NCBI GenBank assembly: GCA_049297775.1
Contig: JBAQUX010000023.1
Span: 18 to 64,017 of the forward strand
Reading direction: 5' to 3'
From: Minisyncoccia bacterium
GTDB lineage: Bacteria > Patescibacteriota > Minisyncoccia > Phycocordibacterales > UBA2100
Length of the DNA stretch: 64,000 bases
Within the stretch, counting starts at the first letter, position 1; every line of letters starts with the position of its first letter. The position numbers and the translations under genes were made by a program. Shown one piece after another: positions 1 through 64,000 of this stretch. The notes beneath the pieces are model-generated. The model saw only the letters and a list, made by a program, of their open reading frames with translations. It had not been told where the DNA came from and did not search any database.

Positions 1-109
1 TACGTGCGCTGTTCATTGAAGCCAACACAACTGAAGAAAGGAGTCCGATGATCGCGATGACCACCAAGAGCTCGATCAAAGTGAAACCTTTGTTTGATGA
101 TGCTTTCAT
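1..109 (-). CDS. Type IV pilin/pseudopilin precursor, N-terminal part only (gene continues beyond window start)
   Basis: Reverse complement of 1-109 translates MKASSNKGFTLIELLVVIAIIGLLSSVVLASMNSAR: class III prepilin leader ending in G followed by FTLIE (prepilin peptidase cleavage/N-methylation motif) and the hydrophobic alpha-1 helix. It is the last gene of the minus-strand pil operon. Confidence 0.8.
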   Translation of the reverse strand, partial: MKASSNKGFTLIELLVVIAIIGLLSSVVLASMNSAR

Positions 110-134
110 GTGTGTTAATTATGAACTTGTAATA

Positions 135-156
135 AAATCTTTTTTGCAAAAGATTT
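135..156. promoter_or_regulatory. Perfect palindrome AAATCTTTT-TTGC-AAAAGATTT in the pilC-pilin intergenic region
   Basis: 9-bp arms at 135-143 and 148-156 are exact reverse complements, 4-nt spacer. Lies in the 5' region of the pilin gene. Candidate operator or weak AT-rich hairpin. Confidence 0.3.
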
Positions 157-181
157 GTATTCTACAGAGTATACATGTCCA

Positions 182-199
182 CAACAGAGTACTCTGTTG
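182..199. promoter_or_regulatory. Perfect 18-bp palindrome CAACAGAGTACTCTGTTG upstream of the pilin gene
   Basis: Exact self-complementary 18-mer. A partial direct repeat ACAGAGTA also occurs at 164-171. Sits between the pilC stop (372) and the pilin start (109) on the minus strand. Candidate regulator-binding site or pilC terminator stem. Confidence 0.35.
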
Positions 200-371
200 T
201 GTATAGCTTACTAAGCAGAATGAGCAGGACCTCTCTATAGTCCTGAAGAAAGTATACCAGCGATACACATTTGGCTTAGCTTTTATTTTTACAATCTGTG
301 CACAAGTACTGATGTAAACTCACATTTACAAATATTTTATGCAAGAAATTATTCTTACATTTTCTGCATGC

Positions 372-1583
372 CTACAGTCCTGCAGAAATATTGTAGATTG
401 GTACAAGTACAGATGCGAGCAATACACCCACACCGAGCGCGAGTGTCACAATCATCAACGGCTCAATCATAGAAACAAGTGTATCAACTGCAGTACTCAC
501 TTCACGTCTATAAAATTTTGCCATCGTGTCCAAAATTTTCCCCATATCTCCTGTCTCTTCTCCGACACGCACCATCGCTACAACAATGCTAGGAAATATT
601 TTTTGTTTCTCCATGGCGTCGGATGTATGGATACCAGTCTGTACTTCACGGGCAACGGCATTCAATGCTTTTTCGTAACTTGGGTCCCCCACTACTGCTG
701 CACTCATTTCAAGTGCGCGAATCATTTGGATACCACTCGTGAGCATGGTCGCCATGTTGTCAGCAATGCGAGAAAGAAAAAGTTTTTGATAGAGCGTTCC
801 AACATACGGTATTGAGAGTTTAATACGTGAGAAAATTTCTTTTCCGTTTGGACTTGAGAGGACTTTCCCGGCCATGATGACCGCAACAAAAAGTCCGATA
901 CCGACAAGCCAGAAGTAATGCACCAGAAAGTTACTGATAGCAAGTACGGCACGCGTATACACTGGGAGCTTTTGTCCTGTCTCCACAAGAATATCTGCCA
1001 TACGTGGAATAACCAGCGTCATCATCAAAATCATAACGATGACGAACACACCAATGACGAATGCTGGGTAGATTAATGCATTTTTTGCTTTCGCAGTAAT
1101 TTCGTAGTTTCTGTCGAGATAATCAGCGAGGAAGTTAAACGTGTCGTCAATCTTACCTGTCTCTTCACCGGTTCGAACCATTGAGACGTAGAAGTTGTCG
1201 AATACTTTTGGGTGCTTCGCCATTGCGCGCGACATGGGCATACCTGCCTGAATATCATTTGCGATAGTAGTGAGTCTATCCTGGAGAGCAGGATTGGTTG
1301 TTTCTGTTGCGAGAAGTCTAAATGCACGAAGTGCAGAAACCTGAGCTTCGAACAATGTTGCGACCTGACGCGAAAGCATCACCACATCTTTTGTTGAAAT
1401 TCTCTCAAAGAATGTGAGACTCTTGCCCATTATTGAGTTACCACCCTTAACAGGGTCAATGGTTTGGACTATAAGACCTCTGCGCTGTAATGAACTTACG
1501 GCGACATCAACAGTAACCGCATCAATAGTACCGGTTGCTGGCTTACCATCTGAATCAACTGCTTTATATGAAAAAAGTGCCAT
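372..1583 (-). CDS. pilC: Type IV pilus assembly platform protein PilC (GspF/T2SS-F family)
   Basis: 403 aa, two T2SSF-type repeats with polytopic membrane segments. Position immediately after pilT/pilB in a pil operon. Confidence 0.9.
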   Translation of the reverse strand: MALFSYKAVDSDGKPATGTIDAVTVDVAVSSLQRRGLIVQTIDPVKGGNSIMGKSLTFFERISTKDVVMLSRQVATLFEAQVSALRAFRLLATETTNPALQDRLTTIANDIQAGMPMSRAMAKHPKVFDNFYVSMVRTGEETGKIDDTFNFLADYLDRNYEITAKAKNALIYPAFVIGVFVIVMILMMTLVIPRMADILVETGQKLPVYTRAVLAISNFLVHYFWLVGIGLFVAVIMAGKVLSSPNGKEIFSRIKLSIPYVGTLYQKLFLSRIADNMATMLTSGIQMIRALEMSAAVVGDPSYEKALNAVAREVQTGIHTSDAMEKQKIFPSIVVAMVRVGEETGDMGKILDTMAKFYRREVSTAVDTLVSMIEPLMIVTLALGVGVLLASVLVPIYNISAGL

Positions 1584-1588
1584 GATAT

Positions 1589-2656
1589 TTACAATAGACG
1601 CTCGAGCATTTGCGGATTAAGAGAGTGTTCGTATGCACTCTCAATATTTATCTCTCCTTTTGCGACAAGCTCCGCAAGTGTTCTGTTCATATCAATCATT
1701 CCTTCTTCAGAGCCTGTTTCGATAATCGTGTTAATTTCATGCGTGCGTTTTTCTCGAATCAAGTTCGCAACAGCTTTATTGTTTATAAGAAGTTCATAGG
1801 CTGGAACCATACCTCCTGAAATTCTTGGAATAAGTCTCTGTGAAAATACACCAGCGAGCGACGCAGAAAGCTGGATGCGTATCTGATCTTGTTGTTCTGC
1901 TGGAAATGTATCAATAATACGGTCAATAGTTTGCGCTGCGTTGTTTGTGTGCAAAGTAGAAAAAACTAAGTGCCCAGTTTCAGCAGCAGTAACTGCTGCA
2001 CCCATAGTATCTGCCCCGCGCATTTCTCCAACGAGTAAGACGTCAATATCCTGACGAAACGCACTGCGTAATGCATTAGGAAAATCTTTTGTATCAACCG
2101 AAACCTCGCGCTGGTCAACGAGTGATTGCTTTGGATCATGCAGGTATTCGATTGGGTCTTCAATCGTGACGATGTGCGCTGCGCGCTCAACGTTAATGAG
2201 GTCTATCATTGCCGCAAGTGTTGTTGTTTTTCCCTGCCCCACTGGACCAACCACAAGAAAGAATCCTTGTTTCTTTCTCGCAAACGTGGTGAGTATTGGT
2301 GGTAAACTCAATTCTTCCAGTGAGCGAATTACTTTTGGAATGCGACGGAGCACAACCGCTGCTGAATTTTTTTGGAAGAATGCGTTACATCGAAAACGGT
2401 CTGTGCCTGGAACTTGATACGAAAAGTCGAGCTCTTGTTCTTGTTTAAAACGAGCCACCTGCTCTGGAGACGCGAGTACTTGAATAAACCCAAGAACATC
2501 TGCAGGGGTAAGTATCGGCTCATTCATCATCGGCACTAAAGAACCGTCCACACGAATTGTCGGTCGTGAATCCGCGGAAAGATGCAAGTCGGAACCGCCC
2601 TCATGCGTTACTGTATTTAAGTATTTGGGTAGATCTTTTTCGTACTGTAATGCCAT
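1589..2656 (-). CDS. pilT: Twitching-motility/retraction ATPase PilT
   Basis: Walker A GPVGQGKTTT. The DLHL motif sits near the N-terminus when the start is taken at MALQYEKDL (2656); the ORF-track start at 2695 is probably an upstream in-frame ATG. PilT/PilU family length and motifs (IEDPIEY, LVGEMRG). Confidence 0.88.
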   Translation of the reverse strand: MALQYEKDLPKYLNTVTHEGGSDLHLSADSRPTIRVDGSLVPMMNEPILTPADVLGFIQVLASPEQVARFKQEQELDFSYQVPGTDRFRCNAFFQKNSAAVVLRRIPKVIRSLEELSLPPILTTFARKKQGFFLVVGPVGQGKTTTLAAMIDLINVERAAHIVTIEDPIEYLHDPKQSLVDQREVSVDTKDFPNALRSAFRQDIDVLLVGEMRGADTMGAAVTAAETGHLVFSTLHTNNAAQTIDRIIDTFPAEQQDQIRIQLSASLAGVFSQRLIPRISGGMVPAYELLINNKAVANLIREKRTHEINTIIETGSEEGMIDMNRTLAELVAKGEINIESAYEHSLNPQMLERLL

Positions 2657-2724
2657 ATGGTAACTATACGTGATGCGCGAGTGAGTGACAATCAACTGCT
2701 CTGCATAAGTCTCAGTGATAATTT

Positions 2725-3114
2725 CTATTTTTGCCAGCCAAGCACCACTTGCTCAATTTTACTCACCATCTCATCTGGGAGTGACTGCGCCTTAATGAAC
2801 TGTCCCGCGACTTTTAAGTCTTTCATTCGAGCAAAATCTTCTGGCTCACTTTGGTTAGAGAGCACAATTATTGGAAGCCCTTCCGCAAGGTGTTCATCTC
2901 GAAGCGTTTTGATGAACTCAAATCCATTCATCTGAGGCATAATTATATCAGCGACTATTATATCTACTCTGAGTCCACCTCGTAATTTTTCTAACGCAAC
3001 CTTAGCGCTCTGACATGGAACCACCACATGCCCTCTCTCAAGGATTTTTGTTGCATAAATATCAACAATGAATTCATCGTCATCGAGAAACAGTATAGTA
3101 AATTTTTTATCCAT
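2725..3114 (-). CDS. Single-domain response regulator (REC/CheY-like receiver only)
   Basis: 129 aa. Acidic pocket LFLDDDE, phospho-acceptor Asp in IIVADIIMP, conserved T/S and K positions of receiver domains. No output domain. Embedded between pilB and pilT. Confidence 0.8.
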   Translation of the reverse strand: MDKKFTILFLDDDEFIVDIYATKILERGHVVVPCQSAKVALEKLRGGLRVDIIVADIIMPQMNGFEFIKTLRDEHLAEGLPIIVLSNQSEPEDFARMKDLKVAGQFIKAQSLPDEMVSKIEQVVLGWQK

Positions 3115-3115
3115 A

Positions 3116-4888
3116 TTATTTATTTTTTTCCTCTTGTAGCGCTACTTCTTCAGCCAGGAGCACTCCACCCAATGTGCTAATCTCCGAAAACGGAATCACT
3201 TTATTGAACGCTTTCAGCATAGCATCTTCACGCATGGTGAGCATACCCTTACTGCGAATAATCTTAAGAATTTCGTCATCACCTTTTCTGTCCAAAATTG
3301 CACGCTCAACTTCGGCACTCATTCCAAATGCCTCGATAACTGCACTTCGTCCTCGCATTCCTGACGCTGACGCAGACGTTGGCTGTGGGTCGTACACAAC
3401 ATTTGGAATAGTGAAACGATATTCTGGCGGTAAATCCTTAATTGAATCTTCCATAAATAAACGCATGCTTGGTGTAACTGGTATTTCTGTTCCAGTTCCT
3501 GGGTGCAATTTACGCACCAATCGCTGTGCCACCGCAAGAATTAATGTTGGCGCAATAAGATAGGGATCAACACCCATATCTATAAGACGAGGAATAACGC
3601 CGACAGAATCGTTTGTGTGAATAGTTGAGAGTACCAAGTGACCAGTAAGCGCGGCTTGAATTGCGAGCTTTGCAGTTTCTGCGTCACGGATTTCTCCCAC
3701 CATGATAATGTCTGGGTCTTGGCGAAGCGCAGTACGCAAACCAGAGGCAAATGTATACCCAATTTCTGGACGCATTTGGGATTGATTAACTCCTTCCATG
3801 TGATACTCAACCGGGTCTTCAAGCGACATCACGTTTTCTGATTCACGATCAAGCTCATTTAACATCGAATACAATGTGGTTGACTTACCGGAACCCGTTG
3901 GACCAGAAACGAGAATAAGGCCATACGGTCTTTCGAGTGCTGTGCGAATGAGATTAAGATTTTTTTGTGAGAGACCGAGGTCAGCGAGCGGTACCACGCC
4001 TTTATTTTTATCCAAGATACGCATCACCACCTTCTCACCTTCTGGTAGTGGAAATGTAGAGACACGAAAGTCAATTTTTCTTCCGCTCACCGTTGCTGAA
4101 AATCTACCATCTTGCGGTTTTCGTCGTTCGTCAAGCCTCAGTGCTGCCAAAACTTTAATACGCGCCACGATTGCCTGTTGTGTATTTTTGGGAAGCATCA
4201 GACTTGTATGCAACGTACCGTCAACACGAAAACGCACACGCACACCCGCCTCGCTTGGCTCTATATGTACGTCAGATGCAGAACCATCTACTGCGTAGCG
4301 CAACACTGTTGCGACGATTTTTATTATCGGTGCATCCTCTTGAAAGTTTTTTGCATCCTTTGGTCCTTGTGCTTGCTTATCAAGTTCGGCCTGAACGTCA
4401 ACTTGGTCACTTGACGCCTCGGTCGCCAATTCATCGAGCGCGTTCCCGACATCTCCAGTAAGCCCTCGATACATGGCGAGCACTTTTTCAAAATCTGCCT
4501 TAGTTATATGAAAAACTTTGTACGGCAAGCCAGCCTTACGGGTAATAAAGTTAAGTGCGTCTACTGCCTCAATGTCATCAGGACTCACAAAACCCACTTC
4601 GAGCACCCCATCTTCAATTCCGAGCGCAACAAACTTATAGTGATTTGCTGATTCTTCTGGAATATTTTGCAAAATTTGCAACGCAATTTTACTATCACCT
4701 ATAGTACGAGTTGGGATACGAACACTGCCACCCTGCTCTGCAGCTAATATTTCTTCATCAGAAAAACCGCGATTACGGAGAGCTGTATCGATATCTATTT
4801 TTTTGGACTCAACCTCTGACCGTACTTCTTCGGCAACTTTGGGTGATATAAGTCCTTGAGCAATAAGTATTGAGAGCGGGTCTTCCAT
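3116..4888 (-). CDS. pilB: Type IV pilus assembly (extension) ATPase PilB/GspE family
   Basis: 590 aa with N-terminal GSPII_E_N-like region. Walker A GPTGSGKSTT, Asp box, Walker B MVGEIRD, His box of secretion ATPases. Confidence 0.9.
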   Translation of the reverse strand: MEDPLSILIAQGLISPKVAEEVRSEVESKKIDIDTALRNRGFSDEEILAAEQGGSVRIPTRTIGDSKIALQILQNIPEESANHYKFVALGIEDGVLEVGFVSPDDIEAVDALNFITRKAGLPYKVFHITKADFEKVLAMYRGLTGDVGNALDELATEASSDQVDVQAELDKQAQGPKDAKNFQEDAPIIKIVATVLRYAVDGSASDVHIEPSEAGVRVRFRVDGTLHTSLMLPKNTQQAIVARIKVLAALRLDERRKPQDGRFSATVSGRKIDFRVSTFPLPEGEKVVMRILDKNKGVVPLADLGLSQKNLNLIRTALERPYGLILVSGPTGSGKSTTLYSMLNELDRESENVMSLEDPVEYHMEGVNQSQMRPEIGYTFASGLRTALRQDPDIIMVGEIRDAETAKLAIQAALTGHLVLSTIHTNDSVGVIPRLIDMGVDPYLIAPTLILAVAQRLVRKLHPGTGTEIPVTPSMRLFMEDSIKDLPPEYRFTIPNVVYDPQPTSASASGMRGRSAVIEAFGMSAEVERAILDRKGDDEILKIIRSKGMLTMREDAMLKAFNKVIPFSEISTLGGVLLAEEVALQEEKNK

Positions 4889-4891
4889 GGC

Positions 4892-5290
4892 TTACTCGGA
4901 GATTTCTTCTTGTGCTCCAGTGCGTGCGCCACGACCTTGAAATTGTACTGGTATTTCCTCAGAAATTATATCGTCATCGTTACCTACAGGGGCAAAAGGA
5001 TTTTTTCGTCCCACCGGCTCAGGAATAATTTGTTGCCCTGTATCTTTAAGCACATTAAACGCTGGATTTTGAAAAATAGTGTCATCTAGCTTAATTGTAC
5101 GCATATCCAATAGTAACTTGAGCACCTCAGAGTCATCATTATTTTCAGTAACTACCTGGCTATTAAGTACGCCATCTGCAGACGATGTACCGAGAGTGGC
5201 ATTTTCTTCTCCGGAATTCATCGAAAGACCATACCAACCTCCGATGATGACAACGATTACTATGACTGCAATTATTATTTTATTGTTCAT
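4892..5290 (-). CDS. Small single-pass membrane protein, PilP-like pilus-assembly accessory (hypothetical)
   Basis: 132 aa, N-terminal TM helix (IIIAVIVIVVIIGGWYGL), acidic C-terminus. Position between pilO and pilB. Assignment by context only. Confidence 0.4.
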   Translation of the reverse strand: MNNKIIIAVIVIVVIIGGWYGLSMNSGEENATLGTSSADGVLNSQVVTENNDDSEVLKLLLDMRTIKLDDTIFQNPAFNVLKDTGQQIIPEPVGRKNPFAPVGNDDDIISEEIPVQFQGRGARTGAQEEISE

Positions 5291-5301
5291 GGTTCAATAT
5301 A

Positions 5302-5958
5302 TTATGGAAGCCAGTATGTTCGTATCGCAACAGTAAATCTATATATTGGGTCTGTGGTATCGCGTGAACCACTTGTTGAAATACTTTGACCCTGAAGTCC
5401 GACGAGCTCTTGCGGAATTGCACCTCCTGCAGGAGCCTGTTTTGCAGTTTCAGACATAGATAATGATACAAGGTCTACAACTCGCAAACTCTGCTCGAGG
5501 TCACGCATAAAACTCACAAAATCGTCATATGTTGATGCCACGCCAAATTCAAGCACCAAGGATTTATATCGCTGGTTTTGTAATGCTGACGCTGCTTCAA
5601 TAGAGCCTGCGACTTGCGTTTTCCCCTTCTCGTCGCCATCTCTACGCACCTGCACGTTTCCAATGCGCAATCCATGCTTGGTCGCAAGCGCATCAAAATC
5701 GAGCACTAAGTGCACGTTATCTACGAAGTCTGGGAGAAATTTTTCAAGACGTTCAGTGTTTGTACCAGTAAGCGTATTATATTTTTGTGAGAGTGCATTA
5801 CCAAGCGCCTGCACTTCTTTTGCCTTAGCTAGACCTTCAGCATATTTGTCCACCTCTTTCTTTTTTGAAAGTGTAGCGTTATATGTAGGCGTTACATATC
5901 CAAAGATAAGACCGCCAGAGACAAGTATCATTATTATTGCAAGTATAAGTTTAGTCAT
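5302..5958 (-). CDS. pilO: Pilus assembly protein PilO-like
   Basis: 218 aa. Short cytoplasmic N-terminus, one TM helix, coiled-coil then periplasmic/extracellular domain. Gene order pilM-N-O. Confidence 0.6.
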   Translation of the reverse strand: MTKLILAIIMILVSGGLIFGYVTPTYNATLSKKKEVDKYAEGLAKAKEVQALGNALSQKYNTLTGTNTERLEKFLPDFVDNVHLVLDFDALATKHGLRIGNVQVRRDGDEKGKTQVAGSIEAASALQNQRYKSLVLEFGVASTYDDFVSFMRDLEQSLRVVDLVSLSMSETAKQAPAGGAIPQELVGLQGQSISTSGSRDTTDPIYRFTVAIRTYWLP

Positions 5959-5971
5959 AATGGTACATTAA

Positions 5972-6787
5972 TTATTCGCTGGTGTTTCCAAATAATCCAT
6001 CTGATGCCGGCTTTCCTGTTTGCGGTTTAGGTAACGGACGAGGTGTTGGCGTGGTTTGTTGTTGCACACCGCCTGCAGGCCTTCGGTTCAAATTTCCTGT
6101 AACGTCCTGGGGAGCTTCTTCTTCAGTGAAAGAACTTTGTGTTGCACTTGTATCATCTAGGGATTCTTCACTTCCTCCATTTTGAGCACTAAGTGCCGCG
6201 GCGACAAGTGATTCAAATTTTACTGTTTCTGGATTTAAATTTAAATTAACTGCGAACGTAACTCCTTGCGCACCGATATCCAAATCTGAGAAAATTGGCT
6301 CTTTAATAGCGTTATGCCTACTAAAAATTGACGCCTGGAGTGCAATACCGTTTACACTCGCTGCCTTCCCTTTCATTTCAACATGCAGGTCGCCTTCTGG
6401 TTTTACCGTATAGTTCACGTTGGTAAATTGTACTGACTTAAGTGTTGTCTGTTCGAGGACCTTAAAAAATATTGAAGGTGCAAGGTGAGCACCAAGTACG
6501 CCGTTTGCAGAACGGATACGCTCGTCGAGTCTCATTATTTTTGTGACGAGTGAAGGTGCAAACGCTCCGCGCGCCTTTTCGAGTTGCGCCTTTTTATCAG
6601 CCAAGTCCTTTGTAACAAACTGTTGATAGAGAAAAACTCCCGCTGAAAGCGTCCCCGCAATCACGAGGGCGATTATTCCCAAAAGCATGACCACGTCAAA
6701 TCCATCACTTCCTCCGTAGTTGCTTTGAGGAGACTCCATTGTAGGGAGTTTTGTGGGGATGAATGATGATTGAATTGGTGATTCCAT
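5972..6787 (-). CDS. pilN: Pilus assembly protein PilN-like with Pro/Thr/Gln-rich C-terminal tail
   Basis: 271 aa, single TM (VVMLLGIIALVIAGTLSAGVFLY) followed by coiled coil. Low-complexity C-terminus QQQTTPTPRPLPKPQTGKP. Immediately downstream of pilM. Confidence 0.6.
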   Translation of the reverse strand: MESPIQSSFIPTKLPTMESPQSNYGGSDGFDVVMLLGIIALVIAGTLSAGVFLYQQFVTKDLADKKAQLEKARGAFAPSLVTKIMRLDERIRSANGVLGAHLAPSIFFKVLEQTTLKSVQFTNVNYTVKPEGDLHVEMKGKAASVNGIALQASIFSRHNAIKEPIFSDLDIGAQGVTFAVNLNLNPETVKFESLVAAALSAQNGGSEESLDDTSATQSSFTEEEAPQDVTGNLNRRPAGGVQQQTTPTPRPLPKPQTGKPASDGLFGNTSE

Positions 6788-6810
6788 ACGTTTTAATTAT
6801 TCCACATAAT

Positions 6811-7971
6811 TTATCCCTGCTGGATAATGCGCATCGCTGCACCTACCGCAACTGAAAATTCTGGGCCTACTTCTTTAAGTACATCGTGCAAAAATGCTGG
6901 ACCTTCTACGTGATCAAATGGCTGAGCCAATTGGACCTGGGCACCAAGTCTTTCTTGCGCATACGGAATTAAGTCTTTGATAGTCGCACCTCCTCCTGTC
7001 AAAATAACATGAGGTACATTTTTCTGATACTTTTTCCCGTAGTTCAATAATACTTTATGTACCTCTGGGAATATACGTCCGAGTGTTGATAACAATGCGG
7101 TGCGCACTGGAGGCGTCGGCATTGCTGTTCCGGTTCCTGCTTCTTTAGTCATCGGCACGTCAATGCTCAGCCCCTGCTCCTTCTTCATTCGCTCAGCTTT
7201 TTCAAAATCCCAACTCATCGATCTACTAATCGAAAGGGTCATATCTTGGCCACCTTGATTGATGGTATGCGACATGCGTACGATACCTCGCTCAATAATA
7301 GATACTTTTGTTGTTGAGGCACCGATGTCTACAACCATGATTGGTGCAACTCCGTGCCCCAAAGAAGATCGCGCAGTACTGAATATTTCAAGTTCATAAA
7401 ACTGTGGCTGAATATTAAGCCCTTGCATAATTGACTGAAAATTACTGAGTGTGTCGTTATGTATCGCAACGAGTAAAACCTCAATGACATCCTTCTTTCG
7501 CTCTCCCGTATCAGGCTGTGTCGCATTTTCATATTCATCTTTTGGAATAGCAAACCAATCAAGGGAAATTTCATTCATAGGAACTGGAATGTACTTACGA
7601 GCCTCAAGAGGTACGGCACGTTTGAGCGCATCATCGCTCATAGGTGGCAATTCAATAACCGAAGTCAGGCTTGCTGAGAACGGAATAGCGACTCCGGCTA
7701 TAGTAGCCGTCATGTTTGATTCTTTCATGAGGTCCTGAATTGCTTCTCCTATTTTTTGTGCAGGAAGTCGTGCCACTTGCCCAGTCTGCAACTCAGCAAA
7801 TGGACCAAGGGCAATTGCGCCATATGTCTCAAGTATTGCACGACCGTGTTCTCTGCGTAATTGAACAATTTTTACTGAAGATGATCCAATATCTATACCA
7901 AGCACACTCCCAGTACCACCGATGGAAGGCAGTCCACTGAGTCTTTTTGTAATTGCATCAAATAAACCCAT
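6811..7971 (-). CDS. pilM: Type IV pilus assembly ATPase-fold protein PilM (actin-like)
   Basis: N-terminal GIDIGSSSVKIVQL actin/FtsA-like phosphate-1 motif and second half with DIGASTTKVSI. Start taken at MGLFDAITKRL (7971); the ORF track extends to 8025 through non-conserved residues. Confidence 0.85.
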   Translation of the reverse strand: MGLFDAITKRLSGLPSIGGTGSVLGIDIGSSSVKIVQLRREHGRAILETYGAIALGPFAELQTGQVARLPAQKIGEAIQDLMKESNMTATIAGVAIPFSASLTSVIELPPMSDDALKRAVPLEARKYIPVPMNEISLDWFAIPKDEYENATQPDTGERKKDVIEVLLVAIHNDTLSNFQSIMQGLNIQPQFYELEIFSTARSSLGHGVAPIMVVDIGASTTKVSIIERGIVRMSHTINQGGQDMTLSISRSMSWDFEKAERMKKEQGLSIDVPMTKEAGTGTAMPTPPVRTALLSTLGRIFPEVHKVLLNYGKKYQKNVPHVILTGGGATIKDLIPYAQERLGAQVQLAQPFDHVEGPAFLHDVLKEVGPEFSVAVGAAMRIIQQG

Positions 7972-8019
7972 ATAGTAGATGCATTGTACCATACTCACCT
8001 GTAGAATGTTGAGTACACT

Positions 8020-8664
8020 ATGCACTTTTTACGCAAATATATAGCGAGTTTTATCGACTGTGTACTGCCCCCAAGAGAGGCTGAGCTTCAACTGCGTAAA
8101 CTCACACCAAATAACTTTCCATTCATAAAAAGTGAATTCAAAACTGAGAGTGGCATGAGCGTGCTTACACTCTCTGTATTCACCGATGAGCGCGTTCGGC
8201 TCGCTATTCATGAATTAAAATTTCATAAAAATTCTCACGCTGCATCGCTGTACAGCGAAAATGTACATGACGCGCTACAAGAAGTATGCTCAAGAAGTAA
8301 CTTAGAGTATTTAATTGTCCCCATACCTCTTCATAAAAAGAGGTACCGCGCTCGCGGATACAATCAGGTAGTGACTATTATCATGTCTGCGCATTCCAAG
8401 GGTACGGAGCATCCGCTCAACACAATTTTCTCAGCAGACGCACTTACTCGCATTCGCGAAACAAAACCCCAAACAGAACTATCACGCGAGTCTCGTTTAA
8501 AAAATCTACATCACGCCTTTTCCGCTTCGTCTGAAGTGCGTGATAGAAATGTCATTGTTGTTGATGACGTGTACACGACCGGTGCTACATGTGCAGAGGC
8601 ACAGCGAGCACTCATGTACGCAGGAGCACGCAGTGTCACCTGTATTGTTTTGGCAAGGGCTTGA
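8020..8664 (+). CDS. comFC: ComF family protein (ComFC-like phosphoribosyltransferase-fold competence protein)
   Basis: C-terminal PRTase motif VIVVDDVYTTGAT typical of ComF/GntX. Divergent from the pil operon. The real start may be an internal Met (e.g. MSVLTLS at 8155) to leave room for divergent promoters. Confidence 0.75.
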   Translation: MHFLRKYIASFIDCVLPPREAELQLRKLTPNNFPFIKSEFKTESGMSVLTLSVFTDERVRLAIHELKFHKNSHAASLYSENVHDALQEVCSRSNLEYLIVPIPLHKKRYRARGYNQVVTIIMSAHSKGTEHPLNTIFSADALTRIRETKPQTELSRESRLKNLHHAFSASSEVRDRNVIVVDDVYTTGATCAEAQRALMYAGARSVTCIVLARA

Positions 8665-8753
8665 AATCGTCCTATTTTGCTAAAATAGCCCATTCATATC
8701 GGCTATTTTGACAAACGACAAGCTATGATGTAGATTGCGAAAAGATTTTCTTA

Positions 8754-9242
8754 TTGGTACCCCGATTGAAAATCGCAGTACACCATATACTTATGAACCC
8801 AGTGCATCCATATCGTCGCGTAGCCCTCATACTTCTTGGAGGATTTTTCCTTTGGGGTGCAGTATCTTATTACTGGTATGCCTGTGGCATCAAAAACCTC
8901 TGCAGTACACAGCAGGTTACGATTACTCAAGCCACTCATGAGGTTGCAAAAATTCCAGATGATATACATGTAACCCAGGTACTCGTCTACGAAAAGAACG
9001 AGTGTGCACCGTACCTTACTGGCTCAGTAGGTGTAGCAACTCGAAACAACCCTGCCGACGTGTCCCTCGTTGAACAATTTTTATCTGTATACCAGAACGA
9101 AAATATTGTTATTGATGGTGTGTATACCAGTGATGATATTGCGGGAATTCGCAGGTTTCAAAATGCGCAAGGCATTTCAGCGACTGGTAATGTATTCAAT
9201 AAAACACGTGAGGCAATAAATGCATTAGTGTGTGCCGAATAA
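8754..9242 (+). CDS. Membrane-anchored protein with C-terminal PG_binding_1 (peptidoglycan-binding) domain; cassette copy 1, gene A
   Basis: N-terminal TM helix followed by SYYWYACGIKNLC motif, shared with the 21586 paralog. C-terminal LVEQFLSV...DGVYTSDDIAGIRRFQNAQGISATGNV matches the PG_binding_1 consensus. Probable start at MNPVHPY (8793). Confidence 0.7.
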   Translation: MVPRLKIAVHHILMNPVHPYRRVALILLGGFFLWGAVSYYWYACGIKNLCSTQQVTITQATHEVAKIPDDIHVTQVLVYEKNECAPYLTGSVGVATRNNPADVSLVEQFLSVYQNENIVIDGVYTSDDIAGIRRFQNAQGISATGNVFNKTREAINALVCAE

Positions 9243-9270
9243 TTATAATTATTAAAAAATAAATTTATTT

Positions 9271-9723
9271 ATGTTTACTCAACCAGTAACCCAAGCTTAC
9301 GACCTCACCGACGCCACGTGGGAAATAATTGTAATGCTTACTGTCTCTTTTTTGCTCGGTTGGTTTTTTCGATATCTTTGGTCTCGTACAGATGCTGAAC
9401 AACAGATAGTTTACGTTCCCCAGACACCCGCTGTTCCAGACAGACCTGAACGTTATAGAAAATATTCAGAAAATGATTTACAAATCGTAGAAGGTATTGG
9501 TCCAAAAATTGAAGAACTTTTAAAGACTAATGGTGTATATTCATGGGAAGATTTAGCACGTTCGTCAATTGAGAGTCTCCGTGCCATTCTCCAAAAAGGA
9601 GGTGAGCGCTTCCAAATGCATGACCCGAGTAGCTGGGCTGACCAAGCAGCACTTGCTGTTGAAGGAAAATGGGCGGATTTAGAAGAATATCAAACCCTAC
9701 TTCCCGGCGGACGGATGCGATAA
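9271..9723 (+). CDS. Membrane-anchored helix-hairpin-helix (GIGPK) domain protein, ComEA-like candidate; cassette copy 1, gene B
   Basis: TM helix (IIVMLTVSFLLGWFF) then DLQIVEGIGPKIEELLKTNGVYSWEDLA HhH motif and conserved FQMHD...WA.QA.LA..GKW tail. Paralog of 22254-22718. Confidence 0.65.
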   Translation: MFTQPVTQAYDLTDATWEIIVMLTVSFLLGWFFRYLWSRTDAEQQIVYVPQTPAVPDRPERYRKYSENDLQIVEGIGPKIEELLKTNGVYSWEDLARSSIESLRAILQKGGERFQMHDPSSWADQAALAVEGKWADLEEYQTLLPGGRMR

Positions 9724-9727
9724 CAAT

Positions 9728-9753
9728 AAGGCGCCCTATGGCGCCTTTTGTAA
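9728..9753 (+). terminator. Rho-independent terminator (AAGGCGCC-CTAT-GGCGCCTT + TTTG)
   Basis: 8-bp GC-rich stem, 4-nt loop, U-rich tail directly after the stop of the 9271-9723 gene. Confidence 0.6.
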
Positions 9754-9771
9754 AACTACTCTCGTAAGTGC

Positions 9772-10566
9772 TTACTGTACGGTAATTGTTTTTTGTGACA
9801 CAACTGGCGCCTGAGATACATACCCGCGAATAGTTCTAAAACTCACGGTGTAACTGCCTCGTGATTGATATATGTGTGTAAGTTGTCTATTTATCTGATC
9901 TGACTCACAACCACTATTACCGCCCTCCCGAGATACTATTGGTGAACCATCTCCCCAATCAAGCGAATACGATGTGCAGGTAGTCCCATTTACAGCAAAA
10001 AACGCAGACACCGCATGTGGTGCAGGACCACTTGCAGGTTCGACAGTGAACGAAAAGTTATCTACGGGCGCCACTCCAGTCTTTACCGGAGTACGTGTGG
10101 TTGTTCCTGTACTTGTAGTCTTCGCTTGGGTTACCGAAGTTCCTGACGCACATGCAGCCTTCATAACATCGGCTGTACGTTTATCAATAGAACCTGTAAC
10201 AGATAGGTGTGACAAAAGTTGCCAACGCGAAACTGCATCTTTAGTAATACCTCCATAATATCCAGTACCATACTCATCTGACAAAACGCCTTGTTCAATT
10301 AGAAATCCTTGAAGTGCGATCACATCTTGCCCTGATGCGCCCACTTGTAACGAACGATTCACTGGCAAGCACTCCCCGCTTCCAGTGGTTCCGGTGTTCG
10401 TTCCATCAGGATCAATACCAATTGCTCGGAGTTGCACTTTTATAGCATCGACGATTTTGATAAGCCGAGCAATTTCAGAAAGTATTTCATCTCGTGTCAT
10501 CGCTGAGGTCATAGCGGGCACAACAACAAGCACTGTAATAATAAGGGCTGAAAGTGATTTATACAT
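9772..10566 (-). CDS. Secreted protein: signal peptide + PG_binding_1 domain + C-terminal PKD-like domain
   Basis: N-terminal signal/TM. IALQGFLIEQGVL...GTGYYGGITKDAVSRWQ is a PG_binding_1 motif. C-terminal LDWGDGS...HIY...GSYTV matches the PKD motif (WDFGDG...HxY...GxYxV). Confidence 0.7.
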   Translation of the reverse strand: MYKSLSALIITVLVVVPAMTSAMTRDEILSEIARLIKIVDAIKVQLRAIGIDPDGTNTGTTGSGECLPVNRSLQVGASGQDVIALQGFLIEQGVLSDEYGTGYYGGITKDAVSRWQLLSHLSVTGSIDKRTADVMKAACASGTSVTQAKTTSTGTTTRTPVKTGVAPVDNFSFTVEPASGPAPHAVSAFFAVNGTTCTSYSLDWGDGSPIVSREGGNSGCESDQINRQLTHIYQSRGSYTVSFRTIRGYVSQAPVVSQKTITVQ

Positions 10567-10614
10567 ATCGTTAGTATATCGCGATATTACAAATACTTGA
10601 GCACCACCAGTGGA

Positions 10615-11634
10615 TTACCGCACAGTAATCTGCGCCTGATTAATAACTGGTAACTTTGAAAGTACATTTTGTCCCTGTTTCAGCGTAACGGTATAGATGC
10701 CAGGCCTTGTGTACACATGCGGAATATAGAGCGTAATTGCTTTTGCCGTACACGTAGCAGGCTTCCCAGCATCAAATGCTTCAGGTGCTGTGCCATCTCC
10801 CCAACTAATTTCGTATGAAGTACACGTAGTACCATTCACCGCAAACGAAAGGCCAATCGTAAGTGGTGCACTTCCCGACGCAGGCTTTATAAAGAATGAG
10901 TACCGTTCTGATTTTCGCTCTGACCCCGCATTCGCGCCACCACATTTTGCAATCCTGTCTCGCGTCGCACCATTTGTGGTACCACTTTGCGTCAGACCCT
11001 TTGTTCGTTGCCATGACAGCAAAGCTCGCTCAGTTGATGGACCGAACGCTCCTGTAATAAGTGAGGTGCTTAACGTGCCTTCACGAGCAAGGAAACATTG
11101 AAGCGTTGCAACATCTCCGAGTACCCCTTGCGCATCAACTGACCCGCGGGCAATAACATTTGCGATAACTGGGCAATCAGGGACATTTGTGCACGAAACT
11201 AATTTACGTGGAATGATTGGCTCACAGCTTTGATTTTTATTTATATAGGCACGTGTCTTTTCCTCAACAATGCCATATCCAGTTTTACACGATAACCCGG
11301 GCTTTACGATGTTAAACTTTTTTTGTAGTCGCCGCACCGCAAGCTCAGTTTCTTCACTATATTCACCCGTAACTAAACCACTAGGATATAGTGAGGGAAA
11401 ATCACGCAAGTATTTTTGTAACCGAGTTACCTCACCATTTGTAGTACTGTCACTCACACCAAAATAGAGAAGCTCCTTGAAAGCGGGACATTTAGTTTTG
11501 GCATCTTCTGTTGTTGCTGTCTCCTCACCTTTCATTTCAGTTGATTTTCCAGTAACAGGAGCGACTCGTGTTTGCGCAGACACCGTCTGACCGAGAAGCA
11601 CGCATATACATACCGCAAAAAGTATTCGAATCAT
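10615..11634 (-). CDS. Secreted protein: two PG_binding_1 repeats + C-terminal PKD-like domain (paralog of 9772-10566)
   Basis: Signal peptide MIRILFAVCICVLLGQTVSA. LQKYLRDFPSLYPSGLVTGEYSEETELAVRRLQ and VATLQCFLAREGTL...GAFGPSTERALLSWQ motifs. C-terminal ISWGDGTAPE...HVYTRPGIYTVTL PKD signature. Confidence 0.7.
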   Translation of the reverse strand: MIRILFAVCICVLLGQTVSAQTRVAPVTGKSTEMKGEETATTEDAKTKCPAFKELLYFGVSDSTTNGEVTRLQKYLRDFPSLYPSGLVTGEYSEETELAVRRLQKKFNIVKPGLSCKTGYGIVEEKTRAYINKNQSCEPIIPRKLVSCTNVPDCPVIANVIARGSVDAQGVLGDVATLQCFLAREGTLSTSLITGAFGPSTERALLSWQRTKGLTQSGTTNGATRDRIAKCGGANAGSERKSERYSFFIKPASGSAPLTIGLSFAVNGTTCTSYEISWGDGTAPEAFDAGKPATCTAKAITLYIPHVYTRPGIYTVTLKQGQNVLSKLPVINQAQITVR

Positions 11635-11691
11635 GAAGTAAGTATCGCATGCATTAGTACGCAATCAATTACCACACTGTTTATAATAGGA

Positions 11692-12231
11692 CTATTCCTT
11701 TAAAAAATTTTTGAGTGCTTCGAATGGTTTTATACGCAAATATGTATCACGGTCATCTTTCTCTCCGAGTGACGCCCGTGTGGCTGTATACCCTTCTGGA
11801 ATAAAAATCCTATCCCAGCCGTATCCGTGCGCGCCTTCAGGTATACGTGCAATAGTCCCCTGCATACTCCCTTCAAATAAGCGTAACGTAGTGCCATCAT
11901 AGTATCCCATGACACATCGCGCAGTTGCAGTACGCGCATCATTACCCACTAGTGTGCACAATTTTTCAAGCGGCATTTGTTCAAGAAAAAATCTAATGAA
12001 CGGACCAGGAAGCCCGCCGAGCGCATCATATTCAAGGGATACATCCTCTACGAGCACAGGAGATTGAAGAATATCGTATGCTTGGCGCACCTTATGTTCT
12101 ACAATGTCACGAACCGAGAGTGACTGAATTTCGTCGAGGTCAATCTTTTGGTGCGACACAGGTACACCCAAATACTTTGCCAGATACTCTGCTTTGTGTA
12201 CATTTCCAGTGACAAATGTTACCTCCTTCAT
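11692..12231 (-). CDS. rdgB: Non-canonical purine NTP pyrophosphatase (RdgB/Ham1 family, ITPase)
   Basis: MKEVTFVTGNVHKAEY...VLVEDVSL...GGLPGP...RIKPFEALK are Ham1 family motifs. Start at MKEVTF (12231). Confidence 0.8.
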   Translation of the reverse strand: MKEVTFVTGNVHKAEYLAKYLGVPVSHQKIDLDEIQSLSVRDIVEHKVRQAYDILQSPVLVEDVSLEYDALGGLPGPFIRFFLEQMPLEKLCTLVGNDARTATARCVMGYYDGTTLRLFEGSMQGTIARIPEGAHGYGWDRIFIPEGYTATRASLGEKDDRDTYLRIKPFEALKNFLKE

Positions 12232-12300
12232 GCACGTAGCATACACAAAAAACCTGCAGTACGCAGGTTTTTTGTGTATCACACTCTAAACAAACAGCGA

Positions 12301-12729
12301 CTACAGCGTCGTTCCGTCTTCCATCTGCAATGATTGCTTGAACTGCTCAATAACTTCTGGATGCTTCCCTGCTTTACAGTCTACAAGATACGCATCGGAT
12401 GCAGCACCGTCAGTAAACGTAGTAAATGCAAGCGAATCGTCACAAATCTGGTTGATATCAAGCTTCATTCCGACAGGAGCTTCTTCAACTTGTTCATACT
12501 TTGGCTGATTATTATCCATATCAAACGACCCATTCTTCATGCCAGAAAACAATGCCCCACTAATTAGAAACGCGAAAAGTGCAATAAAAGGAATATAGAG
12601 AATGAGACTTCCCACAAATGAGTACCCGAGCACTCCAAGGGCACGCTTTATAAATGAATCACTATTTAACCACCCTTTGTAACTATATGTCTCACCTACC
12701 GGTTGTGCATTTTCTGGATTCATACTCAT
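12301..12729 (-). CDS. Hypothetical membrane protein
   Basis: 142 aa, two predicted TM helices (LILYIPFIALFAFLISGALF). No recognisable domain. Confidence 0.4.
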   Translation of the reverse strand: MSMNPENAQPVGETYSYKGWLNSDSFIKRALGVLGYSFVGSLILYIPFIALFAFLISGALFSGMKNGSFDMDNNQPKYEQVEEAPVGMKLDINQICDDSLAFTTFTDGAASDAYLVDCKAGKHPEVIEQFKQSLQMEDGTTL

Positions 12730-12773
12730 TAAATATATCTATAATGAGTAAAGCTTAGCATGGCACCACTACC

Positions 12774-13259
12774 TTGTTGTATACTTTTCCTATGAAATTA
12801 GGTCTGCGTATTTTTGCCACCGTATTACTGCTCTTACTGACTGTTATTTTTGTACCTCCTCACACGCAATCAGCTCCACAAACTCGTGCACCTTCTGCAC
12901 CGTCACGCGAAAATATACGAAAACCACAAACTGAATTGCATGCTACTGAAAAAACCATAGCGTATCTACGGGAGCATGGCTCACTTCCTGACTATTACCT
13001 CACGAAGCGAGAGGCATCGAAGTTAGGTTGGGTACCATCACGGGGTAACCTGTGTGAAGTCGCCCCCGGTATGTATATTGGAGGAGATATCTTCACTAAT
13101 GCACAAAAACTACTGCCGACGGCCAAAAACCGAAAGTGGTATGAGGCAGATTTTGATTATGCGTGTGGAAACAGAAATGCGCGAAGAATCTTATTCTCGA
13201 ATGATGGACTCATATATATAACTTACGACCATTATAAAACGGTAACTCCCGCACCATGA
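12774..13259 (+). CDS. Secreted barnase-family ribonuclease (guanyl-specific RNase, microbial RNase N1/T1 superfamily)
   Basis: Signal peptide, then TIAYLREHGSLPDYYLTKREASKLGWVPSRGNLCEVAPGMYIGGDIFTNAQKLLP...RKWYEADFDYACGNRNARRILFSNDGLIYITYDHYKTV. Near-colinear with Bacillus barnase (DYLQTYHKLPDNYITKSEAQALGWVASKGNLADVAPGKSIGGDIFSN...RTWREADINYTSGFRNSDRILYSSDWLIYKTTDHYQTF), including catalytic Glu/Arg/His positions. Confidence 0.85.
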   Translation: MLYTFPMKLGLRIFATVLLLLLTVIFVPPHTQSAPQTRAPSAPSRENIRKPQTELHATEKTIAYLREHGSLPDYYLTKREASKLGWVPSRGNLCEVAPGMYIGGDIFTNAQKLLPTAKNRKWYEADFDYACGNRNARRILFSNDGLIYITYDHYKTVTPAP

Positions 13260-13501
13260 AAAAACTAGTACTTACCATTGACTGCGCGAAAACAAAAACA
13301 GCAACATCTATCCATCAAAGTATTGCGTCACAACTGAGCTTCCCTACATATTACGGTCATAATCTTGACGCATTACATGATTGCCTTTCTGACACACTGC
13401 TAGAACATGCAGTTATTTTAAAATGGAAAGACACCGCGCATTCGAAGAAAATTATTTCAATAAAAGAAATAAAAGCTCTGTTGAAAACAGCATTAGCGTA
13501 G
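13256..13501 (+). CDS. Barstar-like ribonuclease inhibitor (immunity protein)
   Basis: 81 aa. LSFPTYYGHNLDALHDCLSD...VILKWKD matches barstar ([20 protein letters not shown]...LVLEWRQ). Overlaps the barnase stop by 4 nt (ATGA), so translationally coupled. Confidence 0.8.
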   Translation: MKKLVLTIDCAKTKTATSIHQSIASQLSFPTYYGHNLDALHDCLSDTLLEHAVILKWKDTAHSKKIISIKEIKALLKTALA

Positions 13502-13520
13502 CGCCTAGACGGAAGAAAAA

Positions 13521-13925
13521 TCAGTCGATAAGATTCTGTGCTTTTAAGTCGTCAAATAGTAATTGGTCAACAAGAGAAACATCACTTCTTTTCGAGTAGT
13601 CAAACCAGCCCATCTTTTCCACTTCAGCACTCGGCTTTAGTTCGCCATCGTATTGACCGGTGTAGCATGTGATGCGTACCATCGTTCCTTCCGGCTTTCC
13701 ATGAGCTTGAGCTTCGTAAGTGCCGAAATATTGAATAGATTCTGGAATTACATCAACGAGTAGTTCTTCTTTTATTTCGCGAATCAATGCGTGCTGGTCT
13801 GTTTCACCTCCTTCTCTTTTGCCACCCGGTACATACCATTTATCTTTCCCGAAACTGCACGTCTCCAAAATTTTTCTATTTTGAATCTCGATAAAAGCTA
13901 GTTTGTCAATATAATTCTTTTCCAT
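13521..13925 (-). CDS. NUDIX hydrolase
   Basis: Nudix box GGKREGGETDQHALIREIKEELLVDV (GX5EX7REUXEEXGU). Confidence 0.8.
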   Translation of the reverse strand: MEKNYIDKLAFIEIQNRKILETCSFGKDKWYVPGGKREGGETDQHALIREIKEELLVDVIPESIQYFGTYEAQAHGKPEGTMVRITCYTGQYDGELKPSAEVEKMGWFDYSKRSDVSLVDQLLFDDLKAQNLID

Positions 13926-13986
13926 ACAACAAAGTATACTCGAATAAATGAGGAAGCACGTAGCGAAACGCTGCCTCTAGTCTTTG

Positions 13987-14071
13987 CGGAGAGAGTGAGA
14001 TTCGAACTCACGGTTCCTTGCGGAACGACGGTTTAGTAAACCGTTGATTTAAACCACTCATCCATCTCTCC
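13987..14071 (-). tRNA. Type II (long variable arm) tRNA, Ser-like, apparent anticodon ACU (unusual)
   Basis: Minus-strand sequence GGAGAGA-TG-GAT-GAGTGGTTTAA-ATC-A-ACGGT-TTACTAA-ACCGT-CGTTCCGCAAGGAACCG-GTGAG-TTCGAAT-CTCAC-TCTCTCC-G. 7-bp acceptor, 3-bp D stem, canonical T loop GTTCGAATC, long variable arm, G73 discriminator as in tRNA-Ser. Anticodon loop U33-ACU-A37. CCA not encoded. Confidence 0.7.
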
Positions 14072-14139
14072 GTGGCTGATACTCTAGCACAAAGCAAGGT
14101 CTTTTTTAATAGCCACATTATGATATTCTAGTCCCACCT

Positions 14140-14231
<92 letters not shown>

Positions 14232-14257
14232 AAAATAAAAATTTTTAACTAAAAAAT

Positions 14258-14518
14258 ATGGAAAAGCAAAATCGCGATACAGAAGAAGATGATACCGAAG
14301 TAAAAATACTTGATTCAAACGGAAATGAACTTAACAATGGAGATAGTGTGATTATTATAAAAGATTTACCTGTAAAAGGTGCACCGAAGCCAATAAAGGC
14401 AGGAACTAAAGTTAAAAATATTCGCTTAGCTAACGGTGGAAACGGACACGATATTAGCTGTAAAATCGAAGGCTTTGGATCTATGTCTTTAAAGTCAGAG
14501 TTCGTTAAAAAAGCTTAG
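14258..14518 (+). CDS. PhnA-like protein (C-terminal PhnA domain only; YjdC/PhnA family)
   Basis: [68 protein letters not shown] is colinear with the C-terminal domain of E. coli PhnA. Confidence 0.7.
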
Positions 14519-14714
14519 TTTCCATAACAATATAGTATTTAATAGGTGTGACTTTTCAGACAATTTTTGTGTGATTCTCAAGTTTTTATATCTGACCCGT
14601 TTACTTTAAAATAGTAGACGTTTGAACCTCTTGCCATTCTCATTAAAATGAAATTGGTTTTAGAAGCAAAAAAATAGCGTCACCCTGTTTTCAAACACTT
14701 ACTTGTACTCACCA

Positions 14715-15137
14715 CTATTTAGCGTCAAAGTCTACCATCCACTCAATACCGTACTTGTCTCGGAACATGCCAAAGTAAGAACCCCAAGGGCTATCCCCTA
14801 TTGGAAACTCGACAGTACCACCAACAGTAAGCCCGGCAAACAATCTATCTGCTTCTTCTTTACTTTCGCAGTTTATTGAAATCTTGCTTCTGTTTTCGTT
14901 TTCATTTGTCTTGCCCATAATTTCCGGCACGTCGTTACCCATCAGCATATTGGTGCCGATTGGCAAAGCTATATGCATTATTTTGTTTTCCTCCTTTTCA
15001 GATACTTGAAATTCAGAACTTGCCATGTCCTTAAAACGGGCAATCCGCGTGAACTCACCACCGAATACTGATTTATAAAATGTGAATGCTTCTTCAGCAT
15101 TTCCATTGAAGTTTATGTATGGATTAATTGTTGCCAT
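14715..15137 (-). CDS. VOC/glyoxalase-fold protein (PhnB-like)
   Basis: 140 aa with YINFNGNAEEAFTFYKSVFGGEF N-terminus and paired beta-alpha-beta-beta-beta modules typical of the PhnB/3-demethylubiquinone-9 methyltransferase-like VOC family. Confidence 0.6.
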   Translation of the reverse strand: MATINPYINFNGNAEEAFTFYKSVFGGEFTRIARFKDMASSEFQVSEKEENKIMHIALPIGTNMLMGNDVPEIMGKTNENENRSKISINCESKEEADRLFAGLTVGGTVEFPIGDSPWGSYFGMFRDKYGIEWMVDFDAK

Positions 15138-15211
15138 GACGATGGTAAGTTATTACTAATTGTCCAACTGTATCATTTTCTCTACTTTTATCTATTAACA
15201 ATCTGCGCACA

Positions 15212-15628
15212 TCACTTACTCTTACGATGTGAACTCAGTTCAGCAAGTGTTATATGGCGAAATCGCTTCAATAGCGTATTCTCTGCCTCAAGAAATGCGC
15301 TCAGCGTTACTTTGTTAACTGCACTCTCGATACGACACAGCGGTGAATCTGTCCGGTTTCCCATGGCAAAAAATGCTGGGGATCCAATCATTGTATAAAT
15401 ATCATACAGTGAAACCTTCTTCACATCACATGAGAGTTGCCATCCACCACCATGCCCTTTTTCAGAGATTACGAAACCTTTTTCTCTAAGTGCAGCCATT
15501 ATTCTTCGCACCACAACAGGATTTGTCTGCATTGCTTTAGCTAGTGTTTCTGATGTTCTAGGTTCTTTAGATTGAGCCATGTGTAAAAGAATATGAAGTA
15601 TGTCTGAAAATTTAGTACTCTTTTTCAT
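15212..15628 (-). CDS. Rrf2 family (BadM/IscR-like) winged-helix transcriptional regulator
   Basis: SDILHILLHMAQSKEPRTSETLAKAMQTNPVVVRRIMAALREKGFV matches Rrf2 HTH architecture. Confidence 0.75.
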   Translation of the reverse strand: MKKSTKFSDILHILLHMAQSKEPRTSETLAKAMQTNPVVVRRIMAALREKGFVISEKGHGGGWQLSCDVKKVSLYDIYTMIGSPAFFAMGNRTDSPLCRIESAVNKVTLSAFLEAENTLLKRFRHITLAELSSHRKSK

Positions 15629-15636
15629 ATGCTTTA

Positions 15637-16293
15637 CTAAGCTCGCTTAAACGCTAAGTAATATTGAACAGGTAACAGAAAATCATAATCATTAACCAAC
15701 TCAAACCCGGCTTGTCTCATTTCCTTTACAACTTCTTCTTTAGGAACTCTATGTCCCATTGGTTGACCTTCTACTTTTTCTTCTGTTCGGTCAATTACGA
15801 CGAGTACACCATCTTGCTTTAAGTATTGAGTTACTTTTGAAAAGTAAGTAATGCGATCTTTGAGATGGTGATATACATCGACCGAAAAGATTAGATCAGC
15901 ATTTTCCTCCAGTTCAAAACTTCCATCTGGATTTGTCACTCGTGAATCTATATTACCAAGCCCTAACTCGCTCGCACGAGCTTTTAAGTGTAAAGCCATT
16001 GGTGAAGATTGATCAAAACAAATAACTTTTCCATTTTTTAACTGAGGTGCTAATCGAACTGCAAAGTATCCAGTACCTGCACCAATGTCAACAACTACTG
16101 CATTTTCAGGAAGATTAAATGAGTTAATAACCTCATCTGGCTTTTGCCATTTCTCTCTATCTGCACCGTCGAATTTTTCGACAAACAACTCTACATTGTC
16201 GAAGATATTTTTTGCATGAGTACCATCTGCATGGTGGTGAGTAGTGTTAGTGTATGTATGTTTCATGTAACTTATCATATTACATAAATACAC
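15637..16293 (-). CDS. Class I SAM-dependent methyltransferase
   Basis: Motif I VVDIGAGTGYFAVRLA and downstream acidic residue and motif post-I. The start may be an internal Met (16266/16281). Confidence 0.75.
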   Translation of the reverse strand: MYLCNMISYMKHTYTNTTHHHADGTHAKNIFDNVELFVEKFDGADREKWQKPDEVINSFNLPENAVVVDIGAGTGYFAVRLAPQLKNGKVICFDQSSPMALHLKARASELGLGNIDSRVTNPDGSFELEENADLIFSVDVYHHLKDRITYFSKVTQYLKQDGVLVVIDRTEEKVEGQPMGHRVPKEEVVKEMRQAGFELVNDYDFLLPVQYYLAFKRA

Positions 16294-16338
16294 CTATTAC
16301 AACACAGGGCATTTCGAAATGAAAAATATTACCAACTG

Positions 16339-17349
16339 CTATTTCTTTCTTCGAATTAACGGCTTATGCAAAATTGATTCTGGCCACATGAAGTGAAAGA
16401 ATTTTGTTTTCCCATGACCAAAAAAGAACAAGACTACTGCAGCTGCGTAAACCGGCAAATCTTCAATTTCTACAACGCCGGTTTGTGCAAGCATGGCAAT
16501 CATAGAGGTAACGAAGAACGCAGCAATACTCACTGTGGTGATGCGAGTGAGATATCCCATCAAGAACAATATGCCGAAAATTCCTTGTGCAAAACCTGTA
16601 CTTAAGGTGAGCAGTGCATCTGAATACCACGGGAAGATTGGTTGCATAAAATTCCACTTATATATTTCTATAAAGCGTATAGTAAGCTCTGGGTAAAAGA
16701 GTTTCTCAGTGAGAGCTAGTGCTATCAACTCAAAAGCTGCGCCGATGCGGATGATTTCGCCTGCGTGGCGCTTCAAGTTAAATACATCCTCCTCACCTTT
16801 CATGGCGTTCAAGTATATGTATGCAGCAAATGATGGTAAGAGTGCGTTTTCAAAGAAGAGCTGGTACCCGCCGATAATTCCCGCGCTACAGTACAGTGCA
16901 AAAATACCAAGTGCAGCGGTACGGCGGAACAGTCCTGTGAGCAATAAAATACCGAGTGCCACTTCTACATACTGAAGTGATGTGAGCACAGGCCCTACCG
17001 CATGTAAATTTGGCGCAAGTATAAGCTCCCAGAAAACACCGACAGAGATAAAGAATACACCAAGAATTACATCAATGAGTCTTTGTAAATAGTACTCATA
17101 CTTATAGGCAAACGCGATTAATTTCTTTGGCTCAGGAATAAACGTATCGGCAATACTGAATAACAGTACAATGATAAGTGTTAACCCTGACCACACCAAT
17201 ACTTCGAGACTTCCCATACCATAAAACGGAATGATACCGTGCTGGCTTGCAATAATTGCAGGCGCATCAACAAACCATTTTGCGTGTGCGTAACTAATAC
17301 TGGGGGCTACCGATAATAAGGCTCCTATATAAAAAAATGTGTATTTCAT
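16339..17349 (-). CDS. Polytopic integral membrane protein (DoxX-like?), hypothetical
   Basis: 336 aa with about 8 predicted TM helices. No catalytic motif recognised. Confidence 0.45.
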   Translation of the reverse strand: MKYTFFYIGALLSVAPSISYAHAKWFVDAPAIIASQHGIIPFYGMGSLEVLVWSGLTLIIVLLFSIADTFIPEPKKLIAFAYKYEYYLQRLIDVILGVFFISVGVFWELILAPNLHAVGPVLTSLQYVEVALGILLLTGLFRRTAALGIFALYCSAGIIGGYQLFFENALLPSFAAYIYLNAMKGEEDVFNLKRHAGEIIRIGAAFELIALALTEKLFYPELTIRFIEIYKWNFMQPIFPWYSDALLTLSTGFAQGIFGILFLMGYLTRITTVSIAAFFVTSMIAMLAQTGVVEIEDLPVYAAAVVLFFFGHGKTKFFHFMWPESILHKPLIRRKK

Positions 17350-17508
17350 ATACTAAAGTATAAACCTGGGAGCAAGCGCTTACAACAAGTTACGCTCTTT
17401 TTATTATTTTTTGGTATCGCTTATGCGTGTCACTATCCTTCCTTAGTGCACATAACATATGAACGATGCGGCCCAGATTTACTCTATAAAAAACTTTGTG
17501 TGAGCGCG

Positions 17509-18090
17509 TCACAGCTTGGTGCTGTCATATGCCCAATGCAGTAATGCTTGGCGTTGACGAGGCCGACAGTGCAAATCCCCCACACTGCAGGCACCATGCA
17601 ACCACACAATATGTCGGGCCATTTTCCGCCAACGCTCAATTTGTCGTGCGTCATCTTCGTGCCGACGACCCATATAATATCTACAGTACCATTGAAACCA
17701 CCCTCGTGGATCATCTGGGTGTATCCATCCTTTACGTACCCACTCCTCACGAGACTGACTCGCATCAACTTGAAAATAGTTGAGTAATTCATCATACCCA
17801 CGGCCAAACCGGATATGGTCTCGTTTGCTATTTGCCTTTTCCCCTAGGAAGCGAGGTTCAAAAATACTGAGTAGTATTTTTGCATTCTTGAACCATTCTT
17901 GTGGGTACTCATCGATACAGCCTTCAAAATAATTACCTCCGAAAACCCCCATCTCAAGCATCATCTGTGGAGTAAGTTGTGGTTTGAAGCTTGGAGAGAA
18001 ATGTGTTCCTTCTTGCGAAACAAGTTCATATGTATAGCCTGGCTGTAATAAATCACTCGAATATACGTTGCGCATATATGCAGTATACAC
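17509..18090 (-). CDS. Hypothetical protein (Trp/Arg-rich conserved core)
   Basis: 193 aa. Conserved-looking block GWIHPDDPRGWFQWYCRYYMGRRHEDDARQIERWRKMARH. Family not recognised. Confidence 0.4.
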   Translation of the reverse strand: MYTAYMRNVYSSDLLQPGYTYELVSQEGTHFSPSFKPQLTPQMMLEMGVFGGNYFEGCIDEYPQEWFKNAKILLSIFEPRFLGEKANSKRDHIRFGRGYDELLNYFQVDASQSREEWVRKGWIHPDDPRGWFQWYCRYYMGRRHEDDARQIERWRKMARHIVWLHGACSVGDLHCRPRQRQALLHWAYDSTKL

Positions 18091-18156
18091 TCAGTGCTTA
18101 GATAAATTACTTCGTATGCAGCATATATTTTAATATGAACATGATACGATATATAC

Positions 18157-18852
18157 ATGCGTGAATATAAACCAAGTATCCTCCGAGCAGAACGGACTCG
18201 TAATTCACTCCCAGAAACATCTGTGCCGTTATATCAATTCAACGGCGATGAACCTATCGATTTTAAAGACGTGCCCGGACTTGCGGCGAAGGCCCGCGAA
18301 TATATGCGCCTGCGCTCAATAATCAGCAAGGATAGAGCAAAACATTATCGTAGTAAAACAAAAACGTCTGTGGAAGCACAGCGCCTTTCTGAACTCGACA
18401 GAGAGTTAACAAGGTATTTTTCTCGACGTGCACAACTTCGTCATAAAAGTATTCTCTCAGCTTCAATACGCCGAGAAAACGGTATTGATAGTGGGGGTGA
18501 CGTACGCGTACTCTCCTACGGTCACCCCGACTCATGGCTGGCACAGCACTGGGTATGCAAATATTCTCACAAAAGAAATATCACTGGTCCTGAAGTTGAA
18601 TACTTGCAGAAAAAATATGCAGTGCTCAGATTACTCATGAAGGAGCATATCCCCGAAGCGGTAGTTATCTGGGGTGAATATCGTGGAGGTACATTTAATA
18701 AGGATGACCCTTTTAAGCCTCTCCCACTTCAGCGTCGCGCCATTACGTTGCAACGACGAATTCATGGGAAAACAATGAAGGATATGACGCCAGACGAGCG
18801 GAGACGACCTGAGGTACGTGATGCTCTGAAAAAAGCGCTGCAGTATACATAG
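18157..18852 (+). CDS. Hypothetical protein
   Basis: 231 aa, basic, no recognised motif. Good coding periodicity and RBS-compatible context. Confidence 0.4.
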   Translation: MREYKPSILRAERTRNSLPETSVPLYQFNGDEPIDFKDVPGLAAKAREYMRLRSIISKDRAKHYRSKTKTSVEAQRLSELDRELTRYFSRRAQLRHKSILSASIRRENGIDSGGDVRVLSYGHPDSWLAQHWVCKYSHKRNITGPEVEYLQKKYAVLRLLMKEHIPEAVVIWGEYRGGTFNKDDPFKPLPLQRRAITLQRRIHGKTMKDMTPDERRRPEVRDALKKALQYT

Positions 18853-18866
18853 ACGCCGCAAGTACG

Positions 18867-19103
18867 TTGGACAAAGTTGCACTCTTGCGGGATAAAATGC
18901 CAGGGACATTAAAGCTCGGCCTAGATATAGGACTTTCATCAGACTCTCAAGATGCTATAAAAAATGCAAACCTAAACGAGCTTACCTCGCCAAACCTTAT
19001 GTATGACGATAAAACTCAAACGATTTATTTTATTGACCTTGGAGAAGGGTTCTGGGATACAGGCATGGAAGCGATATACACAGAACTGCAGCGCACGCAC
19101 TAA
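18867..19103 (+). CDS. Small hypothetical protein
   Basis: 78 aa ORF 14 nt after the previous gene, probably co-transcribed. 4-nt convergent overlap with the purA-like stop. Confidence 0.3.
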   Translation: MDKVALLRDKMPGTLKLGLDIGLSSDSQDAIKNANLNELTSPNLMYDDKTQTIYFIDLGEGFWDTGMEAIYTELQRTH

Positions 19104-20104
19104 ATCGCGTCTTTCTTGTGTGAGAAGAAGATATTTTTTGACTTTACTCCCAAGGAGACAAACTTTGTGCGCAAATATTTCTGCATTTCTTTTCCATTTT
19201 TAAATGTACGTATCTTTTTTCCTTCTCTAATTTTCCATGCTCCTACGGCGTCAAGCACATCTGTTTTATTGAGCACGAGATGTGTTACTCCATTCACCGC
19301 AATCGCAGTTTCTAACATATCGAGCGACAACCAATTGCATTGACGCGGCCGGCCTGTCGTAGCGCCAAATTCTTCTCCAGCCTCACGAATCTTCTTGAAA
19401 ATTTCCTCATTTGGTTCAAAGTCCTTATTTCCTACGTAAGTCTCGTATACCTTCACGACTCCCCATACATTTCGAAGCGACTGTGGTGCGATACCGTTTA
19501 GAAGTGCCCCTGCACTCGTACAATGACTTGAAGTAACGTACGGATAATCCCCCCAATCAATATCGAGTCCGAAACCTTGTGCACCCTCACCAAGAATCAC
19601 TGGGCTTTTTTTGCTTTTTTGAAACTCTGTGTGCAAATTTATAAGATATGGCGCAAGTGCAGGAACATCTTTGGCGCGCGTTCCGACGCGCGCATACTTG
19701 TCTCGGTATGTAGGGCCGATACCACGCTTTGTGGTTCCGATTTTTTTATCGCCACCGTCCTCATCTTTATGCTTTTGCATCACCACATGAGAGTTGTCTG
19801 CAACAAATACAAGGCCTTTCGTTTTGATGCCACCAGCATGGAGCATAGCGAGCTCCTCTTTGAGACCTTCTGGGTCAACGACGCACCCCGATCCAATAAT
19901 CGACTTGATACCAAAAAATACACCCACTGGAATTTGATGCGTAACGAACTTTACCCCCTTATGGTATATGGTATGCCCCGCATTGCTACCACCGTTGTAA
20001 CGGAGCACATGGGTATACTTTTTGTCCTTGCATAAAAAATGGGCTACCTTGCCCTTGCCCGAATCTCCGAACTGTAAATCAACAATGACATCAAGTGTAA
20101 CCAT
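19100..20104 (-). CDS. purA: Adenylosuccinate synthetase, short (archaeal-type, ~334 aa) form
   Basis: P-loop QFGDSGKGKV (GDEGKGK), NGGSNAGHTI (QGGNNAGHT), IGTTKRGIGPTY (GTTKKGIGP), C-terminal GATTGRPRQCNWLSLD (TGRKRRCGWLD). Confidence 0.8.
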   Translation of the reverse strand: MVTLDVIVDLQFGDSGKGKVAHFLCKDKKYTHVLRYNGGSNAGHTIYHKGVKFVTHQIPVGVFFGIKSIIGSGCVVDPEGLKEELAMLHAGGIKTKGLVFVADNSHVVMQKHKDEDGGDKKIGTTKRGIGPTYRDKYARVGTRAKDVPALAPYLINLHTEFQKSKKSPVILGEGAQGFGLDIDWGDYPYVTSSHCTSAGALLNGIAPQSLRNVWGVVKVYETYVGNKDFEPNEEIFKKIREAGEEFGATTGRPRQCNWLSLDMLETAIAVNGVTHLVLNKTDVLDAVGAWKIREGKKIRTFKNGKEMQKYLRTKFVSLGVKSKNIFFSHKKDAI

Positions 20105-20388
20105 GCTTATTTCGTTACTTGTTAATAGCTAAGTATGACGTGAAAAAATGAATGTGCAATACCTTTCATTCATGAACACTGTGCACAGCACATATCCACA
20201 GGATAATGCTCATGTACGCACCAGTACGAGCACTTGCTGTTAAGCCATTTTCTATTGGACAATAAGAGACATGTTAATTATGTCCTTTATATAAGCCACG
20301 GAATTCGTGCCAGGTCTTGCATTTTAGATACATTTTTTGTAGGGTATTGACATACACTCACTTTAACAGTGTACCTATAACTACATAT

Positions 20389-21414
20389 ATGACATCATCT
20401 TTTGCATCGAGAGCGACAGTGGCAACACTCAGTGTTCTCGGTATGACACTCTTTGCATTGCTCAGCACTGCCCCATATGCTTTTGCTGAAGATGGTGGCG
20501 GGAGCACACTTGGAAACGGACCCATCGCAGGTACTGTTATATATATGCCAGAAAATATCTATACTGGTTCAGGACTTATTCCACTTGGAAACGGTGGCGC
20601 CGCAGGTACGAGCAGTGTTGGTTTGGGAGGTGCAGCATGCGCACCATATATTCAGTCCTTCAACTCTATTGGCGATCGCGGTGAATCAGTAATTGCACTT
20701 CAGAGATTTCTTAATCAATATGAAGGTGCAGGACTTCCTCTTACTGGATATTTTGGTACTCGTACTGAATCAGCAGTGAAACATTTCCAAGCACGCTATG
20801 ACATCAGACCTACTGGAAGACAGCTTATACTCACCACGACAAAGATAAATGAGCTCGTCTGCCAATTTGGAGGACATGGTGTCGGAAAACCACCAGTACA
20901 AAAAAGTACGGCACTCTGCCCTGCATACCTCGCCATGACTACGACACCGACAGTGCACAGTGCTGAAGTCGCGAAATTGCAGCTTTTCTTAAACGTATAC
21001 GTCAATGCGAAAATACCACTCACTGGATTTTACGGACCTCAAACTAAAGACGCAGTATTGTTCTTTGAGACCGGCCACAAACTTCCTTCCCCTGACGGAC
21101 GCATCGATGTAGATACAGTAAAAAAAATTAATGACCTGTACTGTGCATACGGTGGTAAAACAGTAACGGCAGTTCCTAAAATAGTTTCTGTTAAACAAGT
21201 AGTGATCACGCCTGTGTCTACAGCCGTACCTACTGTTTCAATAACTCAAAACACTGTAGCGTCTGACACATCGTCACAGACCGCAGGAGTAGTACTTGGT
21301 GATGCTGTAGAAAACACAGCACCGACACCTGCACCATTTAAGCGACCAGCCGTAATCGTTGGTATCCTCGCTGCACTACTTGCTGCTGGATTCGCCTTTC
21401 GTAAGACTGCATAG
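20389..21414 (+). CDS. Secreted/anchored protein with two PG_binding_1 domains and C-terminal hydrophobic anchor
   Basis: Signal peptide MTSSFASRATVATLSVLGMTLFALLSTAPYAFA. IALQRFLNQYEGAGLPLTGYFGTRTESAVKHFQ and VAKLQLFLNVYVNAKIPLTGFYGPQTKDAVLFFE motifs. C-terminal AVIVGILAALLAAGFAFRKTA hydrophobic anchor (sortase-like/TM). Confidence 0.65.
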   Translation: MTSSFASRATVATLSVLGMTLFALLSTAPYAFAEDGGGSTLGNGPIAGTVIYMPENIYTGSGLIPLGNGGAAGTSSVGLGGAACAPYIQSFNSIGDRGESVIALQRFLNQYEGAGLPLTGYFGTRTESAVKHFQARYDIRPTGRQLILTTTKINELVCQFGGHGVGKPPVQKSTALCPAYLAMTTTPTVHSAEVAKLQLFLNVYVNAKIPLTGFYGPQTKDAVLFFETGHKLPSPDGRIDVDTVKKINDLYCAYGGKTVTAVPKIVSVKQVVITPVSTAVPTVSITQNTVASDTSSQTAGVVLGDAVENTAPTPAPFKRPAVIVGILAALLAAGFAFRKTA

Positions 21415-21434
21415 CAGAAATAGATATACCCATG

Positions 21435-21479
21435 ACGGCTTAGGGTACTTATAAATAGTATATTCTAAGCCGTTTTTTT
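21435..21479 (+). terminator. Rho-independent terminator (ACGGCTTAG...CTAAGCCGT + T7)
   Basis: 9-bp stem with AT-rich 21-nt loop followed by TTTTTTT. Confidence 0.6.
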
Positions 21480-21585
21480 GGTATTGCTCTCAGAAATCTC
21501 TGGCGTATACTTGTGGCATCTTGTAGATGAGTGCGCAACTTCATCCCAAGAACGTAAGGTCGTACATAACATTCATTAATATTAC

Positions 21586-22230
21586 TTGATACATAACAAT
21601 ATATACATGCAATTATTATCACATCTCTCACAGAAGCAGTGGTCTCTACTCGGTATCCTCGGTCTTTGGCTCGTGTTCGGCTCATATTGGTACACCTGTA
21701 ACATTAAGTACCTCTGCAAAAATACACCCATCGCCCCTGTGGTATCAGTTAACACATCAGTACCTAACATGCCAGTTGTACTTGGTGATACTACTTCTAC
21801 AGAAGTTAGCGGAACACCAGCGGAAAGTTTAGTACGTCAAACGCCAGAAGCTACATGGAACGCATTGATTGCTAACCCAGTACTTGTGTACTTTGGTGTC
21901 AATAATGACAATGTTATTACTGAGAACGTAGATTCTGTCTTAAAGAATATTGTAAGCTATCTCTCTCAAAACGAGGGTCAACGTATCGTTGTGACAGGAC
22001 ACACAAATGCGCACCCAAATGACGCATACGCAGTTGCACTTGGTCTCGAACGCGCACATAAAGTAAAGGAGCTTCTTGTCTCCTACGGTGCCCCTGCTTC
22101 AGCAATTCTTGTCGCTTCACTTGGCGATACGCAACTCGCTGCGCCTGCAACAACACTGGCAAATCAAGCACTTAACCGACGTGCGGTTATTTCTGTTGCT
22201 CGTCCTGACGCATACGATATCAAATACTAA
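21586..22230 (+). CDS. Membrane-anchored protein with C-terminal OmpA-like peptidoglycan-binding domain; cassette copy 2, gene A
   Basis: N-terminal TM + SYWYTCNIKYLC motif, homologous to SYYWYACGIKNLC in the 8754 gene. C-terminal OmpA_C-like motif VVTGHTNAHPNDAYAVALGLERAHKVKELLVSYGAPASAILVASLGDT...NRRAVISV. Probable start MQLLSHL (21607). Confidence 0.7.
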   Translation: MIHNNIYMQLLSHLSQKQWSLLGILGLWLVFGSYWYTCNIKYLCKNTPIAPVVSVNTSVPNMPVVLGDTTSTEVSGTPAESLVRQTPEATWNALIANPVLVYFGVNNDNVITENVDSVLKNIVSYLSQNEGQRIVVTGHTNAHPNDAYAVALGLERAHKVKELLVSYGAPASAILVASLGDTQLAAPATTLANQALNRRAVISVARPDAYDIKY

Positions 22231-22253
22231 ATTATAGATTAAACACACCTACC

Positions 22254-22718
22254 ATGTTCCAAGTTCTAAACCCAATGACAAAAAGCACAGCAATTCTTGA
22301 AATACTCATACTTATGGGTATCTCAGCACTACTCGGATACCTCCTTGCACGAAGCTGTAAGGACAACTGTTGCTGTGGCACCTCATGTGACGCAACAGCA
22401 AAGGCGAAGCCTGCTACCCCATCAGTACCGAAGGCAGTGATGTCAGCTCCGGTAGTATCTGCTTCAGATGACTTAAAAAAGATTGAGGGCATCGGACCAG
22501 CGATTGAAAAACTTCTCAACGCAGAAGGTATAAAAACATTTGCACAGCTCGCAGATGCAAAAGTTGAAAAAATTAAAAATATACTTGACGCCGCAGGACC
22601 GCAATTCCAAATGCACGACGGAGAGACTTGGGCTGAACAAGCTCGCCTCGCACGCGACGGAAAGTGGGTTGAGTTTAAGGCTCTTACTGACAAACTCCAG
22701 AACGGCAAGCACGTCTAA
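22254..22718 (+). CDS. Membrane-anchored HhH (GIGPA) domain protein with Cys-rich juxtamembrane segment, ComEA-like candidate; cassette copy 2, gene B
   Basis: TM (AILEILILMGISALLGYLLA), CKDNCCCGTSCD cluster, then DDLKKIEGIGPAIEKLLNAEGIKTFAQLA...QFQMHDGETWAEQARLARDGKW. Same domain as 9271-9723. Confidence 0.65.
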   Translation: MFQVLNPMTKSTAILEILILMGISALLGYLLARSCKDNCCCGTSCDATAKAKPATPSVPKAVMSAPVVSASDDLKKIEGIGPAIEKLLNAEGIKTFAQLADAKVEKIKNILDAAGPQFQMHDGETWAEQARLARDGKWVEFKALTDKLQNGKHV

Positions 22719-22743
22719 CATACGCAACTTTTAGATTGCAAAC

Positions 22744-22786
22744 GTACTACACCCTCTACTCGCACACCGAGTAGAGGGTGTAGTAC
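22744..22786. repeat. Perfect 19-bp inverted repeat (GTACTACACCCTCTACTCG / CGAGTAGAGGGTGTAGTAC) with 5-nt loop
   Basis: Arms 22744-22762 and 22768-22786 are exact reverse complements. Lies between the 22254 gene stop and the ATG of the phosphoesterase gene (22796). No U-tract follows. Confidence 0.5.
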
Positions 22787-22795
22787 TATGTATAT

Positions 22796-23290
22796 ATGAA
22801 GTTACTGATACTTTCTGATGTGCATCGTGCCTGGGATAAACTCTCCCTTGCAATTCGTAGTGGAAATGCAGAGAATTGTGAGGTGCTTCTTTTCGCGGGC
22901 GATGCAGAGTCTCCAGATGTTTATAGAATACTTGAAGAGTTTAACGGTGAGATACACACCGTCTGGGGCAATAATGATATCCCACACTTTGAGTTTAATT
23001 TGTACCGCATGGTACACCCTCAGATTACTCACCATGGTCACGAAATGAATATGCTTTTCGATGGTGTGCGGATATTCATGCATCACTATCCAGAAAATGC
23101 AGAGGAAGCCGCACGTACAGGAAAATTTGATGTCTGCATCCACGGCCACACACACCGGACACGGAACGAGCTCTGTAAAGAAACTATCATACTTAATCCT
23201 GGTGAGATCTGCGGAACGAGATTTGGGACAGCCACGTATGTACTTTTTGACACAGAGACACGTACAGCAGCACTTAAAACGATTGGGTGA
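22796..23290 (+). CDS. Metallophosphoesterase (YfcE/MJ0936 family)
   Basis: MKLLILSDVHRAW, GDAES, GNND, HHYP, HGHTH metal-ligand motifs of the calcineurin-like phosphoesterase fold. Confidence 0.8.
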   Translation: MKLLILSDVHRAWDKLSLAIRSGNAENCEVLLFAGDAESPDVYRILEEFNGEIHTVWGNNDIPHFEFNLYRMVHPQITHHGHEMNMLFDGVRIFMHHYPENAEEAARTGKFDVCIHGHTHRTRNELCKETIILNPGEICGTRFGTATYVLFDTETRTAALKTIG

Positions 23291-23311
23291 TGTGTTTGAT
23301 ATACTAGTACC

Positions 23312-25483
23312 ATGAAAGAATCCGACCTTCTGACTCAGCACTTTCGCCTTACACCCATACAAAAAAGTGCACTTAAGCGATTAAGGATAATTACTATCCA
23401 CGATCTTTTGTATCACTTTCCTACACGGTATGAAGTTCCTGGAAAACGTACACTTGTTGAACAGGCTACTACAGGAACAGAAGTAACCCTATACGGGCAA
23501 TTCATAAAACTAGAAATAAAAAAATCTTGGAAGCGACGTATACCTATTTCTGAGGGACTTTTTGAAGATGGCACAGGGAGAATGAAGACGATGTGGTTTC
23601 ATCAACCATATATCGCAAAAATGGTTCCCCTAAACATGCCAGTAAAAATAAGTGGGAAAATTACTGGAAGCGACGCCAAGAGATACATCGCTAACCCGAG
23701 CGTCGAAAGACTGACTTCACTTCCGGAAAATTCAGAGACATTACTCAGCGAGGAACCAAGTGTTGACGACACATCACCTGACGTACCAGTGCTCATGCCC
23801 ATATATCCAGAAAGCAAAGGTATTACAAGTCTTTGGTTCTATCATGCATTGAAACGTATTTTCGACTCAGCATTGCACGAAGTAATTGTTGATCCACTAC
23901 CAATTACACTACGCGAAAAATATCACTTACCTTCCATTCATTCTGCACTTGTATTTATTCATACTCCACATAAGGAACGAGATGCCGAGGCTGCTCGAAA
24001 ACGCTTTGCATTTGAAGAGGTACTTTGTGTGCAGTTAATAGCCATGGGAAGAAGGTATGCTCGCGAGTCTTTGGGGGCGCTGCCTATTCCACTCTCGCCT
24101 AAGGATATACATACATTCACGAGCCGTTTTCCCTTCGCATTAACAAATGCGCAGAAAACTGCCATTAACACTATCGTACATGACATGGGAAGACCTCGCC
24201 CTATGTCACGCCTTCTTGAAGGCGATGTGGGCTCTGGGAAAACAGCAGTTGCTGCCACGGTCTGCTATGCAGCTATTAACGCACGTGACGCACATAATAC
24301 ACACTTGTTTACACAAGTTGCCTATATGGCACCAACAGAAATACTTGCTCGGCAACTCTATGCATCTTTCATACAATACTTTGAACATTTACCCATCAAG
24401 ATTGGTCTATTAACGTCAGGCTCCGTACAGCGCTTCCCTTCTAAATCAGACCCTACACAACCTACCGATATCTCAAAGGCACAACTCTTAAAATGGACCG
24501 AGGCCGGGGATGTGCAAATACTTATTGGCACACACGCCTTGATACAAAAGTCTGTTGCATTTAGAAACTTGGCACTCGTCATAATAGATGAGCAACATAG
24601 ATTTGGCACAAAACAACGGCTTGCGCTTACTAAAAAGCACACAGCCCCACACTTGCTTTCTATGACAGCGACACCGATACCACGCACCCTCGCGCTCACT
24701 GTCTACGGTGATTTGGACCTCACCTTACTTGATGCAATGCCACCGGGGAGAAAACCAGTGATTACTGAGGTACTTTCACCAGCAACGAGAAAAAATGCGT
24801 ACGACGCTATCGTTGCAGAATTAAAACGGGGACGCCAGGCCTATGTTATTTGTCCGCGCATTGATGCACCAGACCCAGACGAGATGTTTGCATTGAACGC
24901 AAAATCTGTAGTTGAAACAGTGAAAGAATTGCGAGCTGGCGTATTTAAAGACTTTTCTGTTGGTGCCGTGCACAGTAAGCTTTCTCAAGATATGAAAGAG
25001 ACAGTGATGGAAGAATTTGCAGACCATCGTATCGATGTACTTGTCGCGACATCAGTTGTTGAGGTTGGTGTGAATGTACCGAACGCTACGTGCATTGTGA
25101 TAGAGGGAGCAGAGCGATTTGGACTCGCGCAACTACATCAGTTACGAGGCCGTGTTATTCGCTCAACACATCAGGCGTATTGCTACTTAATTAATGAATC
25201 CAAAGGTACCACCAGCAAAGAACGATTAAAGGCCATCGCGACTGCAAAAAATGGATTTGAACTCGCGGAAAAAGATTTAGCACTTCGTGGGGCTGGAGAA
25301 TTGTATGGAGGAAAGCAGTGGGGTGTTTCTGATATAGGTATGGAGGCAATTAAGAATATAAAAATGGTTGAGGCAGCACGCATTGAAGCTCAAAAAATTG
25401 TCGAGACAGACCCAATGTTAAAACAGCATCCTAAACTCAAAACTCGCGCCGAAGCGCGAGAAGAGGTACTCCATTTTGAGTAA
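23312..25483 (+). CDS. recG: ATP-dependent DNA helicase RecG
   Basis: 723 aa. N-terminal wedge domain, helicase motif I GDVGSGKT, motif II DEQHRFG, TRG motif region, C-terminal helicase domain. Confidence 0.9.
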   Translation: MKESDLLTQHFRLTPIQKSALKRLRIITIHDLLYHFPTRYEVPGKRTLVEQATTGTEVTLYGQFIKLEIKKSWKRRIPISEGLFEDGTGRMKTMWFHQPYIAKMVPLNMPVKISGKITGSDAKRYIANPSVERLTSLPENSETLLSEEPSVDDTSPDVPVLMPIYPESKGITSLWFYHALKRIFDSALHEVIVDPLPITLREKYHLPSIHSALVFIHTPHKERDAEAARKRFAFEEVLCVQLIAMGRRYARESLGALPIPLSPKDIHTFTSRFPFALTNAQKTAINTIVHDMGRPRPMSRLLEGDVGSGKTAVAATVCYAAINARDAHNTHLFTQVAYMAPTEILARQLYASFIQYFEHLPIKIGLLTSGSVQRFPSKSDPTQPTDISKAQLLKWTEAGDVQILIGTHALIQKSVAFRNLALVIIDEQHRFGTKQRLALTKKHTAPHLLSMTATPIPRTLALTVYGDLDLTLLDAMPPGRKPVITEVLSPATRKNAYDAIVAELKRGRQAYVICPRIDAPDPDEMFALNAKSVVETVKELRAGVFKDFSVGAVHSKLSQDMKETVMEEFADHRIDVLVATSVVEVGVNVPNATCIVIEGAERFGLAQLHQLRGRVIRSTHQAYCYLINESKGTTSKERLKAIATAKNGFELAEKDLALRGAGELYGGKQWGVSDIGMEAIKNIKMVEAARIEAQKIVETDPMLKQHPKLKTRAEAREEVLHFE

Positions 25484-25485
25484 TA

Positions 25486-27687
25486 TTACTTACCGTTTAT
25501 CACTCGATAGAAACCATGTGCAGCTGATGCTGTCTGTTGCATGATGCTTTCAGTACCGGACAAGAGACCGACTACACGGTGCCAGAGGTATGCCGAGGTG
25601 TCCTCGTCAACAACAATATTCTTTGTAGTTGAAAGAGTCTGCGCAATATCACTTCTTCCAGAAGTAAGTTTGAGCGTGAAATTACCCACGGTTGTATATG
25701 AGTGTGAGAATGATTTCTCAACCAAGCTAGACGTGTGAGTGGTACCACACGCAGGAAGTGTCACACTGTGCGTAGTTGGCGCAGTACTGTCTCCCCAGTC
25801 AATGGTATAAGTTGCTGTAGCTGCAGCGGATGCAGAACATGATTGATCTGCCTTGAAGCTTGCTGTTGCTGTCATCGGCTTAAAACCAAATGTTGGGCTT
25901 ACCGTAAGTGTTGGCGCTCCAAGATTTACACCACTTGTTGCGTCATAACTATATGTACCATTACTTGCACGGTATTTTACGGTGCGTGAACCAGAGTCAG
26001 TATATACGTGTGTCAACACTTGCTGAGTAATTGTTTGTCCAAGTGGGATATCATTTACACAACGTGTCGGTGTAAATTCATATACAGATGTCTCTGACGC
26101 GTCGCCCCAATCAACGGTATAGCGTCGTGAGTTAGCATTACCAAGAGAACAGCTTGTATCCACATCAAATGTAGCTTTTGCAGTCGCAGGTGCATATGCG
26201 CCGTCGCGAGGAATGACTGCAAATTTTGGTGTATCTACAGTAATTTGAGCTGAGCCCACATTCTGAACTGCGCCTGATGGTCGCAATTCAACTGTGTAAT
26301 TCCCTGTTTTTGTATACGTATGAGGTATGTCGCGAACAGTTGAACGTGTTTCCCCGATAGGAATATGGATGGTGTATTTTTGTGAGTTATCTCCAAAATC
26401 TACTTCAAAGTTTGATGCTGTTGATGTTGGTGCGATTTCTGTGTGGATGTTAACGGCGAGTGGGGCGATACCACGAGTATTTGAGACAGTAATTGGTGTG
26501 CCACCTGATGTACCGAGCTGAGTCACCGCAAAATTACCTGACTCCGTTACCAATACAACACTTGCACGCTTGTCATCTGCTCCACAGAAGTCGATACAGC
26601 CGTCGGCTGGCGTGTACATTGCTGCACGAATTTTGTAACTTCCTGTAGGCATTTGTACTGAACAGGTGTTACCGTCACAGACACCATCACCTACTATCCA
26701 ATCAAACTCACTCGAACGCATACTTCGCTTCGCGAATGAGTATGTTTGTGTCGGACCAACAACATAAAACGCTATAGCTGAATCTGTTGGGTAGTTACCA
26801 GTAGTCCATTTAATTTTTGTTAAATCACCAAGGCGAACAGAGCTACCTGCGGATGGAGAATCCATACGAAGATACGGCTCACCTTTTGCAATTTGTATTG
26901 AGCGAGTCAACAACTTAGGTAAACCACTGCGAGGTCCCTTTCCTGCTTTAAGTGTTGCAATGTATGTTCCTGCACTTGTATATGTATGTTGGAGTGTTCT
27001 CTCTGAAATTCCTGAGCCACACACCGTTGATTGTGGAGCCTCGAAAACTGTTGGATCTGTTTTATCTCCCCAATCTACTTCATATGACACACATGCCGTA
27101 TCTAAGGTAGAAAGCTTTATACGCGCGTCATATGGTGCTGTACCAGATGATTGGTCAAAGGCAAAGTTAACTACTTGTGCAGCAGAAGTTCCTGTTCCCG
27201 TTCCCGTTCCCGTTCCCGTTCCTACAGTACTTGTACCAGTATCACCGCTACATGCAGAAGCAAGTACCAGTCGTGTACGTGTACCTACAAGTCCGTAACC
27301 TGTGGTGTCCGCAGTCCCCGCAACGGCAATACCGTGACGCTCCTGAAAACGTTGCACCGCGCGCTCTGTCGCAAAACCAAAAAATCCTGAAGCGGTTCCC
27401 TCTGGATAAATATTTGCATCTCGTGCCAAATACGATTGCAGTGCCAAAACATCTGAACCTTTTGATCCACGGCGAAGCATGCGAGTAATCTTTGGACAGC
27501 CACTGACTGATCCTGAACCAACATCTGTTGTGCCCAATTGCGCCTTAAGACTGTTAATTTGATTCAGGACACTTTTAAGCTGATTTTGTAAATCCGTCGC
27601 TGTATCTGCTGTAGCAAATGGAACAGTGCCGGTGAGGACAGTAACACACAATGTAAGCGCTATTAAAAAACGGGTACTACGGTTCAT
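25486..27687 (-). CDS. Large secreted protein: signal peptide, PG_binding_1 domain, (Gly-Thr)n linker and multiple PKD-like repeats
   Basis: Start at MNRSTRFLIALTLCVTVLTG (27687). VLALQSYLARDANIYPEGTASGFFGFATERAVQRFQ PG-binding motif, then GTGTGTGTGTGTGTS linker. Repeated xxDWGD...H.Y...G.YT blocks: YEVDWGDKTDP, FEVDFGDNSQ, YTVDWGDASE, YTIDWGDSTA. Confidence 0.7.
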   Translation of the reverse strand: MNRSTRFLIALTLCVTVLTGTVPFATADTATDLQNQLKSVLNQINSLKAQLGTTDVGSGSVSGCPKITRMLRRGSKGSDVLALQSYLARDANIYPEGTASGFFGFATERAVQRFQERHGIAVAGTADTTGYGLVGTRTRLVLASACSGDTGTSTVGTGTGTGTGTGTSAAQVVNFAFDQSSGTAPYDARIKLSTLDTACVSYEVDWGDKTDPTVFEAPQSTVCGSGISERTLQHTYTSAGTYIATLKAGKGPRSGLPKLLTRSIQIAKGEPYLRMDSPSAGSSVRLGDLTKIKWTTGNYPTDSAIAFYVVGPTQTYSFAKRSMRSSEFDWIVGDGVCDGNTCSVQMPTGSYKIRAAMYTPADGCIDFCGADDKRASVVLVTESGNFAVTQLGTSGGTPITVSNTRGIAPLAVNIHTEIAPTSTASNFEVDFGDNSQKYTIHIPIGETRSTVRDIPHTYTKTGNYTVELRPSGAVQNVGSAQITVDTPKFAVIPRDGAYAPATAKATFDVDTSCSLGNANSRRYTVDWGDASETSVYEFTPTRCVNDIPLGQTITQQVLTHVYTDSGSRTVKYRASNGTYSYDATSGVNLGAPTLTVSPTFGFKPMTATASFKADQSCSASAAATATYTIDWGDSTAPTTHSVTLPACGTTHTSSLVEKSFSHSYTTVGNFTLKLTSGRSDIAQTLSTTKNIVVDEDTSAYLWHRVVGLLSGTESIMQQTASAAHGFYRVINGK
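27191..27222. repeat. Hexanucleotide microsatellite (CCCGTT)x5 inside CDS, encoding (Gly-Thr)n on the minus strand
   Basis: cctgtt cccgtt cccgtt cccgtt cccgtt cc. The in-frame 6-nt unit corresponds to the GTGTGT linker of the 25486-27687 protein. Confidence 0.8.
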
Positions 27688-27780
27688 ATATATGTATTGT
27701 ATACCCTGCATAGAAAAAAGTGGAGTTTCGTGTGCACAGTAGTCCGTTTCTCTCGCAAGGCTCTCAAGCCTAAGCAAATA

Positions 27781-27804
27781 AAATCGTGCCTTTGCACGAT
27801 TTTT
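27781..27804. terminator. Bidirectional hairpin terminator (AATCGTGC-CTTT-GCACGATT flanked by A/T runs)
   Basis: 8-bp stem with A-run upstream and T-run downstream on both strands. Located 3' of nothing on plus but upstream of the 25486-27687 gene; may insulate the tRNA locus. Confidence 0.4.
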
Positions 27805-27922
27805 CTAGTTCTCTGTCGTCACGCATAAAATTGTTGACCCAATTTTTGCGCGACCCCACCTCGCGTTTTTTGCCTTGTCGATACGACAAACAAAAACATC
27901 GCTCTGGCTTTGACCTTTATTT

Positions 27923-27948
27923 AAAAAACTCCCGCAGGGGAGTTTTTT
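27923..27948 (-). terminator. Terminator hairpin downstream of tRNA-Ile (AAAAAACTCCCGCAGGGGAGTTTTTT)
   Basis: CTCCC-GCAG-GGGAG stem flanked by A6/T6. A T-tract follows on the minus strand just 3' of the tRNA. Confidence 0.6.
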
Positions 27949-27957
27949 AAATAAAGG

Positions 27958-28031
27958 TCCACCCTCTTGGACTCGAACCAAGGACCGCGGAGGTATAAGC
28001 TCCGTGCTCTAACCAACTGAGCTAAGGGTGG
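27958..28031 (-). tRNA. tRNA-Ile (anticodon UAU)
   Basis: CCACCCT-TA-GCTC-AGTTGGTTA-GAGC-A-CGGAG-CTTATAC-CTCCG-CGGTC-CTTGG-TTCGAGT-CCAAG-AGGGTGG-A. Anticodon loop C-U-UAU-A-C. CCA not fully encoded (ACCT). Confidence 0.8.
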
Positions 28032-28103
28032 ATATCATCTACCTACACAGCGCAGGTGTGAGTACTGTAATCTAAAGTGGCAGTTAGCACAACTATAAAA
28101 ATA

Positions 28104-29180
28104 CTACTGCAGTGGCGTAATTTTTTGAGATTTAGCTGCCCAATTTGCAAGGTTCCAAAGCACTCGCATGCCTACGTTTGCATCCCACTCACTATGCGCA
28201 GTAGGACTTACTTCATTCACGTCAAACCCAATAATTTTTTTACCTGATTCTGCAACTGCACGAATTAGATATAACGCTTGGTCGAATTCGAGTCCTCCTG
28301 GGACTGGGGTTCCTGTGTTAGGGCATAACTTCGGATCAAGGCCATCAATATCAAAACTGATATATACTTCCGACGGTAACGCGTGCACAATTTTTCCTAC
28401 TATTGTTTTCCATGCTACTCCTTCGTACATATCGCGTTTCATATCTGCATCAAAAAATGTCTGTATTCTGCCGTTACTTGCATCAATTTTCTTACGCTCA
28501 TCTATTGAATAGTCACGGATACCCACTTGCACCAATCGCGTCACTTCAGGAATAGTTAGTGCATTAGTCATTATTGACGCGTGACTATATACAAACCCTT
28601 CATATGCATCACGTAAATCACAATGCGCATCAATTTGCAAAATACCAAATGACGTATGTTTTTCAGAAAGTGCCTGCATAAGCCCGAACGGGGTTGAATG
28701 GTCGCCTCCAACAAGCCCCACGAGCTTCCCTGCTTTCAAAAGCGTGCCCGCTTCTTTTTTTACCGTTGCATGAAAATCAATACATGCAGTATTTATTTTT
28801 GACAGCACCTTTATATTTTTCTTTGCAGAACCTGACTCAAGCGAAGCTATGTACTTCTCAGCATCTTTCCGTAGTTTTTTACCAAGCGTATACCAGGAAG
28901 ACCACTTCTTTTGCAGTTGTAATGCAATGCCTATTTTCCATGTATCTGCACCATAACTATCGTGATAATAATCAATTTGTGGCGATGCGTCATATATCGC
29001 ACGTGGTCCATCTTGAGTACCCCCGCCATACGACACAGTAACCCCCCACGGCGCTGGGATGATGAGCACCTGCGCTTCTTCTTCAGAAAACGGTAGGCCG
29101 AACAACCCGGCTGTAATGTCGCCTGGTGCGTTAGTATCAAAATGACGCCAATTGTTTTGTGGTTCTTTTTTCATATGCAA
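28104..29180 (-). CDS. speB: Arginase/agmatinase-family ureohydrolase, probable agmatinase
   Basis: Mn-binding motifs GGDHSTPFG, DAHCDLRD, SFDIDGLDP. Sits in a polyamine cluster next to nspC/CANSDH/speA, hence the agmatinase assignment (context inference). Confidence 0.65.
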   Translation of the reverse strand: MHMKKEPQNNWRHFDTNAPGDITAGLFGLPFSEEEAQVLIIPAPWGVTVSYGGGTQDGPRAIYDASPQIDYYHDSYGADTWKIGIALQLQKKWSSWYTLGKKLRKDAEKYIASLESGSAKKNIKVLSKINTACIDFHATVKKEAGTLLKAGKLVGLVGGDHSTPFGLMQALSEKHTSFGILQIDAHCDLRDAYEGFVYSHASIMTNALTIPEVTRLVQVGIRDYSIDERKKIDASNGRIQTFFDADMKRDMYEGVAWKTIVGKIVHALPSEVYISFDIDGLDPKLCPNTGTPVPGGLEFDQALYLIRAVAESGKKIIGFDVNEVSPTAHSEWDANVGMRVLWNLANWAAKSQKITPLQ

Positions 29181-29188
29181 ACACCATC

Positions 29189-30406
29189 CTACCCCATTCT
29201 GTTTTTAAAGTCCTTATAGGTGAATGTCCGGATGGTTTTCTGCTTATTATTCTTTGTAAGAATAATTGACGGATGTTGTACACCGTTAAACATCGTACAC
29301 TGCACCATGTTGTACTGGATACCATCTTCAAGGACGAGCATGTCACCAACCTGTAGTGGCTTTTGAAACTCGTGAAAGTGTCCGAGAACATCACCTGTCA
29401 CACAAGTTCCCCCTGCGAGTTGATATATGTTTCTTCTGCGAGTTTCAGTCAGGTCACGCATGACTCGAGCACCTAACACTGGCATATCCAAATCAGTACT
29501 CAAAAGAAAGTCGGGAGTGTGTGCATTAAAGGATATGTCGAGGATTGCAATTTTGTAAGCAACATCATCACGCTCAACAATATCGAGCACTTTCGTTACG
29601 AGCGCGCCTGCATTTTTAACGATAGCGGCACCTGGCTCAAAATGAACAATTACGTTGTACTTTTTTTGTATACGCACGACAAGACGAATGAGCCCTTGCA
29701 CGTCATATCCATCGTCGGTAATTTTCTGACCCCCACCAAAGTTCACCCACTTCAGCGCGTGCAAGTACTCTCCGAAATTACTTTCAATCACAGATACAGC
29801 ACCGGTGAGTTCGTCGAAATTTTTGTCGAAGAACATATGAAAATGAAAGCCACTCAACCCGACAAGTAATTTTGAATTTGCGGCCAGTGCTTTTTTAAGT
29901 TCAGACTTTCTTACACCAAGGCGACTCGCCGGTGCACACGGACTCCACAGTCCTCCGTGCTCATCTGTGCCGGTGAATTCTGGGTTAATACGAAGCCCCC
30001 ACTCTATTTGCTTTTTATTCTTTTTATTATATGCCCGGATGCGTGGTACGTATTTTTCTAGTTGACTACATGAGTTAAAAATAACCGTATGAGTATACTT
30101 AAGCACCTCAGAAAATTCTGATTCTGTGTATGCCGGGGCAAACATATGCACCTGTTTGTTAAAATAATCATACCCAAGTCGGGCCTCATTGAGAGAGCTC
30201 ACTTCAGTGCCATCAAGGTACTCTTTAGTGATAGAGAAAAGTGGGTATGTCGCCCATGTTTTTAATGCCTGAAACATTTTGCATCCTGTTGCATCTTTAA
30301 CATGCTTGAGGATGCTTAAGTTATATCTCAGCACTTGTTCATCTACGACAAAAGCAGCAGAGGTAATTTTTTTTGTGTTAATTGTGAGTGCAGGACGCGT
30401 ATGCAT
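29189..30406 (-). CDS. nspC: Carboxynorspermidine/carboxyspermidine decarboxylase (NspC/CANSDC)
   Basis: Colinear with Vibrio NspC, including FNSCSQ, LRINPEF, SRLGV, FHFHMF and FGEYLHALKWVNFGGG (FGEYLHRMKWVNFGGG in V. cholerae). Start MHTRPALTIN (30406). Confidence 0.85.
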   Translation of the reverse strand: MHTRPALTINTKKITSAAFVVDEQVLRYNLSILKHVKDATGCKMFQALKTWATYPLFSITKEYLDGTEVSSLNEARLGYDYFNKQVHMFAPAYTESEFSEVLKYTHTVIFNSCSQLEKYVPRIRAYNKKNKKQIEWGLRINPEFTGTDEHGGLWSPCAPASRLGVRKSELKKALAANSKLLVGLSGFHFHMFFDKNFDELTGAVSVIESNFGEYLHALKWVNFGGGQKITDDGYDVQGLIRLVVRIQKKYNVIVHFEPGAAIVKNAGALVTKVLDIVERDDVAYKIAILDISFNAHTPDFLLSTDLDMPVLGARVMRDLTETRRRNIYQLAGGTCVTGDVLGHFHEFQKPLQVGDMLVLEDGIQYNMVQCTMFNGVQHPSIILTKNNKQKTIRTFTYKDFKNRMG

Positions 30407-30407
30407 A

Positions 30408-31649
30408 CTATATCTGTTCTGGCAGTGGCTTGAAGTCAACTATTTCATACGGTAAGCCATTCGCGCTCACCACTTCAAGAAATGGCTCTGGGTCGAGTTG
30501 CTCCATGTTGAATACTCCCTTCCCACTCCATACTCCAGTCATGAGCATATACGCTGCAGACATTGCAGGAACTCCCGTAGTGTACGAAATTGCTTGAGAA
30601 CCAACCTCTTTGAAACACTTCGCGTGGTCACACACGTTGTAAATATATTTAGTACTTTCCTTACCATCTTTTACTCCGGTCACTATGCAGCCAATATTTG
30701 TCTTCCCAGAATAGTTTGTCGCGAGTGATGCAGGGTCAGGAAGGAGTGCTTTCAAAAATTCCATCGGGACAATCTTCTGCCCTTTAAAATCGATTGGCTT
30801 AATACCTGAAATGCCAATGCTTTCCATGACACGTAAGTGAGTAAGGTAATTCTGCCCGAATGTCATCCAGAAGCGCATGCGCTCAAGTCCTGGCAAATTC
30901 TTTACCAAAGATTCCATCTCTTCGTGATACAGCAAGTAACTTTCCTTGGGACCAATATGCGGATATTCAAAAGCAAAATGAACACTTCCTTCATTCATGA
31001 CGGCTGGTGTGGTTATCCATTTTCCATTTTTCCAGTGACGCACTTCTTGTGTCACTTCGCGAATATTTATTTCTGGATTAAAGTTTGTGGCAAATGACTT
31101 ATCGTGACTTCCTGCATTTGCATCAAGAATATCTACGAATCGGATAGTGTCAAAATATTTTTTGAGTATATATGCGCAGTACATGTTGGTGACACCAGGA
31201 TCAAATCCCGCACCCAAGACTGCCATGAGACCTGCCTTTTTGAAGCGTGCCTGGTATGCCCACTGCCACTTGTATTCAAACTTGGCAATGTCTTTTGGTT
31301 CGTAGTTTGCGGTATCAATATAATGCACTCCGGTCTTCAGGCAGGCATCCATTATGGTTAAATCTTGATACGGCAACGCAACATTTAAAACTAAGAATGG
31401 CTTCACTTTTTTTATAAGCGTTACCAATTGTGGCACCTTATCTGCATCTACAGCATGTGTGGTTATAGAAACACCCCAGCGTTTTTTTATATCCTTCTTA
31501 ATAGCGTCAGGTTTTTTAAGCGAACGACTCGCTAAGTGAATCTTCTTAAATACTGACGAATTCATTGCACACTTATGTGTAACTACACTGCCCACTCCCC
31601 CTGCACCAATAATGAGAATGGTTCCGTTATTTTTTTGTGATGCTTGCAT
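30408..31649 (-). CDS. Carboxynorspermidine synthase / carboxyspermidine dehydrogenase (saccharopine dehydrogenase family)
   Basis: N-terminal Rossmann ILIIGAGGVGSVVTHKCAMNSSVFKKIHLASRS nearly identical in pattern to Vibrio CANSDH (VIGAGGVGRVVAHKCAMNSDVFKRICLASR). 413 aa. Confidence 0.85.
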   Translation of the reverse strand: MQASQKNNGTILIIGAGGVGSVVTHKCAMNSSVFKKIHLASRSLKKPDAIKKDIKKRWGVSITTHAVDADKVPQLVTLIKKVKPFLVLNVALPYQDLTIMDACLKTGVHYIDTANYEPKDIAKFEYKWQWAYQARFKKAGLMAVLGAGFDPGVTNMYCAYILKKYFDTIRFVDILDANAGSHDKSFATNFNPEINIREVTQEVRHWKNGKWITTPAVMNEGSVHFAFEYPHIGPKESYLLYHEEMESLVKNLPGLERMRFWMTFGQNYLTHLRVMESIGISGIKPIDFKGQKIVPMEFLKALLPDPASLATNYSGKTNIGCIVTGVKDGKESTKYIYNVCDHAKCFKEVGSQAISYTTGVPAMSAAYMLMTGVWSGKGVFNMEQLDPEPFLEVVSANGLPYEIVDFKPLPEQI

Positions 31650-31677
31650 GACGCAATACTACGAAATATACCCCAAA

Positions 31678-32751
31678 TTACAAGTATTTTTTCGCAACAA
31701 GCAGTTCTGCGATAAGCACACCGCCACCAGCTGCTCCGCGAATAGTATTGTGAGAGAGACCTACAAACTTCCAGTCCAAGATTGGATCCTCGCGCAACCG
31801 TCCCACCGAGACAGCCATCGCCTTATCTCTGTCTCTGTCGAGTCGTGGCTGAGGTCGGTTATCTTGCTCAAAATAATGAATTGGCCGTACTGGCGCAGAT
31901 GGAAGCTCGAGTGCCTGTGGCTCACCACTAAATGTGTTCCACAAGAGGAGTATGTCATCCTTACTTGGTTTTTCTTTACATGAGAATGAAACGCACGCCA
32001 TGTGTCCGTCCATAACACCAACCCGGTTACAGTGGGCAGAAATAACAAATGAAGTATCGTCGACGAATGACTTTTCTGAAATTGTACCGAATATTTTCCT
32101 TGGTTCCATTTCAGACTTCTTCTCTTCACCACCAATATACGGAATAACGTTATCAATGATGTCATATGATGATACTCCGGGGTGCCCGGCACCAGAGATT
32201 GCTTGCAACGTCGTGACGATAACCTTTTCTAAGTGATATTTTTTGTGGAGCGTTGCGAGTGGCGCCATATAGCTTTGGATTGAGCAATTTGGTTTCACAA
32301 CAATAAATCCGGTATCCCAACCACGATTTTTTTGTTGAATTGGAATCATGGCAAGATGTTCTGGATTTATTTCAGGGATAATCATCGGCACATCAGGAGT
32401 AGTGCGATGCGTAGATGCGTTTGAGACAACAGGAATACCTGCGGCCGCATACTTCTCCTCCCACTCTTTCGCAATATCACCGTCAAGTGCTGAAAAAACA
32501 AAATCGCACGATGCTTGCACAGCGACAATATCGTCAACGGTATGCACCATCAATTGTCCTACGCCTTCAGGAAGTTCGGTGTGCATATGCCATCTTCCAG
32601 AAACGGCCTCAGCGTAAGTCTTCCCTGCAGACGATGCGCTCGCAACCACGTGCGTAATTTCAAACCAAGGATGGTCTGCAATCAGTGTGAGATATTGCTG
32701 GCCAACCATGCCTGTGGCACCTAATATGCCTACTCGTTTTTTTTGTATCAT
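31678..32751 (-). CDS. asd: Aspartate-semialdehyde dehydrogenase
   Basis: VGILGATGMVGQQYLTLIADHPWFEI NAD(P)-binding N-terminus, active-site Cys region (KPNCSIQ), Semialdhyde_dh C-terminal domain. 357 aa. Confidence 0.85.
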   Translation of the reverse strand: MIQKKRVGILGATGMVGQQYLTLIADHPWFEITHVVASASSAGKTYAEAVSGRWHMHTELPEGVGQLMVHTVDDIVAVQASCDFVFSALDGDIAKEWEEKYAAAGIPVVSNASTHRTTPDVPMIIPEINPEHLAMIPIQQKNRGWDTGFIVVKPNCSIQSYMAPLATLHKKYHLEKVIVTTLQAISGAGHPGVSSYDIIDNVIPYIGGEEKKSEMEPRKIFGTISEKSFVDDTSFVISAHCNRVGVMDGHMACVSFSCKEKPSKDDILLLWNTFSGEPQALELPSAPVRPIHYFEQDNRPQPRLDRDRDKAMAVSVGRLREDPILDWKFVGLSHNTIRGAAGGGVLIAELLVAKKYL

Positions 32752-32762
32752 AGCAGTATTAA

Positions 32763-34100
32763 TTATGTAATAAACGCTTTATGCAATACTTGAATTGACC
32801 GTACCGCGTCCTCCTCACTCACCACGAACGTAATACTAATTTCTGATGATGCCTGTGAAATCATTTCTACAGCAATAGCGTGCTCTTTTAATGTTGAGAA
32901 CATTTTTCCTGCAACGCCGGCAATATCAATACCACCCCCCACAACACATACGATAGCCTTTTCACTTCGCACATCAACAGTTCCCAACTTTTGTAAATTC
33001 TTTAAAATTTTTGGCAATTGCACAATAGAGTCTATGGTGACCGAAACACTTGCCACAGACGTCGAGATGACATCTACGCTTGTTTTACAGTCGTGAAATA
33101 TTTTAAATATTTCAATCATCAGACCATTGCTATCAAAAAACTCGGGAGAATGTACCTCGAGTATGGTAACTCCTTTTTTGAAAGTAAATGCTTCAACGGA
33201 ATTACTTTTAATGCGCCGTTCAGAGTAAGAATTAACGATAGTAGTACCACGCCCTTCTGGTTTAAAAGTATTAAGTACTTGTACTGGCACGCCCTTTTTC
33301 ATTGCGGGTAAAATCGTTTTTGGATGGAGCACTTTTGCACCAAAATAAGCAAGCTCACTCGCCTCTTCAAACGCAAGCTCTCTGATGACACGAGCATCAG
33401 AGACAATGCGTGGATCAGTTGTCATAATGCCATCTACCTCTTTCCATATTTGTATTACAGCTGCATCTAATGCGGTACCCAAAAGAGCCGCAGTATAATC
33501 TGAACCTCCGCGACCAAGCGTCGTTATGTGTCCCTGTGCACTCTTCCCAATAAAACCAGTGACTACAGGTATATTTTTTTGTGCACGTAACTTCTTTCCC
33601 ATACGTGCAAGCGATGTAGGAAGTGGTTCGGCGTTTCCGTGGTCTGCAGTAGTAATCATGCCAATCTCCCATGCTGGGAATGCAACCGCGGTACATCCGA
33701 TACGTGTAAGGTGGCCAGCAAGTAATGTCGCTGAGAGACGCTCGCCAAAAGAGACAAACGTATCTTTGCGTGCGGGGCTCAACTTTTTTCCTAGTGATTT
33801 CTTGGTGACAGCTGACAATTCTTTCAAGTCATGTTGTATCAGTGTTTGATCCAGCTCAAGCTCATGAGCGATAGTCATATGTAACGACGTGATTTTTTCA
33901 AGTAAGCTTGCTCGGTCAGATTTTGTACGACTTTCTGCCAAGTCTATGAGCATATTCGTGACTCCGGCAACTGCAGAGACAACAACAACTGGTCGAGAAC
34001 TCAATGCAGCAGTTTGTATAATATGTGCAACTGCGCGCATGCGAACTGCGTCCCCCACAGAAGTACCTCCAAACTTCATGACACGAAATTTTTTCTCCAT
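32763..34100 (-). CDS. Aspartate kinase with C-terminal ACT domains
   Basis: KFGGTSVGDAVRMRAV kinase N-terminus, amino-acid kinase fold, tandem ACT region (VAGVAGKMFSTLKEHAI...ISITFVV). Confidence 0.85.
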   Translation of the reverse strand: MEKKFRVMKFGGTSVGDAVRMRAVAHIIQTAALSSRPVVVVSAVAGVTNMLIDLAESRTKSDRASLLEKITSLHMTIAHELELDQTLIQHDLKELSAVTKKSLGKKLSPARKDTFVSFGERLSATLLAGHLTRIGCTAVAFPAWEIGMITTADHGNAEPLPTSLARMGKKLRAQKNIPVVTGFIGKSAQGHITTLGRGGSDYTAALLGTALDAAVIQIWKEVDGIMTTDPRIVSDARVIRELAFEEASELAYFGAKVLHPKTILPAMKKGVPVQVLNTFKPEGRGTTIVNSYSERRIKSNSVEAFTFKKGVTILEVHSPEFFDSNGLMIEIFKIFHDCKTSVDVISTSVASVSVTIDSIVQLPKILKNLQKLGTVDVRSEKAIVCVVGGGIDIAGVAGKMFSTLKEHAIAVEMISQASSEISITFVVSEEDAVRSIQVLHKAFIT

Positions 34101-34167
34101 GTAAAAACACTATCATATTTAGAAGGATGGTAAAGCTTTTAGATGTTCGCCGTGATACTGTAGTTGC

Positions 34168-35199
34168 ATGCAAAATATCCAAACTGGAACAATAGGAATC
34201 GTTGGTGCGGGCGGCATCGGAAAAGCACTGCACGGACGATTGTTAGAACTCGGATACTCTGTCCTCTTTACCATGAATATTGACGTGACCACTCTTGCAG
34301 ATGGTACGACTCTGCCCACAGAGAAAAATCTTGCACTTTTTTTAGAATTACACCCGGAACTACGGCCTCAGTGCATCGTCATATCAATCCCAACAGTAGA
34401 CACTGGAGAAACTGCCCTACAGATTATTGAAGCCGCGAGCGCACTAGGTATTACTATAGTTACCTGCGAAAAGGGCGCACTCGCATATCATGCAGAAAAG
34501 ATTATTCCTAAAATCAAAGATGGGTCTCTGCGCATAGGATACTCAGCATCGGTTGGAGGCGGAACCCACATGCTTAATTATCTAGCACTTCGAAATCCTG
34601 CGCTTCGACACACAGAAATTCAAGCCGTAGTGAATGGTACCTGCAACTTTATTTTTCATCAAACAGCATTTGGAGGACGAACGCTTGGAGAAGCATGTTC
34701 AGAGGCGGTACGACTTGGATACGCAGAGCCGGGCGCCACAGAACCACTCGATATTATTAACGGTGAGTTGCACGACATCCGCATGAAGACCTGTGTGCTT
34801 TTCAATACCATTCTTGCTGACAGTGTGTATATCACTCCACGAGATTTAGGAGCACTGAAACTGTCTGAATCAGCACTTGAAGATATCCGTAGAAAAAGTG
34901 GCCAATACCGACTGGTTGTCACCCTAAGTAATGCCCCGAGTCCACAACCATTCGAATATACAGGTGCGCATTTTATGACTAACGTGGATGGGTGGAATAT
35001 TCAAGGTGGTTTTCGTGACACACAAAAGGAACCAGAACTTCACACCTGGCTCCCTCCAGGCGTAAACAATGCACTCCATATTACCGAAGGAAAACTTGGA
35101 AGTGGCGGACGATTCTTAGTGTCTGGACCAGGAGCAGGACATGAACCTACAACCTCAGCAATAATGAATGACATTAAAAAATACTTCGGGAGCAAATAA
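34168..35199 (+). CDS. hom: Homoserine dehydrogenase (short form without ACT domain)
   Basis: Rossmann IGIVGAGGIGKAL. Catalytic-domain blocks AVVNGTCNFIF / EAVRLGYAEPGATEPLDIING / DIRMK match HSDH (GIVNGTTNFIL / EAQQLGFAEADPTADVEG / D..K). Confidence 0.65.
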   Translation: MQNIQTGTIGIVGAGGIGKALHGRLLELGYSVLFTMNIDVTTLADGTTLPTEKNLALFLELHPELRPQCIVISIPTVDTGETALQIIEAASALGITIVTCEKGALAYHAEKIIPKIKDGSLRIGYSASVGGGTHMLNYLALRNPALRHTEIQAVVNGTCNFIFHQTAFGGRTLGEACSEAVRLGYAEPGATEPLDIINGELHDIRMKTCVLFNTILADSVYITPRDLGALKLSESALEDIRRKSGQYRLVVTLSNAPSPQPFEYTGAHFMTNVDGWNIQGGFRDTQKEPELHTWLPPGVNNALHITEGKLGSGGRFLVSGPGAGHEPTTSAIMNDIKKYFGSK

Positions 35200-35301
35200 T
35201 CGCACAAAAAGCTATCTTTTTTTGAAATATGCGCTAGTATACTTTTCTCCAGGAATTGTGGGGTTTCCACAAGCCGGGCTTTATCATTTTTCCTTAAAAA
35301 A

Positions 35302-36684
35302 ATGGGCACAATAAAAAAAACAAAAAAGAACGGATTTCGAAAAAAGTGGCGCCTCGGTCTTGAGGACATGAACACAGGCCACTTCGATATTGATGCTGAC
35401 GGACACCTCACGGTGAACGAGGGTAATTATCAGTACGACATTTACAGTATTATAAAGAAATACGGTACTGCTACTGAGATATTCTTCCCTACTATTGTTG
35501 AAAACCGTGTGCGCGACCTTATTGATACATTTAACGCATACATAAAAGTACTCGGGTACAAAGGTAAATACTATTACCACTACCCAATGAAGGTAAACCA
35601 AAATAAAGAATTCGTACTCCCCGCTGTCGCCGAGGGCGCAAACCTTGACGTCGCCTCTGCAAACGAACTATACCTGGTGAAGCGCATGATTGAGCAGGAC
35701 CGTTTTAATGTACGTATTCGTGTTATCTGTAATGGCCCAAAAACTGACCGGTACATGGAACTAATTGAGGAACTCAAAGGTAAAGGGCTTATCGTTATCC
35801 CGATTATCGAAGATTACAATGAGCTCGAACGAATGAAGAAGTTTAAAGGTGAGGTTGGTATTCGTGTTGACCTTAACGTGAAGGTAAAATCTCATTGGGA
35901 CAAGCGTCACAACCGTTTTGGTTTTAGTGAGGAAGAAATTCTCCATATTGGAAAAATCAAAAACCTCTCAACGTTGCATTACCATATCTCAAGCCAAGTC
36001 GAACAAGTAGACGGATTTCTCCAACCGCTGAAGCGTGCTATTGCAATTTTTGCTCAAATGAAACTAAAGAATCCAGGACTCGATACATTAGATATTGGTG
36101 GTGGCGCAGGAGTTCCCTACAACAAGAACAAGAAGTTCTATTCTGGAAAGAATGTTATCCAAAAAATTGTTAAGACTGCCAAAACAGAGTGCGACCGTCA
36201 CGGTATCCGCCATCCAAACCTTATTACAGAATGGGGACGTTACGTTGCTGCGCCGGCACAAATAACCATCTACAAAGTCATCGCCGAAAAGAAAATCGCG
36301 GGCAAAGCAGGCCATAAGTGGTACATCGTTGATGGAAGTTTCATGAACGACCTCTGTGATACCTGGGCACTGCACCAAAAATGGCACGTCACTCCAATCA
36401 ACAATCTGCGCAATACTAAAATGGAGAAAGTATGGTTTGCCGGTAGCTCATGCGATAGTGACGACAAGTACACAAATGGCAGTACCTATGTCCTGCTTCC
36501 AAAATTAAGTGATTGTGACGACCTCTATGTTGCGTTTTTTGACACCGGAGCATACCAAGACTCACTCTCGTCTCACCACTGCCTTCTCTCATCACCGACA
36601 AAACTCATCGCGACGAATGGTGAAGTAAAAGTAGCCCGCAAGCGAGAAACTCCTGAAGAAGTTGGCAAGCAATTTGGCTGGTAA
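35302..36684 (+). CDS. speA: Biosynthetic arginine decarboxylase, SpeA-like short form (alanine-racemase-fold PLP decarboxylase)
   Basis: PLP-lysine motif YPMKVNQN (SpeA YPVKVNQ). ICNGPKTD, IEDYNELERM, GIRVDLN, HYHISSQ, DIGGGAGVPYN are colinear with E. coli SpeA blocks (VCNGYKD, VIEK.SE, LGVRARL, HFHLGSQ, DVGGGLGVDY). Start may be the internal MNTGHFD (35371). Confidence 0.75.
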   Translation: MGTIKKTKKNGFRKKWRLGLEDMNTGHFDIDADGHLTVNEGNYQYDIYSIIKKYGTATEIFFPTIVENRVRDLIDTFNAYIKVLGYKGKYYYHYPMKVNQNKEFVLPAVAEGANLDVASANELYLVKRMIEQDRFNVRIRVICNGPKTDRYMELIEELKGKGLIVIPIIEDYNELERMKKFKGEVGIRVDLNVKVKSHWDKRHNRFGFSEEEILHIGKIKNLSTLHYHISSQVEQVDGFLQPLKRAIAIFAQMKLKNPGLDTLDIGGGAGVPYNKNKKFYSGKNVIQKIVKTAKTECDRHGIRHPNLITEWGRYVAAPAQITIYKVIAEKKIAGKAGHKWYIVDGSFMNDLCDTWALHQKWHVTPINNLRNTKMEKVWFAGSSCDSDDKYTNGSTYVLLPKLSDCDDLYVAFFDTGAYQDSLSSHHCLLSSPTKLIATNGEVKVARKRETPEEVGKQFGW

Positions 36685-36686
36685 TA

Positions 36687-37181
36687 TTAGCGTAACGTTT
36701 TTCTACCGAGCAAGATATCGAAACCTTTTTGAATGACGAGGGCCTCATGGTCTTCGCTTGCCTTTTGTGTGGTATAGAGGTGCGGTAGCTCCTCTTCAGT
36801 TACCCATACATAATGCGAATGGTCTTCAGGATTTAGCTGTATCCGTGTTGTGTCACCGACAAATTGGGCAAAGTACACTACCTCAATCGAGTGGGATTTT
36901 TTTATCTGATTCGTATACGTAAATGCTGCAAACTCATCACCGATAGTAATTTCCATATGTAACTCTTCGCGAATTTCCCGCGCAAGTCCCGCCTTAATGT
37001 CTTCACCAAAATCAATGTGTCCGCCGGGAAGCTCAAAAACATTCGGAAGAAACTTTTTAGTAGCAGCGCGGTATGGAAGAAAGACTTCTACATACCCATC
37101 ATTCAAGCGGTATAAAAATGCACAGGCAGTAATGACCTGTGCACCTTCATCTAATCTTTCACTATCTCCTATAGTGCTCAT
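36687..37181 (-). CDS. NUDIX hydrolase
   Basis: Nudix box GGHIDFGEDIKAGLAREIREELHMEI. Start MSTIGDSE (37181). Confidence 0.8.
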   Translation of the reverse strand: MSTIGDSERLDEGAQVITACAFLYRLNDGYVEVFLPYRAATKKFLPNVFELPGGHIDFGEDIKAGLAREIREELHMEITIGDEFAAFTYTNQIKKSHSIEVVYFAQFVGDTTRIQLNPEDHSHYVWVTEEELPHLYTTQKASEDHEALVIQKGFDILLGRKTLR

Positions 37182-37188
37182 ATAGCTA

Positions 37189-39156
37189 TTACGAAACAAT
37201 ATCTTGCGGTGTCTGTTCCAAGACTTTCTTCTCTTTTAAGACAATGCCATGTGCTGATACTACTTTTTCATACTCTTCTCTCTCAAGTGTTTCTACTTCT
37301 ATGAGCTTATTTGCCACCGCATCAAGTGCACTGCGGTATTTGATGATGGTGTCTTCTGCACGCTGTAATTGCTCACTAATTATCTTCTTTACTTCTGCAT
37401 CAATGACACTACTTACCTGCTCAGAATATTCACGTGAGGTGTAACTACCTCCAATGATACGTCCGCCATCGTCTATGAGTGCAATAGGACCGATGACATC
37501 TGACATACCCCAGCGAGTCACCATGCTCCGTGCAAGACTTGAAGATACAGCGAGGTCATGTGACGGACCAGTAGTGAGGTCGTCAAAAATCATCTTCTCT
37601 GTCACATAGCCTCCGAGTGACACAGCGATATCATCAAGAAATTCCTTCTTAGATTGCATCTTTTTATCTTCGTCTGGCAACTTCCAGGTATATCCCGCCG
37701 CACGTCCACGGCTAATGATAGATACTTTGTGCACTGGGTCTGCGTACTCTAATACTGAGGCAATAATTGCGTGACCTGCTTCATGGTATGCTGTGATGCG
37801 CTTCTCTGCCGTGTTCATTACATGACTCTTGCGTTCAGGACCGAGCATTACTTTCTCGATAGATTTAATAAGGTCATCTTGAAGTACCTCTTTTCTATTC
37901 TCACGAGCTGCAAGGAGCGCCGCTTCGTTCATTAAGTTTGCAAGATCAGCACCTGAAAATCCTGGCGTGCGCTTTGCAATTTCTGGCAGGTGTACATCAC
38001 TTGCGAGTGGTTTCTTTTTTGAATGTACCACAAGAATTTCTTCGCGCTCACCTCTGTCTGGCGGATCGATGGTGACACGTCTATCAAATCTACCTGGGCG
38101 CAAGAGTGCGGGATCAAGCACATCTGAACGGTTTGTTGCTGCCATCACGATTACTTTTTCTGTAGGATTAAAGCCGTCCATCTCTACAAGAATCTGGTTT
38201 AATGTTTGCTCTCGCTCATCATTTCCGCCACCCATGCCCGTACCGCGTGTTCGCCCAACCGCATCAATCTCATCAACAAACACGATTGATGGTGCCATCT
38301 TTTTTGCAATATCGAACAAGTCGCGCACACGAGATGCGCCGACACCTACAAACATTTCTACGAATTCAGAACCAGAGATTGAGAAGAATGGCACACCTGC
38401 CTCTCCTGCAACCGCACGGGCAAGAAGCGTCTTTCCGGTACCAGGACTTCCCATCAACATGACGCCCTTTGGAATCTTTGCGCCCATATCCAAAAACTTT
38501 TGCGGGCTCTTCAAGAAATCTACAATTTCTGACAACTCTTGCTTTGCTTCTTTTGCGCCGGCAACATCAGCAAAAGTAACTCGGTTCGCTTCATCGTTTG
38601 GATCTATCATACGCGCACGTGACTGCCCAAAAGAGAATGCCTGCATACCTACACCTTTTACTTGTCGCGTAAAGAACCATAAACCAAAAAGAATAATGAG
38701 GAGCGGACCAAAGAGTGGCGCGAGTGCACCAAGCCAGTATTTAAAACCTGTAGGCTCGGCTACTTCAATTGGCACAGAACGTAAATCTTCAGGAGTCGCA
38801 CCGTAGTTTTTAAGTGTCTCAGTAATCCCACTTTCATTCTCTTTCTTCGAATGCTTAATTACTTCTTCCTTGTCTTTTCCGTACGAAACATCAACGCGCT
38901 CCCCTCGTACTACAATTTTACTTACCTTCTTATCAGTAATATCTGTCGCAAGTTGTGAGAGTGTTACCTGTTCTGGGGTTTTAAATGCATCGCGCACCGT
39001 CGTATAACCACCGAGGAGTACGAGAAATATCATGATGGTAAGTACCACCTGAATACCGAACTGCTGATTTACACCAAGGTTATCCATTATTTTTTTTGGA
39101 CCGCCCGGCGTTTTCTTTTCTTTCTTCTTTTCTGGTTTTGTATGTTTTTCCGTCAT
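37189..39156 (-). CDS. ftsH: ATP-dependent zinc metalloprotease FtsH
   Basis: Two N-terminal TM helices, AAA Walker [24 protein letters not shown], Walker [12 protein letters not shown]. Zn-binding HEAGHAI and peptidase M41 C-terminal domain. Confidence 0.92.
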
Positions 39157-39199
39157 GCGGAATAGTATACATGATGAGCCCTAAAAATACATGAAGATA

Positions 39200-39520
39200 T
39201 TTTGGGTATAAAAATTGCCCGACAGCGGTGAGGCTGACGGGCGGTGAGCAACGGAGAGGGGTTCCGCTACTCTGCGGGCTTGGGTTTCGCCAAGAGATTT
39301 ACTCCCGAGACCGGAACACACTCTTCGACATGTTTCGTGATATCACGGAACAGGTCAGCGAGGCCTTCATGGGTCATCGTGAGACTGATGGGAATACGCA
39401 CCCGCACAAGGAGGACAGCCGGAGCGGTCCTCGCTTTCTTTGTGACTACATAACGTGGCTTAAGCACAGGTATTGTCATGGTGACTCCCTTCTCCTCATG
39501 CTTAAAGTATTTCTACAGAA
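39200..39520. ncRNA. Candidate structured non-coding RNA or leader (GC-rich island; identity unresolved)
   Basis: About 320 nt non-coding gap in a dense genome. Local GC is clearly above flanks. Multiple stable hairpins: CCCGACAGC-GGTGAG-GCTGACGGG at 39218-39241 with an A5/T5 flank (terminator-like on the minus strand), CTTGG-GTTTCG-CCAAG, GAGGAC-AGCCGGAGCG-GTCCTC. The only ORF here (39228-39587) has no homolog-like features. Confidence 0.3.
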
Positions 39521-39583
39521 ATTTTACGTAAAATGCAAGCTTTTCCGGTTATTTTTAGGACGAGCTGTGGTACTATCCTACCT

Positions 39584-40471
39584 ATGAAACCAATATCCAT
39601 AGTCACACATAGTGGTACATTCCACGCAGATGATGTATTTGCAGTCGCCATGGTGAAGCTACTCTTAAAGGAAACACCACACACACTCACTCGTACACGT
39701 GACGAAGCGATACTACACAGCGCCGATTGGTTACTCGACATTGGTAACACCTATAACCCTGAAACCAAACGATTCGACCATCATATGCGAGAAGGAGCAG
39801 GGGCACGTGAGAACGGTATTCCCTATGCAGCCTGCGGTCTGGTATGGAAGCACTACGGAGAAACACTTGCGGGAAGCCCTGAAGCGCAGGAGATTGTAGA
39901 CACGGAACTCATTCAGACCATTGATGCACTTGATAACGGCTCGCATGCAGTTTCATTTAATCCGCATCTCGGCGATAGTCCGTACACCATTCGCACACTC
40001 ATCCAGCGGTCTTTCAGACCTGCGTGGAACTCCACTGAGAGCTTTGATGAGGCATTTGATAAAGCGGTTACGTACGCACAAGAGATTTTACTCCGAGAAA
40101 TACACCAAGCGTCAAGCAGTATCGCGAAACGTGCATATGCAAAAAAACTCTATGATGAGAGTGCTGATAAACGTATACTTATAAGCCCGATTGGCATTTC
40201 AGCAGGTTCATTTATTCCCTTTCCTGAAGTCAACGTAGTAATCGCACCAGACCTCTCGCGTGACGGATACTATGCAGTGCAGGCAGTGGGTGTAAGTCCT
40301 GATACCTTTGATGCGCGCGTCTACTTCCCTGAAAGCTGGGCCGGCCTTCGCGATGACGCGCTCGTGCAACACACAGGTATCGCAGGTTCTGTGTTTTGCC
40401 ACAAAGGTAGACACTTTGCAGTTGCAAATAACTTAAAGGACGCACAGCGTCTTGCACTGCTTGCAAAGTAA
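39584..40471 (+). CDS. MYG1/UPF0160 family metal-dependent hydrolase
   Basis: N-terminal IVTHSGTFHADDVFAVAMV (family signature THSGxFHADE), further His/Asp blocks (DHH, LDNGSH). Start at MKPISIV (39584) rather than the ORF-track 39533. Confidence 0.75.
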   Translation: MKPISIVTHSGTFHADDVFAVAMVKLLLKETPHTLTRTRDEAILHSADWLLDIGNTYNPETKRFDHHMREGAGARENGIPYAACGLVWKHYGETLAGSPEAQEIVDTELIQTIDALDNGSHAVSFNPHLGDSPYTIRTLIQRSFRPAWNSTESFDEAFDKAVTYAQEILLREIHQASSSIAKRAYAKKLYDESADKRILISPIGISAGSFIPFPEVNVVIAPDLSRDGYYAVQAVGVSPDTFDARVYFPESWAGLRDDALVQHTGIAGSVFCHKGRHFAVANNLKDAQRLALLAK

Positions 40472-40497
40472 GCGTGCCAGTTTGCTATACTAGGCAC

Positions 40498-40938
40498 ATG
40501 TCCATATTGGAGAATAAAAAAGCGCGACTCAACTATACATTTCTCGATACTTTCGAGGCAGGCATTGAACTGCACGGTCATGAAGTAAAATCATTGCGTG
40601 ATGGCAAAGGTAAACTTGATGGCGCACGTGTGGTTGTGCGCGGTGGCGAAGCGTACGTAGTAGGTATGTCTATTTCTCCATGGCAAGTGGCAAACACTCC
40701 TAAGGATTACGAGCCCGAACGCACGAGAAGACTCCTTTTGCACACAAAAGAAATTCTTGCCATTCAGCGTGCGGAGCAAGAGCAAGGTTTGACAGCTATC
40801 CCTATTTCATTGTATAATAAAAAACGATTCTTGAAGCTTTCCGTGGTTATCGCAAAGGGTAAGAAAAAGCATGACAAGCGTGCTAGTATTCGCGAACGAG
40901 AAGTGGCTCGCGATATCAATCGTTCTTTGAAAAGTTAA
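40498..40938 (+). CDS. smpB: SsrA-binding protein SmpB
   Basis: NKKARLNYTFLDTFEAGIELHGHEVKSLRDGK...LLLHTKEI...KGKKKHDKR is colinear with E. coli SmpB ([32 protein letters not shown]...GKKQHDKR). Start MSILENK (40498). Confidence 0.9.
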   Translation: MSILENKKARLNYTFLDTFEAGIELHGHEVKSLRDGKGKLDGARVVVRGGEAYVVGMSISPWQVANTPKDYEPERTRRLLLHTKEILAIQRAEQEQGLTAIPISLYNKKRFLKLSVVIAKGKKKHDKRASIREREVARDINRSLKS

Positions 40939-40986
40939 CTCTAGTCATTCACTATTACTATCTGAGCTCCCCGTCGGGTGGTGTTA

Positions 40987-41402
40987 GGGGGTGACTAGTA
41001 TCGACAGAGAGATTCGGTTTTCGTATGTGCACAGGTGTTTGAACATACACTCAAAAGTTCACAATCTAAGTGCAAAAAATTCTGCACAGGCAGTCGCTTC
41101 ATCTTTCAAGGTGAGCGACTTCCAGTTCGCTTACGCTCGCGCGTAGTCTGAAATTTTTTAATTTCAGGTGAGCTTCGGCTCGCGACCGTTATCTTGGTGG
41201 ACGTCTGATAAGCCACGGATAATGTAATACTATCGGAATCGATATACTGCCCTGTTCACGCAGTAGTCTAAATAATAGAACTCGCGTACTACGATTTTGC
41301 ATACCTTTGCCCGTAGTCCGTTAAACATTAAGGTACGCTACCTGTTGTAGATGCGTACGGAAATCCTCTTTTGGACTGGGGTGCGACTCCCCACACCTCC
41401 AC
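40987..41402 (+). ncRNA. ssrA: tmRNA (ssrA), one-piece
   Basis: 5' end GGGGGTGACTAGTATCGACAGAG matches tmRNA consensus GGGGnUGAnnnnGnnUCGACnnG. 3' end GGGG-TGCGACT-CCCC T-arm followed by CACCTCC-A-C. 5' GGGGGTG pairs with 3' CACCUCC, giving a G3-U70 wobble (Ala identity). Candidate tag ORF after CAGUC: GCU UCA UCU UUC AAG GUG AGC GAC UUC CAG UUC GCU UAC GCU CGC GCG UAG (ASSFKVSDFQFAYARA*). Immediately downstream of smpB. Confidence 0.8.
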
Positions 41403-41415
41403 ACATACATAACAA

Positions 41416-41436
41416 GGCGCCCTTATGGGCGCTTTT
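41416..41436 (+). terminator. ssrA terminator hairpin GGCGCCC-TTAT-GGGCGC + TTTTGTTG, centre of a longer inverted repeat
   Basis: GC stem + U-tract 14 nt after the tmRNA 3' end. Flanked by a ~21-23-bp imperfect IR (41393-41415 vs 41435-41455). Confidence 0.65.
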
Positions 41437-41657
41437 GTTGTATGTGTGGAGGTGTAGCGAGGCATCTGCATGCCTCGCATGGGGAGTCGCAAGGCGGAGC
41501 TATGTTTTTGTTTGTGTAATCACAAGGCAAAAACTGCGAGCTGGGGTCGCGAGATTTTTTCGTCAGAAAAAATACTTGTGACCGACTCAGCTTCGAAATG
41601 TATGGGCAAAAGACTTGGTTACTTGTTGCCCTTTTTTCCCCTGATATACTCCCTTTC

Positions 41658-41957
41658 ATGTCTACAAAAATCATTATCACACTCACTGGACTATTACTGG
41701 CCGTAACAGGTCTCTATATGCTTAAAAACATGCCAAGCACTCCAGAGACACAACCCGTCAAACACGCTTCCCCTTCTGCAACACTTGCGAACCCTGCTTC
41801 CGTCTTTTGTATTGAGCACGGCGGAACGCTTACGATGAAAACAAACAGCGTAGGAGAATACGGCGAGTGTTCGTTCCCTTCTGGAGAAACTTGTGAAGAG
41901 TGGGCACTCTTCCGAGGCGAGTGTACTGTCGCGGGAGTTACGGCACCCACACACTAG
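41658..41957 (+). CDS. DUF333-like (putative hemolysin/YoaF-like) small secreted protein
   Basis: Signal/TM MSTKIIITLTGLLLAVTGLYML. NPASVFCIEHGGTL...GECSFPSGETCEEWALFRGEC matches the DUF333 Cys pattern. Confidence 0.6.
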   Translation: MSTKIIITLTGLLLAVTGLYMLKNMPSTPETQPVKHASPSATLANPASVFCIEHGGTLTMKTNSVGEYGECSFPSGETCEEWALFRGECTVAGVTAPTH

Positions 41958-42012
41958 ACCTAGGAAGTCGACGCGACTTCCATCTACACATTAATGTGCG
42001 GGGGTTCGTTGC

Positions 42013-43068
42013 ATGTTCAGTAACCCTCTCTGCTATACTTCTCTCATGGGAAACCCAGAGGGTGGCGGATACAATCGCAAGCTTGATGTTGAAGGTGAAC
42101 GTAATGCATTTCTGACTGATGCGTATGAAAAGAGCTATAGTAGAGCTCTGAGAGAACACCACCCGGAAATAGGGAAAACTATTGAATACATACGGCAGAG
42201 CATTGATTGGGAAATACTCATGCCATTACTGATTGCCCGACTTCGAGACGCAGGAGTGCCTGAAGAACGATTCAACTTAGGACCACTTACCAGTGAAATG
42301 CCCGCACGACCTACGGACGATTATGCTGCAGTGTATAATGCAATATCTAACACCGTAGGATTCTCATCCTTTGATGATAATTTTATGGCTGCAGTCCGAT
42401 TACTAAAAAAGAACGGCTCCTTACCAAGGCTTTTAACCATGAAGATACAGCTGGTCATGATTCATGAGATATGCCATGCCCTTTCCGAAAATACTATAAA
42501 GTCTCAAAGCGTGAATAAAAACCAAGTTCGCATGAGTGGTAAGTCAGGATTTTCACAGGTATTTGATATTACTGAGAAAACTAAACGCGGTAATGAAAAG
42601 AAACGGCAACCGATAAAATTCTACGAGGCACTTAATGAGGCGGTGACGCAACGACTTGCTGAAGAAATAATGGTTGAATACTCACGCATCGCTGAAGTAA
42701 AACATGGAGAACATTTTGTTGCTTCGTTTATAGAAAAAATGAGTAAGCGTCTATGGTCCTACACAATATTTGCAAATCAGTTAGATAATATTTGCAAGAG
42801 AGTTGCTGAGCAAAGTGGTAAAACGCAAGAAGAAATATGGCGCAACTTTAAGCGTGCATATTTTAAAAACCCTGAAAGTTTTATAGCGGAAACTCAAGCT
42901 GTCCTTGAAAATATTTATGGACAAGATTTCTGGAAAAAATATCAGCGCTTTGGTAATGGCGAATCTATGCAGGGTATCGGGGCGTTTGATAGCGAGCATG
43001 AATTTCTACATCCACGAACATACCCAGAACGATGGCTTGCGCAACTCGGGATAGCAAAAAATACCTAG
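42013..43068 (+). CDS. Hypothetical protein with HExxH zinc-metallopeptidase-like motif
   Basis: 351 aa. LVMIHEICHALSE contains HEICH. No other recognised domain. Alternative start MGNPEGG (42046). Confidence 0.45.
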   Translation: MFSNPLCYTSLMGNPEGGGYNRKLDVEGERNAFLTDAYEKSYSRALREHHPEIGKTIEYIRQSIDWEILMPLLIARLRDAGVPEERFNLGPLTSEMPARPTDDYAAVYNAISNTVGFSSFDDNFMAAVRLLKKNGSLPRLLTMKIQLVMIHEICHALSENTIKSQSVNKNQVRMSGKSGFSQVFDITEKTKRGNEKKRQPIKFYEALNEAVTQRLAEEIMVEYSRIAEVKHGEHFVASFIEKMSKRLWSYTIFANQLDNICKRVAEQSGKTQEEIWRNFKRAYFKNPESFIAETQAVLENIYGQDFWKKYQRFGNGESMQGIGAFDSEHEFLHPRTYPERWLAQLGIAKNT

Positions 43069-43109
43069 AAACTAAGCGGTTATCATATTAGCGAGTAAGA
43101 GGTGCCCCC

Positions 43110-43463
43110 TTACGAACTCGGCGCACATTCGGCACGATTCCCATCTATGCCCTGCGTATAGGGATTCGTTACGCGCTCAATGACCCGCCCCGTTTTATCC
43201 CGCACTATAAATCCACCTTTCGGTACATACTCAACAACAATTTCACCTTCATACAATTCAAGTTTATTAGTTCCGTCTGCAGGTGGCTCAATAGGAACTT
43301 GCACATGTCCTAAATTTGTAATCGCAGGGATGTCAGTAACTGGCACGGAATATTCAGCACATGTTGGAATACGCCCTAACCCAGCTTCTGCATTATCAGT
43401 TTTTGCAGTAACTCCTGCAAAGAGAAGCGCGCCTGCAACTGTTCGTAGTATTTTTTCTCTCAT
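43110..43463 (-). CDS. Small secreted hypothetical protein
   Basis: 117 aa with N-terminal signal peptide (ILRTVAGALLFAGVTAKT). Confidence 0.4.
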   Translation of the reverse strand: MREKILRTVAGALLFAGVTAKTDNAEAGLGRIPTCAEYSVPVTDIPAITNLGHVQVPIEPPADGTNKLELYEGEIVVEYVPKGGFIVRDKTGRVIERVTNPYTQGIDGNRAECAPSS

Positions 43464-43483
43464 GTGAAAAGTATAACAATGAA

Positions 43484-44962
43484 ATGACCTATATACCTCA
43501 TCCTCCCTGCTATACTAACCGTATGCCAACTGATGACATATCTCTTACATCACTCACACGACAGAAAAACTACGATACTAAATTTGATACTCTCGAAAAA
43601 GATACACGTTACACCGCACTTACCTATCTTGCGCGTGCAGGAGGCGCTGGTGATTTACAGGTAACCAAACTTCTTACTTCTGTGGGGCTTCCCGAAATTA
43701 CACCAGACGCCATCCGTATGCGCGCCCGCTATGTCGTACAGAAAGACACGCCTGATACCGCAGAGTACGGAGACATGCGTGATGCTTATCATGCAAAATT
43801 AAGAGAGGCCTACGACCGACTCGACAACGACAAGAAATCAGAATACCTTGAGCTTACTGATGCGTTTCTTCGGGCAGAAGTTGGAAATAAATACTGGCAA
43901 CACGAACCAATAGCGCGAGCATTGGTGTACCACTTATTGAAAAAAAATATACCTCTTGGCCTTATTGGGACCGCAGTCTCACTCTACTTTGGCTCAACAG
44001 TAAAAGGCGCAACGATTCGAGAGGCACTCAAGCATGCAGGAAAGGACATTTTGTTAGCACGTCTCAGCGATGTAACTGACAAAGAGCATTTTTCACAACT
44101 AGAACCTCTCGCAGATACATATGTAGCAAAAGCGCGCGCGTATATTGCTGAAACGCGAAAGTACAAATCGGTATGGAACGCAGTACCGAAGAATCGCGCA
44201 CTTGCACAACAACTGTACAAAGCCGGTGTATCGCCACAAGGAGTTGCGTACTTGATAGAAAAACACACAACACTTATTGTTCCCACGGTAAGCATGAAAA
44301 GCTTTTTACAACGCGAGAGCGCGCTTCCTACACTTTCACAAACAGATACTGCTTGGATTGAAAGTATTCTCGCGTCGGGGCCAGACGAGTACCGTGCAGA
44401 GAAAAAGCGTAACTACACGCGAGGTGCAGAACAGCGAAATGTTCCTCTGCGCGAGCGTAAACTTTGTGCGGAATACTATGCACCACTCCTTGCATACGCA
44501 CGTCGCATTCATCCCCTCTTTGCAGAAGAACTGACCCAGCTTACTTTTATGAAACTCGTGGTAGCACTGAGAAATGGATTTCGTCCGTGGAAAAACGCAT
44601 CGCTCATGCCGTGGTTAAAAGTCGTCTGTGAAAATGCATCCATGGATGAATTTAGAAAGAGGAAACCTGAGACAGGACACGATGTATACACTATAGAAAA
44701 CTACGCGGACCCACTCGCAGACTCAAAGGCACCAACCTTACTGTACGATGCTGAACGTTCATATGCTATTTTAAGCGCACTACAAACACTTCCTGATGAG
44801 CAGCGTGAGATTGCTCGACTTAAGTTTTATGAAGACCTTTCTGAGGTAGAGGTAGCACGACGCCTTGATGTGCCACTTGGTACAGTAAAATCAAGGTGGC
44901 GACTTGCGAGTCAAAAATTAAAAGTTCTTCTCGAAGATTTTGATGACTTTGAGGATACGTAG
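43484..44962 (+). CDS. Sigma-70 family (ECF-like region 2 + region 4) factor with ~300-aa N-terminal extension
   Basis: C-terminal ~180 aa: region-2-like LMPWLKVVCENASMDEFRKRKPE and region-4 HTH DEQREIARLKFYEDLSEVEVARRLDVPLGTVKSRWRLASQKL. N-terminal 300 aa of unknown function. Alternative start MPTDD (43523). Confidence 0.6.
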   Translation: MTYIPHPPCYTNRMPTDDISLTSLTRQKNYDTKFDTLEKDTRYTALTYLARAGGAGDLQVTKLLTSVGLPEITPDAIRMRARYVVQKDTPDTAEYGDMRDAYHAKLREAYDRLDNDKKSEYLELTDAFLRAEVGNKYWQHEPIARALVYHLLKKNIPLGLIGTAVSLYFGSTVKGATIREALKHAGKDILLARLSDVTDKEHFSQLEPLADTYVAKARAYIAETRKYKSVWNAVPKNRALAQQLYKAGVSPQGVAYLIEKHTTLIVPTVSMKSFLQRESALPTLSQTDTAWIESILASGPDEYRAEKKRNYTRGAEQRNVPLRERKLCAEYYAPLLAYARRIHPLFAEELTQLTFMKLVVALRNGFRPWKNASLMPWLKVVCENASMDEFRKRKPETGHDVYTIENYADPLADSKAPTLLYDAERSYAILSALQTLPDEQREIARLKFYEDLSEVEVARRLDVPLGTVKSRWRLASQKLKVLLEDFDDFEDT

Positions 44963-44963
44963 C

Positions 44964-46493
44964 TTATCTAAAAAAGCTTACAATATATGCCCAAAGTGAA
45001 CCAAATGCATCTGATGCTGAGGCTGTTTGTACGCTCGTATCAATAGTATTTCCTACGCCGTTTCCGACAAGTCCATTTGTAATACTTGCACCCGCAACAA
45101 CAGGTGCGTTATTACGTGGCTGAGGGCGGACGACAACGCGCTGTACCGGCACAGATGTTTGCTGTGTAATTCGTCGTGGTGCTGGAGGTATGACAACAAC
45201 TGGATTTACCACAGGAGGAATTATCGCAACTACCGGAGCTGGTGGTGTGATGACTGCGAGACCTGATGTCGGCGTCAGAGCACTCTGACCATCTAATACA
45301 AAGCGTCCTGGATTTGGCTGTTCCCCACTTGATGTCATTACTACTGGTGACACTCCCCCAGTTGAGCCTCCGGTCACAATTGAAATAGGACCGTTTGCAC
45401 CTGAGGGTGCGCCTACAGACACTCCCCCTCCTGCCCCGACTGGTGGCTCGACGGGCGGAAGTACAGGAACCTCTGGTATCACCACTACGAACTCAGGGAT
45501 TGTGACGTAAATAATTTTACCTGCTAAGTCGGTAACTGTTATAAAACAGCGCGGGTCTTCTCCGCCGGGAAGTTCAGAGATTATTTCTGAAACATTCCCT
45601 CGACCGTATACACCTGCGGTCAGAGTATTAAACGTAAGAACCGTACTCCCAGCATTTACAGAAGATGGTGTGGCATTCCCGCACGATTCTTCGAACTGAA
45701 GTGTTACCGGTTCATTTGTAGTAAGTGTAAACGTTGGCTGAGTTGAAAAAGTTGGCGTTGCTACTGGCACTGTTACAGATGTAACGGGTGGCGTCACGTC
45801 ATATGTAATCGTTATGATTGTCCCCTTACTGTATGAAGGGATTGTTTCGTTATTTGAACTGTCGCGTGCCATAACTACAAACGTGTACTCCCCTTCAGGC
45901 ATATCTTCGAGAGGAAAGAAATACTCTACACTCAGTTCACCTATGTTTGGCTGACATGGCGTAAATTCCACATCAGTGAGTGATGCGCCTGTAACTCGTG
46001 CGCAAAATAAACTATCTTCAGGTGATTTTGCGGTTACAGAAAATGTTTGTCCCTCACCAACTACAGATCCATTTACTACCTCATTTGAAACAACAACCGT
46101 CGGAGAAAAATCGCCGTAGCGTACAGTGACGCGTGATTCTGTTTGTCCGAGCTCATTCCCTGCCGCATCCTGTACCGAATAATCGCGTACACGGAGTGTA
46201 TGTATATCACTTGGTCCTGTTACTGAAAAAGTGTATGAAGCACCATCTGACGTGGTAAGTCCACTTATACTCAATGCAGGTGTTGTCTCGATGTCAGAGA
46301 TATCAAAGGTCCCCGCAACACTCTCAGAAAAGACAACGGTTACAGTATATGGCTCAGTTGTAAAACGAGTCGATGCCGTGATACTTACCAAAGATGGTGA
46401 CACCGTGTCTTCAACATCAATCGCATGCACTTGCGCGCTCGGAGCACAGATAAATACTAAGAGGGCAACTGCGAGGTACACATGTATTTTCAT
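44964..46493 (-). CDS. Large secreted/cell-surface protein with Ig-like beta-rich repeats and Pro/Val-rich C-terminal region
   Basis: 509 aa. Signal peptide MKIHVYLAVALLVFICAPSAQVHA. Thr/Val/Ser-rich beta-strand-like segments. PPVEPPVGAGGG...PVVAIIPPVVNPVVVIPPAPRR low-complexity C-terminal region. Confidence 0.5.
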   Translation of the reverse strand: MKIHVYLAVALLVFICAPSAQVHAIDVEDTVSPSLVSITASTRFTTEPYTVTVVFSESVAGTFDISDIETTPALSISGLTTSDGASYTFSVTGPSDIHTLRVRDYSVQDAAGNELGQTESRVTVRYGDFSPTVVVSNEVVNGSVVGEGQTFSVTAKSPEDSLFCARVTGASLTDVEFTPCQPNIGELSVEYFFPLEDMPEGEYTFVVMARDSSNNETIPSYSKGTIITITYDVTPPVTSVTVPVATPTFSTQPTFTLTTNEPVTLQFEESCGNATPSSVNAGSTVLTFNTLTAGVYGRGNVSEIISELPGGEDPRCFITVTDLAGKIIYVTIPEFVVVIPEVPVLPPVEPPVGAGGGVSVGAPSGANGPISIVTGGSTGGVSPVVMTSSGEQPNPGRFVLDGQSALTPTSGLAVITPPAPVVAIIPPVVNPVVVIPPAPRRITQQTSVPVQRVVVRPQPRNNAPVVAGASITNGLVGNGVGNTIDTSVQTASASDAFGSLWAYIVSFFR

Positions 46494-46547
46494 ACGGCGA
46501 TACTACCCTTTTTATAGCCGTACGCAATAGCTGAAAGCGTGCGTGTC

Positions 46548-47435
46548 TCAGGCGCTAAAAACCTCACCTGGAAAGCCAGCGGATTTTTTATAGGAACCAT
46601 CCTGCATTAAAACCAGGTATTCAAACGAAAAGTGAGTACTCAAGAGATCTGGTGTCACGAAAAAGAGTGCTGTCGCAAGGCCGTCAGCGAAGAGTGCAGA
46701 ATCGGCAAGTGCCCATGTGGCAACAACATCTGAGACGGAACGTAATGTGTGCGGATTAAAAACATGATGATGCTCGCCCCATGCCCGACGACTCCCCGCA
46801 GACGCACATAAACTATTGTTATGGACGCGCACCGTCCCAATAACCTCATCTGTTGCATGCGGATTTTCTAACCCTACCACAAGCGGTTCGCCATCTGGGT
46901 GCACATATAAAATGTCACCGCCTGCGTCGATTGAAAACGCAACGATCCCGTGTCTTTGCATGAGTGTCGCTACGATGTCTACAAGATACCCCTTCCCTGC
47001 AGCTCCCACATCAATCACCACACGCCCTTCTGTGGTGAGAGACAACGGGTCTCGTGCTGAAAATACCTCTTCCCATTTTTTTGGGTGGTGCATTTTTTTT
47101 GGTTGCAGTGAATACGTTGCATCATAACCCGCCTCCTCAAGAACAGTCCCTATGAGCGGTGTCACCGCTCCATTCGTAATATCGTACAACTTTTTATAGA
47201 GCTCAATCATTGGTCGGGCATCTTCTCTCAGCGTGTACGTACCTGGAGTATCGGCGATGTGCGAAATGAATGAAGTTGGTATAAAACGAGAATAGTATGC
47301 ATCGTAGTCTGTAATGCATTTCACTATATGCGTGTACAGATGTGCCTCGTCTACTGATTCAGGAACCCCATACGCATCAAGCACCCAATGGGTGCCGATA
47401 GCGTCAAATATGTACTGCAAATTTCGTGCAGACAT
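46548..47435 (-). CDS. apbE: FAD:protein FMN transferase (ApbE family)
   Basis: VIDVGAAGKGYLVD (ApbE GGIAKGYAVD motif), FSIDAGGD, Mg/FAD-binding C-terminal block. Confidence 0.8.
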   Translation of the reverse strand: MSARNLQYIFDAIGTHWVLDAYGVPESVDEAHLYTHIVKCITDYDAYYSRFIPTSFISHIADTPGTYTLREDARPMIELYKKLYDITNGAVTPLIGTVLEEAGYDATYSLQPKKMHHPKKWEEVFSARDPLSLTTEGRVVIDVGAAGKGYLVDIVATLMQRHGIVAFSIDAGGDILYVHPDGEPLVVGLENPHATDEVIGTVRVHNNSLCASAGSRRAWGEHHHVFNPHTLRSVSDVVATWALADSALFADGLATALFFVTPDLLSTHFSFEYLVLMQDGSYKKSAGFPGEVFSA

Positions 47436-47449
47436 GGTTTTGTATTTGT

Positions 47450-47962
47450 TTAGTTAAGTGCTTGTGTCTTTATCGCCTCAAGCGCTTGGTTAAAACCGTT
47501 TGGTGTAAGTGATGCACCAGCAACTTTCGTCAATCTAAGATCACTGATTTTCTTTCCAACAACATACTGTTTGTACTCTGCAGCAAACGCTGTCTGAAGT
47601 TTTTTAGAAACTTGGTTTTCAGCATGTACGGTAAGTGATGTATCTGTAACGATATCATCTACAATAGTAAGTGAGAGACTTACAGATTCTGGACCAGCTG
47701 GTGAGCGGTATTCGCCATCGGCTGTATACGTACCATTTTTGTACATTGGCGCAACAACTTCTTCTGCAACTGTAGTTGTAACTGGCGGTACAGTCTCCTC
47801 CTTTACCATTGTTGGTACCATCTCTTCGTTAGTCATCCCTGGCATGTTGTGTGCCTCTTCTACAACTGCCACTTCATTCCCCTTGTAATAGGTTGCTCCG
47901 AAATAAACGAGTGCGAGGAGGAGCACTCCACCACTTGCTTGCATAATTGTTTTGTTATTCAT
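47450..47962 (-). CDS. Secreted FMN-binding-domain protein (probable ApbE flavinylation substrate)
   Basis: Signal/TM MQASGGVLLLALVYFGATYY. YKNGTYTADGEYRSPAGPESVSLSLTIVDDIVTDTSL resembles the FMN_bind domain, with a Thr in a S/T-containing motif. Adjacent to apbE. Confidence 0.5.
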   Translation of the reverse strand: MNNKTIMQASGGVLLLALVYFGATYYKGNEVAVVEEAHNMPGMTNEEMVPTMVKEETVPPVTTTVAEEVVAPMYKNGTYTADGEYRSPAGPESVSLSLTIVDDIVTDTSLTVHAENQVSKKLQTAFAAEYKQYVVGKKISDLRLTKVAGASLTPNGFNQALEAIKTQALN

Positions 47963-48020
47963 GCGAGGAGTATACGATATTTATAGAAAAATTCACTGTG
48001 TACAACCTCACCCTGCTTTT

Positions 48021-49058
48021 TTACAAAAAAGGGTGCATAAATCGCACACAATACGTAAATATCCACTCATACCACGTAAGATGGTATGCACTTGCAGTAA
48101 AGAGTGTCCCTTCCTCTTGCCACTCAGCACTTATTGTCGTGAGCGCACGCACCGCAGCGGTGTCCGTGAAAAAAACCCCGAGCTCATTGTTTCGCTCAAA
48201 GGAAATAGGATCAACATTTGCTGAACCAATGAGGCACTCAGACGCATCAATCAAAACCGCCTTGCCGTGGTTCATGCCAGGAACTAGATACACTGACGCG
48301 CCCAAATGTGTCATCTGTAATGCATAATATCTATTTGCATGATCAACAAAAAGTGGGTCAGTATGCTGAGGAAGCAAAATGGTGACCCGCAACTTACGTA
48401 CCACGATTGCATGACGGAGCACATCAAAAAGCCATGCACTAGGAATAAAGTACGGGGTGATAAACACGATTGACCGTCGTGCAGATTGTATTTTGTCTTC
48501 GTAATACTTACGGAGCCGTTTTCTGCCCACAAATGGTGTATGGTCAAGAAGCCACGCGCGCACTTGTTGTCGCTCACGTTTTTTTTGAGAAAGTGTGTGC
48601 ACTACTTTTTTCCCACCAAGTTCTTTATAATTTTTAGCGAACACTGCTGTTAATCGTTGCACGATGTACCCAGACAATTCTATCTGCAAATCACGCCATG
48701 CAAACGAGTACTGCACAATATTTACCCCACCTACAAATGCACGCGCTTCATCAACAATTACAAATTTTCTATGCGTACGGTACAGCCAATGGCCGTAAAA
48801 AAAGACTTCCACTCCGGCAGATCTAAGCGTAGTAATGACCGAGCGTGAAAGATACAAACTTCCTAATGAGTCAAGAATCATTGCGACGTGCACACCCTCG
48901 CGCGCTTTTTTGGAAAGCAAAGATACAAAATCGTGCGTCTCCTTCGTGTCGTCAGAGAACGTATACATCTCTATATAAATTGATTTCTGGGCTGACACCA
49001 TGCTACTAAACATTGCGTCCCAAGCATCTGTTGAACGTGTATGCAGTGAAAGAAACAT
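48021..49058 (-). CDS. Phospholipase D family protein (cardiolipin synthase-like, two HKD motifs)
   Basis: HRKFVIVDEARAFVGGVN and HGKAVLIDASECLIGSANVD are the two HxK(x)4D motifs. Confidence 0.8.
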   Translation of the reverse strand: MFLSLHTRSTDAWDAMFSSMVSAQKSIYIEMYTFSDDTKETHDFVSLLSKKAREGVHVAMILDSLGSLYLSRSVITTLRSAGVEVFFYGHWLYRTHRKFVIVDEARAFVGGVNIVQYSFAWRDLQIELSGYIVQRLTAVFAKNYKELGGKKVVHTLSQKKRERQQVRAWLLDHTPFVGRKRLRKYYEDKIQSARRSIVFITPYFIPSAWLFDVLRHAIVVRKLRVTILLPQHTDPLFVDHANRYYALQMTHLGASVYLVPGMNHGKAVLIDASECLIGSANVDPISFERNNELGVFFTDTAAVRALTTISAEWQEEGTLFTASAYHLTWYEWIFTYCVRFMHPFL

Positions 49059-49071
49059 ACACAGGCGTTAT

Positions 49072-49896
49072 TTAATTGAGCACGAGTTTACGCACGGCAT
49101 CGGCGAGCATAAGAATCTCCTCGAATACAACAACCTCATCATGTGCTGATGCAATACGCCATCGTGGAATAATGGCATCCACATCGTTGAGCATTTCTCT
49201 CAAGTGTGCAACACTCTCTTCGTGCTTTCTCCATGGGATTTTTTGCGCATCAAAAAATTCAAGCATCTCAGTAAGACGCACAAAGGTGCGGTGAAATGCC
49301 TCTAAAAGCAATCGTTCACGGTATGCATCAATACTATATAAATCACCGTCATCTGCATAAAAGAGCGGCACTTCTCGTAATAAATTTCCGCACAGCTCAT
49401 ACGCAACAGTGAGAAGTTCTGTGTGACGCGGGGTGAGCGATTCACCTGCCTGTGCCTCACTTATTATCTGGCGAAAATCATCTCTAATAATATGTAAATC
49501 TTCACGAATATTATGGAATGAATTTTCAAATGAAATTTTATGCATTTGTCGTAGTGCAACATCTTGGCGACGAGAAACTAATTTTGACATAAACAAAGCG
49601 AACAAAAACAACCCGAGAAAGGCTTCGAGCGCAGCAAAGAAACGAGAAAATCCCACTGGGAGTATATCGCCATACCCCGTATTGGTTGCAGTGATAACAC
49701 TATAGTAGAGGCCAGCAAAAAACCTATCGACTACAGAACTATACCCTGCAAGCTCTGCCGGGCCATTCCCCGGACTATAACTTAATAGTGCATACACGAC
49801 AGCGAAAAAGACTAGGTTGAGACCCCAAAGTAAAAAAATAGAGTTGTAAGAGAATGTGTCGAGTCTATCAACGAATGACTTTTTACTTGTTGCCAT
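49072..49896 (-). CDS. Potassium channel (2TM/P-loop) with cytoplasmic C-terminal domain
   Basis: TM1, pore helix and selectivity filter SVITATNTGYGDILP (TxGYGD), TM2, ~170-aa cytoplasmic tail. Confidence 0.8.
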   Translation of the reverse strand: MATSKKSFVDRLDTFSYNSIFLLWGLNLVFFAVVYALLSYSPGNGPAELAGYSSVVDRFFAGLYYSVITATNTGYGDILPVGFSRFFAALEAFLGLFLFALFMSKLVSRRQDVALRQMHKISFENSFHNIREDLHIIRDDFRQIISEAQAGESLTPRHTELLTVAYELCGNLLREVPLFYADDGDLYSIDAYRERLLLEAFHRTFVRLTEMLEFFDAQKIPWRKHEESVAHLREMLNDVDAIIPRWRIASAHDEVVVFEEILMLADAVRKLVLN

Positions 49897-49917
49897 AGGT
49901 CTAGGGTATCACAAAAA

Positions 49918-50712
49918 TTACTCTCCCATAACGAGCCCTCCCAGTCCGCCCAAAACTGAACCACTGTCTGCATTCGCTAATGAGGAATTTCTTGGCATGA
50001 GTGAAAACACTTTTCCAGCAAGACGTGAGAATGGCAATGATTGTACCCACACTTTTCCAGGACCGGTAAGTGTTGCAAGGAAAAGACCTTCACCGCCAAA
50101 AACTCCGGTTTTAATACTTCCGATATACTGTATGTCGTATTTCACCGATGCATGAAATGCAACGATACATCCTGTATCTACTTTCAATACTTCCCCGGCG
50201 GCAAGTGTATGCTCAATAATGTGACCTCCTGCGTGCACAAACGCATAGCCATCACCTTCAAGTTTTTGCATGATAAAGCCCTCGCCACCAAATAAACCGA
50301 CGCCGATTTTTCTTTGAAATTCAATGCCTACTGAGACCCCTTTTGCTGCACACAAAAAAGAATCCTTTTGACACACAATTTTTCCTGCATGCTCAGCAAG
50401 GTTGAATGGCAATATTTTCCCTGGGTATGGTGCTGCAAAAAATACCGTTCCCTTGCCTGCTGTTTTTTGTGTATAGGTGGTCATAAACAAACTTTCCCCC
50501 GTAAGCACACGCTTACCCGCACCAAGTACCTTACTCCACATTGTTTGCTGTTCGTCGTTGCCACTCCCAAATACTGTTTGTAATTCAATACCTGAGGTCA
50601 TCGACATGAGTGAGCCTGCCTCAGCAATTACTGTTTCGTTTGTGTCGAGTTCAATTTCTACCGCTTGTAATTCTTCCCCGTGGATTGTGTAATCAATTTC
50701 ATGTGAATTCAT
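49918..50712 (-). CDS. AIM24/TIGR00266 family protein
   Basis: 264 aa. MNSHEIDYTIHGEELQAVEIELD...AEAGSLMSM and Gly-rich GGEGF repeats typical of TIGR00266/DUF124. Confidence 0.7.
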   Translation of the reverse strand: MNSHEIDYTIHGEELQAVEIELDTNETVIAEAGSLMSMTSGIELQTVFGSGNDEQQTMWSKVLGAGKRVLTGESLFMTTYTQKTAGKGTVFFAAPYPGKILPFNLAEHAGKIVCQKDSFLCAAKGVSVGIEFQRKIGVGLFGGEGFIMQKLEGDGYAFVHAGGHIIEHTLAAGEVLKVDTGCIVAFHASVKYDIQYIGSIKTGVFGGEGLFLATLTGPGKVWVQSLPFSRLAGKVFSLMPRNSSLANADSGSVLGGLGGLVMGE

Positions 50713-50738
50713 ATATATGCAGTGTATACCGAAAATTA

Positions 50739-51311
50739 TTACAGCGCGAAAACATGCGCAACTCCTGCGCCTGCCACAAGTGCTGCGGTGAGTATAAGGA
50801 GTACTTTCGCATGTCGTGTTGTCACCCGTTTATACAGGTAAAAAATTGCTATGATTACAATACATGATTCTACTGGTGCAAAAATCGTACCGTAATGCGC
50901 AGGGTCCCAATATGAAACGGGGCTTACGAAGCGCCAGTCAGTAAATGGTAAGAAGTTAGTATACGCATCATCTGCATGCAGGAAGAAGTCACAGAGCGCA
51001 TGCATGGTTGCACTCATCCCGAATAAAAAGACAAGCCGCCTTTTAAACAGGTACCCGCATATGGCAATACTTGGCAATAGCACGAGTGAGTGCGCGAGAT
51101 TAAACCAGACATTAATCGAGGGCGTCCAATAATATGACTCCCAGATATCTCCAAATTGCATGCCGATAGTAGAGAAAAACCAAAGTGAGAATATCCACAC
51201 CGCAACGTCTGGCATGAGCGCACCGAAAAGTATCGTACTGCGCTCTGTGATTGTCTCATTCTTGTTTCCGAGTATGGCCCAGTTAAGGAGAAGATGCGAT
51301 GGTGTCATCAT
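50739..51311 (-). CDS. Membrane-bound metal-dependent hydrolase-like protein (YdjM/DUF457-like), hypothetical
   Basis: Multi-TM protein with conserved His/Asp positions (HSL..., HALCDFFLHADDAYTNFLPF). Start at MMTPSHLL (51311) avoids overlap with the divergent LOG gene. Confidence 0.4.
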   Translation of the reverse strand: MMTPSHLLLNWAILGNKNETITERSTILFGALMPDVAVWIFSLWFFSTIGMQFGDIWESYYWTPSINVWFNLAHSLVLLPSIAICGYLFKRRLVFLFGMSATMHALCDFFLHADDAYTNFLPFTDWRFVSPVSYWDPAHYGTIFAPVESCIVIIAIFYLYKRVTTRHAKVLLILTAALVAGAGVAHVFAL

Positions 51312-51380
51312 GTGACTACATAGTACTCCCCCGGCAGATACTCGCAAACACCACCAGTGACAGGTATACTTCTGCGCATG

Positions 51381-52154
51381 ACGAACAACAAACGAAACTT
51401 TGATACACCGCAATTCACGCAAGCAGTTATTCATGCTTGTCCAATGCTTATTTCAGGCGAAGCACGCAATGCAGAAAAAGAATTATTTCGCGGGCTTGAA
51501 GTCATGCAGAAATATGCAAAGTCTATTACCTTCTTCGGCTCAGCCCGTCTGGGACCCGACACTAAATACTATAAAATCGCAGAGAGTCTCGCAGCAAAGT
51601 GCGCTAAGCTCGGATTTGCAGTGGTTTCTGGTGGAGGACCTGGAATTATGCAGGCCGCAAACAAAGGCGCTTTTGAAGCTGGTGGAGTAAGTATCGGATT
51701 TAACATTGAACTCCCTATGGAGCAAAGTGAAAACCCCTATCTGACAGAATCTGTGCCATTTGAATACTTCTTCACACGAAAAACTGCCCTCACGTTTACC
51801 GCAGAAGCATTTATTGTCTTCCCAGGAGGCTTCGGCACCTATGACGAGACGTTCCAAGTGCTGTGCCATATTCAAACACGCAAAATGCCTAAAGTACCTG
51901 TAATTCTTGTCGGCTCAGATTTCTGGGGGCCACTCCATGAGAGTAACGTGGCCATTCTTGATAAAGCATTCCACACCATTAACCCTGAAGATGTAGACTT
52001 GTACACAATTCTCGATGACGAAGACGAAATCATGAAGATTGTTGCACATGCACCAGTGCGTGATGTTTGCAAAGAAATCGCTGAAGAAAACTTTATGCAC
52101 GAGAAGCACTTACATGATGACTGGAACACGTTAACGAATACAGAGACAAAGTAG
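51381..52154 (+). CDS. LOG family protein (TIGR00730; cytokinin riboside 5'-monophosphate phosphoribohydrolase-like)
   Basis: ITFFGSARLGPDTKYY, VVSGGGPGIMQAANKGA, FIVFPGGFGTYDETFQVL (PGGxGTxxE) motifs. Confidence 0.8.
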   Translation, partial: TNNKRNFDTPQFTQAVIHACPMLISGEARNAEKELFRGLEVMQKYAKSITFFGSARLGPDTKYYKIAESLAAKCAKLGFAVVSGGGPGIMQAANKGAFEAGGVSIGFNIELPMEQSENPYLTESVPFEYFFTRKTALTFTAEAFIVFPGGFGTYDETFQVLCHIQTRKMPKVPVILVGSDFWGPLHESNVAILDKAFHTINPEDVDLYTILDDEDEIMKIVAHAPVRDVCKEIAEENFMHEKHLHDDWNTLTNTETK

Positions 52155-52156
52155 CG

Positions 52157-53230
52157 TTGCCTTCTCACTTGCGATACACTCAGAGCATGAAACACAACTT
52201 CCCTGTTGTGCAGCACGTAACATTTTTTGCTGCAATTATTAGTGGCATAACATTATTCTTATATATAATCTCGACTTTTCTACAGTCGATATTTTGGGCA
52301 TCGGTATTAGCAATAGTCTTTTACCCGATATACCTAAAAATTAAACATGTATACGGAGGTAAAGAGACTCTTGCGTCAATAAGTACACTTCTCATCATTA
52401 TACTTGTTGTGTGCCTCCCAGCCGGACTCATCGGTACACTTCTTGCGAGTGAGGCGAGAGATACCTATTCATATGTACGGGCAAACCCTGAAGCACTCAA
52501 AGGATACGCAACCCAGATTCAAAGCACACTTGCAACCCTTGGCGTACCCGCAGATGACATGAGTGAACGAATACATGAATATGGAGAAACGGCACTCCAG
52601 TACGTAGCTGACCAGGCGGTGTCCATAGGAAAAGCAACGCTCCAGACTACAGTGAAGGTTATCATCATGCTCTATATGCTGTTCTTTTTACTTCGTGATG
52701 GCGAACGCTTACTTGCATACATACGCTTTTTCTTACCCCTGGGAAGCAAGCGGGAACACCAACTCATGCACACATTTACGAGCATTACTCGCGCTCTATT
52801 TAAAGGAACCGTATTCGTTGCGTTAGTCCAAGGAAGTATTGGCGGTCTTCTATTTTTTATTGCAGGCGTTCCGAGCCCCTTGCTTTGGATGGCGGTAATG
52901 ACGGTGCTTGCCTGCATTCCTGGCATTGGCCCAACACTTGTTTGGCTCCCTATTGGACTGATTGAGATAATCATCGGGAACACTTTTGGTGGACTTGTGA
53001 TACTCATTGGTGGATTTGGTGTCATAAGCGTTATTGATAACGTACTCAGACCGCTCCTTGTTGGAAAAGAGACTGCTCTCCCCGACCCGATTATTATGAT
53101 TTCAATTTTAGGAGGACTTGCGACATTTGGTGTTGCCGGTGTTATTATTGGCCCAGTATCTGCCGGACTTGCCATTGCTCTTGTCGGCATGTTTGCAGAT
53201 GAATACCGCGAAGAATTACAAGCTAACTAA
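52157..53230 (+). CDS. AI-2E family transporter (UPF0118/PerM/TqsA-like)
   Basis: 357 aa, 8 TM helices, family-typical length and central conserved block. Start may be MKHNFPVV (52187). Confidence 0.75.
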   Translation: MPSHLRYTQSMKHNFPVVQHVTFFAAIISGITLFLYIISTFLQSIFWASVLAIVFYPIYLKIKHVYGGKETLASISTLLIIILVVCLPAGLIGTLLASEARDTYSYVRANPEALKGYATQIQSTLATLGVPADDMSERIHEYGETALQYVADQAVSIGKATLQTTVKVIIMLYMLFFLLRDGERLLAYIRFFLPLGSKREHQLMHTFTSITRALFKGTVFVALVQGSIGGLLFFIAGVPSPLLWMAVMTVLACIPGIGPTLVWLPIGLIEIIIGNTFGGLVILIGGFGVISVIDNVLRPLLVGKETALPDPIIMISILGGLATFGVAGVIIGPVSAGLAIALVGMFADEYREELQAN

Positions 53231-53370
53231 ATTCCTATGAGTCTTGAATCGAGAATGAGCCCTTCAGTTCCGCGAGATACACTTACTCAAGCACTTGAAG
53301 GAGAAGCTGGTGCCAAAGCTGCGGGACGTATCATGGAAATAATTGCTAAAGAACTTGGCATACACTAACT

Positions 53371-53595
53371 ATGGTAAAGCCCGAACTTATCGCACATATT
53401 ATTTCTGAGGTACGCCGTAAGGGTGGCGAAGTTGCTGATGAGCTACATCTAGCCGAACTCATTGAAGCTGGTTTTTTAAAACTGAAGCATGAAAATGAGA
53501 AGAAATACTTAGAGTTGATCCATGAACTCTCAGAACAGCTAGAAATTTTGGCAAAGGAAATGGGGAGAGTACGAAACCAACATACACACGCATAG
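53371..53595 (+). CDS. Small hypothetical protein (helical, acidic)
   Basis: 74 aa ORF, 3 nt after the stop of the preceding 43-aa ORF (53237-53368). No known motif. Confidence 0.3.
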   Translation: MVKPELIAHIISEVRRKGGEVADELHLAELIEAGFLKLKHENEKKYLELIHELSEQLEILAKEMGRVRNQHTHA

Positions 53596-53610
53596 CGTAT
53601 ACTACACAGT

Positions 53611-53928
53611 ATGGACGAATTTGCTGAGGCAGAAAATGCTCATCAAGACCTCAATAGTGCTAACCTTGATTTCATTGGAATGGTTGGCATTATTAACTGG
53701 ATCATTGATTTCCTCCCTTTTGATAACATACTAAATGTTTTTACTTCTGGAGCACTTATTGTCGCAGTCATACATTTAAAGAACAGAGAGGCACGCTCCA
53801 CAGGCATACGGGGCATGCTTATCGCTACCCTTATGGGCGTCATTCCACTCGTTGAGTGGATTCCGGCAGAATTTATTGCCCGGCACATGATACGCAAGAC
53901 AGTAAAACAGGCTGCGGAGTCATTGTAG
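53611..53928 (+). CDS. Small hypothetical membrane protein
   Basis: 105 aa with two hydrophobic helices (FIGMVGIINWIIDFLPF; MLIATLMGVIPLVEWIP). Confidence 0.35.
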   Translation: MDEFAEAENAHQDLNSANLDFIGMVGIINWIIDFLPFDNILNVFTSGALIVAVIHLKNREARSTGIRGMLIATLMGVIPLVEWIPAEFIARHMIRKTVKQAAESL

Positions 53929-53969
53929 CTTTGCGGTTTACTGTTTTCGTGCTATATTCTTTGTAACAA

Positions 53970-54545
53970 ATGGATGAAGAAGTAAGAATTAACGAAGCCA
54001 TCAAAGCGACTGAAGTGCGTGTTGTAGGCGTAAATGGTGAGAATCATGGTGTCCTCCCTATTAAAAAAGCTATTGAGCTTGCTCGTGCTGCAAACCTAGA
54101 CCTTATTGAAGTTTCTGGAAAAGCTATTCCTCCTGTTACAAAAATATCAGATTACGGTAAGTATAAGTACGAACTCAAGAAAAAGAATAAAGAAATTAAG
54201 TCTAAGGCGCATGTGACAGAGACAAAAGAGATGCAGGTCAAGATTGGAACTGGCGATCGAGATATGGAGGTTAAATCTAAAAAGGTTGCCGAGTGGCTCA
54301 AAGATGGTGACCGAGTAAAAATTGACCTCTTCCTTTGGGGACGCTACAAATTCATGGATTTTGAGTTTTTGAAGACTCGATTAGAGCGTTTTCTTGCAAT
54401 TATTCCAGAATCATTTAAGATAGCCGAGCCTATTCAAAAAGGACCGAAAGGCCTATTGACGGTTATCGAGTTTGATAAGACTGGAAAAAAGCCCATTTTC
54501 GCTTCCCTCGGAAATGACGCAGAGACACCAGTAAAAAAAGATTAG
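53970..54545 (+). CDS. infC: Translation initiation factor IF-3
   Basis: INEAIKATEVRVVGVNGENHGVLPIKKAIELARAANLDLIEVS (IF3_N). C-terminal IF3_C with the KVKIGTGDRDMEVKSKKVAEWLKDGDRVK autoregulatory-region-like pattern. Confidence 0.88.
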   Translation: MDEEVRINEAIKATEVRVVGVNGENHGVLPIKKAIELARAANLDLIEVSGKAIPPVTKISDYGKYKYELKKKNKEIKSKAHVTETKEMQVKIGTGDRDMEVKSKKVAEWLKDGDRVKIDLFLWGRYKFMDFEFLKTRLERFLAIIPESFKIAEPIQKGPKGLLTVIEFDKTGKKPIFASLGNDAETPVKKD

Positions 54546-54555
54546 GACAACAACC

Positions 54556-54741
54556 ATGAAAACCAATAAATCATATACAAAACGTCTACGCGTCACGAAG
54601 AACGGCAAGATAATTGCACGTATGCCAGGACAAAACCACTTCAATTCACGCGTTTCTCGTGCATCTGCTATGGCTAAGCGCCGTAAGCAGACAATCAACA
54701 TTGGTGCTAAGGACATGGCTCGTTTTCTTCCAAACCACTAG
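54556..54741 (+). CDS. rpmI: 50S ribosomal protein L35
   Basis: 61-aa highly basic protein between infC and rplT (conserved operon order). Confidence 0.8.
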   Translation: MKTNKSYTKRLRVTKNGKIIARMPGQNHFNSRVSRASAMAKRRKQTINIGAKDMARFLPNH

Positions 54742-54781
54742 CACTATCTTTATTTTAAAGCTTATTATTTAATATTATTTT

Positions 54782-55126
54782 ATGGTACGAGTAAAAGGAG
54801 GAATGCATGCACTGAAGAGACGCCGAAACGTCTTGAAGTCTGTAAAGGGGTATCGTCTCCAACGATCAAAGAAGGAGCGCGCAGCAAAGGATGCAATCCG
54901 ACACGCGGGTAATTACGCATTTAGAGACCGAAAGACAAACAAGCGTAATTTCCGCCAGATGTGGACTGTGCGCATTAACGCCGGTGTTCGCGCACTTGGT
55001 GTGAAGAGTTACAGTGTGTTCATAGACATGCTCAAGAAGAAGAATATTGCCCTTGATAGAAAAGTAATGTCAGAGATGGCAAAAGACTACCCTACAGCTT
55101 TCGAACGATTAGTTAAATCTCTCTAG
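54782..55126 (+). CDS. rplT: 50S ribosomal protein L20
   Basis: MVRVKGGMHALKRRRNVLK...KGYRLQRSK...FRDRKTNKRNFRQMWTVRINAGVRALG matches L20. Confidence 0.9.
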   Translation: MVRVKGGMHALKRRRNVLKSVKGYRLQRSKKERAAKDAIRHAGNYAFRDRKTNKRNFRQMWTVRINAGVRALGVKSYSVFIDMLKKKNIALDRKVMSEMAKDYPTAFERLVKSL

Positions 55127-55144
55127 TATCAAAGGATACAATTT

Positions 55145-55167
55145 AAAAGCCCCTTGCGGGGCTTTTT
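55145..55167. terminator. Bidirectional rho-independent terminator AAAAGCCCC-TTGC-GGGGCTTTTT
   Basis: Perfect 5-bp GC stem extended by A4/T5 arms. Sits between convergent rplT (+) and purH (-). Confidence 0.8.
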
Positions 55168-55180
55168 ATGTACATCACGA

Positions 55181-56734
55181 TTAATGTTTGAAGTGACGGA
55201 TGTGTGTAAAGACCATAGCCATATCACGCTCGTCAGCAGCGGCAATCACCTCTACATCTTTCAACGACCCTCCAGGCTGAATAACCGCTGTGGCTCCTGC
55301 AGCATGCGCCGCGATGACACCATCCGGGAACGGAAAGAACGCATCACTCGCAAGGGCGCTTCCCTGAAGGGAAAGGCCTACATCATTCGCTTTGGTAACG
55401 GCAATGCGTGTAGAATCAATCCGACTCATCTGTCCAGCACCGATGCCAAGTGTCTGATGTTCATTTGCGAATATAATCGCATTTGATTTAACATGATGCG
55501 CAATTTTCCACGCAAATAACAACGCGCGCATCTCTGCTTCACTTGGGACTCGTTTAGAAACTACAGTGACATCTTCAACATGTAATTCTTTGTTATCTGG
55601 TGTCTGGGCAACGTAACTTTCTGCTCCGACACTACGTACACGAATAGTCGTATCTCGAGGGTCTTTACGTAAGACCATAAGACGTAGGTTTTTCTTCTTA
55701 GTAAGCACGGCAAGTGCCGTATCAGTAAATCCGGGTGCAATGATTACTTCAGAAAAAATTTCACGTATTTCGAGCGCGAGAGATTCGTCGACACACACAT
55801 TTACTGCAATAATTCCTCCAAATGGTGCCTGAGTATCTGTTGCAAATGCGCGCCTCCACGCCTCTACTGACGTGCTTCCTGTTCCTACACCACAAGGGTT
55901 CATGTGTTTAAGAATAACTACTGTTGGTGCCCCGTCTGTAAATTCGAGCATTATCTCAGTTGCAGCAGTTAAATCCAAAATATTATTATAGGACAATTCT
56001 TTACCGTGAAGCTGTTGGTAATACTCATTGAATTTCCCATAGAGCCCTGCACTTTGGTGAGGGTTTTCTCCGTAACGCAGCACTTGAATTTGTGGCGAAA
56101 ACACCGTCAACTCTGTGGGTATACGCGCCTCTGTTTCTGCAAAGTACCTTGCAATAGCTGCATCGTAGGTGGCAGTCGTTGCGAAGACTTTTCCTGCGAG
56201 GCGTATACGCGTTTCATACGTCGTACTCCCTGTTATGCCAATTTCTTGTAACACGTTCTTGTAGTCACTGGGGTCAACGACAACTGTAACTGCATCGAAG
56301 TTTTTTGCCGCACTGCGAAGCATCGCGGGACCACCGATATCAATATGTTCGATTATTTCTTCATGTGTTGCATCCTTTTTTGCACGCGTACTTTCGAATG
56401 GGTACAAATTTACCACCAGTAAATCAATTGGCGGGATATTGTTCTCTGCTACAGTACTTTCGTGACTTGCAACTCCACGCTTATAGAGTAGCCCCCCATG
56501 TACTTTTGGGTGTAGTGTTTTAACACGACCTTCAAGCATCTCAGGGTATTTGGTGTATTCTGCAATTTCTGTAACCGGTATGCCTGCTTTTGAAAGTGTT
56601 TGCGCGGTACCACCCGTTGAGAGCAACTCGATACCTGCGTCATGTAACGATTTCGCAAATGGAACAATGTCCGTCTTATCGAATACGGAGATGAGTGCTC
56701 TCTGTATGCGATATGGCGTATGTTCTTTTTTCAT
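55181..56734 (-). CDS. purH: Bifunctional AICAR formyltransferase / IMP cyclohydrolase
   Basis: N-terminal MGS-like domain (RALISVFDKTDIVPFAKSLHDAGIELLSTGGTA). C-terminal AICARFT domain ending ...VFTHIRHFKH. Start MKKEHTPY (56734); its start abuts the stop of the upstream gene. Confidence 0.9.
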   Translation of the reverse strand: MKKEHTPYRIQRALISVFDKTDIVPFAKSLHDAGIELLSTGGTAQTLSKAGIPVTEIAEYTKYPEMLEGRVKTLHPKVHGGLLYKRGVASHESTVAENNIPPIDLLVVNLYPFESTRAKKDATHEEIIEHIDIGGPAMLRSAAKNFDAVTVVVDPSDYKNVLQEIGITGSTTYETRIRLAGKVFATTATYDAAIARYFAETEARIPTELTVFSPQIQVLRYGENPHQSAGLYGKFNEYYQQLHGKELSYNNILDLTAATEIMLEFTDGAPTVVILKHMNPCGVGTGSTSVEAWRRAFATDTQAPFGGIIAVNVCVDESLALEIREIFSEVIIAPGFTDTALAVLTKKKNLRLMVLRKDPRDTTIRVRSVGAESYVAQTPDNKELHVEDVTVVSKRVPSEAEMRALLFAWKIAHHVKSNAIIFANEHQTLGIGAGQMSRIDSTRIAVTKANDVGLSLQGSALASDAFFPFPDGVIAAHAAGATAVIQPGGSLKDVEVIAAADERDMAMVFTHIRHFKH

Positions 56735-56735
56735 A

Positions 56736-58097
56736 TTACCAATTAATTTCAAACGATTCCTTCTCTTGTGGGGCAACTGTTTCAATCCCCATAAAATCAT
56801 GTACGCGTTGTGCCAAAAATTGAGCAGCGCGAGGTTCACCCATAATTACAAAAACTTTTTCTAGAGATTTTTCTGACTGCCCGATAAAATCCATTAAGCC
56901 ATCCCTGTCTGCGTGCCCAGAATACCCATGGATAGTCTCAATTCGCGCACGCGCCTTTACCCATTCCTCCCCGAACTTCAACTTCTTTTGTCCTTCTTGT
57001 ATGCGCCTACCTAATGTACCTGGCGCTTGGAAACCAACAAACAAAATTGTGGTATTTGCGTCACTAATGAGCGCCTGCTCATGGCTCACTACTCTCCCCC
57101 CAACAGACATCCCAGAACCAGCAATAATAATTTTAGGATTGTTTGTATGCTGAATAAGTTCTGACGAATGACCGTTTTTGATAATCGATAGTTTTGGAAA
57201 AGCAAAGACGTCATCTCCTCCTTGAATTTGTTTTTTTACGACATCGTTAAAGTGTCTCGTTGCCCCTTGATATATTTCGGTTGCTTTTGCGGCAAGCGGT
57301 GAGTCAAGAAATACTGGAATTTGTGGAATTTCTTGTGATTCAACCATGTTATTAATCTCGAGCAACAGTGACTGCGTTCTGTGAACCGCAAATGACGGTA
57401 TGAGTAAGCATCGCTTGTGCGCAATTGTGTCAATAATAATATTTTTGAACAACTCTGTACGTTGCTCCCTGTCATCGTGCAACCTGTCACCGTAGACACT
57501 CTCAGTAACCATAAATTGCGCATCGGATATTGCTTCTGGATGAGGCAAGAGCACGTCTGGACTATTGCCGATGTCACCAGTACACACGAGCTTCTTTCCG
57601 TGACGCACAAAGTGCACTGCGCCAGCGCCTAGGATATGACCCACTGGAGTCATATGAGCAACAACACCATCCTTCAAGTGCACCTGCTCGTTAAATGAAA
57701 TTTCTTTCCAGAGCGACAAAGCTTTTTGTACATCTGCATGCGTATATAAAGGCTTAATGCCATATTTTTTTTCATGGTCTTCAAATATTTTTAGCGAGTC
57801 TTCGAGTACCAGTGCTGCTATGGCTTTGGTCTCATGCGTAGAGTAAATGACCCCTGAAAATCCCTCGTGTGCAATTTTAGGCACCCGACCTACGTGGTCT
57901 GCGTGTGCATGAGTAATAAAAAGTACATCCATAGTGCTCGGGTCATATGCAAACTTCTCAGCGTTTTTTTCATCAGTTTCTTCAGATGATCCTTGATGAA
58001 GCCCACAATCAACGAGTATTTTTTGTGTTTCAGTTTCAATACAAATGTTTGCGCCAGTTACTTCCCCTGCCCCGCCGAAAAATGTAAGTTTAGCCAT
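56736..58097 (-). CDS. MBL-fold beta-CASP family hydrolase (RNA-metabolising metallo-beta-lactamase, RNase J/CPSF-like)
   Basis: FFGGAGEVTGANICIETE..., HAHADHVG (HxHxDH), beta-CASP insert and C-terminal His motif (GHADRD). 453 aa. Confidence 0.75.
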   Translation of the reverse strand: MAKLTFFGGAGEVTGANICIETETQKILVDCGLHQGSSEETDEKNAEKFAYDPSTMDVLFITHAHADHVGRVPKIAHEGFSGVIYSTHETKAIAALVLEDSLKIFEDHEKKYGIKPLYTHADVQKALSLWKEISFNEQVHLKDGVVAHMTPVGHILGAGAVHFVRHGKKLVCTGDIGNSPDVLLPHPEAISDAQFMVTESVYGDRLHDDREQRTELFKNIIIDTIAHKRCLLIPSFAVHRTQSLLLEINNMVESQEIPQIPVFLDSPLAAKATEIYQGATRHFNDVVKKQIQGGDDVFAFPKLSIIKNGHSSELIQHTNNPKIIIAGSGMSVGGRVVSHEQALISDANTTILFVGFQAPGTLGRRIQEGQKKLKFGEEWVKARARIETIHGYSGHADRDGLMDFIGQSEKSLEKVFVIMGEPRAAQFLAQRVHDFMGIETVAPQEKESFEINW

Positions 58098-58098
58098 G

Positions 58099-58677
58099 TT
58101 AATTTTTAGTAGTAATACGTCCTAACCAATAGGCGAGCACTGCCCCTCCCGCATCCATACAAATATCCTTCCCGGTATCAAGAGTAAAAAATATATTGCT
58201 TTTATATACAATTTCAAACACCTCCCAGACCAAACCCACCACAAGAACGATGAATATCATCGCCCACAATGGAAACTCAGGAATAGTATTCGGGATAAGT
58301 ACGTTGATCATGTCCTTCCCTATTAAAATACCCAGACCTGTCGCGAGTCCGCCGAGGAAATGCGTCACCATATTCAAAAGTATATCGATGGGCATATTGT
58401 AATAGCGCATTTCGAGCTGCACCATTGCATACGTACACATAAGCGTTGCAGAGCATAGTACGATGCGTAAAATCATATATACAGTATAGCATTCTGTATT
58501 AGAAAATAGCACCTGCAAAAAAATGACGACGTAAACAAAATGCCTCACGATGAGGCATACTGTTAACTGGGGGCATTCCTGGAAAATCCAGGTGGGTGGC
58601 CGCAGTGGAGTACCAAGGTACCACACGATATGGGCCTCCCTATATATTGAATACGAGGAAATACCCCACAGCTTCAA
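58099..58677 (-). CDS. Hypothetical membrane protein (start uncertain; likely internal Met near 58473)
   Basis: C-terminal ~125 aa has 3-4 TM helices (LGGLATGLGILIG; LWAMIFIVLVVGLVWEVFEIV). The upstream 60 aa overlap a structured putative terminator/promoter region and are probably not translated. Confidence 0.35.
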   Translation of the reverse strand: MKLWGISSYSIYREAHIVWYLGTPLRPPTWIFQECPQLTVCLIVRHFVYVVIFLQVLFSNTECYTVYMILRIVLCSATLMCTYAMVQLEMRYYNMPIDILLNMVTHFLGGLATGLGILIGKDMINVLIPNTIPEFPLWAMIFIVLVVGLVWEVFEIVYKSNIFFTLDTGKDICMDAGGAVLAYWLGRITTKN

Positions 58678-58704
58678 TTAGTATATCACAGAGGGATGTT
58701 GGTA

Positions 58705-58917
58705 CTACTTTTTAAATGAATCTTTTTGACTCCCACCTTTGCCATCCTTTTTTTCCTGCACCGTTTTTACTGCTACACCACCAAACGCAATGAGTACAAT
58801 AAAACTAATTATGTAGAGAGAGAATGGTACATGTATTCCCTTTCCTTGTTCCGCCCTAAAGGAGACCGTGTCTGATTGTGGTGCGAGTCCTGCAGAAAAT
58901 TCATTTACTTTGTCCAT
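58705..58917 (-). CDS. Small membrane protein, hypothetical
   Basis: 70 aa, one TM helix (IISFIVLIAFGGVAV), Lys-rich C-terminus. Confidence 0.3.
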   Translation of the reverse strand: MDKVNEFSAGLAPQSDTVSFRAEQGKGIHVPFSLYIISFIVLIAFGGVAVKTVQEKKDGKGGSQKDSFKK

Positions 58918-58931
58918 ACGTATATAATAAA

Positions 58932-59525
58932 TTAATATCCGAGACGCTTGTAATCAAATATTCTGTCTGTTCCTTCAAACCAATGCTCAATCTCATGCGC
59001 TGCTTCCTCTGGAGTCTCTGACGCATGCAGAATGTTCATAACTGCACGCTTTTCAGCATTGGCAATCGCTGCTGAATCTGCAGAGAAATCTCCGCGAATT
59101 GTTCCCATGTCTGCCAGTGATGGCATGGTAGGGCCTGCGATTTTTCTGACCATATCAACGGCGTGTACTCCTTCCACAACCATGCGTACCAGTGGCGCAG
59201 ATGTCATGAACTCAAGAAGCCAGCCGCGAACCATTTTGCCTAATTCAAGCGGATTAGCAGTGCCCATTTCTGTTTGAGCATCGATGCCATACTTCTCGTA
59301 GATAGCAAGAGTCTTCTCACCTAAACGCTGTATCCACGCCTCAGTCTTTGGATAATGATCATTCATTTTATCGTACGTAGGCATAAACATCTCAAGCGCC
59401 ACGATTTTTAGGTCACGCCGCTCAAAACGGTTAATTATTTCTCCAATGAGTCCCTTGCGCACCCCATCAGGTTTAATAAGTACAAATGTCTTTTCTTCTT
59501 TTAATCTTTTTGCTGTATGTGACAT
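58932..59525 (-). CDS. ndk: Nucleoside diphosphate kinase with C-terminal extension
   Basis: FVLIKPDGVRKGLIGEIINRFERRDLKIVALE (NDK signature IKPDGV...RGL.G.I..RFE), followed by the active-site His region. 197 aa, longer than the typical ~140 aa. Confidence 0.75.
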   Translation of the reverse strand: MSHTAKRLKEEKTFVLIKPDGVRKGLIGEIINRFERRDLKIVALEMFMPTYDKMNDHYPKTEAWIQRLGEKTLAIYEKYGIDAQTEMGTANPLELGKMVRGWLLEFMTSAPLVRMVVEGVHAVDMVRKIAGPTMPSLADMGTIRGDFSADSAAIANAEKRAVMNILHASETPEEAAHEIEHWFEGTDRIFDYKRLGY

Positions 59526-59576
59526 AGAGTGTTAAGTCGATTATGTATAACACCGTCAGTGTAGCGAGAAATAGTG

Positions 59577-60626
59577 CTATTGGGAAGGTGTCGTCATACC
59601 CTTAGTTTCCTCAGCCCGTTTAATCATAGTTGTGGTGTACACGTCCAGATTTGGACCAATAGCCTTTTCGGCAAGCTCAGCATAGTAACTATACATAATG
59701 TGCGGAAACGTTTGTCGTCTCTCAGTTATTGGATTATGTGTGGTTGCATACATTGCGAGACATCCGAATCTGTCTTCAGGGTCTACATCAAGTGATTCGC
59801 TGGCTTTCTGAAGTTGAAATTGCTCAAACATCTGGAGAAATTCTTCTCGTAAATTGAGTGTAAAAATACCCGCGACATCTTGTGATATTTCAAAGAACTC
59901 AAGAGGAAGAAATTTTTCGTCAACTCGTGTCCCCACAAACCCCTCACCTATCCCGTTTAAATCGTGATGGGCGTTCACATGCATAAAAGCTGCGTCGGTG
60001 ATAAATCGCTCGCCATCTTTCAATAGCTGTACATATTCTTCTTGAGACGGCGCGCGTCCAAACTGCCGCTGAAAAATGATTGGAATACTTCGTACGAGCC
60101 CCCAAGAATATTTTGATGCTGTGTTGATACCGCCAATCAAAAACGCTTCCATCGAGTTTACGTCCGCCTTATCTTCTGTAACCTCACGTATTTGTTCACG
60201 TAAATGGAGCACACGATGCGTTAACTGCTCATATGTATATTGTCCGAGAGTGGCATTTTCATGCTGAGCAGCTGAGAAAACCCTTCGTGCAACGTTCGCA
60301 AACGAATTTTGAAATGCAGCGCTTACTCCTGCAGGATCAGATTTCATGCTTTCTACAATCTGTTCTTCATGCATCGGTATGCGTATCTGAGTTCCGGTAT
60401 ACCAGGCGCGGCGCTCTCTATCACGCGCAAGTAATTCAGTAAATTTTGGACCGAGTGATTCAAGTACTGCCGCACCAATTCTATACATCTCTCGTTTAAT
60501 ATCAGTCGCTGACCTTTCACGCATAGGCTTCATCGTATGAGGGAGCCCGTCGTTTAAATCTTTTTTAGCTCGCAATAACCCAGTTCCGTGAGTAGTCCCG
60601 ACATTAAGGCGATCACGCTGTTTCAT
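59577..60626 (-). CDS. Hypothetical protein (349 aa), co-oriented and adjacent to the large ATPase
   Basis: No recognised motif. 12-nt spacing to the upstream 946-aa ATPase gene suggests co-transcription. Confidence 0.4.
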   Translation of the reverse strand: MKQRDRLNVGTTHGTGLLRAKKDLNDGLPHTMKPMRERSATDIKREMYRIGAAVLESLGPKFTELLARDRERRAWYTGTQIRIPMHEEQIVESMKSDPAGVSAAFQNSFANVARRVFSAAQHENATLGQYTYEQLTHRVLHLREQIREVTEDKADVNSMEAFLIGGINTASKYSWGLVRSIPIIFQRQFGRAPSQEEYVQLLKDGERFITDAAFMHVNAHHDLNGIGEGFVGTRVDEKFLPLEFFEISQDVAGIFTLNLREEFLQMFEQFQLQKASESLDVDPEDRFGCLAMYATTHNPITERRQTFPHIMYSYYAELAEKAIGPNLDVYTTTMIKRAEETKGMTTPSQ

Positions 60627-60638
60627 GCAAGCACTATA

Positions 60639-63479
60639 CTAGAATCTAGCAAATGGGTCCATCATGCGTGGGTCGGGAGCAGCTGGCATGTACCGTGCCT
60701 GAATTTCATTTTCAACCTCAAGTCTATCCCGACCAAACGTCTCGTATGCATGCTTTTTGAGCGCTTCAATCTGATGATAATCTGCATCTTTTGGTGGCAA
60801 TGTCTCCATGTTAAATGGCTTTGCAGGATACCCATCTATAAGGAGTGAGAGGTACGCGTTTCTATTCTCAAGGCCAGTAATATCTTTTGCCATAAATTCA
60901 GGCTTGAATGTTTTCTCAAGAAATTCTGCGTCTTCGACACCCACGCGGAATACACACTTGGTGCCGACGTTACCAAACACCGCGTCGCGAATTTTTTCAT
61001 CTAGTTGTTTAATGAACTGGTGTGCTACATGGAGCGCGAGACCGTACTTACGTGCTTCTGACAAAATGGTTGAGATTGATGGAGTCGTAAAGTTCTGGAA
61101 TTCATCGATGTATAAATAGAATGTAGGAAGCTTGCCTGGTTCACTATCTGCGCGTGAGAGTGCAGCTTGAGTAATTTTCCCAACAATAAAGAGACCCAGA
61201 ATACTTGCGTTCATGTCACCCAAACGACCTTTCGAAAGGTTAGCAAGGAAAATTTTCTTGCCGTCCATAATCTCACGGAAGTTAAATGATGAGTGTGGCT
61301 GCGCCAGTATTGGACGCATAATATCGTTTGCCAAGAAGATGTCCGTTTTCGATGTAATGTACGGCACGACGTTTTCAAGTGATGCTTCCCCACCAGCCTT
61401 CTCGGCTACTTCAACCCAAAACTGATTGATGATTGGATTTTTACACTTTGCGATACAATCTTTTCTAAAACGAGAGTTAGACAAGACACGAGGAATGTCA
61501 GCAAGTGTTGCGGTTCCTGGCTCCTGACCCTCAAGAACAAGCATCGCTCCATTTCTAAAATATTGTTGAAACATAGGTCCAAGCGACTCCGGGACTGAAC
61601 CAAAAAGCTTCTCAAAGATACTGAATATTTCGTTTACAACGAATGTTTTTTGCTCAGGATAATTTGGGTCATACTCCATCATGTTGAGGCCCATCGGACG
61701 GTCCGCGTATGCAGGGTCAAAATAAATGACATCTTTATGACGCTCTGGAGGAATTGAACCCAAGATATCAACGATATCAGAACCGTGCGGGTCGATATAG
61801 CACACTCCATCGCCATTCATAATATCTTGCACTATCATGTTTTTAAGGAGTGTTGATTTACCGGTACCAGTCTGACCAATAGCGTAGAAGTGTCTTAGAC
61901 GGTCAGATTTTGGCCCAGGCTGACCACCAAACTTAATAGGTATATTACCACCACCAAACTTGTTTACACCAAGTGTGATGCCATTATCCGGCATACCCAC
62001 AGGGGCAGGTGATTGCTTTGCTTTTGAGAACTTCAATTCACGTGAGGTAGAGACTCCAGTAGCAGTTAAGTGACACATGGTAGTGAGCTCCGCAATAGAA
62101 AGAGGTGCGATACTATTTTGTGAAAATGTTCTGAAGGTGAATGCACGGACAAATTCTGACAATGCCCTCCCCTTTACTAACTCGAACGCAAAGTGGTTCC
62201 CTTGCGCTTCATCAAACTGGTTAAATGTGGAAGCAATCGAATGAACAATTTCATCTGCGCGGTGCTTATCTTTCGCAGAGGCGATAATGCGTATATTTGT
62301 GGGAACAATGCGACTTGCTGCTTTTGCGGTGATTTGTTCGACTGAGACTTGGTCAATAGTTTTATTGTCATCATGGCTTGAAAACATAAAACTTTTCAGT
62401 TCGTGCATCACGAGACCTATAAGCGAATCTACTTTTTTAATCGCTTTTTTTGCAGAACCACCTTTACGCACCTCATCAAGAATTTTTTTAAACCGATAGT
62501 TATAATTATCGCCTTCGTTACCTATCACAAACTGTATCGCCGCACCTTCACCATGTTTTGCCATTTTTGAAAACGACGATAACACCACGTTTAGTGGGTC
62601 ATGCTGAAAATGTTTGTAGAGCTTTATCGGGTACGCAGGGTGGTTAGCGAGATGCGCATAGGCACCAGACTCATGTCCGTCAGGATGGAAAATATTGTAA
62701 TCATCTTGTACTTCAGTAATACGAGCTCCAGGGTAAATCGAAAGTAGATGCTTCTCAAATGTTCCTCGTTTTTCTTTAGGCACACTCACATAGAAGACTA
62801 CTTCCTCAGAACCTTGAGCTACTGCCATCTCGACAGTAAATATATTCTCGCGTGACGAGCGGTCACCTTCTGCCATTGACCGCATTCCTGCAAAAAATTG
62901 CTCCATCGAGTTTAATATTTTTTCTAGTTCAACTTGTTTAGTTTGATCGTCGCGGTCACTAGAAATTGAAACCTCAAACAAAACCATGTGGAGTGAGCGC
63001 CACACTTCTCCTTTACCTGAAAGACCTCTCGCAGGAAGGCCTTGCGCAATATATTGCACAAGGACACGATGGAAATCATCTTCAAGGTGAGAGCCAATGC
63101 GAGTCGCGATGGCGAGCGCGTTTTTGATTCCTTTCTCTGTCATGAGCTTTATAAGCTCATCTACCTGCACATCGTGAGTTTCTTTTTTGAGTCCGAGTGC
63201 CATACCCGTTGATTCGTACTCAGGTACTGCATATTTTGGCGCAAGCACTTCATGTGTTGGCTTTGCAGCATATTGCTGAATTTCATGCTGAATAATTCTA
63301 TGGGTATCAGGAGATGAAGGACCGGCACCAAGCGCTTTCTCATGAGCGTCTATACGTGAGCGTAAGTACTTTAACTCTTCTTCCATTGAAGAAAAATGAG
63401 TTGGGCCATGCTGAGGAATTTTTTCTGACATGCTTCTAGTATACCGCGCAAAATATTTCCTGTACCGCTCCCTGTACAC
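60639..63479 (-). CDS. Large P-loop ATPase with C-terminal VirD4/TraG/TraD-like (AAA_10/TrwB-type, HerA-FtsK superfamily) domain and ~520-aa N-terminal extension
   Basis: Walker A AIGQTGTGKSTLLKNM, Walker B FYLYIDEFQNF, coupling-protein motif RKYGLALHVAHQFIKQL (TraG/VirD4 R.YG....Q...QL). No TM helices. 946 aa. Possible start MSEKIPQ (63431). Confidence 0.6.
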   Translation of the reverse strand: MYRERYRKYFARYTRSMSEKIPQHGPTHFSSMEEELKYLRSRIDAHEKALGAGPSSPDTHRIIQHEIQQYAAKPTHEVLAPKYAVPEYESTGMALGLKKETHDVQVDELIKLMTEKGIKNALAIATRIGSHLEDDFHRVLVQYIAQGLPARGLSGKGEVWRSLHMVLFEVSISSDRDDQTKQVELEKILNSMEQFFAGMRSMAEGDRSSRENIFTVEMAVAQGSEEVVFYVSVPKEKRGTFEKHLLSIYPGARITEVQDDYNIFHPDGHESGAYAHLANHPAYPIKLYKHFQHDPLNVVLSSFSKMAKHGEGAAIQFVIGNEGDNYNYRFKKILDEVRKGGSAKKAIKKVDSLIGLVMHELKSFMFSSHDDNKTIDQVSVEQITAKAASRIVPTNIRIIASAKDKHRADEIVHSIASTFNQFDEAQGNHFAFELVKGRALSEFVRAFTFRTFSQNSIAPLSIAELTTMCHLTATGVSTSRELKFSKAKQSPAPVGMPDNGITLGVNKFGGGNIPIKFGGQPGPKSDRLRHFYAIGQTGTGKSTLLKNMIVQDIMNGDGVCYIDPHGSDIVDILGSIPPERHKDVIYFDPAYADRPMGLNMMEYDPNYPEQKTFVVNEIFSIFEKLFGSVPESLGPMFQQYFRNGAMLVLEGQEPGTATLADIPRVLSNSRFRKDCIAKCKNPIINQFWVEVAEKAGGEASLENVVPYITSKTDIFLANDIMRPILAQPHSSFNFREIMDGKKIFLANLSKGRLGDMNASILGLFIVGKITQAALSRADSEPGKLPTFYLYIDEFQNFTTPSISTILSEARKYGLALHVAHQFIKQLDEKIRDAVFGNVGTKCVFRVGVEDAEFLEKTFKPEFMAKDITGLENRNAYLSLLIDGYPAKPFNMETLPPKDADYHQIEALKKHAYETFGRDRLEVENEIQARYMPAAPDPRMMDPFARF

Positions 63480-63526
63480 AAAAGGCGCACTATTTGTGCG
63501 CCTTTTTTCTACTCTTCTAGAGTGCG

Positions 63527-63949
63527 TTAATATACGTACATTGATTGTGACGTCACTACTTCATACGGATATACAGTGTTTTTTATACTAATAGTATATG
63601 TTCCCGGTGAACTGTAATAGTGCGTGTAACTATTATATTGATACCCACATGCTGTTGTACCCGAGTTTGGTGTCGAAATACTTGTTGTTTGCCCGTCACC
63701 ATATTCAAGAATGAGTGAACTTGGAATTGAACACTGGGAACCGGCCGTTGGAGTACGTGCGGAAACATTTACCATATACGGAGAGCCGGCGTATCCATCC
63801 GATGTAACAGTAAGAAGTGCCGTAAAGCTACTGCCACCACCACCCGATGCGGCACCAATAGTAAATGGGCTACTTTCACGAGTCGCAAGGATCTGTGAAC
63901 CTGATACCTGCTGACAGTATCCCCAGCAATAATTGTATGGTGTATACAT
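63527..63949 (-). CDS. PKD-like domain secreted protein, C-terminal portion
   Basis: LILEYGDGQTTSI...YTHYYSSPGTYTISI matches the PKD motif; Gly/Ser/Thr-rich. The N-terminal limit is uncertain near the window end. Confidence 0.45.
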   Translation of the reverse strand: MYTPYNYCWGYCQQVSGSQILATRESSPFTIGAASGGGGSSFTALLTVTSDGYAGSPYMVNVSARTPTAGSQCSIPSSLILEYGDGQTTSISTPNSGTTACGYQYNSYTHYYSSPGTYTISIKNTVYPYEVVTSQSMYVY

Positions 63950-64000
63950 AATTGCACGGATTACATATTGTCTCCCCGGAACGATTTGCGAACTACAGAG

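What the first reader, a model, noticed from the sequence alone, without database searches (positions are those of the whole stretch)
8754..9723. Duplicated two-gene cassette (copy 1; copy 2 at 21586-22718): PG-binding membrane protein + membrane-anchored HhH protein, a candidate cell-wall-tethered DNA receptor
Seen in sequence: two loci share the same gene pair. Gene A has an N-terminal TM helix, a rare Cys-containing motif (SYYWYACGIKNLC / SYWYTCNIKYLC) and a C-terminal peptidoglycan-binding module. The two A copies use different PG-binding folds, PG_binding_1 in copy 1 and OmpA-like in copy 2. Gene B has an N-terminal TM helix and a GIGPK/GIGPA helix-hairpin-helix with a conserved FQMHD...W..QA.LA..GKW tail; copy 2 additionally carries a CKDNCCCGTSCD cluster. 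Established knowledge: ComEA DNA receptors are membrane-anchored HhH proteins, and OmpA/PG_binding_1 domains tether proteins to peptidoglycan. Inference: with a complete T4P operon and comFC 1 kb upstream, these pairs may form a wall-anchored extracellular DNA-binding unit for DNA uptake, which would be an undescribed module. Module swapping of the PG-binding domain between copies suggests functional rather than accidental linkage.
Basis: partly seen in the sequence, partly recalled or inferred. Interest (0 to 1): 0.75.

Follow-up and report, generated by a model that had tools for sequence, protein, structure and literature searches.

The report
Wall-anchored membrane pair with cytoplasmic HhH
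Both loci encode a real, uncharacterised two-gene membrane module found in several bacterial phyla: one protein grips the cell wall from outside, but its partner's helix-hairpin-helix domain points into the cytoplasm, so it is not an external DNA receptor for DNA uptake.

Summary
Both loci encode gene A (one TM helix, a W..S.YWY.C.IK..C motif and a peptidoglycan-binding domain: PG_binding_1 in copy 1, OmpA-like in copy 2). Each A gene is followed 23-28 bp later by gene B (one TM helix, a linker and a C-terminal HhH domain). The pairing is nearly obligate and spans phyla. In a metagenome scan seeded only with the A motif, 60 of 60 evaluable full-length A genes had B directly downstream, and one more was an A-B fusion. 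In species genomes, 42 of 47 single-pass B genes had A directly upstream.

The proposed function, an extracellular ComEA-like DNA receptor, is not supported:
- B follows the positive-inside rule for N-out/C-in (K+R 24 vs 138 in the two flanks).
- Inherited A-B fusions place the PG-binding domain between the two TM helices, so the HhH domain lies on the opposite, cytoplasmic side.
- The same domain ends cytoplasmic proteins (bL21, bL27, bS1, NuoE).
- There is no ComEA or HHH_3 match, the domain is mostly acidic, and no conserved link to pilus or competence genes exists.

Best reading: a wall-fixed inner-membrane anchor presenting a cytoplasmic HhH domain. Its ligand (DNA or protein) is unknown. 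I found no description of the module.

The parts
8793..9242 (+). Gene A1: a single-pass membrane protein with a PG_binding_1 domain. The mechanical ORF starts at 8754; the NCBI model starts at 8793 and gives 149 aa.
   Evidence: ORF. Exact database match P0135. Pfam PG_binding_1 at 26.8 bits, above the cut-off of 23.
8820..8873 (+). A1 transmembrane helix (VALILLGGFFLWGAVSYY), preceded by the basic YRR, so the N-terminus is predicted inside.
   Evidence: The A N-terminal profile scores E 2e-14 on this ORF.
8865..8903 (+). A1 juxtamembrane Cys motif SYYWYACGIKNLC, predicted on the outer face of the membrane.
   Evidence: W, C, C are invariant and S, W, Y, I, K are at least 90% conserved in 101 representatives.
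9054..9215 (+). A1 PG_binding_1 domain, flanked by the two further conserved cysteines (C84 and C160 of the 162-aa ORF).
   Evidence: Pfam residues 101-154. The four cysteines are invariant in the 15-member PG_binding_1-type alignment.
9271..9723 (+). Gene B1: a short acidic N-tail, one TM helix, a linker and a C-terminal HhH domain.
   Evidence: It lies 28 bp after the A1 stop codon.
9319..9369 (+). B1 transmembrane helix (WEIIVMLTVSFLLGWFF), with Glu at its outer end and RYLWSR directly after it. Predicted N-out/C-in.
9460..9717 (+). B1 HhH domain of the COG3743 type, containing GIGPK and FQMHD..W..QA. Net charge -6, pI 4.6.
   Evidence: Custom HMM residues 64-149. Pfam HHH_5. Charge.
21607..22230 (+). 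Gene A2: a single-pass membrane protein with an OmpA-like domain. The mechanical ORF starts at 21586; the NCBI model gives 207 aa.
   Evidence: P0121.
21640..21717 (+). A2 transmembrane helix (21640-21690) and the Cys motif SYWYTCNIKYLC (21682-21717).
21907..22179 (+). A2 OmpA-like peptidoglycan-binding domain. It reads GHTN where most OmpA-like domains read GHTD.
   Evidence: Pfam OmpA residues 108-198 at 54.2 bits. Sequences.
22254..22718 (+). Gene B2: an N-tail, one TM helix, a Cys cluster, a linker and a C-terminal HhH domain.
   Evidence: P0001. It lies 23 bp after the A2 stop codon.
22293..22349 (+). B2 transmembrane helix (ILEILILMGISALLGYLLA).
   Evidence: The AF2 model has a helix at residues 7-37.
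22353..22391 (+). B2 Cys-rich juxtamembrane cluster SCKDNCCCGTSCD, on the predicted cytoplasmic side. Its role is unexplained.
22458..22712 (+). B2 HhH domain of the COG3743 type: five helices, pLDDT above 90.

Best explanation
A and B together form a self-contained two-protein module of the cytoplasmic membrane that spans the envelope.

Protein A:
- It inserts N-in/C-out.
- On the outer face it carries a conserved Cys loop (YWY-C-x-I-K-x-x-C) and a peptidoglycan-binding domain.
- That domain can be OmpA-like, PG_binding_1 or, rarely, PG_binding_3.

Protein B:
- It inserts the other way round, N-out/C-in.
- About 15 residues lie outside, and an acidic residue sits at the outer end of its TM helix.
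- Inside the cell it has a flexible linker of 28-114 residues and a COG3743-type (HhH)2-like domain.

How they work together:
- The two TM and juxtamembrane segments pair. I infer that the conserved Lys of the A motif lies near the conserved Glu/Asp of B.
- A therefore fixes B to the cell wall, and B holds out a tethered HhH domain in the cytoplasm.
- The module would then be a wall-immobilised anchor for whatever that domain binds. DNA or another nucleic acid is the first candidate, and a protein partner the second.

Status of each step:
- Shown here: the gene pairing, the domain make-up, the fusion architectures and the charge asymmetry.
- Inferred: the physical A-B contact, binding to peptidoglycan, the ligand of the HhH domain and the physiological role.
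For: Pairing:
- In GTDB species genomes, 42 of 47 single-pass B genes have an A gene directly upstream, in the same-strand array of B genes. One has it downstream. Among soluble fusions of the same domain, 27 have none; 4 lie in arrays headed by a TM-anchored B, and 5 are at contig edges.
- In a metagenome scan seeded only with the A motif, 54/54 OmpA-type and 6/6 PG_binding_1-type A genes with room downstream are followed by B. One further case is an A-B fusion.
- The taxa include Bacteroidota (Cytophagales, Saprospiraceae, Flavobacteriales), Patescibacteria, Acidobacteriota, Acidimicrobiia and Methylotenera.
- No third gene is conserved alongside the pair.

Topology of B:
- In 49 non-redundant proteins, K+R totals 24 in the N-flank and 138 in the C-flank. 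The C side is richer in 46 of them and the N side in none.
- The fusions L095 and P0164 are homologous, so the fusion is inherited. Both read TM1 + motif + PG_binding_1 + B tail/TM2 + HhH.
- The two-TM proteins P0058, P0060, P0072 and P0094 begin with an A-like TM helix (E 3e-4 to 9e-4) followed by the B TM helix and HhH domain.
- The same domain (profile E 3e-14) is the C-terminus of D. shibae RC-LH1 protein-O. The ends of its two-TM hairpin were traced on the cytoplasmic side (PMC12079452).
- The domain is also fused to cytoplasmic proteins: bL21, bL27, bL17, bS16, bS6, bS1, NuoE and phasin PhaH.

Outward-facing A:
- It has a short basic N-terminus followed by a hydrophobic helix.
- Three different PG-binding folds occur on one N-terminal module.
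- Four cysteines are invariant in the PG_binding_1 type.

Contact between A and B:
- The Lys of the A motif is at least 90% conserved.
- 77 of 89 B modules have Asp or Glu at the outer end of the TM helix.
- A and B lineages diverged together.

Domain fold:
- The AF2 model has pLDDT above 90 over residues 70-150.
Against: - No experiment exists. Topology rests on the positive-inside rule, fusion logic and one homologous solved structure in which the domain itself was not resolved.
- The HhH domain is mostly acidic (median net charge -2, median pI 5.4; B1 is -6). This argues against simple electrostatic DNA binding.
- Its best domain-level structural matches are the protein-binding NusA AR1 and AR2 repeats.
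- Patescibacterial OmpA-type A proteins read GHTN where the usual motif is GHTD, so peptidoglycan binding is not assured.
- Each fusion lineage is small. The A-like match of the two-TM proteins is only E ~1e-3 and involves hydrophobic sequence.
- The Cys-rich cluster on the cytoplasmic side of B2 has no place in the model.
Confidence: 0.6

Rival explanations
1. B is a ComEA-like receptor whose HhH domain faces outward, held at the wall by A. It captures extracellular DNA for uptake driven by the type IV pilus.
For: - B is a membrane-anchored protein with a canonical GIGP hairpin.
- Copy 1 lies next to a pilus operon and a comFC-like gene, and that arrangement recurs in L007.
- The window contains no other ComEA-like gene.
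Against: - The charge asymmetry indicates N-out/C-in in 46 of 49 B proteins.
- The A-B fusions put the HhH domain on the opposite side of the membrane from the PG-binding domain.
- The domain family is fused to ribosomal proteins, NuoE and bS1, all cytoplasmic.
- There is no HHH_3 or ComEA hit in Pfam or NCBIfam.
- The domain is acidic.
- No pilus or comF gene lies within 5 kb of the pair in any other GTDB or look-up locus searched (L001-L090) except the close relative L007.
Confidence: 0.04
2. The architecture and topology are as in the best explanation, but the cytoplasmic HhH domain is a protein-binding module like the NusA acidic repeats. The pair would then dock a protein complex at a wall-fixed site, for example RNA polymerase, ribosomes or other proteins carrying this domain, rather than DNA.
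For: - The domain is acidic.
- The same domain is appended to many large assemblies: ribosomal proteins, ActC/ActD, NuoE, protein-O, phasin PhaH, a PhaC2 and CBM48. This would fit a shared docking or self-association function.
Against: - The invariant G-I-G-P hairpin is the DNA-backbone-binding form. From my own recollection of the E. coli NusA sequence, not checked here, the AR repeats have lost the second glycine; the B-family hairpin is shown.
- Rad51/RadA N-terminal domains and DNA glycosylases are also among the matches.
- No partner protein is encoded nearby.
Confidence: 0.25
3. The pair is a signalling or energised unit of the MotB/TolR/ExbD kind. A senses or grips the wall, and the acidic TM residue of B takes part in proton-coupled or conformational signalling to the cytoplasm.
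For: - A has the MotB-like layout of an N-terminal TM helix followed by an OmpA-like domain. It gives weak hits to MotB and ZorB models.
- B has a conserved acidic residue at the end of its TM helix.
Against: - No MotA/TolQ/ExbB-type multi-pass partner is present or conserved nearby.
- The acidic residue is on B, at the outer end of the helix rather than in the membrane core. The TM helix of A has no acidic residue.
- All MotB-family scores are far below their cut-offs.
Confidence: 0.06

Closest known systems
ComEA (competence DNA receptor)
   Same: It is a small protein with an N-terminal membrane anchor and C-terminal HhH motifs. Here one copy lies next to pilus and comF genes.
   Different: - ComEA has a tandem HHH_3 DNA-binding domain, plus an oligomerisation domain in Gram-positives (abstract of PMC9747964, listed), and works outside the membrane.
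- B gives no HHH_3 or ComEA match.
- B's domain is acidic and predicted to be cytoplasmic.
- B's conserved partner is a PG-binding protein, not competence genes.
Protein-O of the Dinoroseobacter shibae RC-LH1 complex (PDB 8YY9), and the C-terminal extensions of alphaproteobacterial NuoE and of bL21
   Same: - The C-terminal domain is homologous (profile E 3e-14 to 8yy9_O and 2e-11 to 9wqv_a; NCBIfam local hits to NuoE and bL21).
- Protein-O shares the layout of membrane anchor, long flexible linker and C-terminal domain.
- Its anchor ends on the cytoplasmic side.
   Different: - Protein-O has a two-TM hairpin that sits inside a photosynthetic complex, and it has no PG-binding partner.
- The authors call the function of these domains obscure (PMC12079452).
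OmpA-like inner-membrane wall anchors (MotB, long-form TssL, Pal-type domains)
   Same: A2 has an N-terminal TM helix and a C-terminal OmpA-like domain. The A-B fusions resemble long-form TssL in combining a cytoplasmic domain, membrane passage and a PG-binding domain.
   Different: - A lacks the conserved acidic residue in the TM helix, and there is no MotA-type partner.
- The N-terminal W..S.YWY.C.IK..C module is specific to this family.
- The PG-binding fold is interchangeable.
NusA acidic repeats AR1 and AR2
   Different: Sequence similarity is insignificant (E about 0.06). B keeps a canonical G-I-G-P hairpin.
Nucleoid-to-membrane tethers such as Noc or RacA-DivIVA (a functional analogy from general knowledge, not tested here)
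   Same: If B binds DNA, the pair would link the chromosome to the envelope.
   Different: There is no sequence or structural relationship, and none of those systems is coupled to a peptidoglycan-binding partner.

Membership tests
ComEA | A tandem HhH DNA-binding domain that matches HHH_3 or the ComEA models | tested here: not met
   No HHH_3 hit at E <= 1 for B1 or B2. No ComEA model at E <= 0.1 in NCBIfam. HHH_3 is not among the 25 most frequently matched families in 60 homologues.
ComEA | The HhH domain lies outside the cytoplasmic membrane | tested here: not met
   Positive-inside rule: K+R 24 vs 138, with the C side richer in 46 of 49. The fusions L095 and P0164 place the PG-binding domain between the two TM helices. 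The anchor of homologous protein-O ends on the cytoplasmic side. These are predictions, not experiments.
ComEA | A conserved genomic or functional link to the DNA-uptake machinery | tested here: not met
   PilB/T/C/M and ComFC homologues are found next to the pair only in L007, a close relative, among the roughly 85 loci L001-L090.
ComEA | Binds double-stranded DNA | not testable with these tools
   The domain has median pI 5.4, and B1 has net charge -6, which makes non-specific binding doubtful. An EMSA is needed.
COG3743-type C-terminal HhH domain (HHH_5/DUF4332-related; 'predicted flap endonuclease-1-like 5' DNA nuclease' in JGI) | Sequence match over the roughly 85-residue domain DDLKKIEGIGP...H..TW..QA.LA..G.W | tested here: met
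   276 homologues at E <= 1e-3, many carrying this JGI name. HHH_5 matches 60/60 and DUF4332 46/60 homologues. For the window proteins themselves, B2 HHH_5 is 28.8 (cut-off 27), B1 HHH_5 is 25.3 (below cut-off), and B2 DUF4332 is 19.9 (below 23.2).
COG3743-type C-terminal HhH domain | A compact helical (HhH)2-like fold at the C-terminus, after a flexible linker | tested here: met
COG3743-type C-terminal HhH domain | Nuclease activity, as implied by the annotation name | tested here: not met
   Only the HhH part is present. No nuclease domain appears in Pfam or NCBIfam. The name is an annotation label, not a tested function.
OmpA-like domain (PF00691) | Profile match above the gathering score | tested here: met
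   A2 scores 54.2 bits against a cut-off of 27.2.
OmpA-like domain (PF00691) | Peptidoglycan-contact residues: the Asp of GHTD and the Arg of LS..RA (from general knowledge of OmpA/Pal structures) | tested here: inconclusive
   A2 and its patescibacterial homologues read GHTN; the Arg is kept in GLERA. The Bacteroidota A protein keeps GHTD.
PG_binding_1 (PF01471) | Profile match above the gathering score | tested here: met
   A1 scores 26.8 bits against a cut-off of 23. Fifteen representatives with the same N-terminal module also match.
MotB/TolR/ExbD-type stator subunit | A conserved acidic residue within the TM helix, and a multi-pass MotA/TolQ/ExbB partner | tested here: not met
   The TM helices of A contain no Asp or Glu. 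The partner is single-pass B, and no other gene is conserved nearby. MotB models score far below their cut-offs.
Anti-phage defence systems (PADLOC) | A match to a defence-system protein model | tested here: not met
   The only hits are weak, generic OmpA-domain matches to ZorB for A2. A1 and B1 give nothing; B2 gives only two insignificant hits (E 0.026 and 0.052, PDC-M18B).

The most novel reading that the evidence does not exclude
The pair is a bridge across the envelope, a bacterial counterpart in principle of a LINC-type link.
- A, fixed to peptidoglycan, immobilises B.
- B's cytoplasmic HhH domain grips the chromosome, or the same unknown hub that this domain binds when it is appended to ribosomal proteins, NuoE, alternative complex III, RC-LH1 protein-O, phasins and glycogen-binding modules.
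- The cell wall would then provide fixed docking points that organise cytoplasmic machinery in space.
Probability: 0.2. Interest if true: 0.85.

Novelty: new variant of a known kind. Interest (0 to 1): 0.6.

Why it matters
- If A and B do form a complex, this is a compact and very widespread way of coupling the cell wall mechanically to something in the cytoplasm. It occurs from small-genome Patescibacteria to free-living Bacteroidota. I know of no described bacterial system that pairs a PG-binding anchor with a cytoplasmic HhH domain.
- It gives a handle on an 'obscure' domain. The domain decorates ribosomal proteins, respiratory and photosynthetic complexes and storage-granule proteins in many bacteria. 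The membrane-anchored, wall-fixed form is the simplest context in which to find its ligand.
- The near-obligate adjacency (60/60 and 42/47), the three natural fusion arrangements and the interchangeable PG-binding folds make the hypothesis directly testable in cultivable Cytophagales such as Runella, Dyadobacter and Emticicia.
- It also corrects a tempting misannotation. These proteins should not be counted as ComEA-like competence receptors in Patescibacteria.

Tried and rejected
- Word-indexed homologue search with A1 found only one relative. This wrongly suggested that A1 is nearly unique. The profile search of the N-terminal module then found 19 PG_binding_1-type clusters.
- Literature searches for COG3743, DUF4332, 'flap endonuclease-1-like' with OmpA, HhH with OmpA and nucleoid, and NuoE extensions found no functional study. 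The only relevant items were the RC-LH1 protein-O paper and a passing mention for a Halomonas PhaC2.
- A conserved link to pilus or competence genes, or to RecG, was rejected. PilM and ComFC recur only in L007. Metallophos and RecG recur only in the close relatives L001, L003 and L015, and the RecG in L069 lies 3.5 kb away.
- A third conserved partner gene was rejected. The next commonest neighbour family occurs in 17 loci, against 135 loci for B and 107 for A.
- Anti-phage defence was rejected.
- A MotAB-type stator was rejected because no multi-pass partner exists.
- Lipoprotein or cleaved-signal-peptide readings of A were rejected. There is no lipobox or AxA site in most members, and only L019 has a MAGC-like sequence.
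- Recent duplication of the cassette was rejected.
- The promoter and terminator scans were no better than shuffled sequence and were not used.
Full report
**1. What is in the window**

Both loci carry two closely spaced genes on the + strand.

| Gene | Coordinates | Size | Gap to partner |
|---|---|---|---|
| A1 | 8754-9242 (NCBI start 8793) | 149 aa | 28 bp to B1 |
| B1 | 9271-9723 | 150 aa | |
| A2 | 21586-22230 (NCBI start 21607) | 207 aa | 23 bp to B2 |
| B2 | 22254-22718 | 154 aa | |

Pfam results:
- A1 matches PG_binding_1 at 26.8 bits (cut-off 23).
- A2 matches OmpA at 54.2 bits (cut-off 27.2).
- B2 matches HHH_5 at 28.8 bits (cut-off 27).
- B1 matches HHH_5 at 25.3 bits, just below the cut-off.
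- DUF4332 matches are weak.

Similarity between the copies:
- A1 and A2 share only the TM helix and Cys motif (13 of 24 residues identical).
- B1 and B2 align end to end at 33% identity (E 4e-29).

Surroundings:
- A type IV pilus operon (PilC, PilT, a response regulator, PilB, PilO, PilM) lies on the - strand at 372-8025.
- A comFC-like phosphoribosyltransferase gene lies at 8020-8664.
- Exact protein matches come from a MAG named Minisyncoccia bacterium, a member of the Patescibacteria.

**2. The pair is conserved and nearly obligate**

Look-ups of close homologues showed the same pair in different surroundings.
- L001 and L003 keep the copy-2 neighbours (Metallophos_2, and RecG in L001).
- L006 places the pair between glycolytic genes and a ribosomal operon.
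- L007 repeats the copy-1 neighbourhood.

The pair also occurs in Bacteroidota.
- In Pseudarcicella, an OmpA protein begins MSKTRTPWLIALLLWMAASTYWHTCKIKELC.
- It is followed by two TM-anchored HhH genes.

A scan of 185,579 species genomes with a B alignment returned 80 loci. I called ORFs and scored them with my own HMMs for the HhH domain, the B N-terminus, the OmpA domain and the A N-terminus.

| Class of HhH gene | A gene directly upstream | Downstream | None | At contig edge |
|---|---|---|---|---|
| Single-pass B (47) | 42 | 1 | 4 | - |
| Soluble fusions | 4 | 0 | 27 | 5 |

'Directly upstream' allows other B genes in the same-strand array to lie in between. The four soluble cases all lie in arrays headed by a TM-anchored B.

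The reverse test was seeded only with the A motif WY[TVA]Cx[IV]K[GNK][FL]C and returned 77 metagenome loci.
- 54 of 54 OmpA-type A genes with room downstream are followed by B.
- 6 of 6 PG_binding_1-type A genes with room downstream are followed by B.
- One more locus is an A-B fusion.
- The three exceptions are short motif-only ORFs.

No third gene family is conserved. After B (135 loci) and A (107 loci), the next family occurs in 17 loci.

The taxa are Cytophagales, Saprospiraceae, Flavobacteriales, Patescibacteria, Acidobacteriota, Acidimicrobiia and Methylotenera.

**3. The A N-terminal module and the swapped wall-binding domain**

- A 33-residue profile of the A N-terminus found 101 cluster representatives among 1.84 billion.
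- Of these, 57 carry OmpA, 15 PG_binding_1, 1 PG_binding_3 and 7 also TSP3 repeats. Most of the rest are fragments.
- W, C and C are invariant. S, W, Y, I and K are at least 90% conserved.
- The PG_binding_1 type has two further invariant cysteines flanking the domain. This fits extracytoplasmic disulfide bonds, which is my inference.

The two window copies are not a recent duplication.
- DNA similarity is confined to stretches of 34-39 bp.
- B1's six best relatives all pair with PG_binding_1-type A genes.
- B2's five best relatives pair with OmpA-type A genes.

**4. Topology: the HhH domain is cytoplasmic**

Five independent lines agree.

- **(i) Positive-inside rule.** In 49 non-redundant single-pass B proteins, the 15 residues before the TM helix hold 24 K+R and the 15 after it hold 138. 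The C side is richer in 46 proteins and the N side in none.
- **(ii) Natural fusions.** L095 (323 aa) and P0164 are homologous, so the fusion is inherited rather than a sequencing error. Both read A-TM, Cys motif, PG_binding_1, B N-tail and TM, linker, HhH. A wall-binding domain between two TM helices must be outside, so the HhH domain after the second helix must be inside.
- **(iii) Two-TM proteins.** P0058, P0060, P0072 and P0094 start with an A-like helix ending in TYWY (E 3e-4 to 9e-4). These are the best non-A hits. The B helix and HhH domain follow.
- **(iv) A solved homologue.** The profile of the B family matches protein-O of the D. shibae RC-LH1 complex (8yy9_O, E 3e-14) and a complex I 41-kDa subunit (9wqv_a, E 2e-11). 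In the cryo-EM structure, the two-TM hairpin of protein-O ends on the cytoplasmic side. The flexible C-terminal domain follows, and its function the authors call obscure (PMC12079452).
- **(v) Fusion partners.** The same domain is the C-terminal extension of bL21, bL27, bL17, bS16, bS6, a six-S1-domain bS1, NuoE, uS2, phasin PhaH, glycogen-binding CBM48, and the membrane subunits ActC and ActD. It also occurs on a Halomonas PhaC2 (PMC8686332).

A has a short basic N-terminus and then a hydrophobic helix, so it looks like a signal anchor with its C-terminus outside.

**5. What the HhH domain looks like**

- The AF2 model of B2 has a TM helix at 7-37, a disordered stretch at 38-70 and a five-helix domain with pLDDT above 90.
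- Foldseek finds nothing with E below 0.3.
- The hairpin E-G-I-G-P is invariant or nearly so, as in DNA-binding HhH motifs.
- However, the domain is acidic. Across 106 non-redundant domains the median net charge is -2 and the median pI 5.4. B1 is -6 and B2 is -1.
- The linker is about neutral.

The ligand is therefore open. Nucleic acid is plausible from the hairpin. A protein is plausible from the charge and the resemblance to the NusA repeats.

**6. Comparison with ComEA and other families**

- No HHH_3 or ComEA model matches B1, B2 or their homologues.
- Location, charge and genomic association also fail the ComEA test.
- Among the GTDB and look-up loci L001-L090, pilus and comF genes lie near the pair only in L007, a close relative. 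Metallophos and RecG recur only in the close relatives L001, L003 and L015.
- The window has no other ComEA-like protein.
- A MotB-type stator is excluded. The TM helices of A contain no acidic residue, and no multi-pass partner exists.
- PADLOC finds nothing relevant.
- NCBIfam has no family of its own for A or B.

**7. Model**

- A (N-in/C-out) binds the wall.
- B (N-out/C-in) pairs with A through the TM and outer juxtamembrane segments.
- This contact is supported by the three kinds of natural fusion and by the co-divergence of A and B lineages.
- It is also supported by a conserved Lys in the A motif facing a conserved Asp or Glu at the outer end of the B helix, present in 77 of 89 modules.
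- The result is a wall-fixed membrane anchor that presents a tethered HhH domain in the cytoplasm.
- I give this architecture-level model a confidence of 0.6. Within it, DNA versus protein as the ligand is unresolved.

**8. Caveats**

- All topology evidence is computational or by homology.
- The A-like match of the two-TM proteins is weak.
- Patescibacterial OmpA-type A proteins read GHTN instead of GHTD.
- The Cys-rich stretch after the B2 helix has up to 8 Cys in relatives and also occurs in Lutibacter and Methylotenera members. It is unexplained.

**9. Novelty and interest**

- All the domains are known.
- I found no description of the conserved pairing, of the A N-terminal module, or of the opposed topologies.
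- I rate it a new variant of a known kind, namely wall-anchored inner-membrane proteins.
- Interest is 0.6. It would be higher if the trans-envelope tether reading is confirmed.

Noticed in passing
window 9772-10566 (-), 10615-11664 (-), 20317-21414 (+), 25486-27777 (-); also L001 10231-12417, L006 4930-5475, L007 3506-4312: Genes for secreted proteins with PG_binding_1 domains, often with PKD domains as well, flank both cassettes in the window. They also flank the homologous pairs in three other patescibacterial contigs. This may be a wall-related neighbourhood, or these genes may simply be abundant in this lineage.
   Followed up: partly
window 22353-22391; L001 6564-7085, L003 6540-7079, L016 4968-5468, L065 4971-5465: A Cys-rich stretch lies directly after the B TM helix, on the predicted cytoplasmic side. 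It has 5 Cys in B2 and up to 8 in relatives (for example CSCCSDCCCEC). It recurs in Patescibacteria, Lutibacter and Methylotenera. Metal binding is a guess; the feature is unexplained.
   Followed up: partly
L020 3453-5312, L053 5328-6215, L044 2895-5294, and many proteins: The same roughly 85-residue HhH domain is a promiscuous C-terminal appendage. It occurs on ribosomal proteins (bL21, bL27, bL17, bS16, bS6, bS1), alternative complex III subunits ActC and ActD, NuoE, phasin PhaH and glycogen-binding CBM48, especially in Saprospiraceae and Cytophagales. What these proteins share is unknown.
   Followed up: partly
L110 4713-4838, L117 4641-4790, L131 3579-3731, L141 4674-4799, L150 2346-2471, L152 2544-2672, L154 4410-4535, L158 4074-4205: Mini-ORFs of 41-50 aa that match only the B N-terminal TM module lie between A and a longer B gene in eight metagenome loci. 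They could be real micro-proteins or frameshifted gene starts.
   Followed up: no
L008 5473-5934 and 6001-6480; likewise L011, L012, L013, L014, L017, L022, L066, L087, L090: Cytophagales carry one A gene followed by two B paralogues. The first has Gln/His (WWQH) where other B proteins have the conserved Glu at the outer end of the TM helix.
   Followed up: no
L010 5607-5879 and 6001-6573: The two-TM protein P0060 (A-like helix plus B) has no OmpA neighbour. It sits directly after rpmA (bL27), the ribosomal protein that carries this HhH domain as a fusion in Bacteroidota.
   Followed up: no
L081 4618-4968; L090 3296-3652 and 3695-4225: In two Cytophagales loci, A is split into an ORF with the N-terminal motif and, in L090, a separate OmpA ORF. 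This may be an assembly frameshift or a genuine split.
   Followed up: no
window 21991-22014 (A2 VTGHTNAH): Patescibacterial OmpA-type A proteins read GHTN where Bacteroidota A proteins, and OmpA-like domains generally, read GHTD. This may reflect a different peptidoglycan chemistry or weaker binding.
   Followed up: no
window 2725-3114 (-): A stand-alone response-regulator receiver gene sits inside the type IV pilus operon, between the PilT-like and PilB-like ATPase genes.
   Followed up: no
window 9728-9747: A GC-rich 8-bp stem-loop (AAGGCGCC-ATAG-GGCGCCTT) lies between the convergent ends of B1 and the PG_binding_1/PKD gene. It may be a bidirectional terminator, but terminator-like hits in this region were only modestly above the shuffled expectation (3 found, against a shuffle mean of 1.2, sd 1.1).
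   Followed up: no
six of the 60 B-family homologues in alignment A2 (not identified individually): Six members give Pfam LapA_dom hits (best E 4e-5) over the N-terminal TM region. This hints that the B anchor is related to the LapA/YciS-type membrane segment.
   Followed up: no

Follow-up and report, generated by a model that had tools for sequence, protein, structure and literature searches.

Two overlapping genes on the forward strand of the window (the whole 64,000-nucleotide stretch of DNA analysed here, from a Minisyncoccia MAG) almost certainly encode a barnase-type RNase and its barstar-type inhibitor. The wider reading, that these genes form an operon for an exported endoribonuclease and an intracellular inhibitor that together serve nutrient salvage from extracellular RNA, is in our view probably correct, albeit held with clearly less confidence than the identity of the pair alone.

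The RNase catalytic domain

The barnase-type catalytic domain comprises residues 53–155 of the RNase precursor plus the TGA stop codon (12948..13259, forward strand), as recognised by Pfam, phmmer, BLASTP and AF2/Foldseek. It matches the Pfam family Ribonuclease (PF00545, microbial ribonucleases of the N1/T1 superfamily) with 40.1 bits (cut-off 24), and a phmmer search against PDB sequences identified barnase and binase with E-values of 1e-29 to 9e-34 and an ungapped alignment of 97 residues. A preliminary description of this region had noted an almost residue-for-residue alignment with barnase, and indeed, for the C-terminal ~100 residues, BLASTP aligned 95 residues at 57% identity without any gap (E 1e-38). 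The AF2 model has pLDDT values above 90 across most of the domain, and this model (not an experimental structure) superimposes on the barnase mutant A43C/S80C (1bne) with a TM-score of 0.94, normalised to barnase, and an rmsd of 1.2 Å over 106 columns. Comparison with about 50 barnase and binase chains gave TM-scores of 0.88–0.94 (0.71 for one fusion chain) and rmsd values of 1.2–1.8 Å. Judged from sequence, the RNase is a barnase-type enzyme, the similarity being far beyond chance.

The fold and the catalytic set are the same as those of barnase from Bacillus amyloliquefaciens and binase from B. pumilus (PDB 1a2p, 1brs, 1bgs and 1gou). The catalytic residues Glu73 (general base) and His102 (general acid) of barnase, which had been singled out for checking, are both present as Glu118 and His147 (numbering of the 155-aa precursor), and Lys72, Arg128, Arg132 and Tyr148 correspond to K27, R83, R87 and Y103. 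All six are invariant in alignment A1. Among the 120 nearest RNase relatives, K27, E73, R83, R87 and Y103 are kept in all 120, and H102 in 119. Two cysteines, Cys88 and Cys125, are found at the positions of barnase residues 43 and 80, and this pair is present in 119 of the 120 nearest relatives, as would suit the oxidising conditions outside the cell. Whereas it is a natural feature of the RNase in the window, in barnase it is confined to the engineered mutant 1bne; no paper on the A43C/S80C mutant was found in the literature searched.

A further departure from barnase concerns the base-recognition loop, which is linked to guanyl preference and in which Ser57-Asn58-Arg59-Glu60 of barnase reads Thr-Asn-Ala-Gln, such that Ala104-Gln105 replace Arg59-Glu60 while Asn58 is kept. 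Glu60 of barnase takes part in guanine recognition. Among the 120 nearest RNases, Glu60 is replaced by Gln in 106, and Arg59 is lost in nine. The nearest named relatives are RNases from Bacteroidota (Cloacibacterium, Niastella and a MAG with locus L001), with 51–66% identity, which share the Cys43/Cys80 pair, Thr57, mostly Gln60, and an N-terminal hydrophobic segment followed by a long low-complexity spacer, but which keep Arg59.

Probable start site and putative promoter of the RNase gene

The preliminary description had taken the RNase gene to start at a TTG codon, giving a protein of 161 aa (12774..13259, forward strand). However, a -10-like box, TATACT, could be identified from its motif at 12780..12785 (forward strand), downstream of this TTG and 6 nt before an ATG at 12792. 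In the window, -10-like hexamers ending 4–10 nt before the start codon precede 11 of the 44 genes, as compared to 1.3 expected from the background rate, and an SD-like motif was found for just one of the 44. The position of the box between TTG and ATG, combined with this leaderless pattern, indicates that the TTG start is probably wrong. The same box lies ahead of the RNase gene in the relatives L008 and L011, homologues of the RNase open as M-(2–7 aa)-K/R-hydrophobic, and the NCBI record of the protein begins at the ATG and has 155 aa. The position of the box and the NCBI start led us to drop TTG 12774, and the true start is most likely ATG 12792 (ORF 12792..13259, forward strand, 155-aa precursor). 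The six extra upstream codons (12774..12791, forward strand), which fall ahead of the -10 box or inside it, are probably untranslated. From the motif position, the RNase mRNA appears to be leaderless, with its 5' end at or beside the start codon, as is the pattern across the genome. No paper on leaderless expression in these bacteria was found in the literature searched.

The predicted export region

Residues 1–27 of the precursor (12792..12872, forward strand) are predicted to form a Sec signal peptide with an n-region MKLGLR, a 15-residue h-region IFATVLLLLLTVIFV and a c-region PPHTQS, with candidate cleavage between TQS and AP. This n/h/c architecture and a site compatible with the -3/-1 rule were found with a hydropathy and -3/-1 script, i.e. 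by simple rules, and the AF2 model has a helix over residues 3–19. An equivalent hydrophobic N-terminus is present in all close RNase relatives. The preliminary description had assigned a signal peptide to the RNase, naming its absence as grounds for refutation; the predicted architecture is there. The script found no lipobox in the N-terminus, and a lipoprotein reading was rejected on that basis.

The predicted signal peptide is followed by a disordered linker or propeptide rich in Pro, Ser, Ala and Gln (residues 28–52; 12873..12947, forward strand), with pLDDT values below 50 over residues 25–45. Both length and sequence of this segment vary among RNase relatives. It occupies the position of the propeptide of the Bacillus enzymes (PMC5021464), and the barnase precursor has the same layout of signal peptide and propeptide-like spacer.

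A short barstar-family inhibitor

The second ORF (13256..13501, forward strand) encodes an 81-aa short form of the barstar family, as identified by Pfam, a PDB match and hhalign. It matches Pfam family Barstar (PF01337) with 63.5 bits (cut-off 23.4), it retrieves barstar from PDB sequences by phmmer with an E-value of 2e-10, and it is 38% identical to barstar over 66 residues in BLASTP (E 6e-18). An hhalign comparison of the short clade with canonical barstars gave a probability of 99.7% (E 9e-27), the alignment stopping at helix alpha4. The core motif YYGxNLDALxDCL, by which the ORF had already been recognised as a barstar homologue, is present as YYGHNLDALHDCL and is common to barstar and the inhibitor; its Tyr32, Asp38 and Asp42 correspond to Y29, D35 and D39 of helix 2, the helix that plugs the active site. 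Asp35 and Asp39 are invariant across all alignments (A2, A3, A5 and A7–A9), and Tyr29 is substituted in many members. The product is identical in four independent assemblies. No hydrophobic N-terminus was found in the inhibitor, which suggests that it is cytoplasmic.

Compared to barstar (89–90 aa), the inhibitor lacks several elements. His41 takes the place of Trp38, a residue which in barstar contacts Arg59 of barnase. The chain stops opposite barstar Arg75 and is thus without Glu76, Glu80 and the beta3 strand, having 24 residues after strand beta2 against 36 in barstar. Its AF2 model, of moderate confidence (pLDDT 71), shows b1-a1-a2-b2 followed by one long helix, in total two strands and three helices, and matches barstar by Foldseek with a TM-score of just 0.45–0.56. 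The complete barstar fold, a three-stranded parallel sheet with four helices, is therefore not present; the absence of beta3 follows from chain length alone, and at a pLDDT of 71 the exact fold of the inhibitor is uncertain. In the one partner inhibitor of the Bacteroidota RNases that was examined (L001, 97 aa), Trp38, alpha4 and beta3 are all kept.

Gene overlap and proposed translational coupling

The inhibitor ATG (13256–13258) overlaps the RNase TGA (13257–13259) in an ATGA start/stop overlap (13256..13259, forward strand), and direct reading of the junction, gcaccATGAaaa, confirmed the overlap that had been reported. Neither an SD motif nor a -10 box was found upstream of the inhibitor ATG. 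This, together with the overlap itself and the absence of an SD motif from 43 of the 44 genes, leads us to propose the overlap as a coupling site at which translation of the inhibitor depends on that of the RNase. No intrinsic terminator was found after the inhibitor gene, terminator-like hits occurring only inside coding sequences and no more often than in shuffled sequences; the inhibitor stop lies 19 nt from the stop of a convergent NUDIX gene. The overlapping arrangement differs from that of barnase and binase, for which an operon of RNase and inhibitor is "not characteristic" (PMC5021464).

Relatives, inheritance and neighbourhood

The same two-gene module was found in the four closest relatives that were looked up (L008–L011) and in the Bacteroidota MAG L001, i.e. 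five in all, and the order of RNase then inhibitor is kept in each despite differing neighbourhoods. The 4-nt overlap recurs in L008 and L001, and gaps of 1–17 nt separate the genes in L009–L011. L008 shares the whole upstream block, with an RNase that is 74% identical over the aligning 65% of the query, and this shared block suggests vertical inheritance under selection. A 142-aa membrane protein encoded divergently upstream is homologous only to the neighbour in L008, with an identity of about 52–53% (52% over 50 residues); since it is absent beside the module in L009–L011, it was rejected as a third component and ascribed to lineage synteny. A leaderless-start signature common to L008, L010 and L011 hints at similar source organisms for these three, L009 being ambiguous. 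Both genes already carry family-level names at NCBI (ribonuclease domain-containing protein and barstar family protein, from a Minisyncoccia MAG), so that, with a module that recurs in relatives, the pair is less unusual than the preliminary description implied. The host, a Patescibacteria (Minisyncoccia) MAG where that of barnase is a Bacillus, does have the reduced genome that had been mentioned.

Within the window, no second copies of the pair were found, and a protein search of genome contigs with one protein alone gave only three distant loci. The pair shows no compositional anomaly, its GC content being unremarkable, and no phage match; plasmid matches were distant only, in Bacillus and Clostridium. 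For these reasons, and in view of the upstream synteny with L008, a genomic island or recent transfer was rejected.

The window also encodes several proteins of nucleotide-pool metabolism (a PRTase, Ham1, two NUDIX proteins, PurA and PurH), in keeping with a salvage role of the pair; these are housekeeping genes, however, and their proximity to the pair may be meaningless. Beside the pair, no extracellular 3'-nucleotidase, cyclic phosphodiesterase or nucleoside transporter was found. tRNA-Ser genes flank the locus.

Proposed function and alternative readings

We propose the following sequence of events. Transcription would start just after the TATACT box, judging from its position, to give a leaderless mRNA that is translated from ATG 12792. 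The 155-aa precursor would be directed to the Sec translocon by its 27-residue signal peptide, which precedes the disordered 25-residue linker or propeptide. Ribosomes ending at the TGA (13257–13259) would reinitiate at ATG 13256, such that synthesis of the inhibitor accompanies all synthesis of the RNase. In the cytoplasm, by homology to the barnase-barstar complex, the inhibitor would plug the active site of whatever RNase has folded ahead of export, with Tyr32, Asp38 and Asp42 of its helix-2 motif facing Lys72, Arg128, Arg132 and His147 of the RNase; tight inhibition by an 81-aa protein without Trp38, Glu76 and the last strand is assumed here. Outside the cell, a disulfide between Cys88 and Cys125, equivalent in nature to the 43-80 bridge engineered into barnase, would probably stabilise the RNase, and Glu118 and His147 would, as in its homologues, act as acid-base pair in cleaving RNA via a 2',3'-cyclic phosphate to 3'-phosphates.

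The most likely physiological role is digestion of extracellular RNA for salvage of nucleotides or phosphate, in line with a published hypothesis. From RNA of the environment or a host, an organism of limited biosynthesis could in this way obtain nucleotides, nucleobases or phosphate. We favour nutrient scavenging on the strength of two precedents. Balifase, a barnase homologue of Bacillus licheniformis, is encoded in one operon with its inhibitor, and phosphate starvation induces it (PMC5021464). Among 28 Patescibacteria MAGs, extracellular nucleases have been predicted in 15 and extracellular RNases in three, and nucleobase salvage has been proposed (PMC11495043). The balifase-YrdF operon combines a secreted barnase-type RNase with a barstar-orthologous inhibitor (PMC5021464), an arrangement also seen for the pair in the window and in L001 and L008–L011. 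It differs from the pair described here in its full-length barstar orthologue, its neighbourhood of phosphorus and carbon metabolism genes and its measured induction by phosphate starvation. Use of the RNase products in salvage would need a 3'-nucleotidase or cyclic phosphodiesterase and a nucleoside transporter. In the literature searched, no paper was found that connects Patescibacteria or the CPR to barnase or barstar.

The preliminary description had suggested an antagonistic or host-directed function, in which the secreted RNase would be a weapon and the inhibitor would confer immunity against intoxication by self or siblings. The order of toxin then immunity gene, with overlap, does resemble that of bacteriocin and polymorphic-toxin cassettes, where a barnase-like or BECR-fold C-terminal domain is followed by a small cognate inhibitor; the organism is moreover probably an epibiont, type IV pili and a VirD4-like coupling protein are encoded in the same window, and module neighbourhoods differ between relatives. 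A cytoplasmic inhibitor, however, is required by any secreted barnase-type enzyme and does not discriminate between the two functions. Unlike polymorphic toxins, the RNase is a stand-alone, predicted secreted domain, consisting of signal peptide, short linker and catalytic domain, and no delivery, receptor-binding, translocation, LXG, Rhs or CDI-type region was found in it. The pilus cluster ends 4.7 kb from the pair with unrelated genes between, and no secretion-system gene adjoins the pair. No route is known by which a free 11-kDa RNase could enter bacterial or archaeal cells that have a wall. With neither delivery domain, nor secretion-system or polymorphic-toxin context, nor a match to defence systems, we consider a role in antagonism unlikely.

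It is also rather improbable that the RNase is tethered by an uncleaved signal-anchor and a Pro/Ser-rich stalk and acts at the cell surface or the interface of epibiont and host. Such tethering would be sensible for a very small cell, and Bacillus plasmids have annotated genes in which a barnase domain is joined to cell-surface (S-layer homology) modules. The candidate cleavage site is not a canonical AXA and has two prolines before it, and the continuous helix over residues 3–19 leads into a disordered spacer of 25–30 residues. Against this, the hydrophobic core measures just 15 residues between Arg6 and Pro22-Pro23, which is signal-peptide-like and short for a membrane anchor, and Bacillus barnase-type precursors likewise have a signal peptide and then a propeptide here (PMC5021464). 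An intracellular toxin-antitoxin or abortive-infection system, with the RNase acting inside its producer once the inhibitor is lost upon phage attack or stress, appears highly improbable. An RNase toxin with an adjacent protein inhibitor is a common design in such systems, and the convergent NUDIX gene next to the pair has a weak match to the PADLOC candidate family PDC-S07 (E 4e-12), but this match is to a generic domain, phage homologues were absent, and the predicted N-terminal export signal and the conserved Cys pair of the RNase suit an extracellular location. The inhibitor, encoded downstream and consisting of a Barstar domain only, lacks the autoregulatory DNA-binding domain of typical type II antitoxins. 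Searches with PADLOC and NCBIfam models gave no match for either protein, and a defence or toxin-antitoxin assignment was rejected for this reason.

A possible minimal-barstar clade and significance

RNases without Arg59 form a clade of nine among the 120 nearest, and the clade of short inhibitors comprises nine full-length matches in a set of 1.84 billion representative proteins. Since the partners of Arg59-less RNases lack Trp38, Glu76 and the last beta-strand, a remodelled interface is suggested. Glu76 of barstar and Arg59 of barnase are interface charges (PMC8837141). We tentatively put forward, as a possibility that is more doubtful than not, that the barnase-barstar interface has been rebuilt in this clade, the loss of Arg59 being paralleled by the inhibitor's loss of Trp38, Glu76, Glu80 and beta3, leaving a "minimal barstar" of ~81–85 residues (two strands, three helices) in which inhibition would depend solely on the helix bearing Asp35 and Asp39. 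Were this correct, the two proteins would have co-evolved in nature and might fail to cross-react with their Bacillus counterparts, and the inhibitor would be the smallest functional form of a protein-protein inhibitor known from textbooks.

The pair is a recognisable and already annotated barnase-barstar operon, of which the short inhibitor and the Arg59-less clade are mildly novel; it overturns no existing view and makes no long-standing open question testable. Its value for protein science is modest, in that the 43-80 disulfide engineered in barnase is probably a natural feature of this branch of the family, and the Arg59-less, short-barstar clade could offer a compact inhibitor pair with which to study how interfaces evolve, or to serve the many uses of barnase-barstar in biotechnology. 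For the biology of Patescibacteria, in which secreted RNases have been tallied rather than described and are proposed to feed nucleotide salvage in organisms of limited biosynthesis, the pair provides a specific example.

Identity of the gene pair

Two overlapping ORFs on the forward strand, one running from 12774 (TTG) or 12792 (ATG) to 13259 and the other from 13256 to 13501, encode the RNase and its inhibitor, each present as a single copy within the window. Their location agrees with the preliminary description, and the ATGA overlap mentioned there can be read directly at the junction, gcaccATGAaaa, where the inhibitor ATG and the RNase TGA share four bases. Pfam assigns PF00545 (ribonuclease; 40.1 bits, cut-off 24) to the RNase and PF01337 (Barstar; 63.5 bits, cut-off 23.4) to the inhibitor. 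A comparison with PDB sequences aligned 97 residues of the RNase without gaps to barnase and binase (E 1e-29 to 9e-34), and matched the inhibitor to barstar (E 2e-10). In BLASTP, wild-type barnase is 57% identical to the RNase over 95 residues with 0 gaps, in line with the nearly residue-for-residue alignment claimed previously, and wild-type barstar is 38% identical to the inhibitor over 66 residues. The ORFs being in place and supported by Pfam, PDB and BLASTP matches, the presence of a barnase/barstar-type pair at 12774–13501 is confirmed, far beyond chance. Family-level annotation already exists for both proteins: the NCBI records, both from Minisyncoccia bacterium GCA_049296875.1, are named 'MAG: ribonuclease domain-containing protein' and 'MAG: barstar family protein'.

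Catalytic domain and predicted export of the RNase

The residues Lys27, Glu73, Arg83, Arg87, His102 and Tyr103 (barnase numbering) are invariant in an alignment of the RNase with ten relatives, barnase and binase, so that both catalytic residues singled out for checking, Glu73 and His102, are kept. When the comparison is extended to the 120 nearest database relatives, His102 is present in 119 and the other five residues in all 120. In the AlphaFold2 model, most of the catalytic domain has pLDDT >90. Superposition on some 50 barnase and binase chains gave target-normalised TM-scores of mostly 0.9–0.94 and rmsd of 1.2–1.8 Å.

The top PDB match, by sequence as well as by structure, is 1bne, an engineered barnase A43C/S80C disulfide mutant, because the RNase naturally has cysteines at barnase positions 43 and 80 (Cys88 and Cys125 in 155-residue numbering; codons 13053–13055 and 13164–13166). 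A 43–80 disulfide stabilises barnase. The Bacillus enzymes lack this pair, which is natural in the RNase but engineered in 1bne and 6pqk. Judged from the aligned sequences, the pair is a trait of the whole non-Bacillus branch and not of the window gene alone, since it recurs in 119/120 nearest relatives (Bacteroidota and Patescibacteria-like). The second-best match, P0002 (276 aa, NCBI, on a 3.8-kb contig), carries a signal peptide and two barnase domains in tandem; one domain keeps the catalytic His (DDHY), while the other has Asp instead (SDDY), lacks the Cys pair, and could be inactive, serving for RNA binding or as a decoy.

The RNase agrees with the barnase family in every testable feature of sequence and structure, except at Arg59-Glu60 in the base-recognition loop, where it has Ala-Gln. 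Barnase Glu60 serves guanine recognition; given the substitution, any base preference assigned to the RNase is a prediction.

The N-terminus consists of MKLGLR, a 15-residue hydrophobic core and PPHTQS|AP, with no lipobox. It thus has the proportions of the signal peptide claimed in the preliminary description, cleavage being a prediction. It is followed by a Pro/Ser/Ala-rich segment of 25 residues, disordered in the AlphaFold2 model, which sits at the propeptide position of the Bacillus enzymes (PMC5021464). Export is well supported as a predicted property, and the N-terminal segment may be cleaved off or may act as an anchor.

A short barstar variant

The helix-2 motif of barstar is intact in the inhibitor (FPTYYGHNLDALHDCL), as the earlier reading of a barstar core had it, and inhibitor Tyr32, Asp38 and Asp42 correspond to barstar Tyr29, Asp35 and Asp39. 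In contrast, barstar Trp38 is replaced by His, and only 24 residues follow strand beta2, compared to 36 in barstar. Profile-profile alignment (probability 99.7%) places the end of the chain opposite barstar Arg75, so that Glu76, Glu80 and strand beta3 are lacking. The AlphaFold2 model (pLDDT 71) predicts a b1-a1-a2-b2 fold followed by one long helix; its best structural matches in the PDB are all barstar, with TM-scores of only 0.45–0.56. The 81-residue length does not reflect a truncation artefact, since the identical product is found in four independent assemblies.

A phmmer search of 1.84 billion representative proteins retrieved 797 barstar relatives at E ≤ 1e-3. Full-length alignment with the inhibitor was confined to nine of them (E ≤ 1e-10); most others, among the matches listed, align only with the N-terminal 50–60 residues. 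The short clade to which the inhibitor belongs shares the motifs IDC and WKDTxxS, and its members have Trp38 replaced by His, Lys, Arg or Val. What sets the inhibitor apart from canonical barstar is the lack of the Trp38/Glu76 contacts and of a complete three-stranded fold. Its homology to barstar is nevertheless clear, and 'short family variant' describes it best.

Possible co-variation of RNase and inhibitor

Barnase Arg59 contacts barstar Trp38. Arg59 belongs to the positive charges of the interface, whose counterparts in barstar are Asp35, Asp39 and Glu76 (PMC8837141). Of the 120 nearest RNases, 111 retain Arg59; the other nine, a clade that holds the window RNase, have Ala, Ser or Gly. 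In all five members of this clade with a readable partner inhibitor (the window pair and the related loci L008, L009, L010 and L011) Trp38 is missing, and in four of the five beta3 is clearly missing as well. In contrast, Arg59 is kept in a Bacteroidota relative (L001), where the overlapping partner is a 97-residue barstar with Trp38, helix alpha4 and beta3; in L002, a relative from the Lachnospiraceae, residue 59 is Lys and the partner retains Trp38. Loss of Arg59 together with Trp38 and beta3 would fit a remodelled interface. The co-variation probably rests on a single evolutionary event and is a lead rather than a result; a minimal barnase–barstar interface, co-evolved in the short clade, is a tentative idea, on balance doubtful.

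Expression signals and proposed coupling

Only one of the 44 confidently placed window genes has a Shine-Dalgarno-like motif. A -10-like hexamer, often TATACT, ends 4–10 nt before the start codon of 11/44 genes, compared to about 1.3 expected from background frequency, which suggests that a large share of the transcription units in the window may be leaderless mRNAs. Such boxes lie at 12780–12785, 6 nt before the RNase ATG at 12792, and, as TATACT or TATAAT-like variants, upstream of 13925 (NUDIX gene, reverse strand), 17349, 23312, 39156, 10566 and 60626. The signature also appears in loci L008, L010 and L011, the same TATACT box preceding the RNase gene in L008 and L011. Our literature search found no paper describing it in Patescibacteria/CPR. 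The TTG at 12774, the RNase start in the preliminary description, is unlikely because it precedes the probable transcription start, the TATACT box lying downstream of it; the NCBI protein (155 aa) begins at the ATG.

Neither a -10-like box nor a Shine-Dalgarno motif was found upstream of the inhibitor start, and its translation would therefore most plausibly require ribosomes that have just finished the RNase ORF at the overlapping TGA. The ATGA overlap would thereby gain a functional role, with synthesis of the RNase entailing synthesis of the inhibitor.

Genomic context and distribution

Minisyncoccia is a class within the phylum Minisyncoccota, which we take to be the formal name now in use for CPR/Patescibacteria, and the window looks like part of such a genome. 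It encodes a type IV pilus cluster (372–8025, reverse strand; PilC, PilT-like, response regulator, PilB/MshE, PilO-like and PilM), SmpB, tmRNA, five PG_binding_1 (peptidoglycan-binding) proteins, of which two include PKD-like parts (8754–11664, 20317–21414 and 25486–27777), and, at the far end, a 946-residue VirD4/TraG-like coupling protein (60639–63479, reverse strand). Both the pilus cluster and the coupling protein are surface equipment typical of epibionts among the Patescibacteria. Scattered across the window are nucleotide genes (PRTase, Ham1, two NUDIX, PurA and PurH).

Divergent from the RNase gene lies a gene for a 142-residue protein without family match (12301–12729, reverse strand), with a conserved N-terminal motif G-x-TYSYKGWL-SDSF-KR followed by a hydrophobic segment; the neighbour in L008 has this motif too and is 52% identical over 50 residues. 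A NUDIX hydrolase gene (13521–13925, reverse strand) is convergent with the inhibitor gene, the stop codons being 19 nt apart; its match to the PADLOC candidate defence family PDC-S07 (E 4e-12) probably reflects just the generic NUDIX domain. The pair is followed at 0.5 kb by two divergent tRNA-Ser genes (13986–14071, reverse; 14140–14231, forward). One has an ordinary GCT anticodon; the other, a good tRNA by its Rfam score of 57.6 bits, has ACT (loop UU-ACU-AA), and such an A34 tRNA is an unusual choice for serine among bacteria. The window also holds a tRNA-Ile gene with anticodon TAT (UAU; 27956–28031, reverse strand), a type uncommon in bacteria, which would read AUA directly, without a lysidine-modified CAU tRNA.

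GC content near the pair is ordinary. A barstar gene lies directly downstream of the RNase gene in 4/4 closest relatives looked up, in neighbourhoods that otherwise differ. L008 shares the upstream block too: its counterpart of the PG_binding_1 gene at 10615–11664, equally placed with respect to the RNase operon, is 53% identical, and the RNases are 74% identical across the 65% of the query that aligns. Such conservation speaks for vertical inheritance, with selection on the RNase. The putative taxonomy of the related contigs is taken from shared start-site signatures alone. No phage matches to the pair were found, plasmid matches were only distant ones in Bacillus and Clostridium, and neither protein matched anti-phage defence or NCBIfam models.

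Proposed mechanism and role

We propose that transcription of the operon gives a leaderless mRNA and, from sequence features, that the RNase precursor leaves the cell via Sec and that coupled translation yields a cytoplasmic inhibitor. By homology with barnase–barstar, helix 2 of the inhibitor (Asp38, Asp42) would enter the active site of prematurely folded RNase and block it. The exported enzyme, probably disulfide-stabilised to judge by its sequence, would, again by homology, cleave RNA outside the cell by Glu118/His147 acid-base catalysis, leaving 3'-phosphate products.

An antagonistic or host-directed toxin, as put forward in the preliminary description, is conceivable for an epibiont but has no positive support: the RNase has no delivery domain, no secretion system is linked to the pair, and no way for a free RNase to enter a cell is known. 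The presence of the inhibitor does not favour a toxin, because any secreted barnase needs a cytoplasmic inhibitor, whatever its purpose. The two genes are arranged as in balifase–YrdF, not as in barnase and binase, and balifase, an operon-organised Bacillus homologue, is induced by phosphate starvation (PMC5021464). Secreted nucleases have been reported in 15 of 28 Patescibacteria MAGs, with extracellular RNases in three, and a scavenging hypothesis was proposed there (PMC11495043). Because of that report and the phosphate-starvation induction of balifase, we favour, by analogy, a physiological role in which the RNase would scavenge extracellular RNA for nucleotides or phosphate.

Follow-up and report, generated by a model that had tools for sequence, protein, structure and literature searches.

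A conserved gene pair encoding a wall-binding-domain membrane protein and an HhH-domain membrane protein, present in two copies in a Minisyncoccia bacterium

Two cassettes in the 64-kb window

The whole stretch of DNA analysed here, 64 kb in length (hereafter the window), carries two copies of a cassette composed of gene A, encoding a membrane protein with a wall-binding domain, and gene B, encoding a membrane protein with an HhH domain. The initial annotation described the cassette considered here (copy 2) as a second, diverged copy of a PG-anchor and HhH cassette with an OmpA-type anchor. This was borne out, and the pair proved to be a module conserved in many genomes. The features of both copies are listed below.

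21607..22230, + strand: gene A of copy 2, 207 aa from ATG, ORF opening at TTG 21586 (ORF list)
21640..21717, + strand: transmembrane (TM) helix of gene A (about W12-T30) and motif (orthologue alignment, family conservation, profile search)
21685-21717, + strand: YWYTCNIKYLC motif, closing the TM helix of gene A (motif scan)
21907..22179, + strand: OmpA_C peptidoglycan-binding domain of gene A (Pfam PF00691)
22254..22718, + strand: gene B of copy 2, 154 aa (ORF list)
22290..22349, + strand: TM helix of gene B (A13-A32); Glu16 marks the outer end, Leu and Gly28 are family-invariant
22356..22388, + strand: juxtamembrane Cys patch of gene B, C35, C39, C40, C41 and C45 (Cys list)
22467..22694, + strand: (HhH)2-like domain of gene B, residues 72-147 (Pfam HHH_5, NCBIfam extensions, AlphaFold2, fold matches)
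22744..22786, + strand: perfect 19-bp stem with a 5-nt loop, arms 22744-22762 and 22768-22786 (repeat search, RNA folding)
8793..9242, + strand: gene A of copy 1, 149 aa, ORF opening at 8754, PG_binding_1 instead of OmpA
8871-8903, + strand: YWYACGIKNLC motif of gene A of copy 1 (motif scan)
9271..9723, + strand: gene B of copy 1, 150 aa, without the Cys patch
9728..9751, + strand: intrinsic-terminator-like hairpin AAGGCGCC-CUAU-GGCGCCUU followed by U's, directly 3′ of gene B of copy 1

Both copies fit the definition of the module, in which A has a TM helix, the sequence W-x3-S-x-YWYxCxIKxxC and a wall-binding domain, and B, directly downstream on the same strand, has an (E)-x4-L-x6-G TM helix and a COG3743 domain. 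A search of the six-frame translation of the window with the pattern [YFW]W[YF]xCxIKxxC gave exactly two occurrences, both N-terminal in a gene A. The two B proteins share 33% identity over their full length (E 4e-29), and the alignment of the two A proteins is confined to the TM helix and motif (13 of 24 residues identical). A related genome retains both cassettes with their neighbours unchanged, and the age of the paralogy counts as support for the A-B architecture.

Copy 1 adjoins ComFC and diverges from a PilM/PilO/PilB/PilT operon. This synteny is kept in two related genomes; the neighbourhood is retained in close relatives only and is missing at two further loci (L042 and L053), at copy 2 and at the Bacteroidota loci. 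Copy 2 is preceded, as had been stated, by a gene for a protein with two PG_binding_1 stretches (20389-21414; Pfam E 5.9e-21), which is not a conserved neighbour of the pair. RecG is located downstream of copy 2.

The perfect 19-bp inverted repeat reported after the cassette was found to be exact, with 19-nt arms that are 100% complementary, and lies 26 nt past the stop of gene B and 10 nt ahead of the next gene. Folded as RNA, it reaches -38.1 kcal/mol (z = -8.3), a stability matched by none of 200 shuffles. The arm sequence does not recur elsewhere in the window. A stem-loop thus placed, directly after gene B, is present in both copies, and the 19-bp stem is probably the 3′ end of a bicistronic transcript. 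As it has no canonical T tract, this hairpin is missed by a simple terminator scan. A simple promoter scan upstream of gene A gave nothing convincing.

Gene A encodes a membrane protein with an OmpA_C domain

Public protein P0001, named 'OmpA family protein [Minisyncoccia bacterium]', is 100% identical to the product of gene A of copy 2 and uses the ATG start (21607), giving 207 aa. The protein is composed of a single TM pass, the juxtamembrane motif, a Pro/Thr-rich linker and the OmpA_C domain. In the orthologue alignment C31, C37 and the Ile-Lys of the motif are invariant, and the full juxtamembrane motif W-x3-S-x-YWYxCxIKxxC is likewise described as invariant. No acidic residue occurs in the TM helix of A, either in the window copies or in 80 relatives, and counting of K+R around this helix gave an ambiguous charge bias. 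We rejected a lipoprotein reading of gene A, as there is no lipobox L-[AS]-[GA]-C and the first Cys is preceded by W-Y-T. The hydrophobic segment speaks against both this reading and that of a cleaved signal peptide, which was likewise rejected: its conservation extends to single positions, it covaries with B and it persists in fusions.

The match to Pfam OmpA (PF00691) spans residues 108-198 (numbered from the TTG) with 54.2 bits and E 1.9e-14, against a gathering score of 27.2. The claim that gene A ends in a canonical OmpA_C domain was therefore upheld as to the domain but not as to its being fully canonical, since gene A and its close CPR orthologues carry GHTN in place of the usual G(H/Y)TD, while 111 other family members have the Asp; the Arg of 'ERA' is kept. 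In characterised OmpA-like domains, the Asp and Arg of G(H/Y)TD...RA contact the peptidoglycan stem peptide. As the Asp usual in this binding pocket is Asn in gene A, wall binding by copy 2 is an assumption. The best NCBIfam models for the domain were of the Pal, YiaD and PA1041 type. These are domain-level matches, with all scores far below the curated cut-offs (Pal 56/125 bits, YiaD 53/175, MotB 24/250).

Gene B encodes a membrane protein with a (HhH)2-like COG3743 domain

In the product of gene B (154 aa, 100% identical to P0015), a short N-terminal tail leads into a single TM helix; the Cys patch and a disordered linker follow, and the C-terminal part is a (HhH)2-like COG3743 domain. An AlphaFold2 model (mean pLDDT 81) showed a helix at residues 7-38 and the HhH domain at pLDDT above 90. 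G28 of the TM helix is invariant in the homologue alignment, and among 64 partner B proteins the Leu and Gly are present in 64/64 each and the Glu in 48/64.

Five Cys lie within 11 residues (SCKDNCCCGTSC) directly past the TM helix. The initial annotation had the position of this cluster right but counted six Cys in 12 residues. Its conservation did not hold up among orthologues: the number of Cys at the patch ranges from 0 to 8 in CPR, there are none in copy 1, and in Bacteroidota partners a coiled coil stands there. On this comparison, the patch is a clade-specific variable feature and not a defining site of the system. Under the topology proposed below it would face the reducing cytoplasmic side, so that disulfides are unlikely. 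The first Cys is preceded by A-R-S, which is not a lipobox.

The HhH domain is marked by an invariant E-G-I-G-P hairpin and a W-x2-QA-x-LA-x-DG-x-W segment. It matched Pfam HHH_5 (PF14520) over residues 72-110 with 28.8 bits (gathering score 27), and the NCBIfam L21, NuoE and S2 extensions with E-values of 1e-11 to 9e-8. Both profile and homology evidence place it in COG3743, a domain labelled '(HhH)2, FEN-1-like H3TH'. Among the 276 homologues collected are fusions to other proteins, and the domain is found appended to L21, L27, L17, S16, S2, NuoE, CBM48 proteins, phasin PhaH and RC-LH1 protein-O; within the 64-kb window it is carried by the two B genes and no other. Fold matches were weak (best E 0.3) and pointed to the (HhH)2 folds of RadA-NTD, the thumb of Y-family polymerases and NusA AR2, the last being the best. 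The domain is slightly acidic, with a mean net charge of -1.5 (-6 in copy 1). Some sources name relatives of gene B flap endonuclease or 5′ nuclease. We rejected this identity, as there is no PIN-like nuclease domain: outside the TM helix, gene B holds only the HhH domain of ~80 residues, nuclease family matches are absent in Pfam and NCBIfam, and FEN-1 is absent among the 50 fold matches listed.

Chain O of PDB 8yy9, the RC-LH1 protein-O of Dinoroseobacter shibae, matched the domain with E 3.8e-6. In protein-O the domain follows a TM hairpin with both ends cytoplasmic. As in the product of gene B, the general plan is that of a cytoplasmic domain tied to a membrane anchor by a long flexible linker, and the function of the domain was called obscure by the authors (PMC12079452).

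The A-B pair is conserved across phyla

A search with the motif alone, back-translated into a DNA pattern and run against GTDB species genomes, returned 80 ORFs with an N-terminal TM-like stretch and the motif, mostly from Bacteroidota and some from CPR; a few carrier bins are labelled Chlorobiota, Proteobacteria or Myxococcota. One to three OmpA domains were carried by 72 of the 80. A TM+HhH ORF on the same strand lay downstream of A in 64/80, at a spacing of -93 to +143 nt. As for the remaining 16, nine lacked an HhH ORF throughout the stretch retrieved, and at least three A genes ended at the edge of that stretch. Approached from the other side, three B-type proteins (P0020, P0043 and P0099) each directly follow an OmpA gene bearing the motif or a variant of it.

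Positions outside the search pattern proved to be conserved as well, namely W at -6 (79/80), S at -2 (60/80), F at -9 (58/80) and, likewise, V at +3. An exhaustive HMMER search with an N-terminal profile of about 42-44 positions found 161 cluster representatives among 1.84 billion, with E-values from 6e-16 to 1e-3 and the match nearly always at the extreme N-terminus of the protein. A word-indexed homology search with the 44-column profile gave 8 candidates, none of them scoring. The concern that the N-terminal similarity of the two copies might reflect generic TM composition was not substantiated, given the conserved W-6, S-2 and F-9 and the profile E-value of 6e-16. The best 150 profile representatives carried OmpA (82), PG_binding_1 (24) or PG_binding_3 (1) domains, and on these domain assignments the wall binder of the module is exchangeable among the three.

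Among the 64 loci, no other gene family occurs beside the pair in more than six, and genomic context hence gives no functional hint. The same pattern run against viral contigs as a negative control gave chance matches only, without a TM helix, OmpA or HhH, which shows that the module is not phage-borne. With the PADLOC defence models we obtained only a weak OmpA-domain match of A to ZorB (E 6e-6) and none for B or for either gene of copy 1. Neither Pfam nor NCBIfam has a family that covers the A-B pairing, and our search of the literature on COG3743, DUF4332, r-protein extensions and both product names found no paper on the pair.

Fusions, charge bias and covariation point to paired helices

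Natural fusions of A and B exist. In P0177 and two variants (4 contigs), one ORF without an internal stop in code 11 reads TM-motif-PG_binding_1-[B N-terminus]-TM-linker-HhH, an order in which the membrane separates the wall-binding domain from the HhH domain. Four other proteins (P0072, P0074, P0086 and P0108) have an A-type 'ATYWY' helix joined to a complete B. In the singleton P0256, an A-type N-terminus runs straight onto the HhH domain; lacking the second helix, it does not fit the opposite-sides topology.

The flanks of the B helix differ in charge: K+R comes to 0.56 for the 15 residues that precede the helix, against 3.28 for the 15 that follow, and the following flank has the higher count in 61/64 proteins. 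Moreover, A and B covary. In all 12 pairs where A has Arg just before YWY, B is without the canonical Glu and has 'DS' three residues upstream, and this Arg occurs in none of the 48 pairs whose B has the Glu; the covariation is confounded with lineage and may be a single evolutionary event. The AlphaFold2 prediction for a natural A-TM/B fusion, built on a 4-sequence alignment, had a mean pLDDT of 49.8 and showed two helices and the domain, with uninformative packing.

Taken at the level of sequence, the fusions, the positive-inside rule and the partner covariation indicate that the TM helices of A and B are probably paired. By the same evidence, the predicted topology has the wall-binding domain of A outside the cell and the HhH domain of B on the cytoplasmic side.

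A proposed wall-to-cytoplasm link

Observed directly were the domains of A and B, the conserved linkage of their genes, their natural fusions, the bias in charge and the covariation of the partners. From these observations we infer the physical pairing of the helices, the topology, the wall binding and the kind of ligand, and propose that A and B are two subunits forming a link between cell wall and cytoplasm, an architecture that we consider reasonably probable. The two subunits would make a small membrane complex with paired TM helices. Subunit A would insert N-in/C-out, its helix meeting the outer membrane surface at YWYxCxIKxxC, and its exoplasmic domain would grip peptidoglycan by OmpA_C in copy 2 and by PG_binding_1 in copy 1. 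Subunit B would insert N-out/C-in, with the conserved Glu at the outer end of its helix, beside the motif of A, and a long flexible linker would keep its compact (HhH)2-like domain in the cytoplasm. With A bound to the wall and the HhH domain of B in the cytoplasm, the complex would be a fixed link across the membrane between the wall and the HhH ligand. The genome would thus retain two paralogous complexes differing in wall-binding chemistry.

As to the ligand, our guess, a tentative one, is nucleic acid, i.e., nucleoid DNA bound without sequence specificity. Nearly as likely is that, within the same architecture, the HhH domain is a docking module for a protein or ribonucleoprotein partner, B recruiting a cytoplasmic machine to wall-anchored sites or being recruited by it; candidate partners are ribosomes, respiratory or photosynthetic complexes and further proteins that carry the domain. 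The slight acidity of the domain is no less compatible with protein docking, as by NusA AR2, than with DNA binding, and NusA AR2, the best fold match, is itself a protein-binding (HhH)2 domain. Through linkers, the domain is also attached to a range of unrelated machines (L21, NuoE, PhaH, protein-O and others), which makes it look like a shared address tag, and at one locus (L004) an A-TM/B fusion gene directly follows the L27 gene. On the other hand, the G-I-G hairpin is invariant in the domain of B; HhH motifs in contact with a phosphate backbone typically have such a hairpin, and the acidic repeats of NusA have lost it. Nor is any partner gene conserved beside the pair, and the window has no carrier of the domain but its two B genes. 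Overall, we give docking a fairly low probability.

We consider it improbable that B is an outward-facing DNA receptor of the ComEA kind, working with type IV pilus and competence machinery and held at the wall by A. ComEA is a membrane-anchored (HhH)2 protein, and the position of copy 1 beside ComFC and the diverging pilus operon, syntenic in two related genomes, would suit such a role, as would RecG downstream of copy 2. However, the positive-inside bias puts the C-terminus of B in the cytoplasm in 61/64 proteins, the full fusion sets HhH opposite the PG_binding_1 domain, and the other carriers of the domain are cytoplasmic proteins. Moreover, the pilus/ComFC context does not extend to L042, L053, copy 2 or the Bacteroidota loci, and there is no match to a ComEA or HHH_3 model. 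The identity of B as ComEA was rejected on this lack of a match and on the predicted cytoplasmic C-terminus, an inferred orientation.

Equally doubtful is the reading of the pair as a minimal unit of the MotAB/TolQR/ZorAB type that conducts ions, generates force or signals, with A as a MotB-like wall-anchored plug and the TM Glu of B as the protonatable residue. A does have the layout of MotB (short N-tail, one TM helix, linker, OmpA_C) and domain-level matches to MotB, MotD and ZorB models, the TM helix of B carries a conserved acidic residue, and B of Bacteroidota has a cytoplasmic coiled coil, which the tail of ZorA resembles. Yet a multi-pass partner of the MotA/ExbB/TolQ/ZorA kind is missing, B having one helix and no match to MotA_ExbB or ZorA models, and no such gene recurring in the 64 loci; the helix of A has no acidic residue, the Glu of B lies at the outer end of its helix and not in mid-membrane, and scores to MotB-type models are far under the family cut-offs. 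We therefore rejected a MotAB-type stator identity on the absence of a protonatable TM Asp and of a multi-pass partner and on scores below the cut-offs. Finally, the view that there is no real system, only unrelated small membrane genes side by side whose likeness to copy 1 is hydrophobic composition, could point to the 24 residues over which the two A proteins align, but is already refuted by the motif-only searches, which regained the two-gene arrangement in 64/80 cases across phyla, by the profile search (E down to 6e-16, nearly always N-terminal), by the chance-only matches in the viral-contig control and by the natural fusions.

Extending the proposed wall-to-cytoplasm link, we speculate, with considerable reserve, that A-B is an unrecognised envelope-to-cytoplasm tether present across several phyla, which might pin the nucleoid, or ribosomes or other COG3743 carriers, to fixed points on the peptidoglycan sacculus. 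COG3743 would then be a general cytoplasmic address module and the membrane pair its wall-anchored receptor or counterpart. The maintenance of two paralogues with different wall-binding chemistry suggests that attaching something cytoplasmic to the wall matters in very small CPR cells. Many Bacteroidota carry the module, and as genetic work is feasible in some of them, a function could be sought in these hosts and then carried over to the uncultured CPR. For the COG3743 domain, too, the pair provides a point of entry; the only structural paper found calls the role of this domain obscure (PMC12079452).

Comparison with known systems

The layout of gene A, with a short cytoplasmic tail, TM helix, flexible linker and OmpA_C, is like that of MotB/PomB and ZorB and follows the logic of TolR-Pal. 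A-B differs from the MotB and ZorB types in having no MotA, ExbB or ZorA partner and no TM Asp, the partner crossing the membrane once and having its HhH domain in the cytoplasm. An assignment to Zorya or to any further catalogued defence system was rejected, the match to ZorB being a generic OmpA-domain one. OmpA_C lipoproteins of the Pal, YiaD and PA1041 type give the best-scoring models for the OmpA domain of gene A, which in contrast has no lipobox and keeps a conserved TM helix.

B resembles ComEA as a small membrane-anchored protein with a (HhH)2 domain, but the HhH family is another, the predicted orientation is opposite, and ComEA needs no wall-anchored partner. Protein-O and the NuoE, L21, L27 and L17 extensions share the C-terminal domain of gene B; protein-O, however, has its own two-helix hairpin, belongs to a photosynthetic complex and is without a wall-binding partner. 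FimV/HubP and RodZ provide, in general terms, a similar bitopic link from the wall side to a cytoplasmic binding module. Each of them is one polypeptide, and their domains are unrelated to those of A-B (LysM and TPR in FimV/HubP, an XRE-type HTH in RodZ), whereas the halves of A-B are separate and fused only in rare variants. The parts of the module, OmpA_C or PG_binding_1 anchors and HhH, are thus familiar, while their conserved pairing is itself undescribed in the families and papers found, and is characterised by dedicated TM helices, an invariant Cys-x-Ile-Lys-x-x-Cys motif and a swappable wall binder.

The copy 2 cassette, its flanks and its paralogue

Both ORFs of the copy 2 cassette described in the initial annotation were found on the plus strand:

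21586 (TTG) or 21607 (ATG) to 22230, +, gene A
22254-22718, +, gene B, 23 nt after gene A

Identical proteins occur in public models of a Minisyncoccia MAG (phylum Minisyncoccota, CPR), with lengths of 207 aa for gene A (from the ATG) and 154 aa for gene B. The OmpA-type domain assigned to gene A was recovered with Pfam (E 1.9e-14), while HHH_5 in gene B scored barely over the gathering score. The gene upstream of gene A (20389-21414, +), taken initially for a double PG_binding_1 protein, indeed matches two such Pfam domains, and the perfect 19-bp inverted repeat noted after gene B is exact (RNA fold -38 kcal/mol, z = -8.3) and unique within the 64-kb window. A stem-loop lies directly 3′ of gene B in both copies. 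The count of six Cys in 12 residues in gene B had to be corrected to five in 11 (35, 39, 40, 41, and 45). An adenylosuccinate synthetase homologue (19100-20104, −; 334 aa) matches the Pfam model, which has 416 positions, over two stretches and appears to be a shortened form; ORFs 17509-18090 (−, 193 aa) and 18157-18852 (+, 231 aa) had no Pfam or NCBIfam match.

By tblastn of both copy 2 proteins against the window, copy 1 was located at 8754/8793-9242 and 9271-9723. The gene B products (B1 and B2) are 33% identical end to end. The common part of A1 and A2 comprises only the TM helix and the motif YWYxCxIKxxC that follows it (YWYTCNIKYLC in A2 vs. YWYACGIKNLC in A1), and the wall binder differs (PG_binding_1 in A1, OmpA in A2). 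In a six-frame translation of the window the motif was present at two places only, A1 and A2. The proposal of a second, diverged copy of a wall-anchor and HhH cassette is borne out by these results. Copy 1 is situated beside a type IV pilus cluster (372-8664):

1589-2695, −, PilT-like ATPase
2725-3114, −, response regulator
3116-4888, −, PilB-like protein (MshEN and T2SSE)
5302-5958, −, PilO-like protein
6811-8025, −, PilM
8020-8664, +, ComFC/GntX (ComF family), divergent from the pilus cluster, with copy 1 directly after it

ORFs 4892-5290 and 5972-6787 (both −) of this cluster gave no Pfam match; the scan left out ORF 372-1583 (−). The ComFC/pilus neighbourhood of copy 1 is kept in close relatives only. 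Four secreted or anchored PG_binding_1 proteins flank the cassettes (9772-10566, 10615-11664, and 25486-27777, all −, and 20389-21414, +), three of them with additional PKD domains. Such neighbours do not recur in the wider family but do on the related contig CAYNND010000004.1, from a MAG labelled Saccharibacteria (identity to the window proteins 69% for RecG and 72% for PilM). This contig carries both cassette types at a distance of ~20 kb, and their neighbours match those in the window (loci L098 24001-32000 and L102/L001 1-12800). The paralogues are therefore old and both maintained, having arisen before these species diverged.

Conservation of the N-terminal module of gene A

The similarity of the two A proteins might have been limited to generic TM composition; four tests spoke against this. 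Close orthologues of A2 retain W-x3-(L/A)S-T-YWY-x-C-x-IKG-x-C. When the motif was back-translated into a DNA pattern and scanned against one genome per GTDB species (596 Gb), at least 119 loci were found vs. ~26 expected by chance (our own estimate). Among the matches listed, 80 had the motif 12-45 residues from the ORF start with a hydrophobic stretch immediately before it; the other listed matches came from unrelated taxa and had no TM helix, and viral contigs scanned with this pattern yielded nothing but chance matches of this kind. Positions not imposed by the pattern were conserved among these 80 listed proteins: W at -6 (79/80), V at +3 (65/80), S at -2 (60/80), and F at -9 (58/80). We also searched 1.84 billion cluster representatives exhaustively with HMMER, using a 42-position N-terminal profile (E ≤ 1e-3); 161 representatives matched (best E 6e-16), almost always at residues 1-45. 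Pfam and NCBIfam hold no model for the N-terminal module of A or of B.

A Pfam census of the best 150 of the 161 representatives revealed OmpA in 82, PG_binding_1 in 24, PG_binding_3 in one, and TSP3 repeats in 11; about two dozen of the remainder are fragments of <100 aa. The wall-binding domain is exchangeable, and the presence of three unrelated peptidoglycan-binding folds on one N-terminal module argues that the C-terminal part contributes wall binding. At 21985-22060, within the OmpA domain, gene A and close CPR orthologues have GHTN(A/V)H, against G(H/Y)TD in 111 other members of the family and GHTC(D/N) in 11 relatives (Bacteroidota loci and unplaced cluster representatives). Such differences may point to another stem-peptide chemistry in the organisms concerned.

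Linkage of genes A and B

Among the matches listed, 72 of the 80 motif proteins carry one to three OmpA domains, and in 64 of the 80 a same-strand ORF encoding the HhH domain of gene B follows at -93 to +143 nt. In nine of the remaining 16 listed, the retrieved sequence contains no HhH ORF at all, and in at least three the A gene ends where that sequence stops. Viewed from the B side, database proteins P0020, P0043, and P0099 are each encoded directly after an OmpA gene that has the motif itself or a variant form (e.g., STYWHTCKIKELC). By record labels, the 80 listed proteins belong to Bacteroidota (67; Flavobacteriales, Saprospiraceae/Lewinellaceae, Chitinophagales, Cytophagales, and Bacteroidales), CPR (6), Chlorobiota-labelled bins (3), and Proteobacteria or Myxococcota (4). 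Across the 64 listed loci, no further neighbour family recurs beside the pair at more than 6, so the unit is the A-B pair itself. In one Cytophagales locus (L137 1510-3480) a single A gene has two B paralogues in tandem after it, of 153 and 159 aa.

The cassette is a member of a widespread, uncharacterised two-gene module on which we found nothing in the literature; the finding is real, and its initial interpretation was essentially right. The component domains are ordinary. What makes the module worth testing is the conserved A-B partnership and the unexplained HhH domain.

Anatomy of gene B

Across 39 relatives and the 64 listed partners, the TM helix of gene B has the consensus (E)-I-I-L-M-L-L-V-A-F-I-L-G-Y-L-L, with L and G invariant and the N-terminal-end Glu present in 48 of the 64 partners. 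In Bacteroidota a heptad-rich linker follows, probably a coiled coil. In CPR relatives of copy 2 the helix leads into a Cys-rich patch whose number and spacing of Cys vary (0-8 Cys), and a Pro/Ala-rich linker comes next; B1 has neither the patch nor the heptad-rich linker. The patch is a clade-specific substitute for the coiled coil of other lineages, and we infer a role for it in structure or oligomerisation, possibly via a metal.

In an AlphaFold2 model from the 39-sequence alignment, residues 7-38 form a long helix and 42-65 are disordered, whereas residues 72-147 fold into a compact domain of five helices (pLDDT >90). Foldseek gave only weak matches for this domain (E ≥ 0.3), those listed being (HhH)2 modules throughout: NusA AR2, the RadA N-terminal domain, the Y-family polymerase thumb, and PolQ/Hel308. 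At the sequence level, it corresponds to the domain appended to L21, L27, L17, S16, S2, NuoE, CBM48 proteins, and the phasin PhaH. Bacteroidota L27, L21, and L17 are fused to it, and at one locus (L004 5607-6573) an A-TM/B fusion gene lies directly 3′ of the L27 gene. A further match to the domain is protein-O of the Dinoroseobacter shibae RC-LH1 complex (8yy9_O, E 3.8e-6), in which a TM hairpin at the N-terminus, its ends cytoplasmic, is followed by a long flexible loop and this C-terminal domain, whose function was termed obscure (PMC12079452). The name "flap endonuclease-1-like 5′ DNA nuclease" of some relatives was rejected, as Pfam and NCBIfam detect no nuclease domain in gene B.

Predicted membrane topology and possible A-B contact

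The wall-binding domain of A must be outside, which makes A N-in/C-out and puts its motif on the outer face of the membrane. In B, K+R within 15 residues of the helix average 0.56 before and 3.28 after it, with an excess after it in 61 of the 64 partners listed, which indicates N-out/C-in. Natural fusions of three kinds fit this predicted arrangement. Proteins P0177, P0284, and P0285 (L136 1608-3020), from four contigs, read TM-WQWYTCSIKGLC-PG_binding_1-(B N-terminus)-TM-linker-HhH in one ORF, a layout that places the wall binder and the HhH domain on opposite membrane sides. The full fusion ORF has no stop in code 11 and exists in three sequence variants; the initial ~177 residues of the called ORF resemble an over-extended start. 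In P0072, P0074, P0086, and P0108 an "ATYWY" helix is joined to the whole B, and an A-type protein of Dyadobacter contains an additional, B-like helix. In conflict with this topology, the singleton P0256 (121 aa, JGI) passes from an A N-terminus (STHWYICRIKELC) straight to the HhH domain and lacks the second TM helix; this protein could be a genuine variant or owe its form to an artefactual deletion.

Among the pairs listed, an Arg just before YWY of A occurs in 12, in all of which B lacks the canonical Glu, with "DS" three residues upstream; this Arg occurs in none of the 48 listed pairs with the Glu. Both positions are at outer helix ends. The covariation is consistent with A-B contact without proving it, and a single evolutionary event could also account for it.

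Proposed architecture, ligand and known systems

We favour, with moderate confidence, an architecture in which A and B would form a small complex via their TM helices, A would pin it to peptidoglycan, and B, through a tether that is either flexible or a coiled coil, would keep its (HhH)2 domain in the cytoplasm. A disulfide could form between the two invariant Cys of A (C-x5-C), which are predicted to lie outside the membrane. As to the ligand, DNA is a tentative candidate and a protein or RNP partner a slightly less likely one. The invariant E-G-I-G-P hairpin of the gene B domain favours binding to the backbone of a nucleic acid; protein docking is favoured by the mildly acidic character of the domain (mean net charge -1.5; -6 in copy 1) and by its likeness to NusA AR2. 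A ComEA reading of B was rejected, with no profile match and the opposite predicted orientation.

Gene A shares its layout with MotB; a stator reading was rejected, as A lacks both a TM Asp and a multi-pass partner and scores far under the cut-offs. In its logic, the A-B pair can be likened to FimV/HubP or RodZ divided into two subunits.
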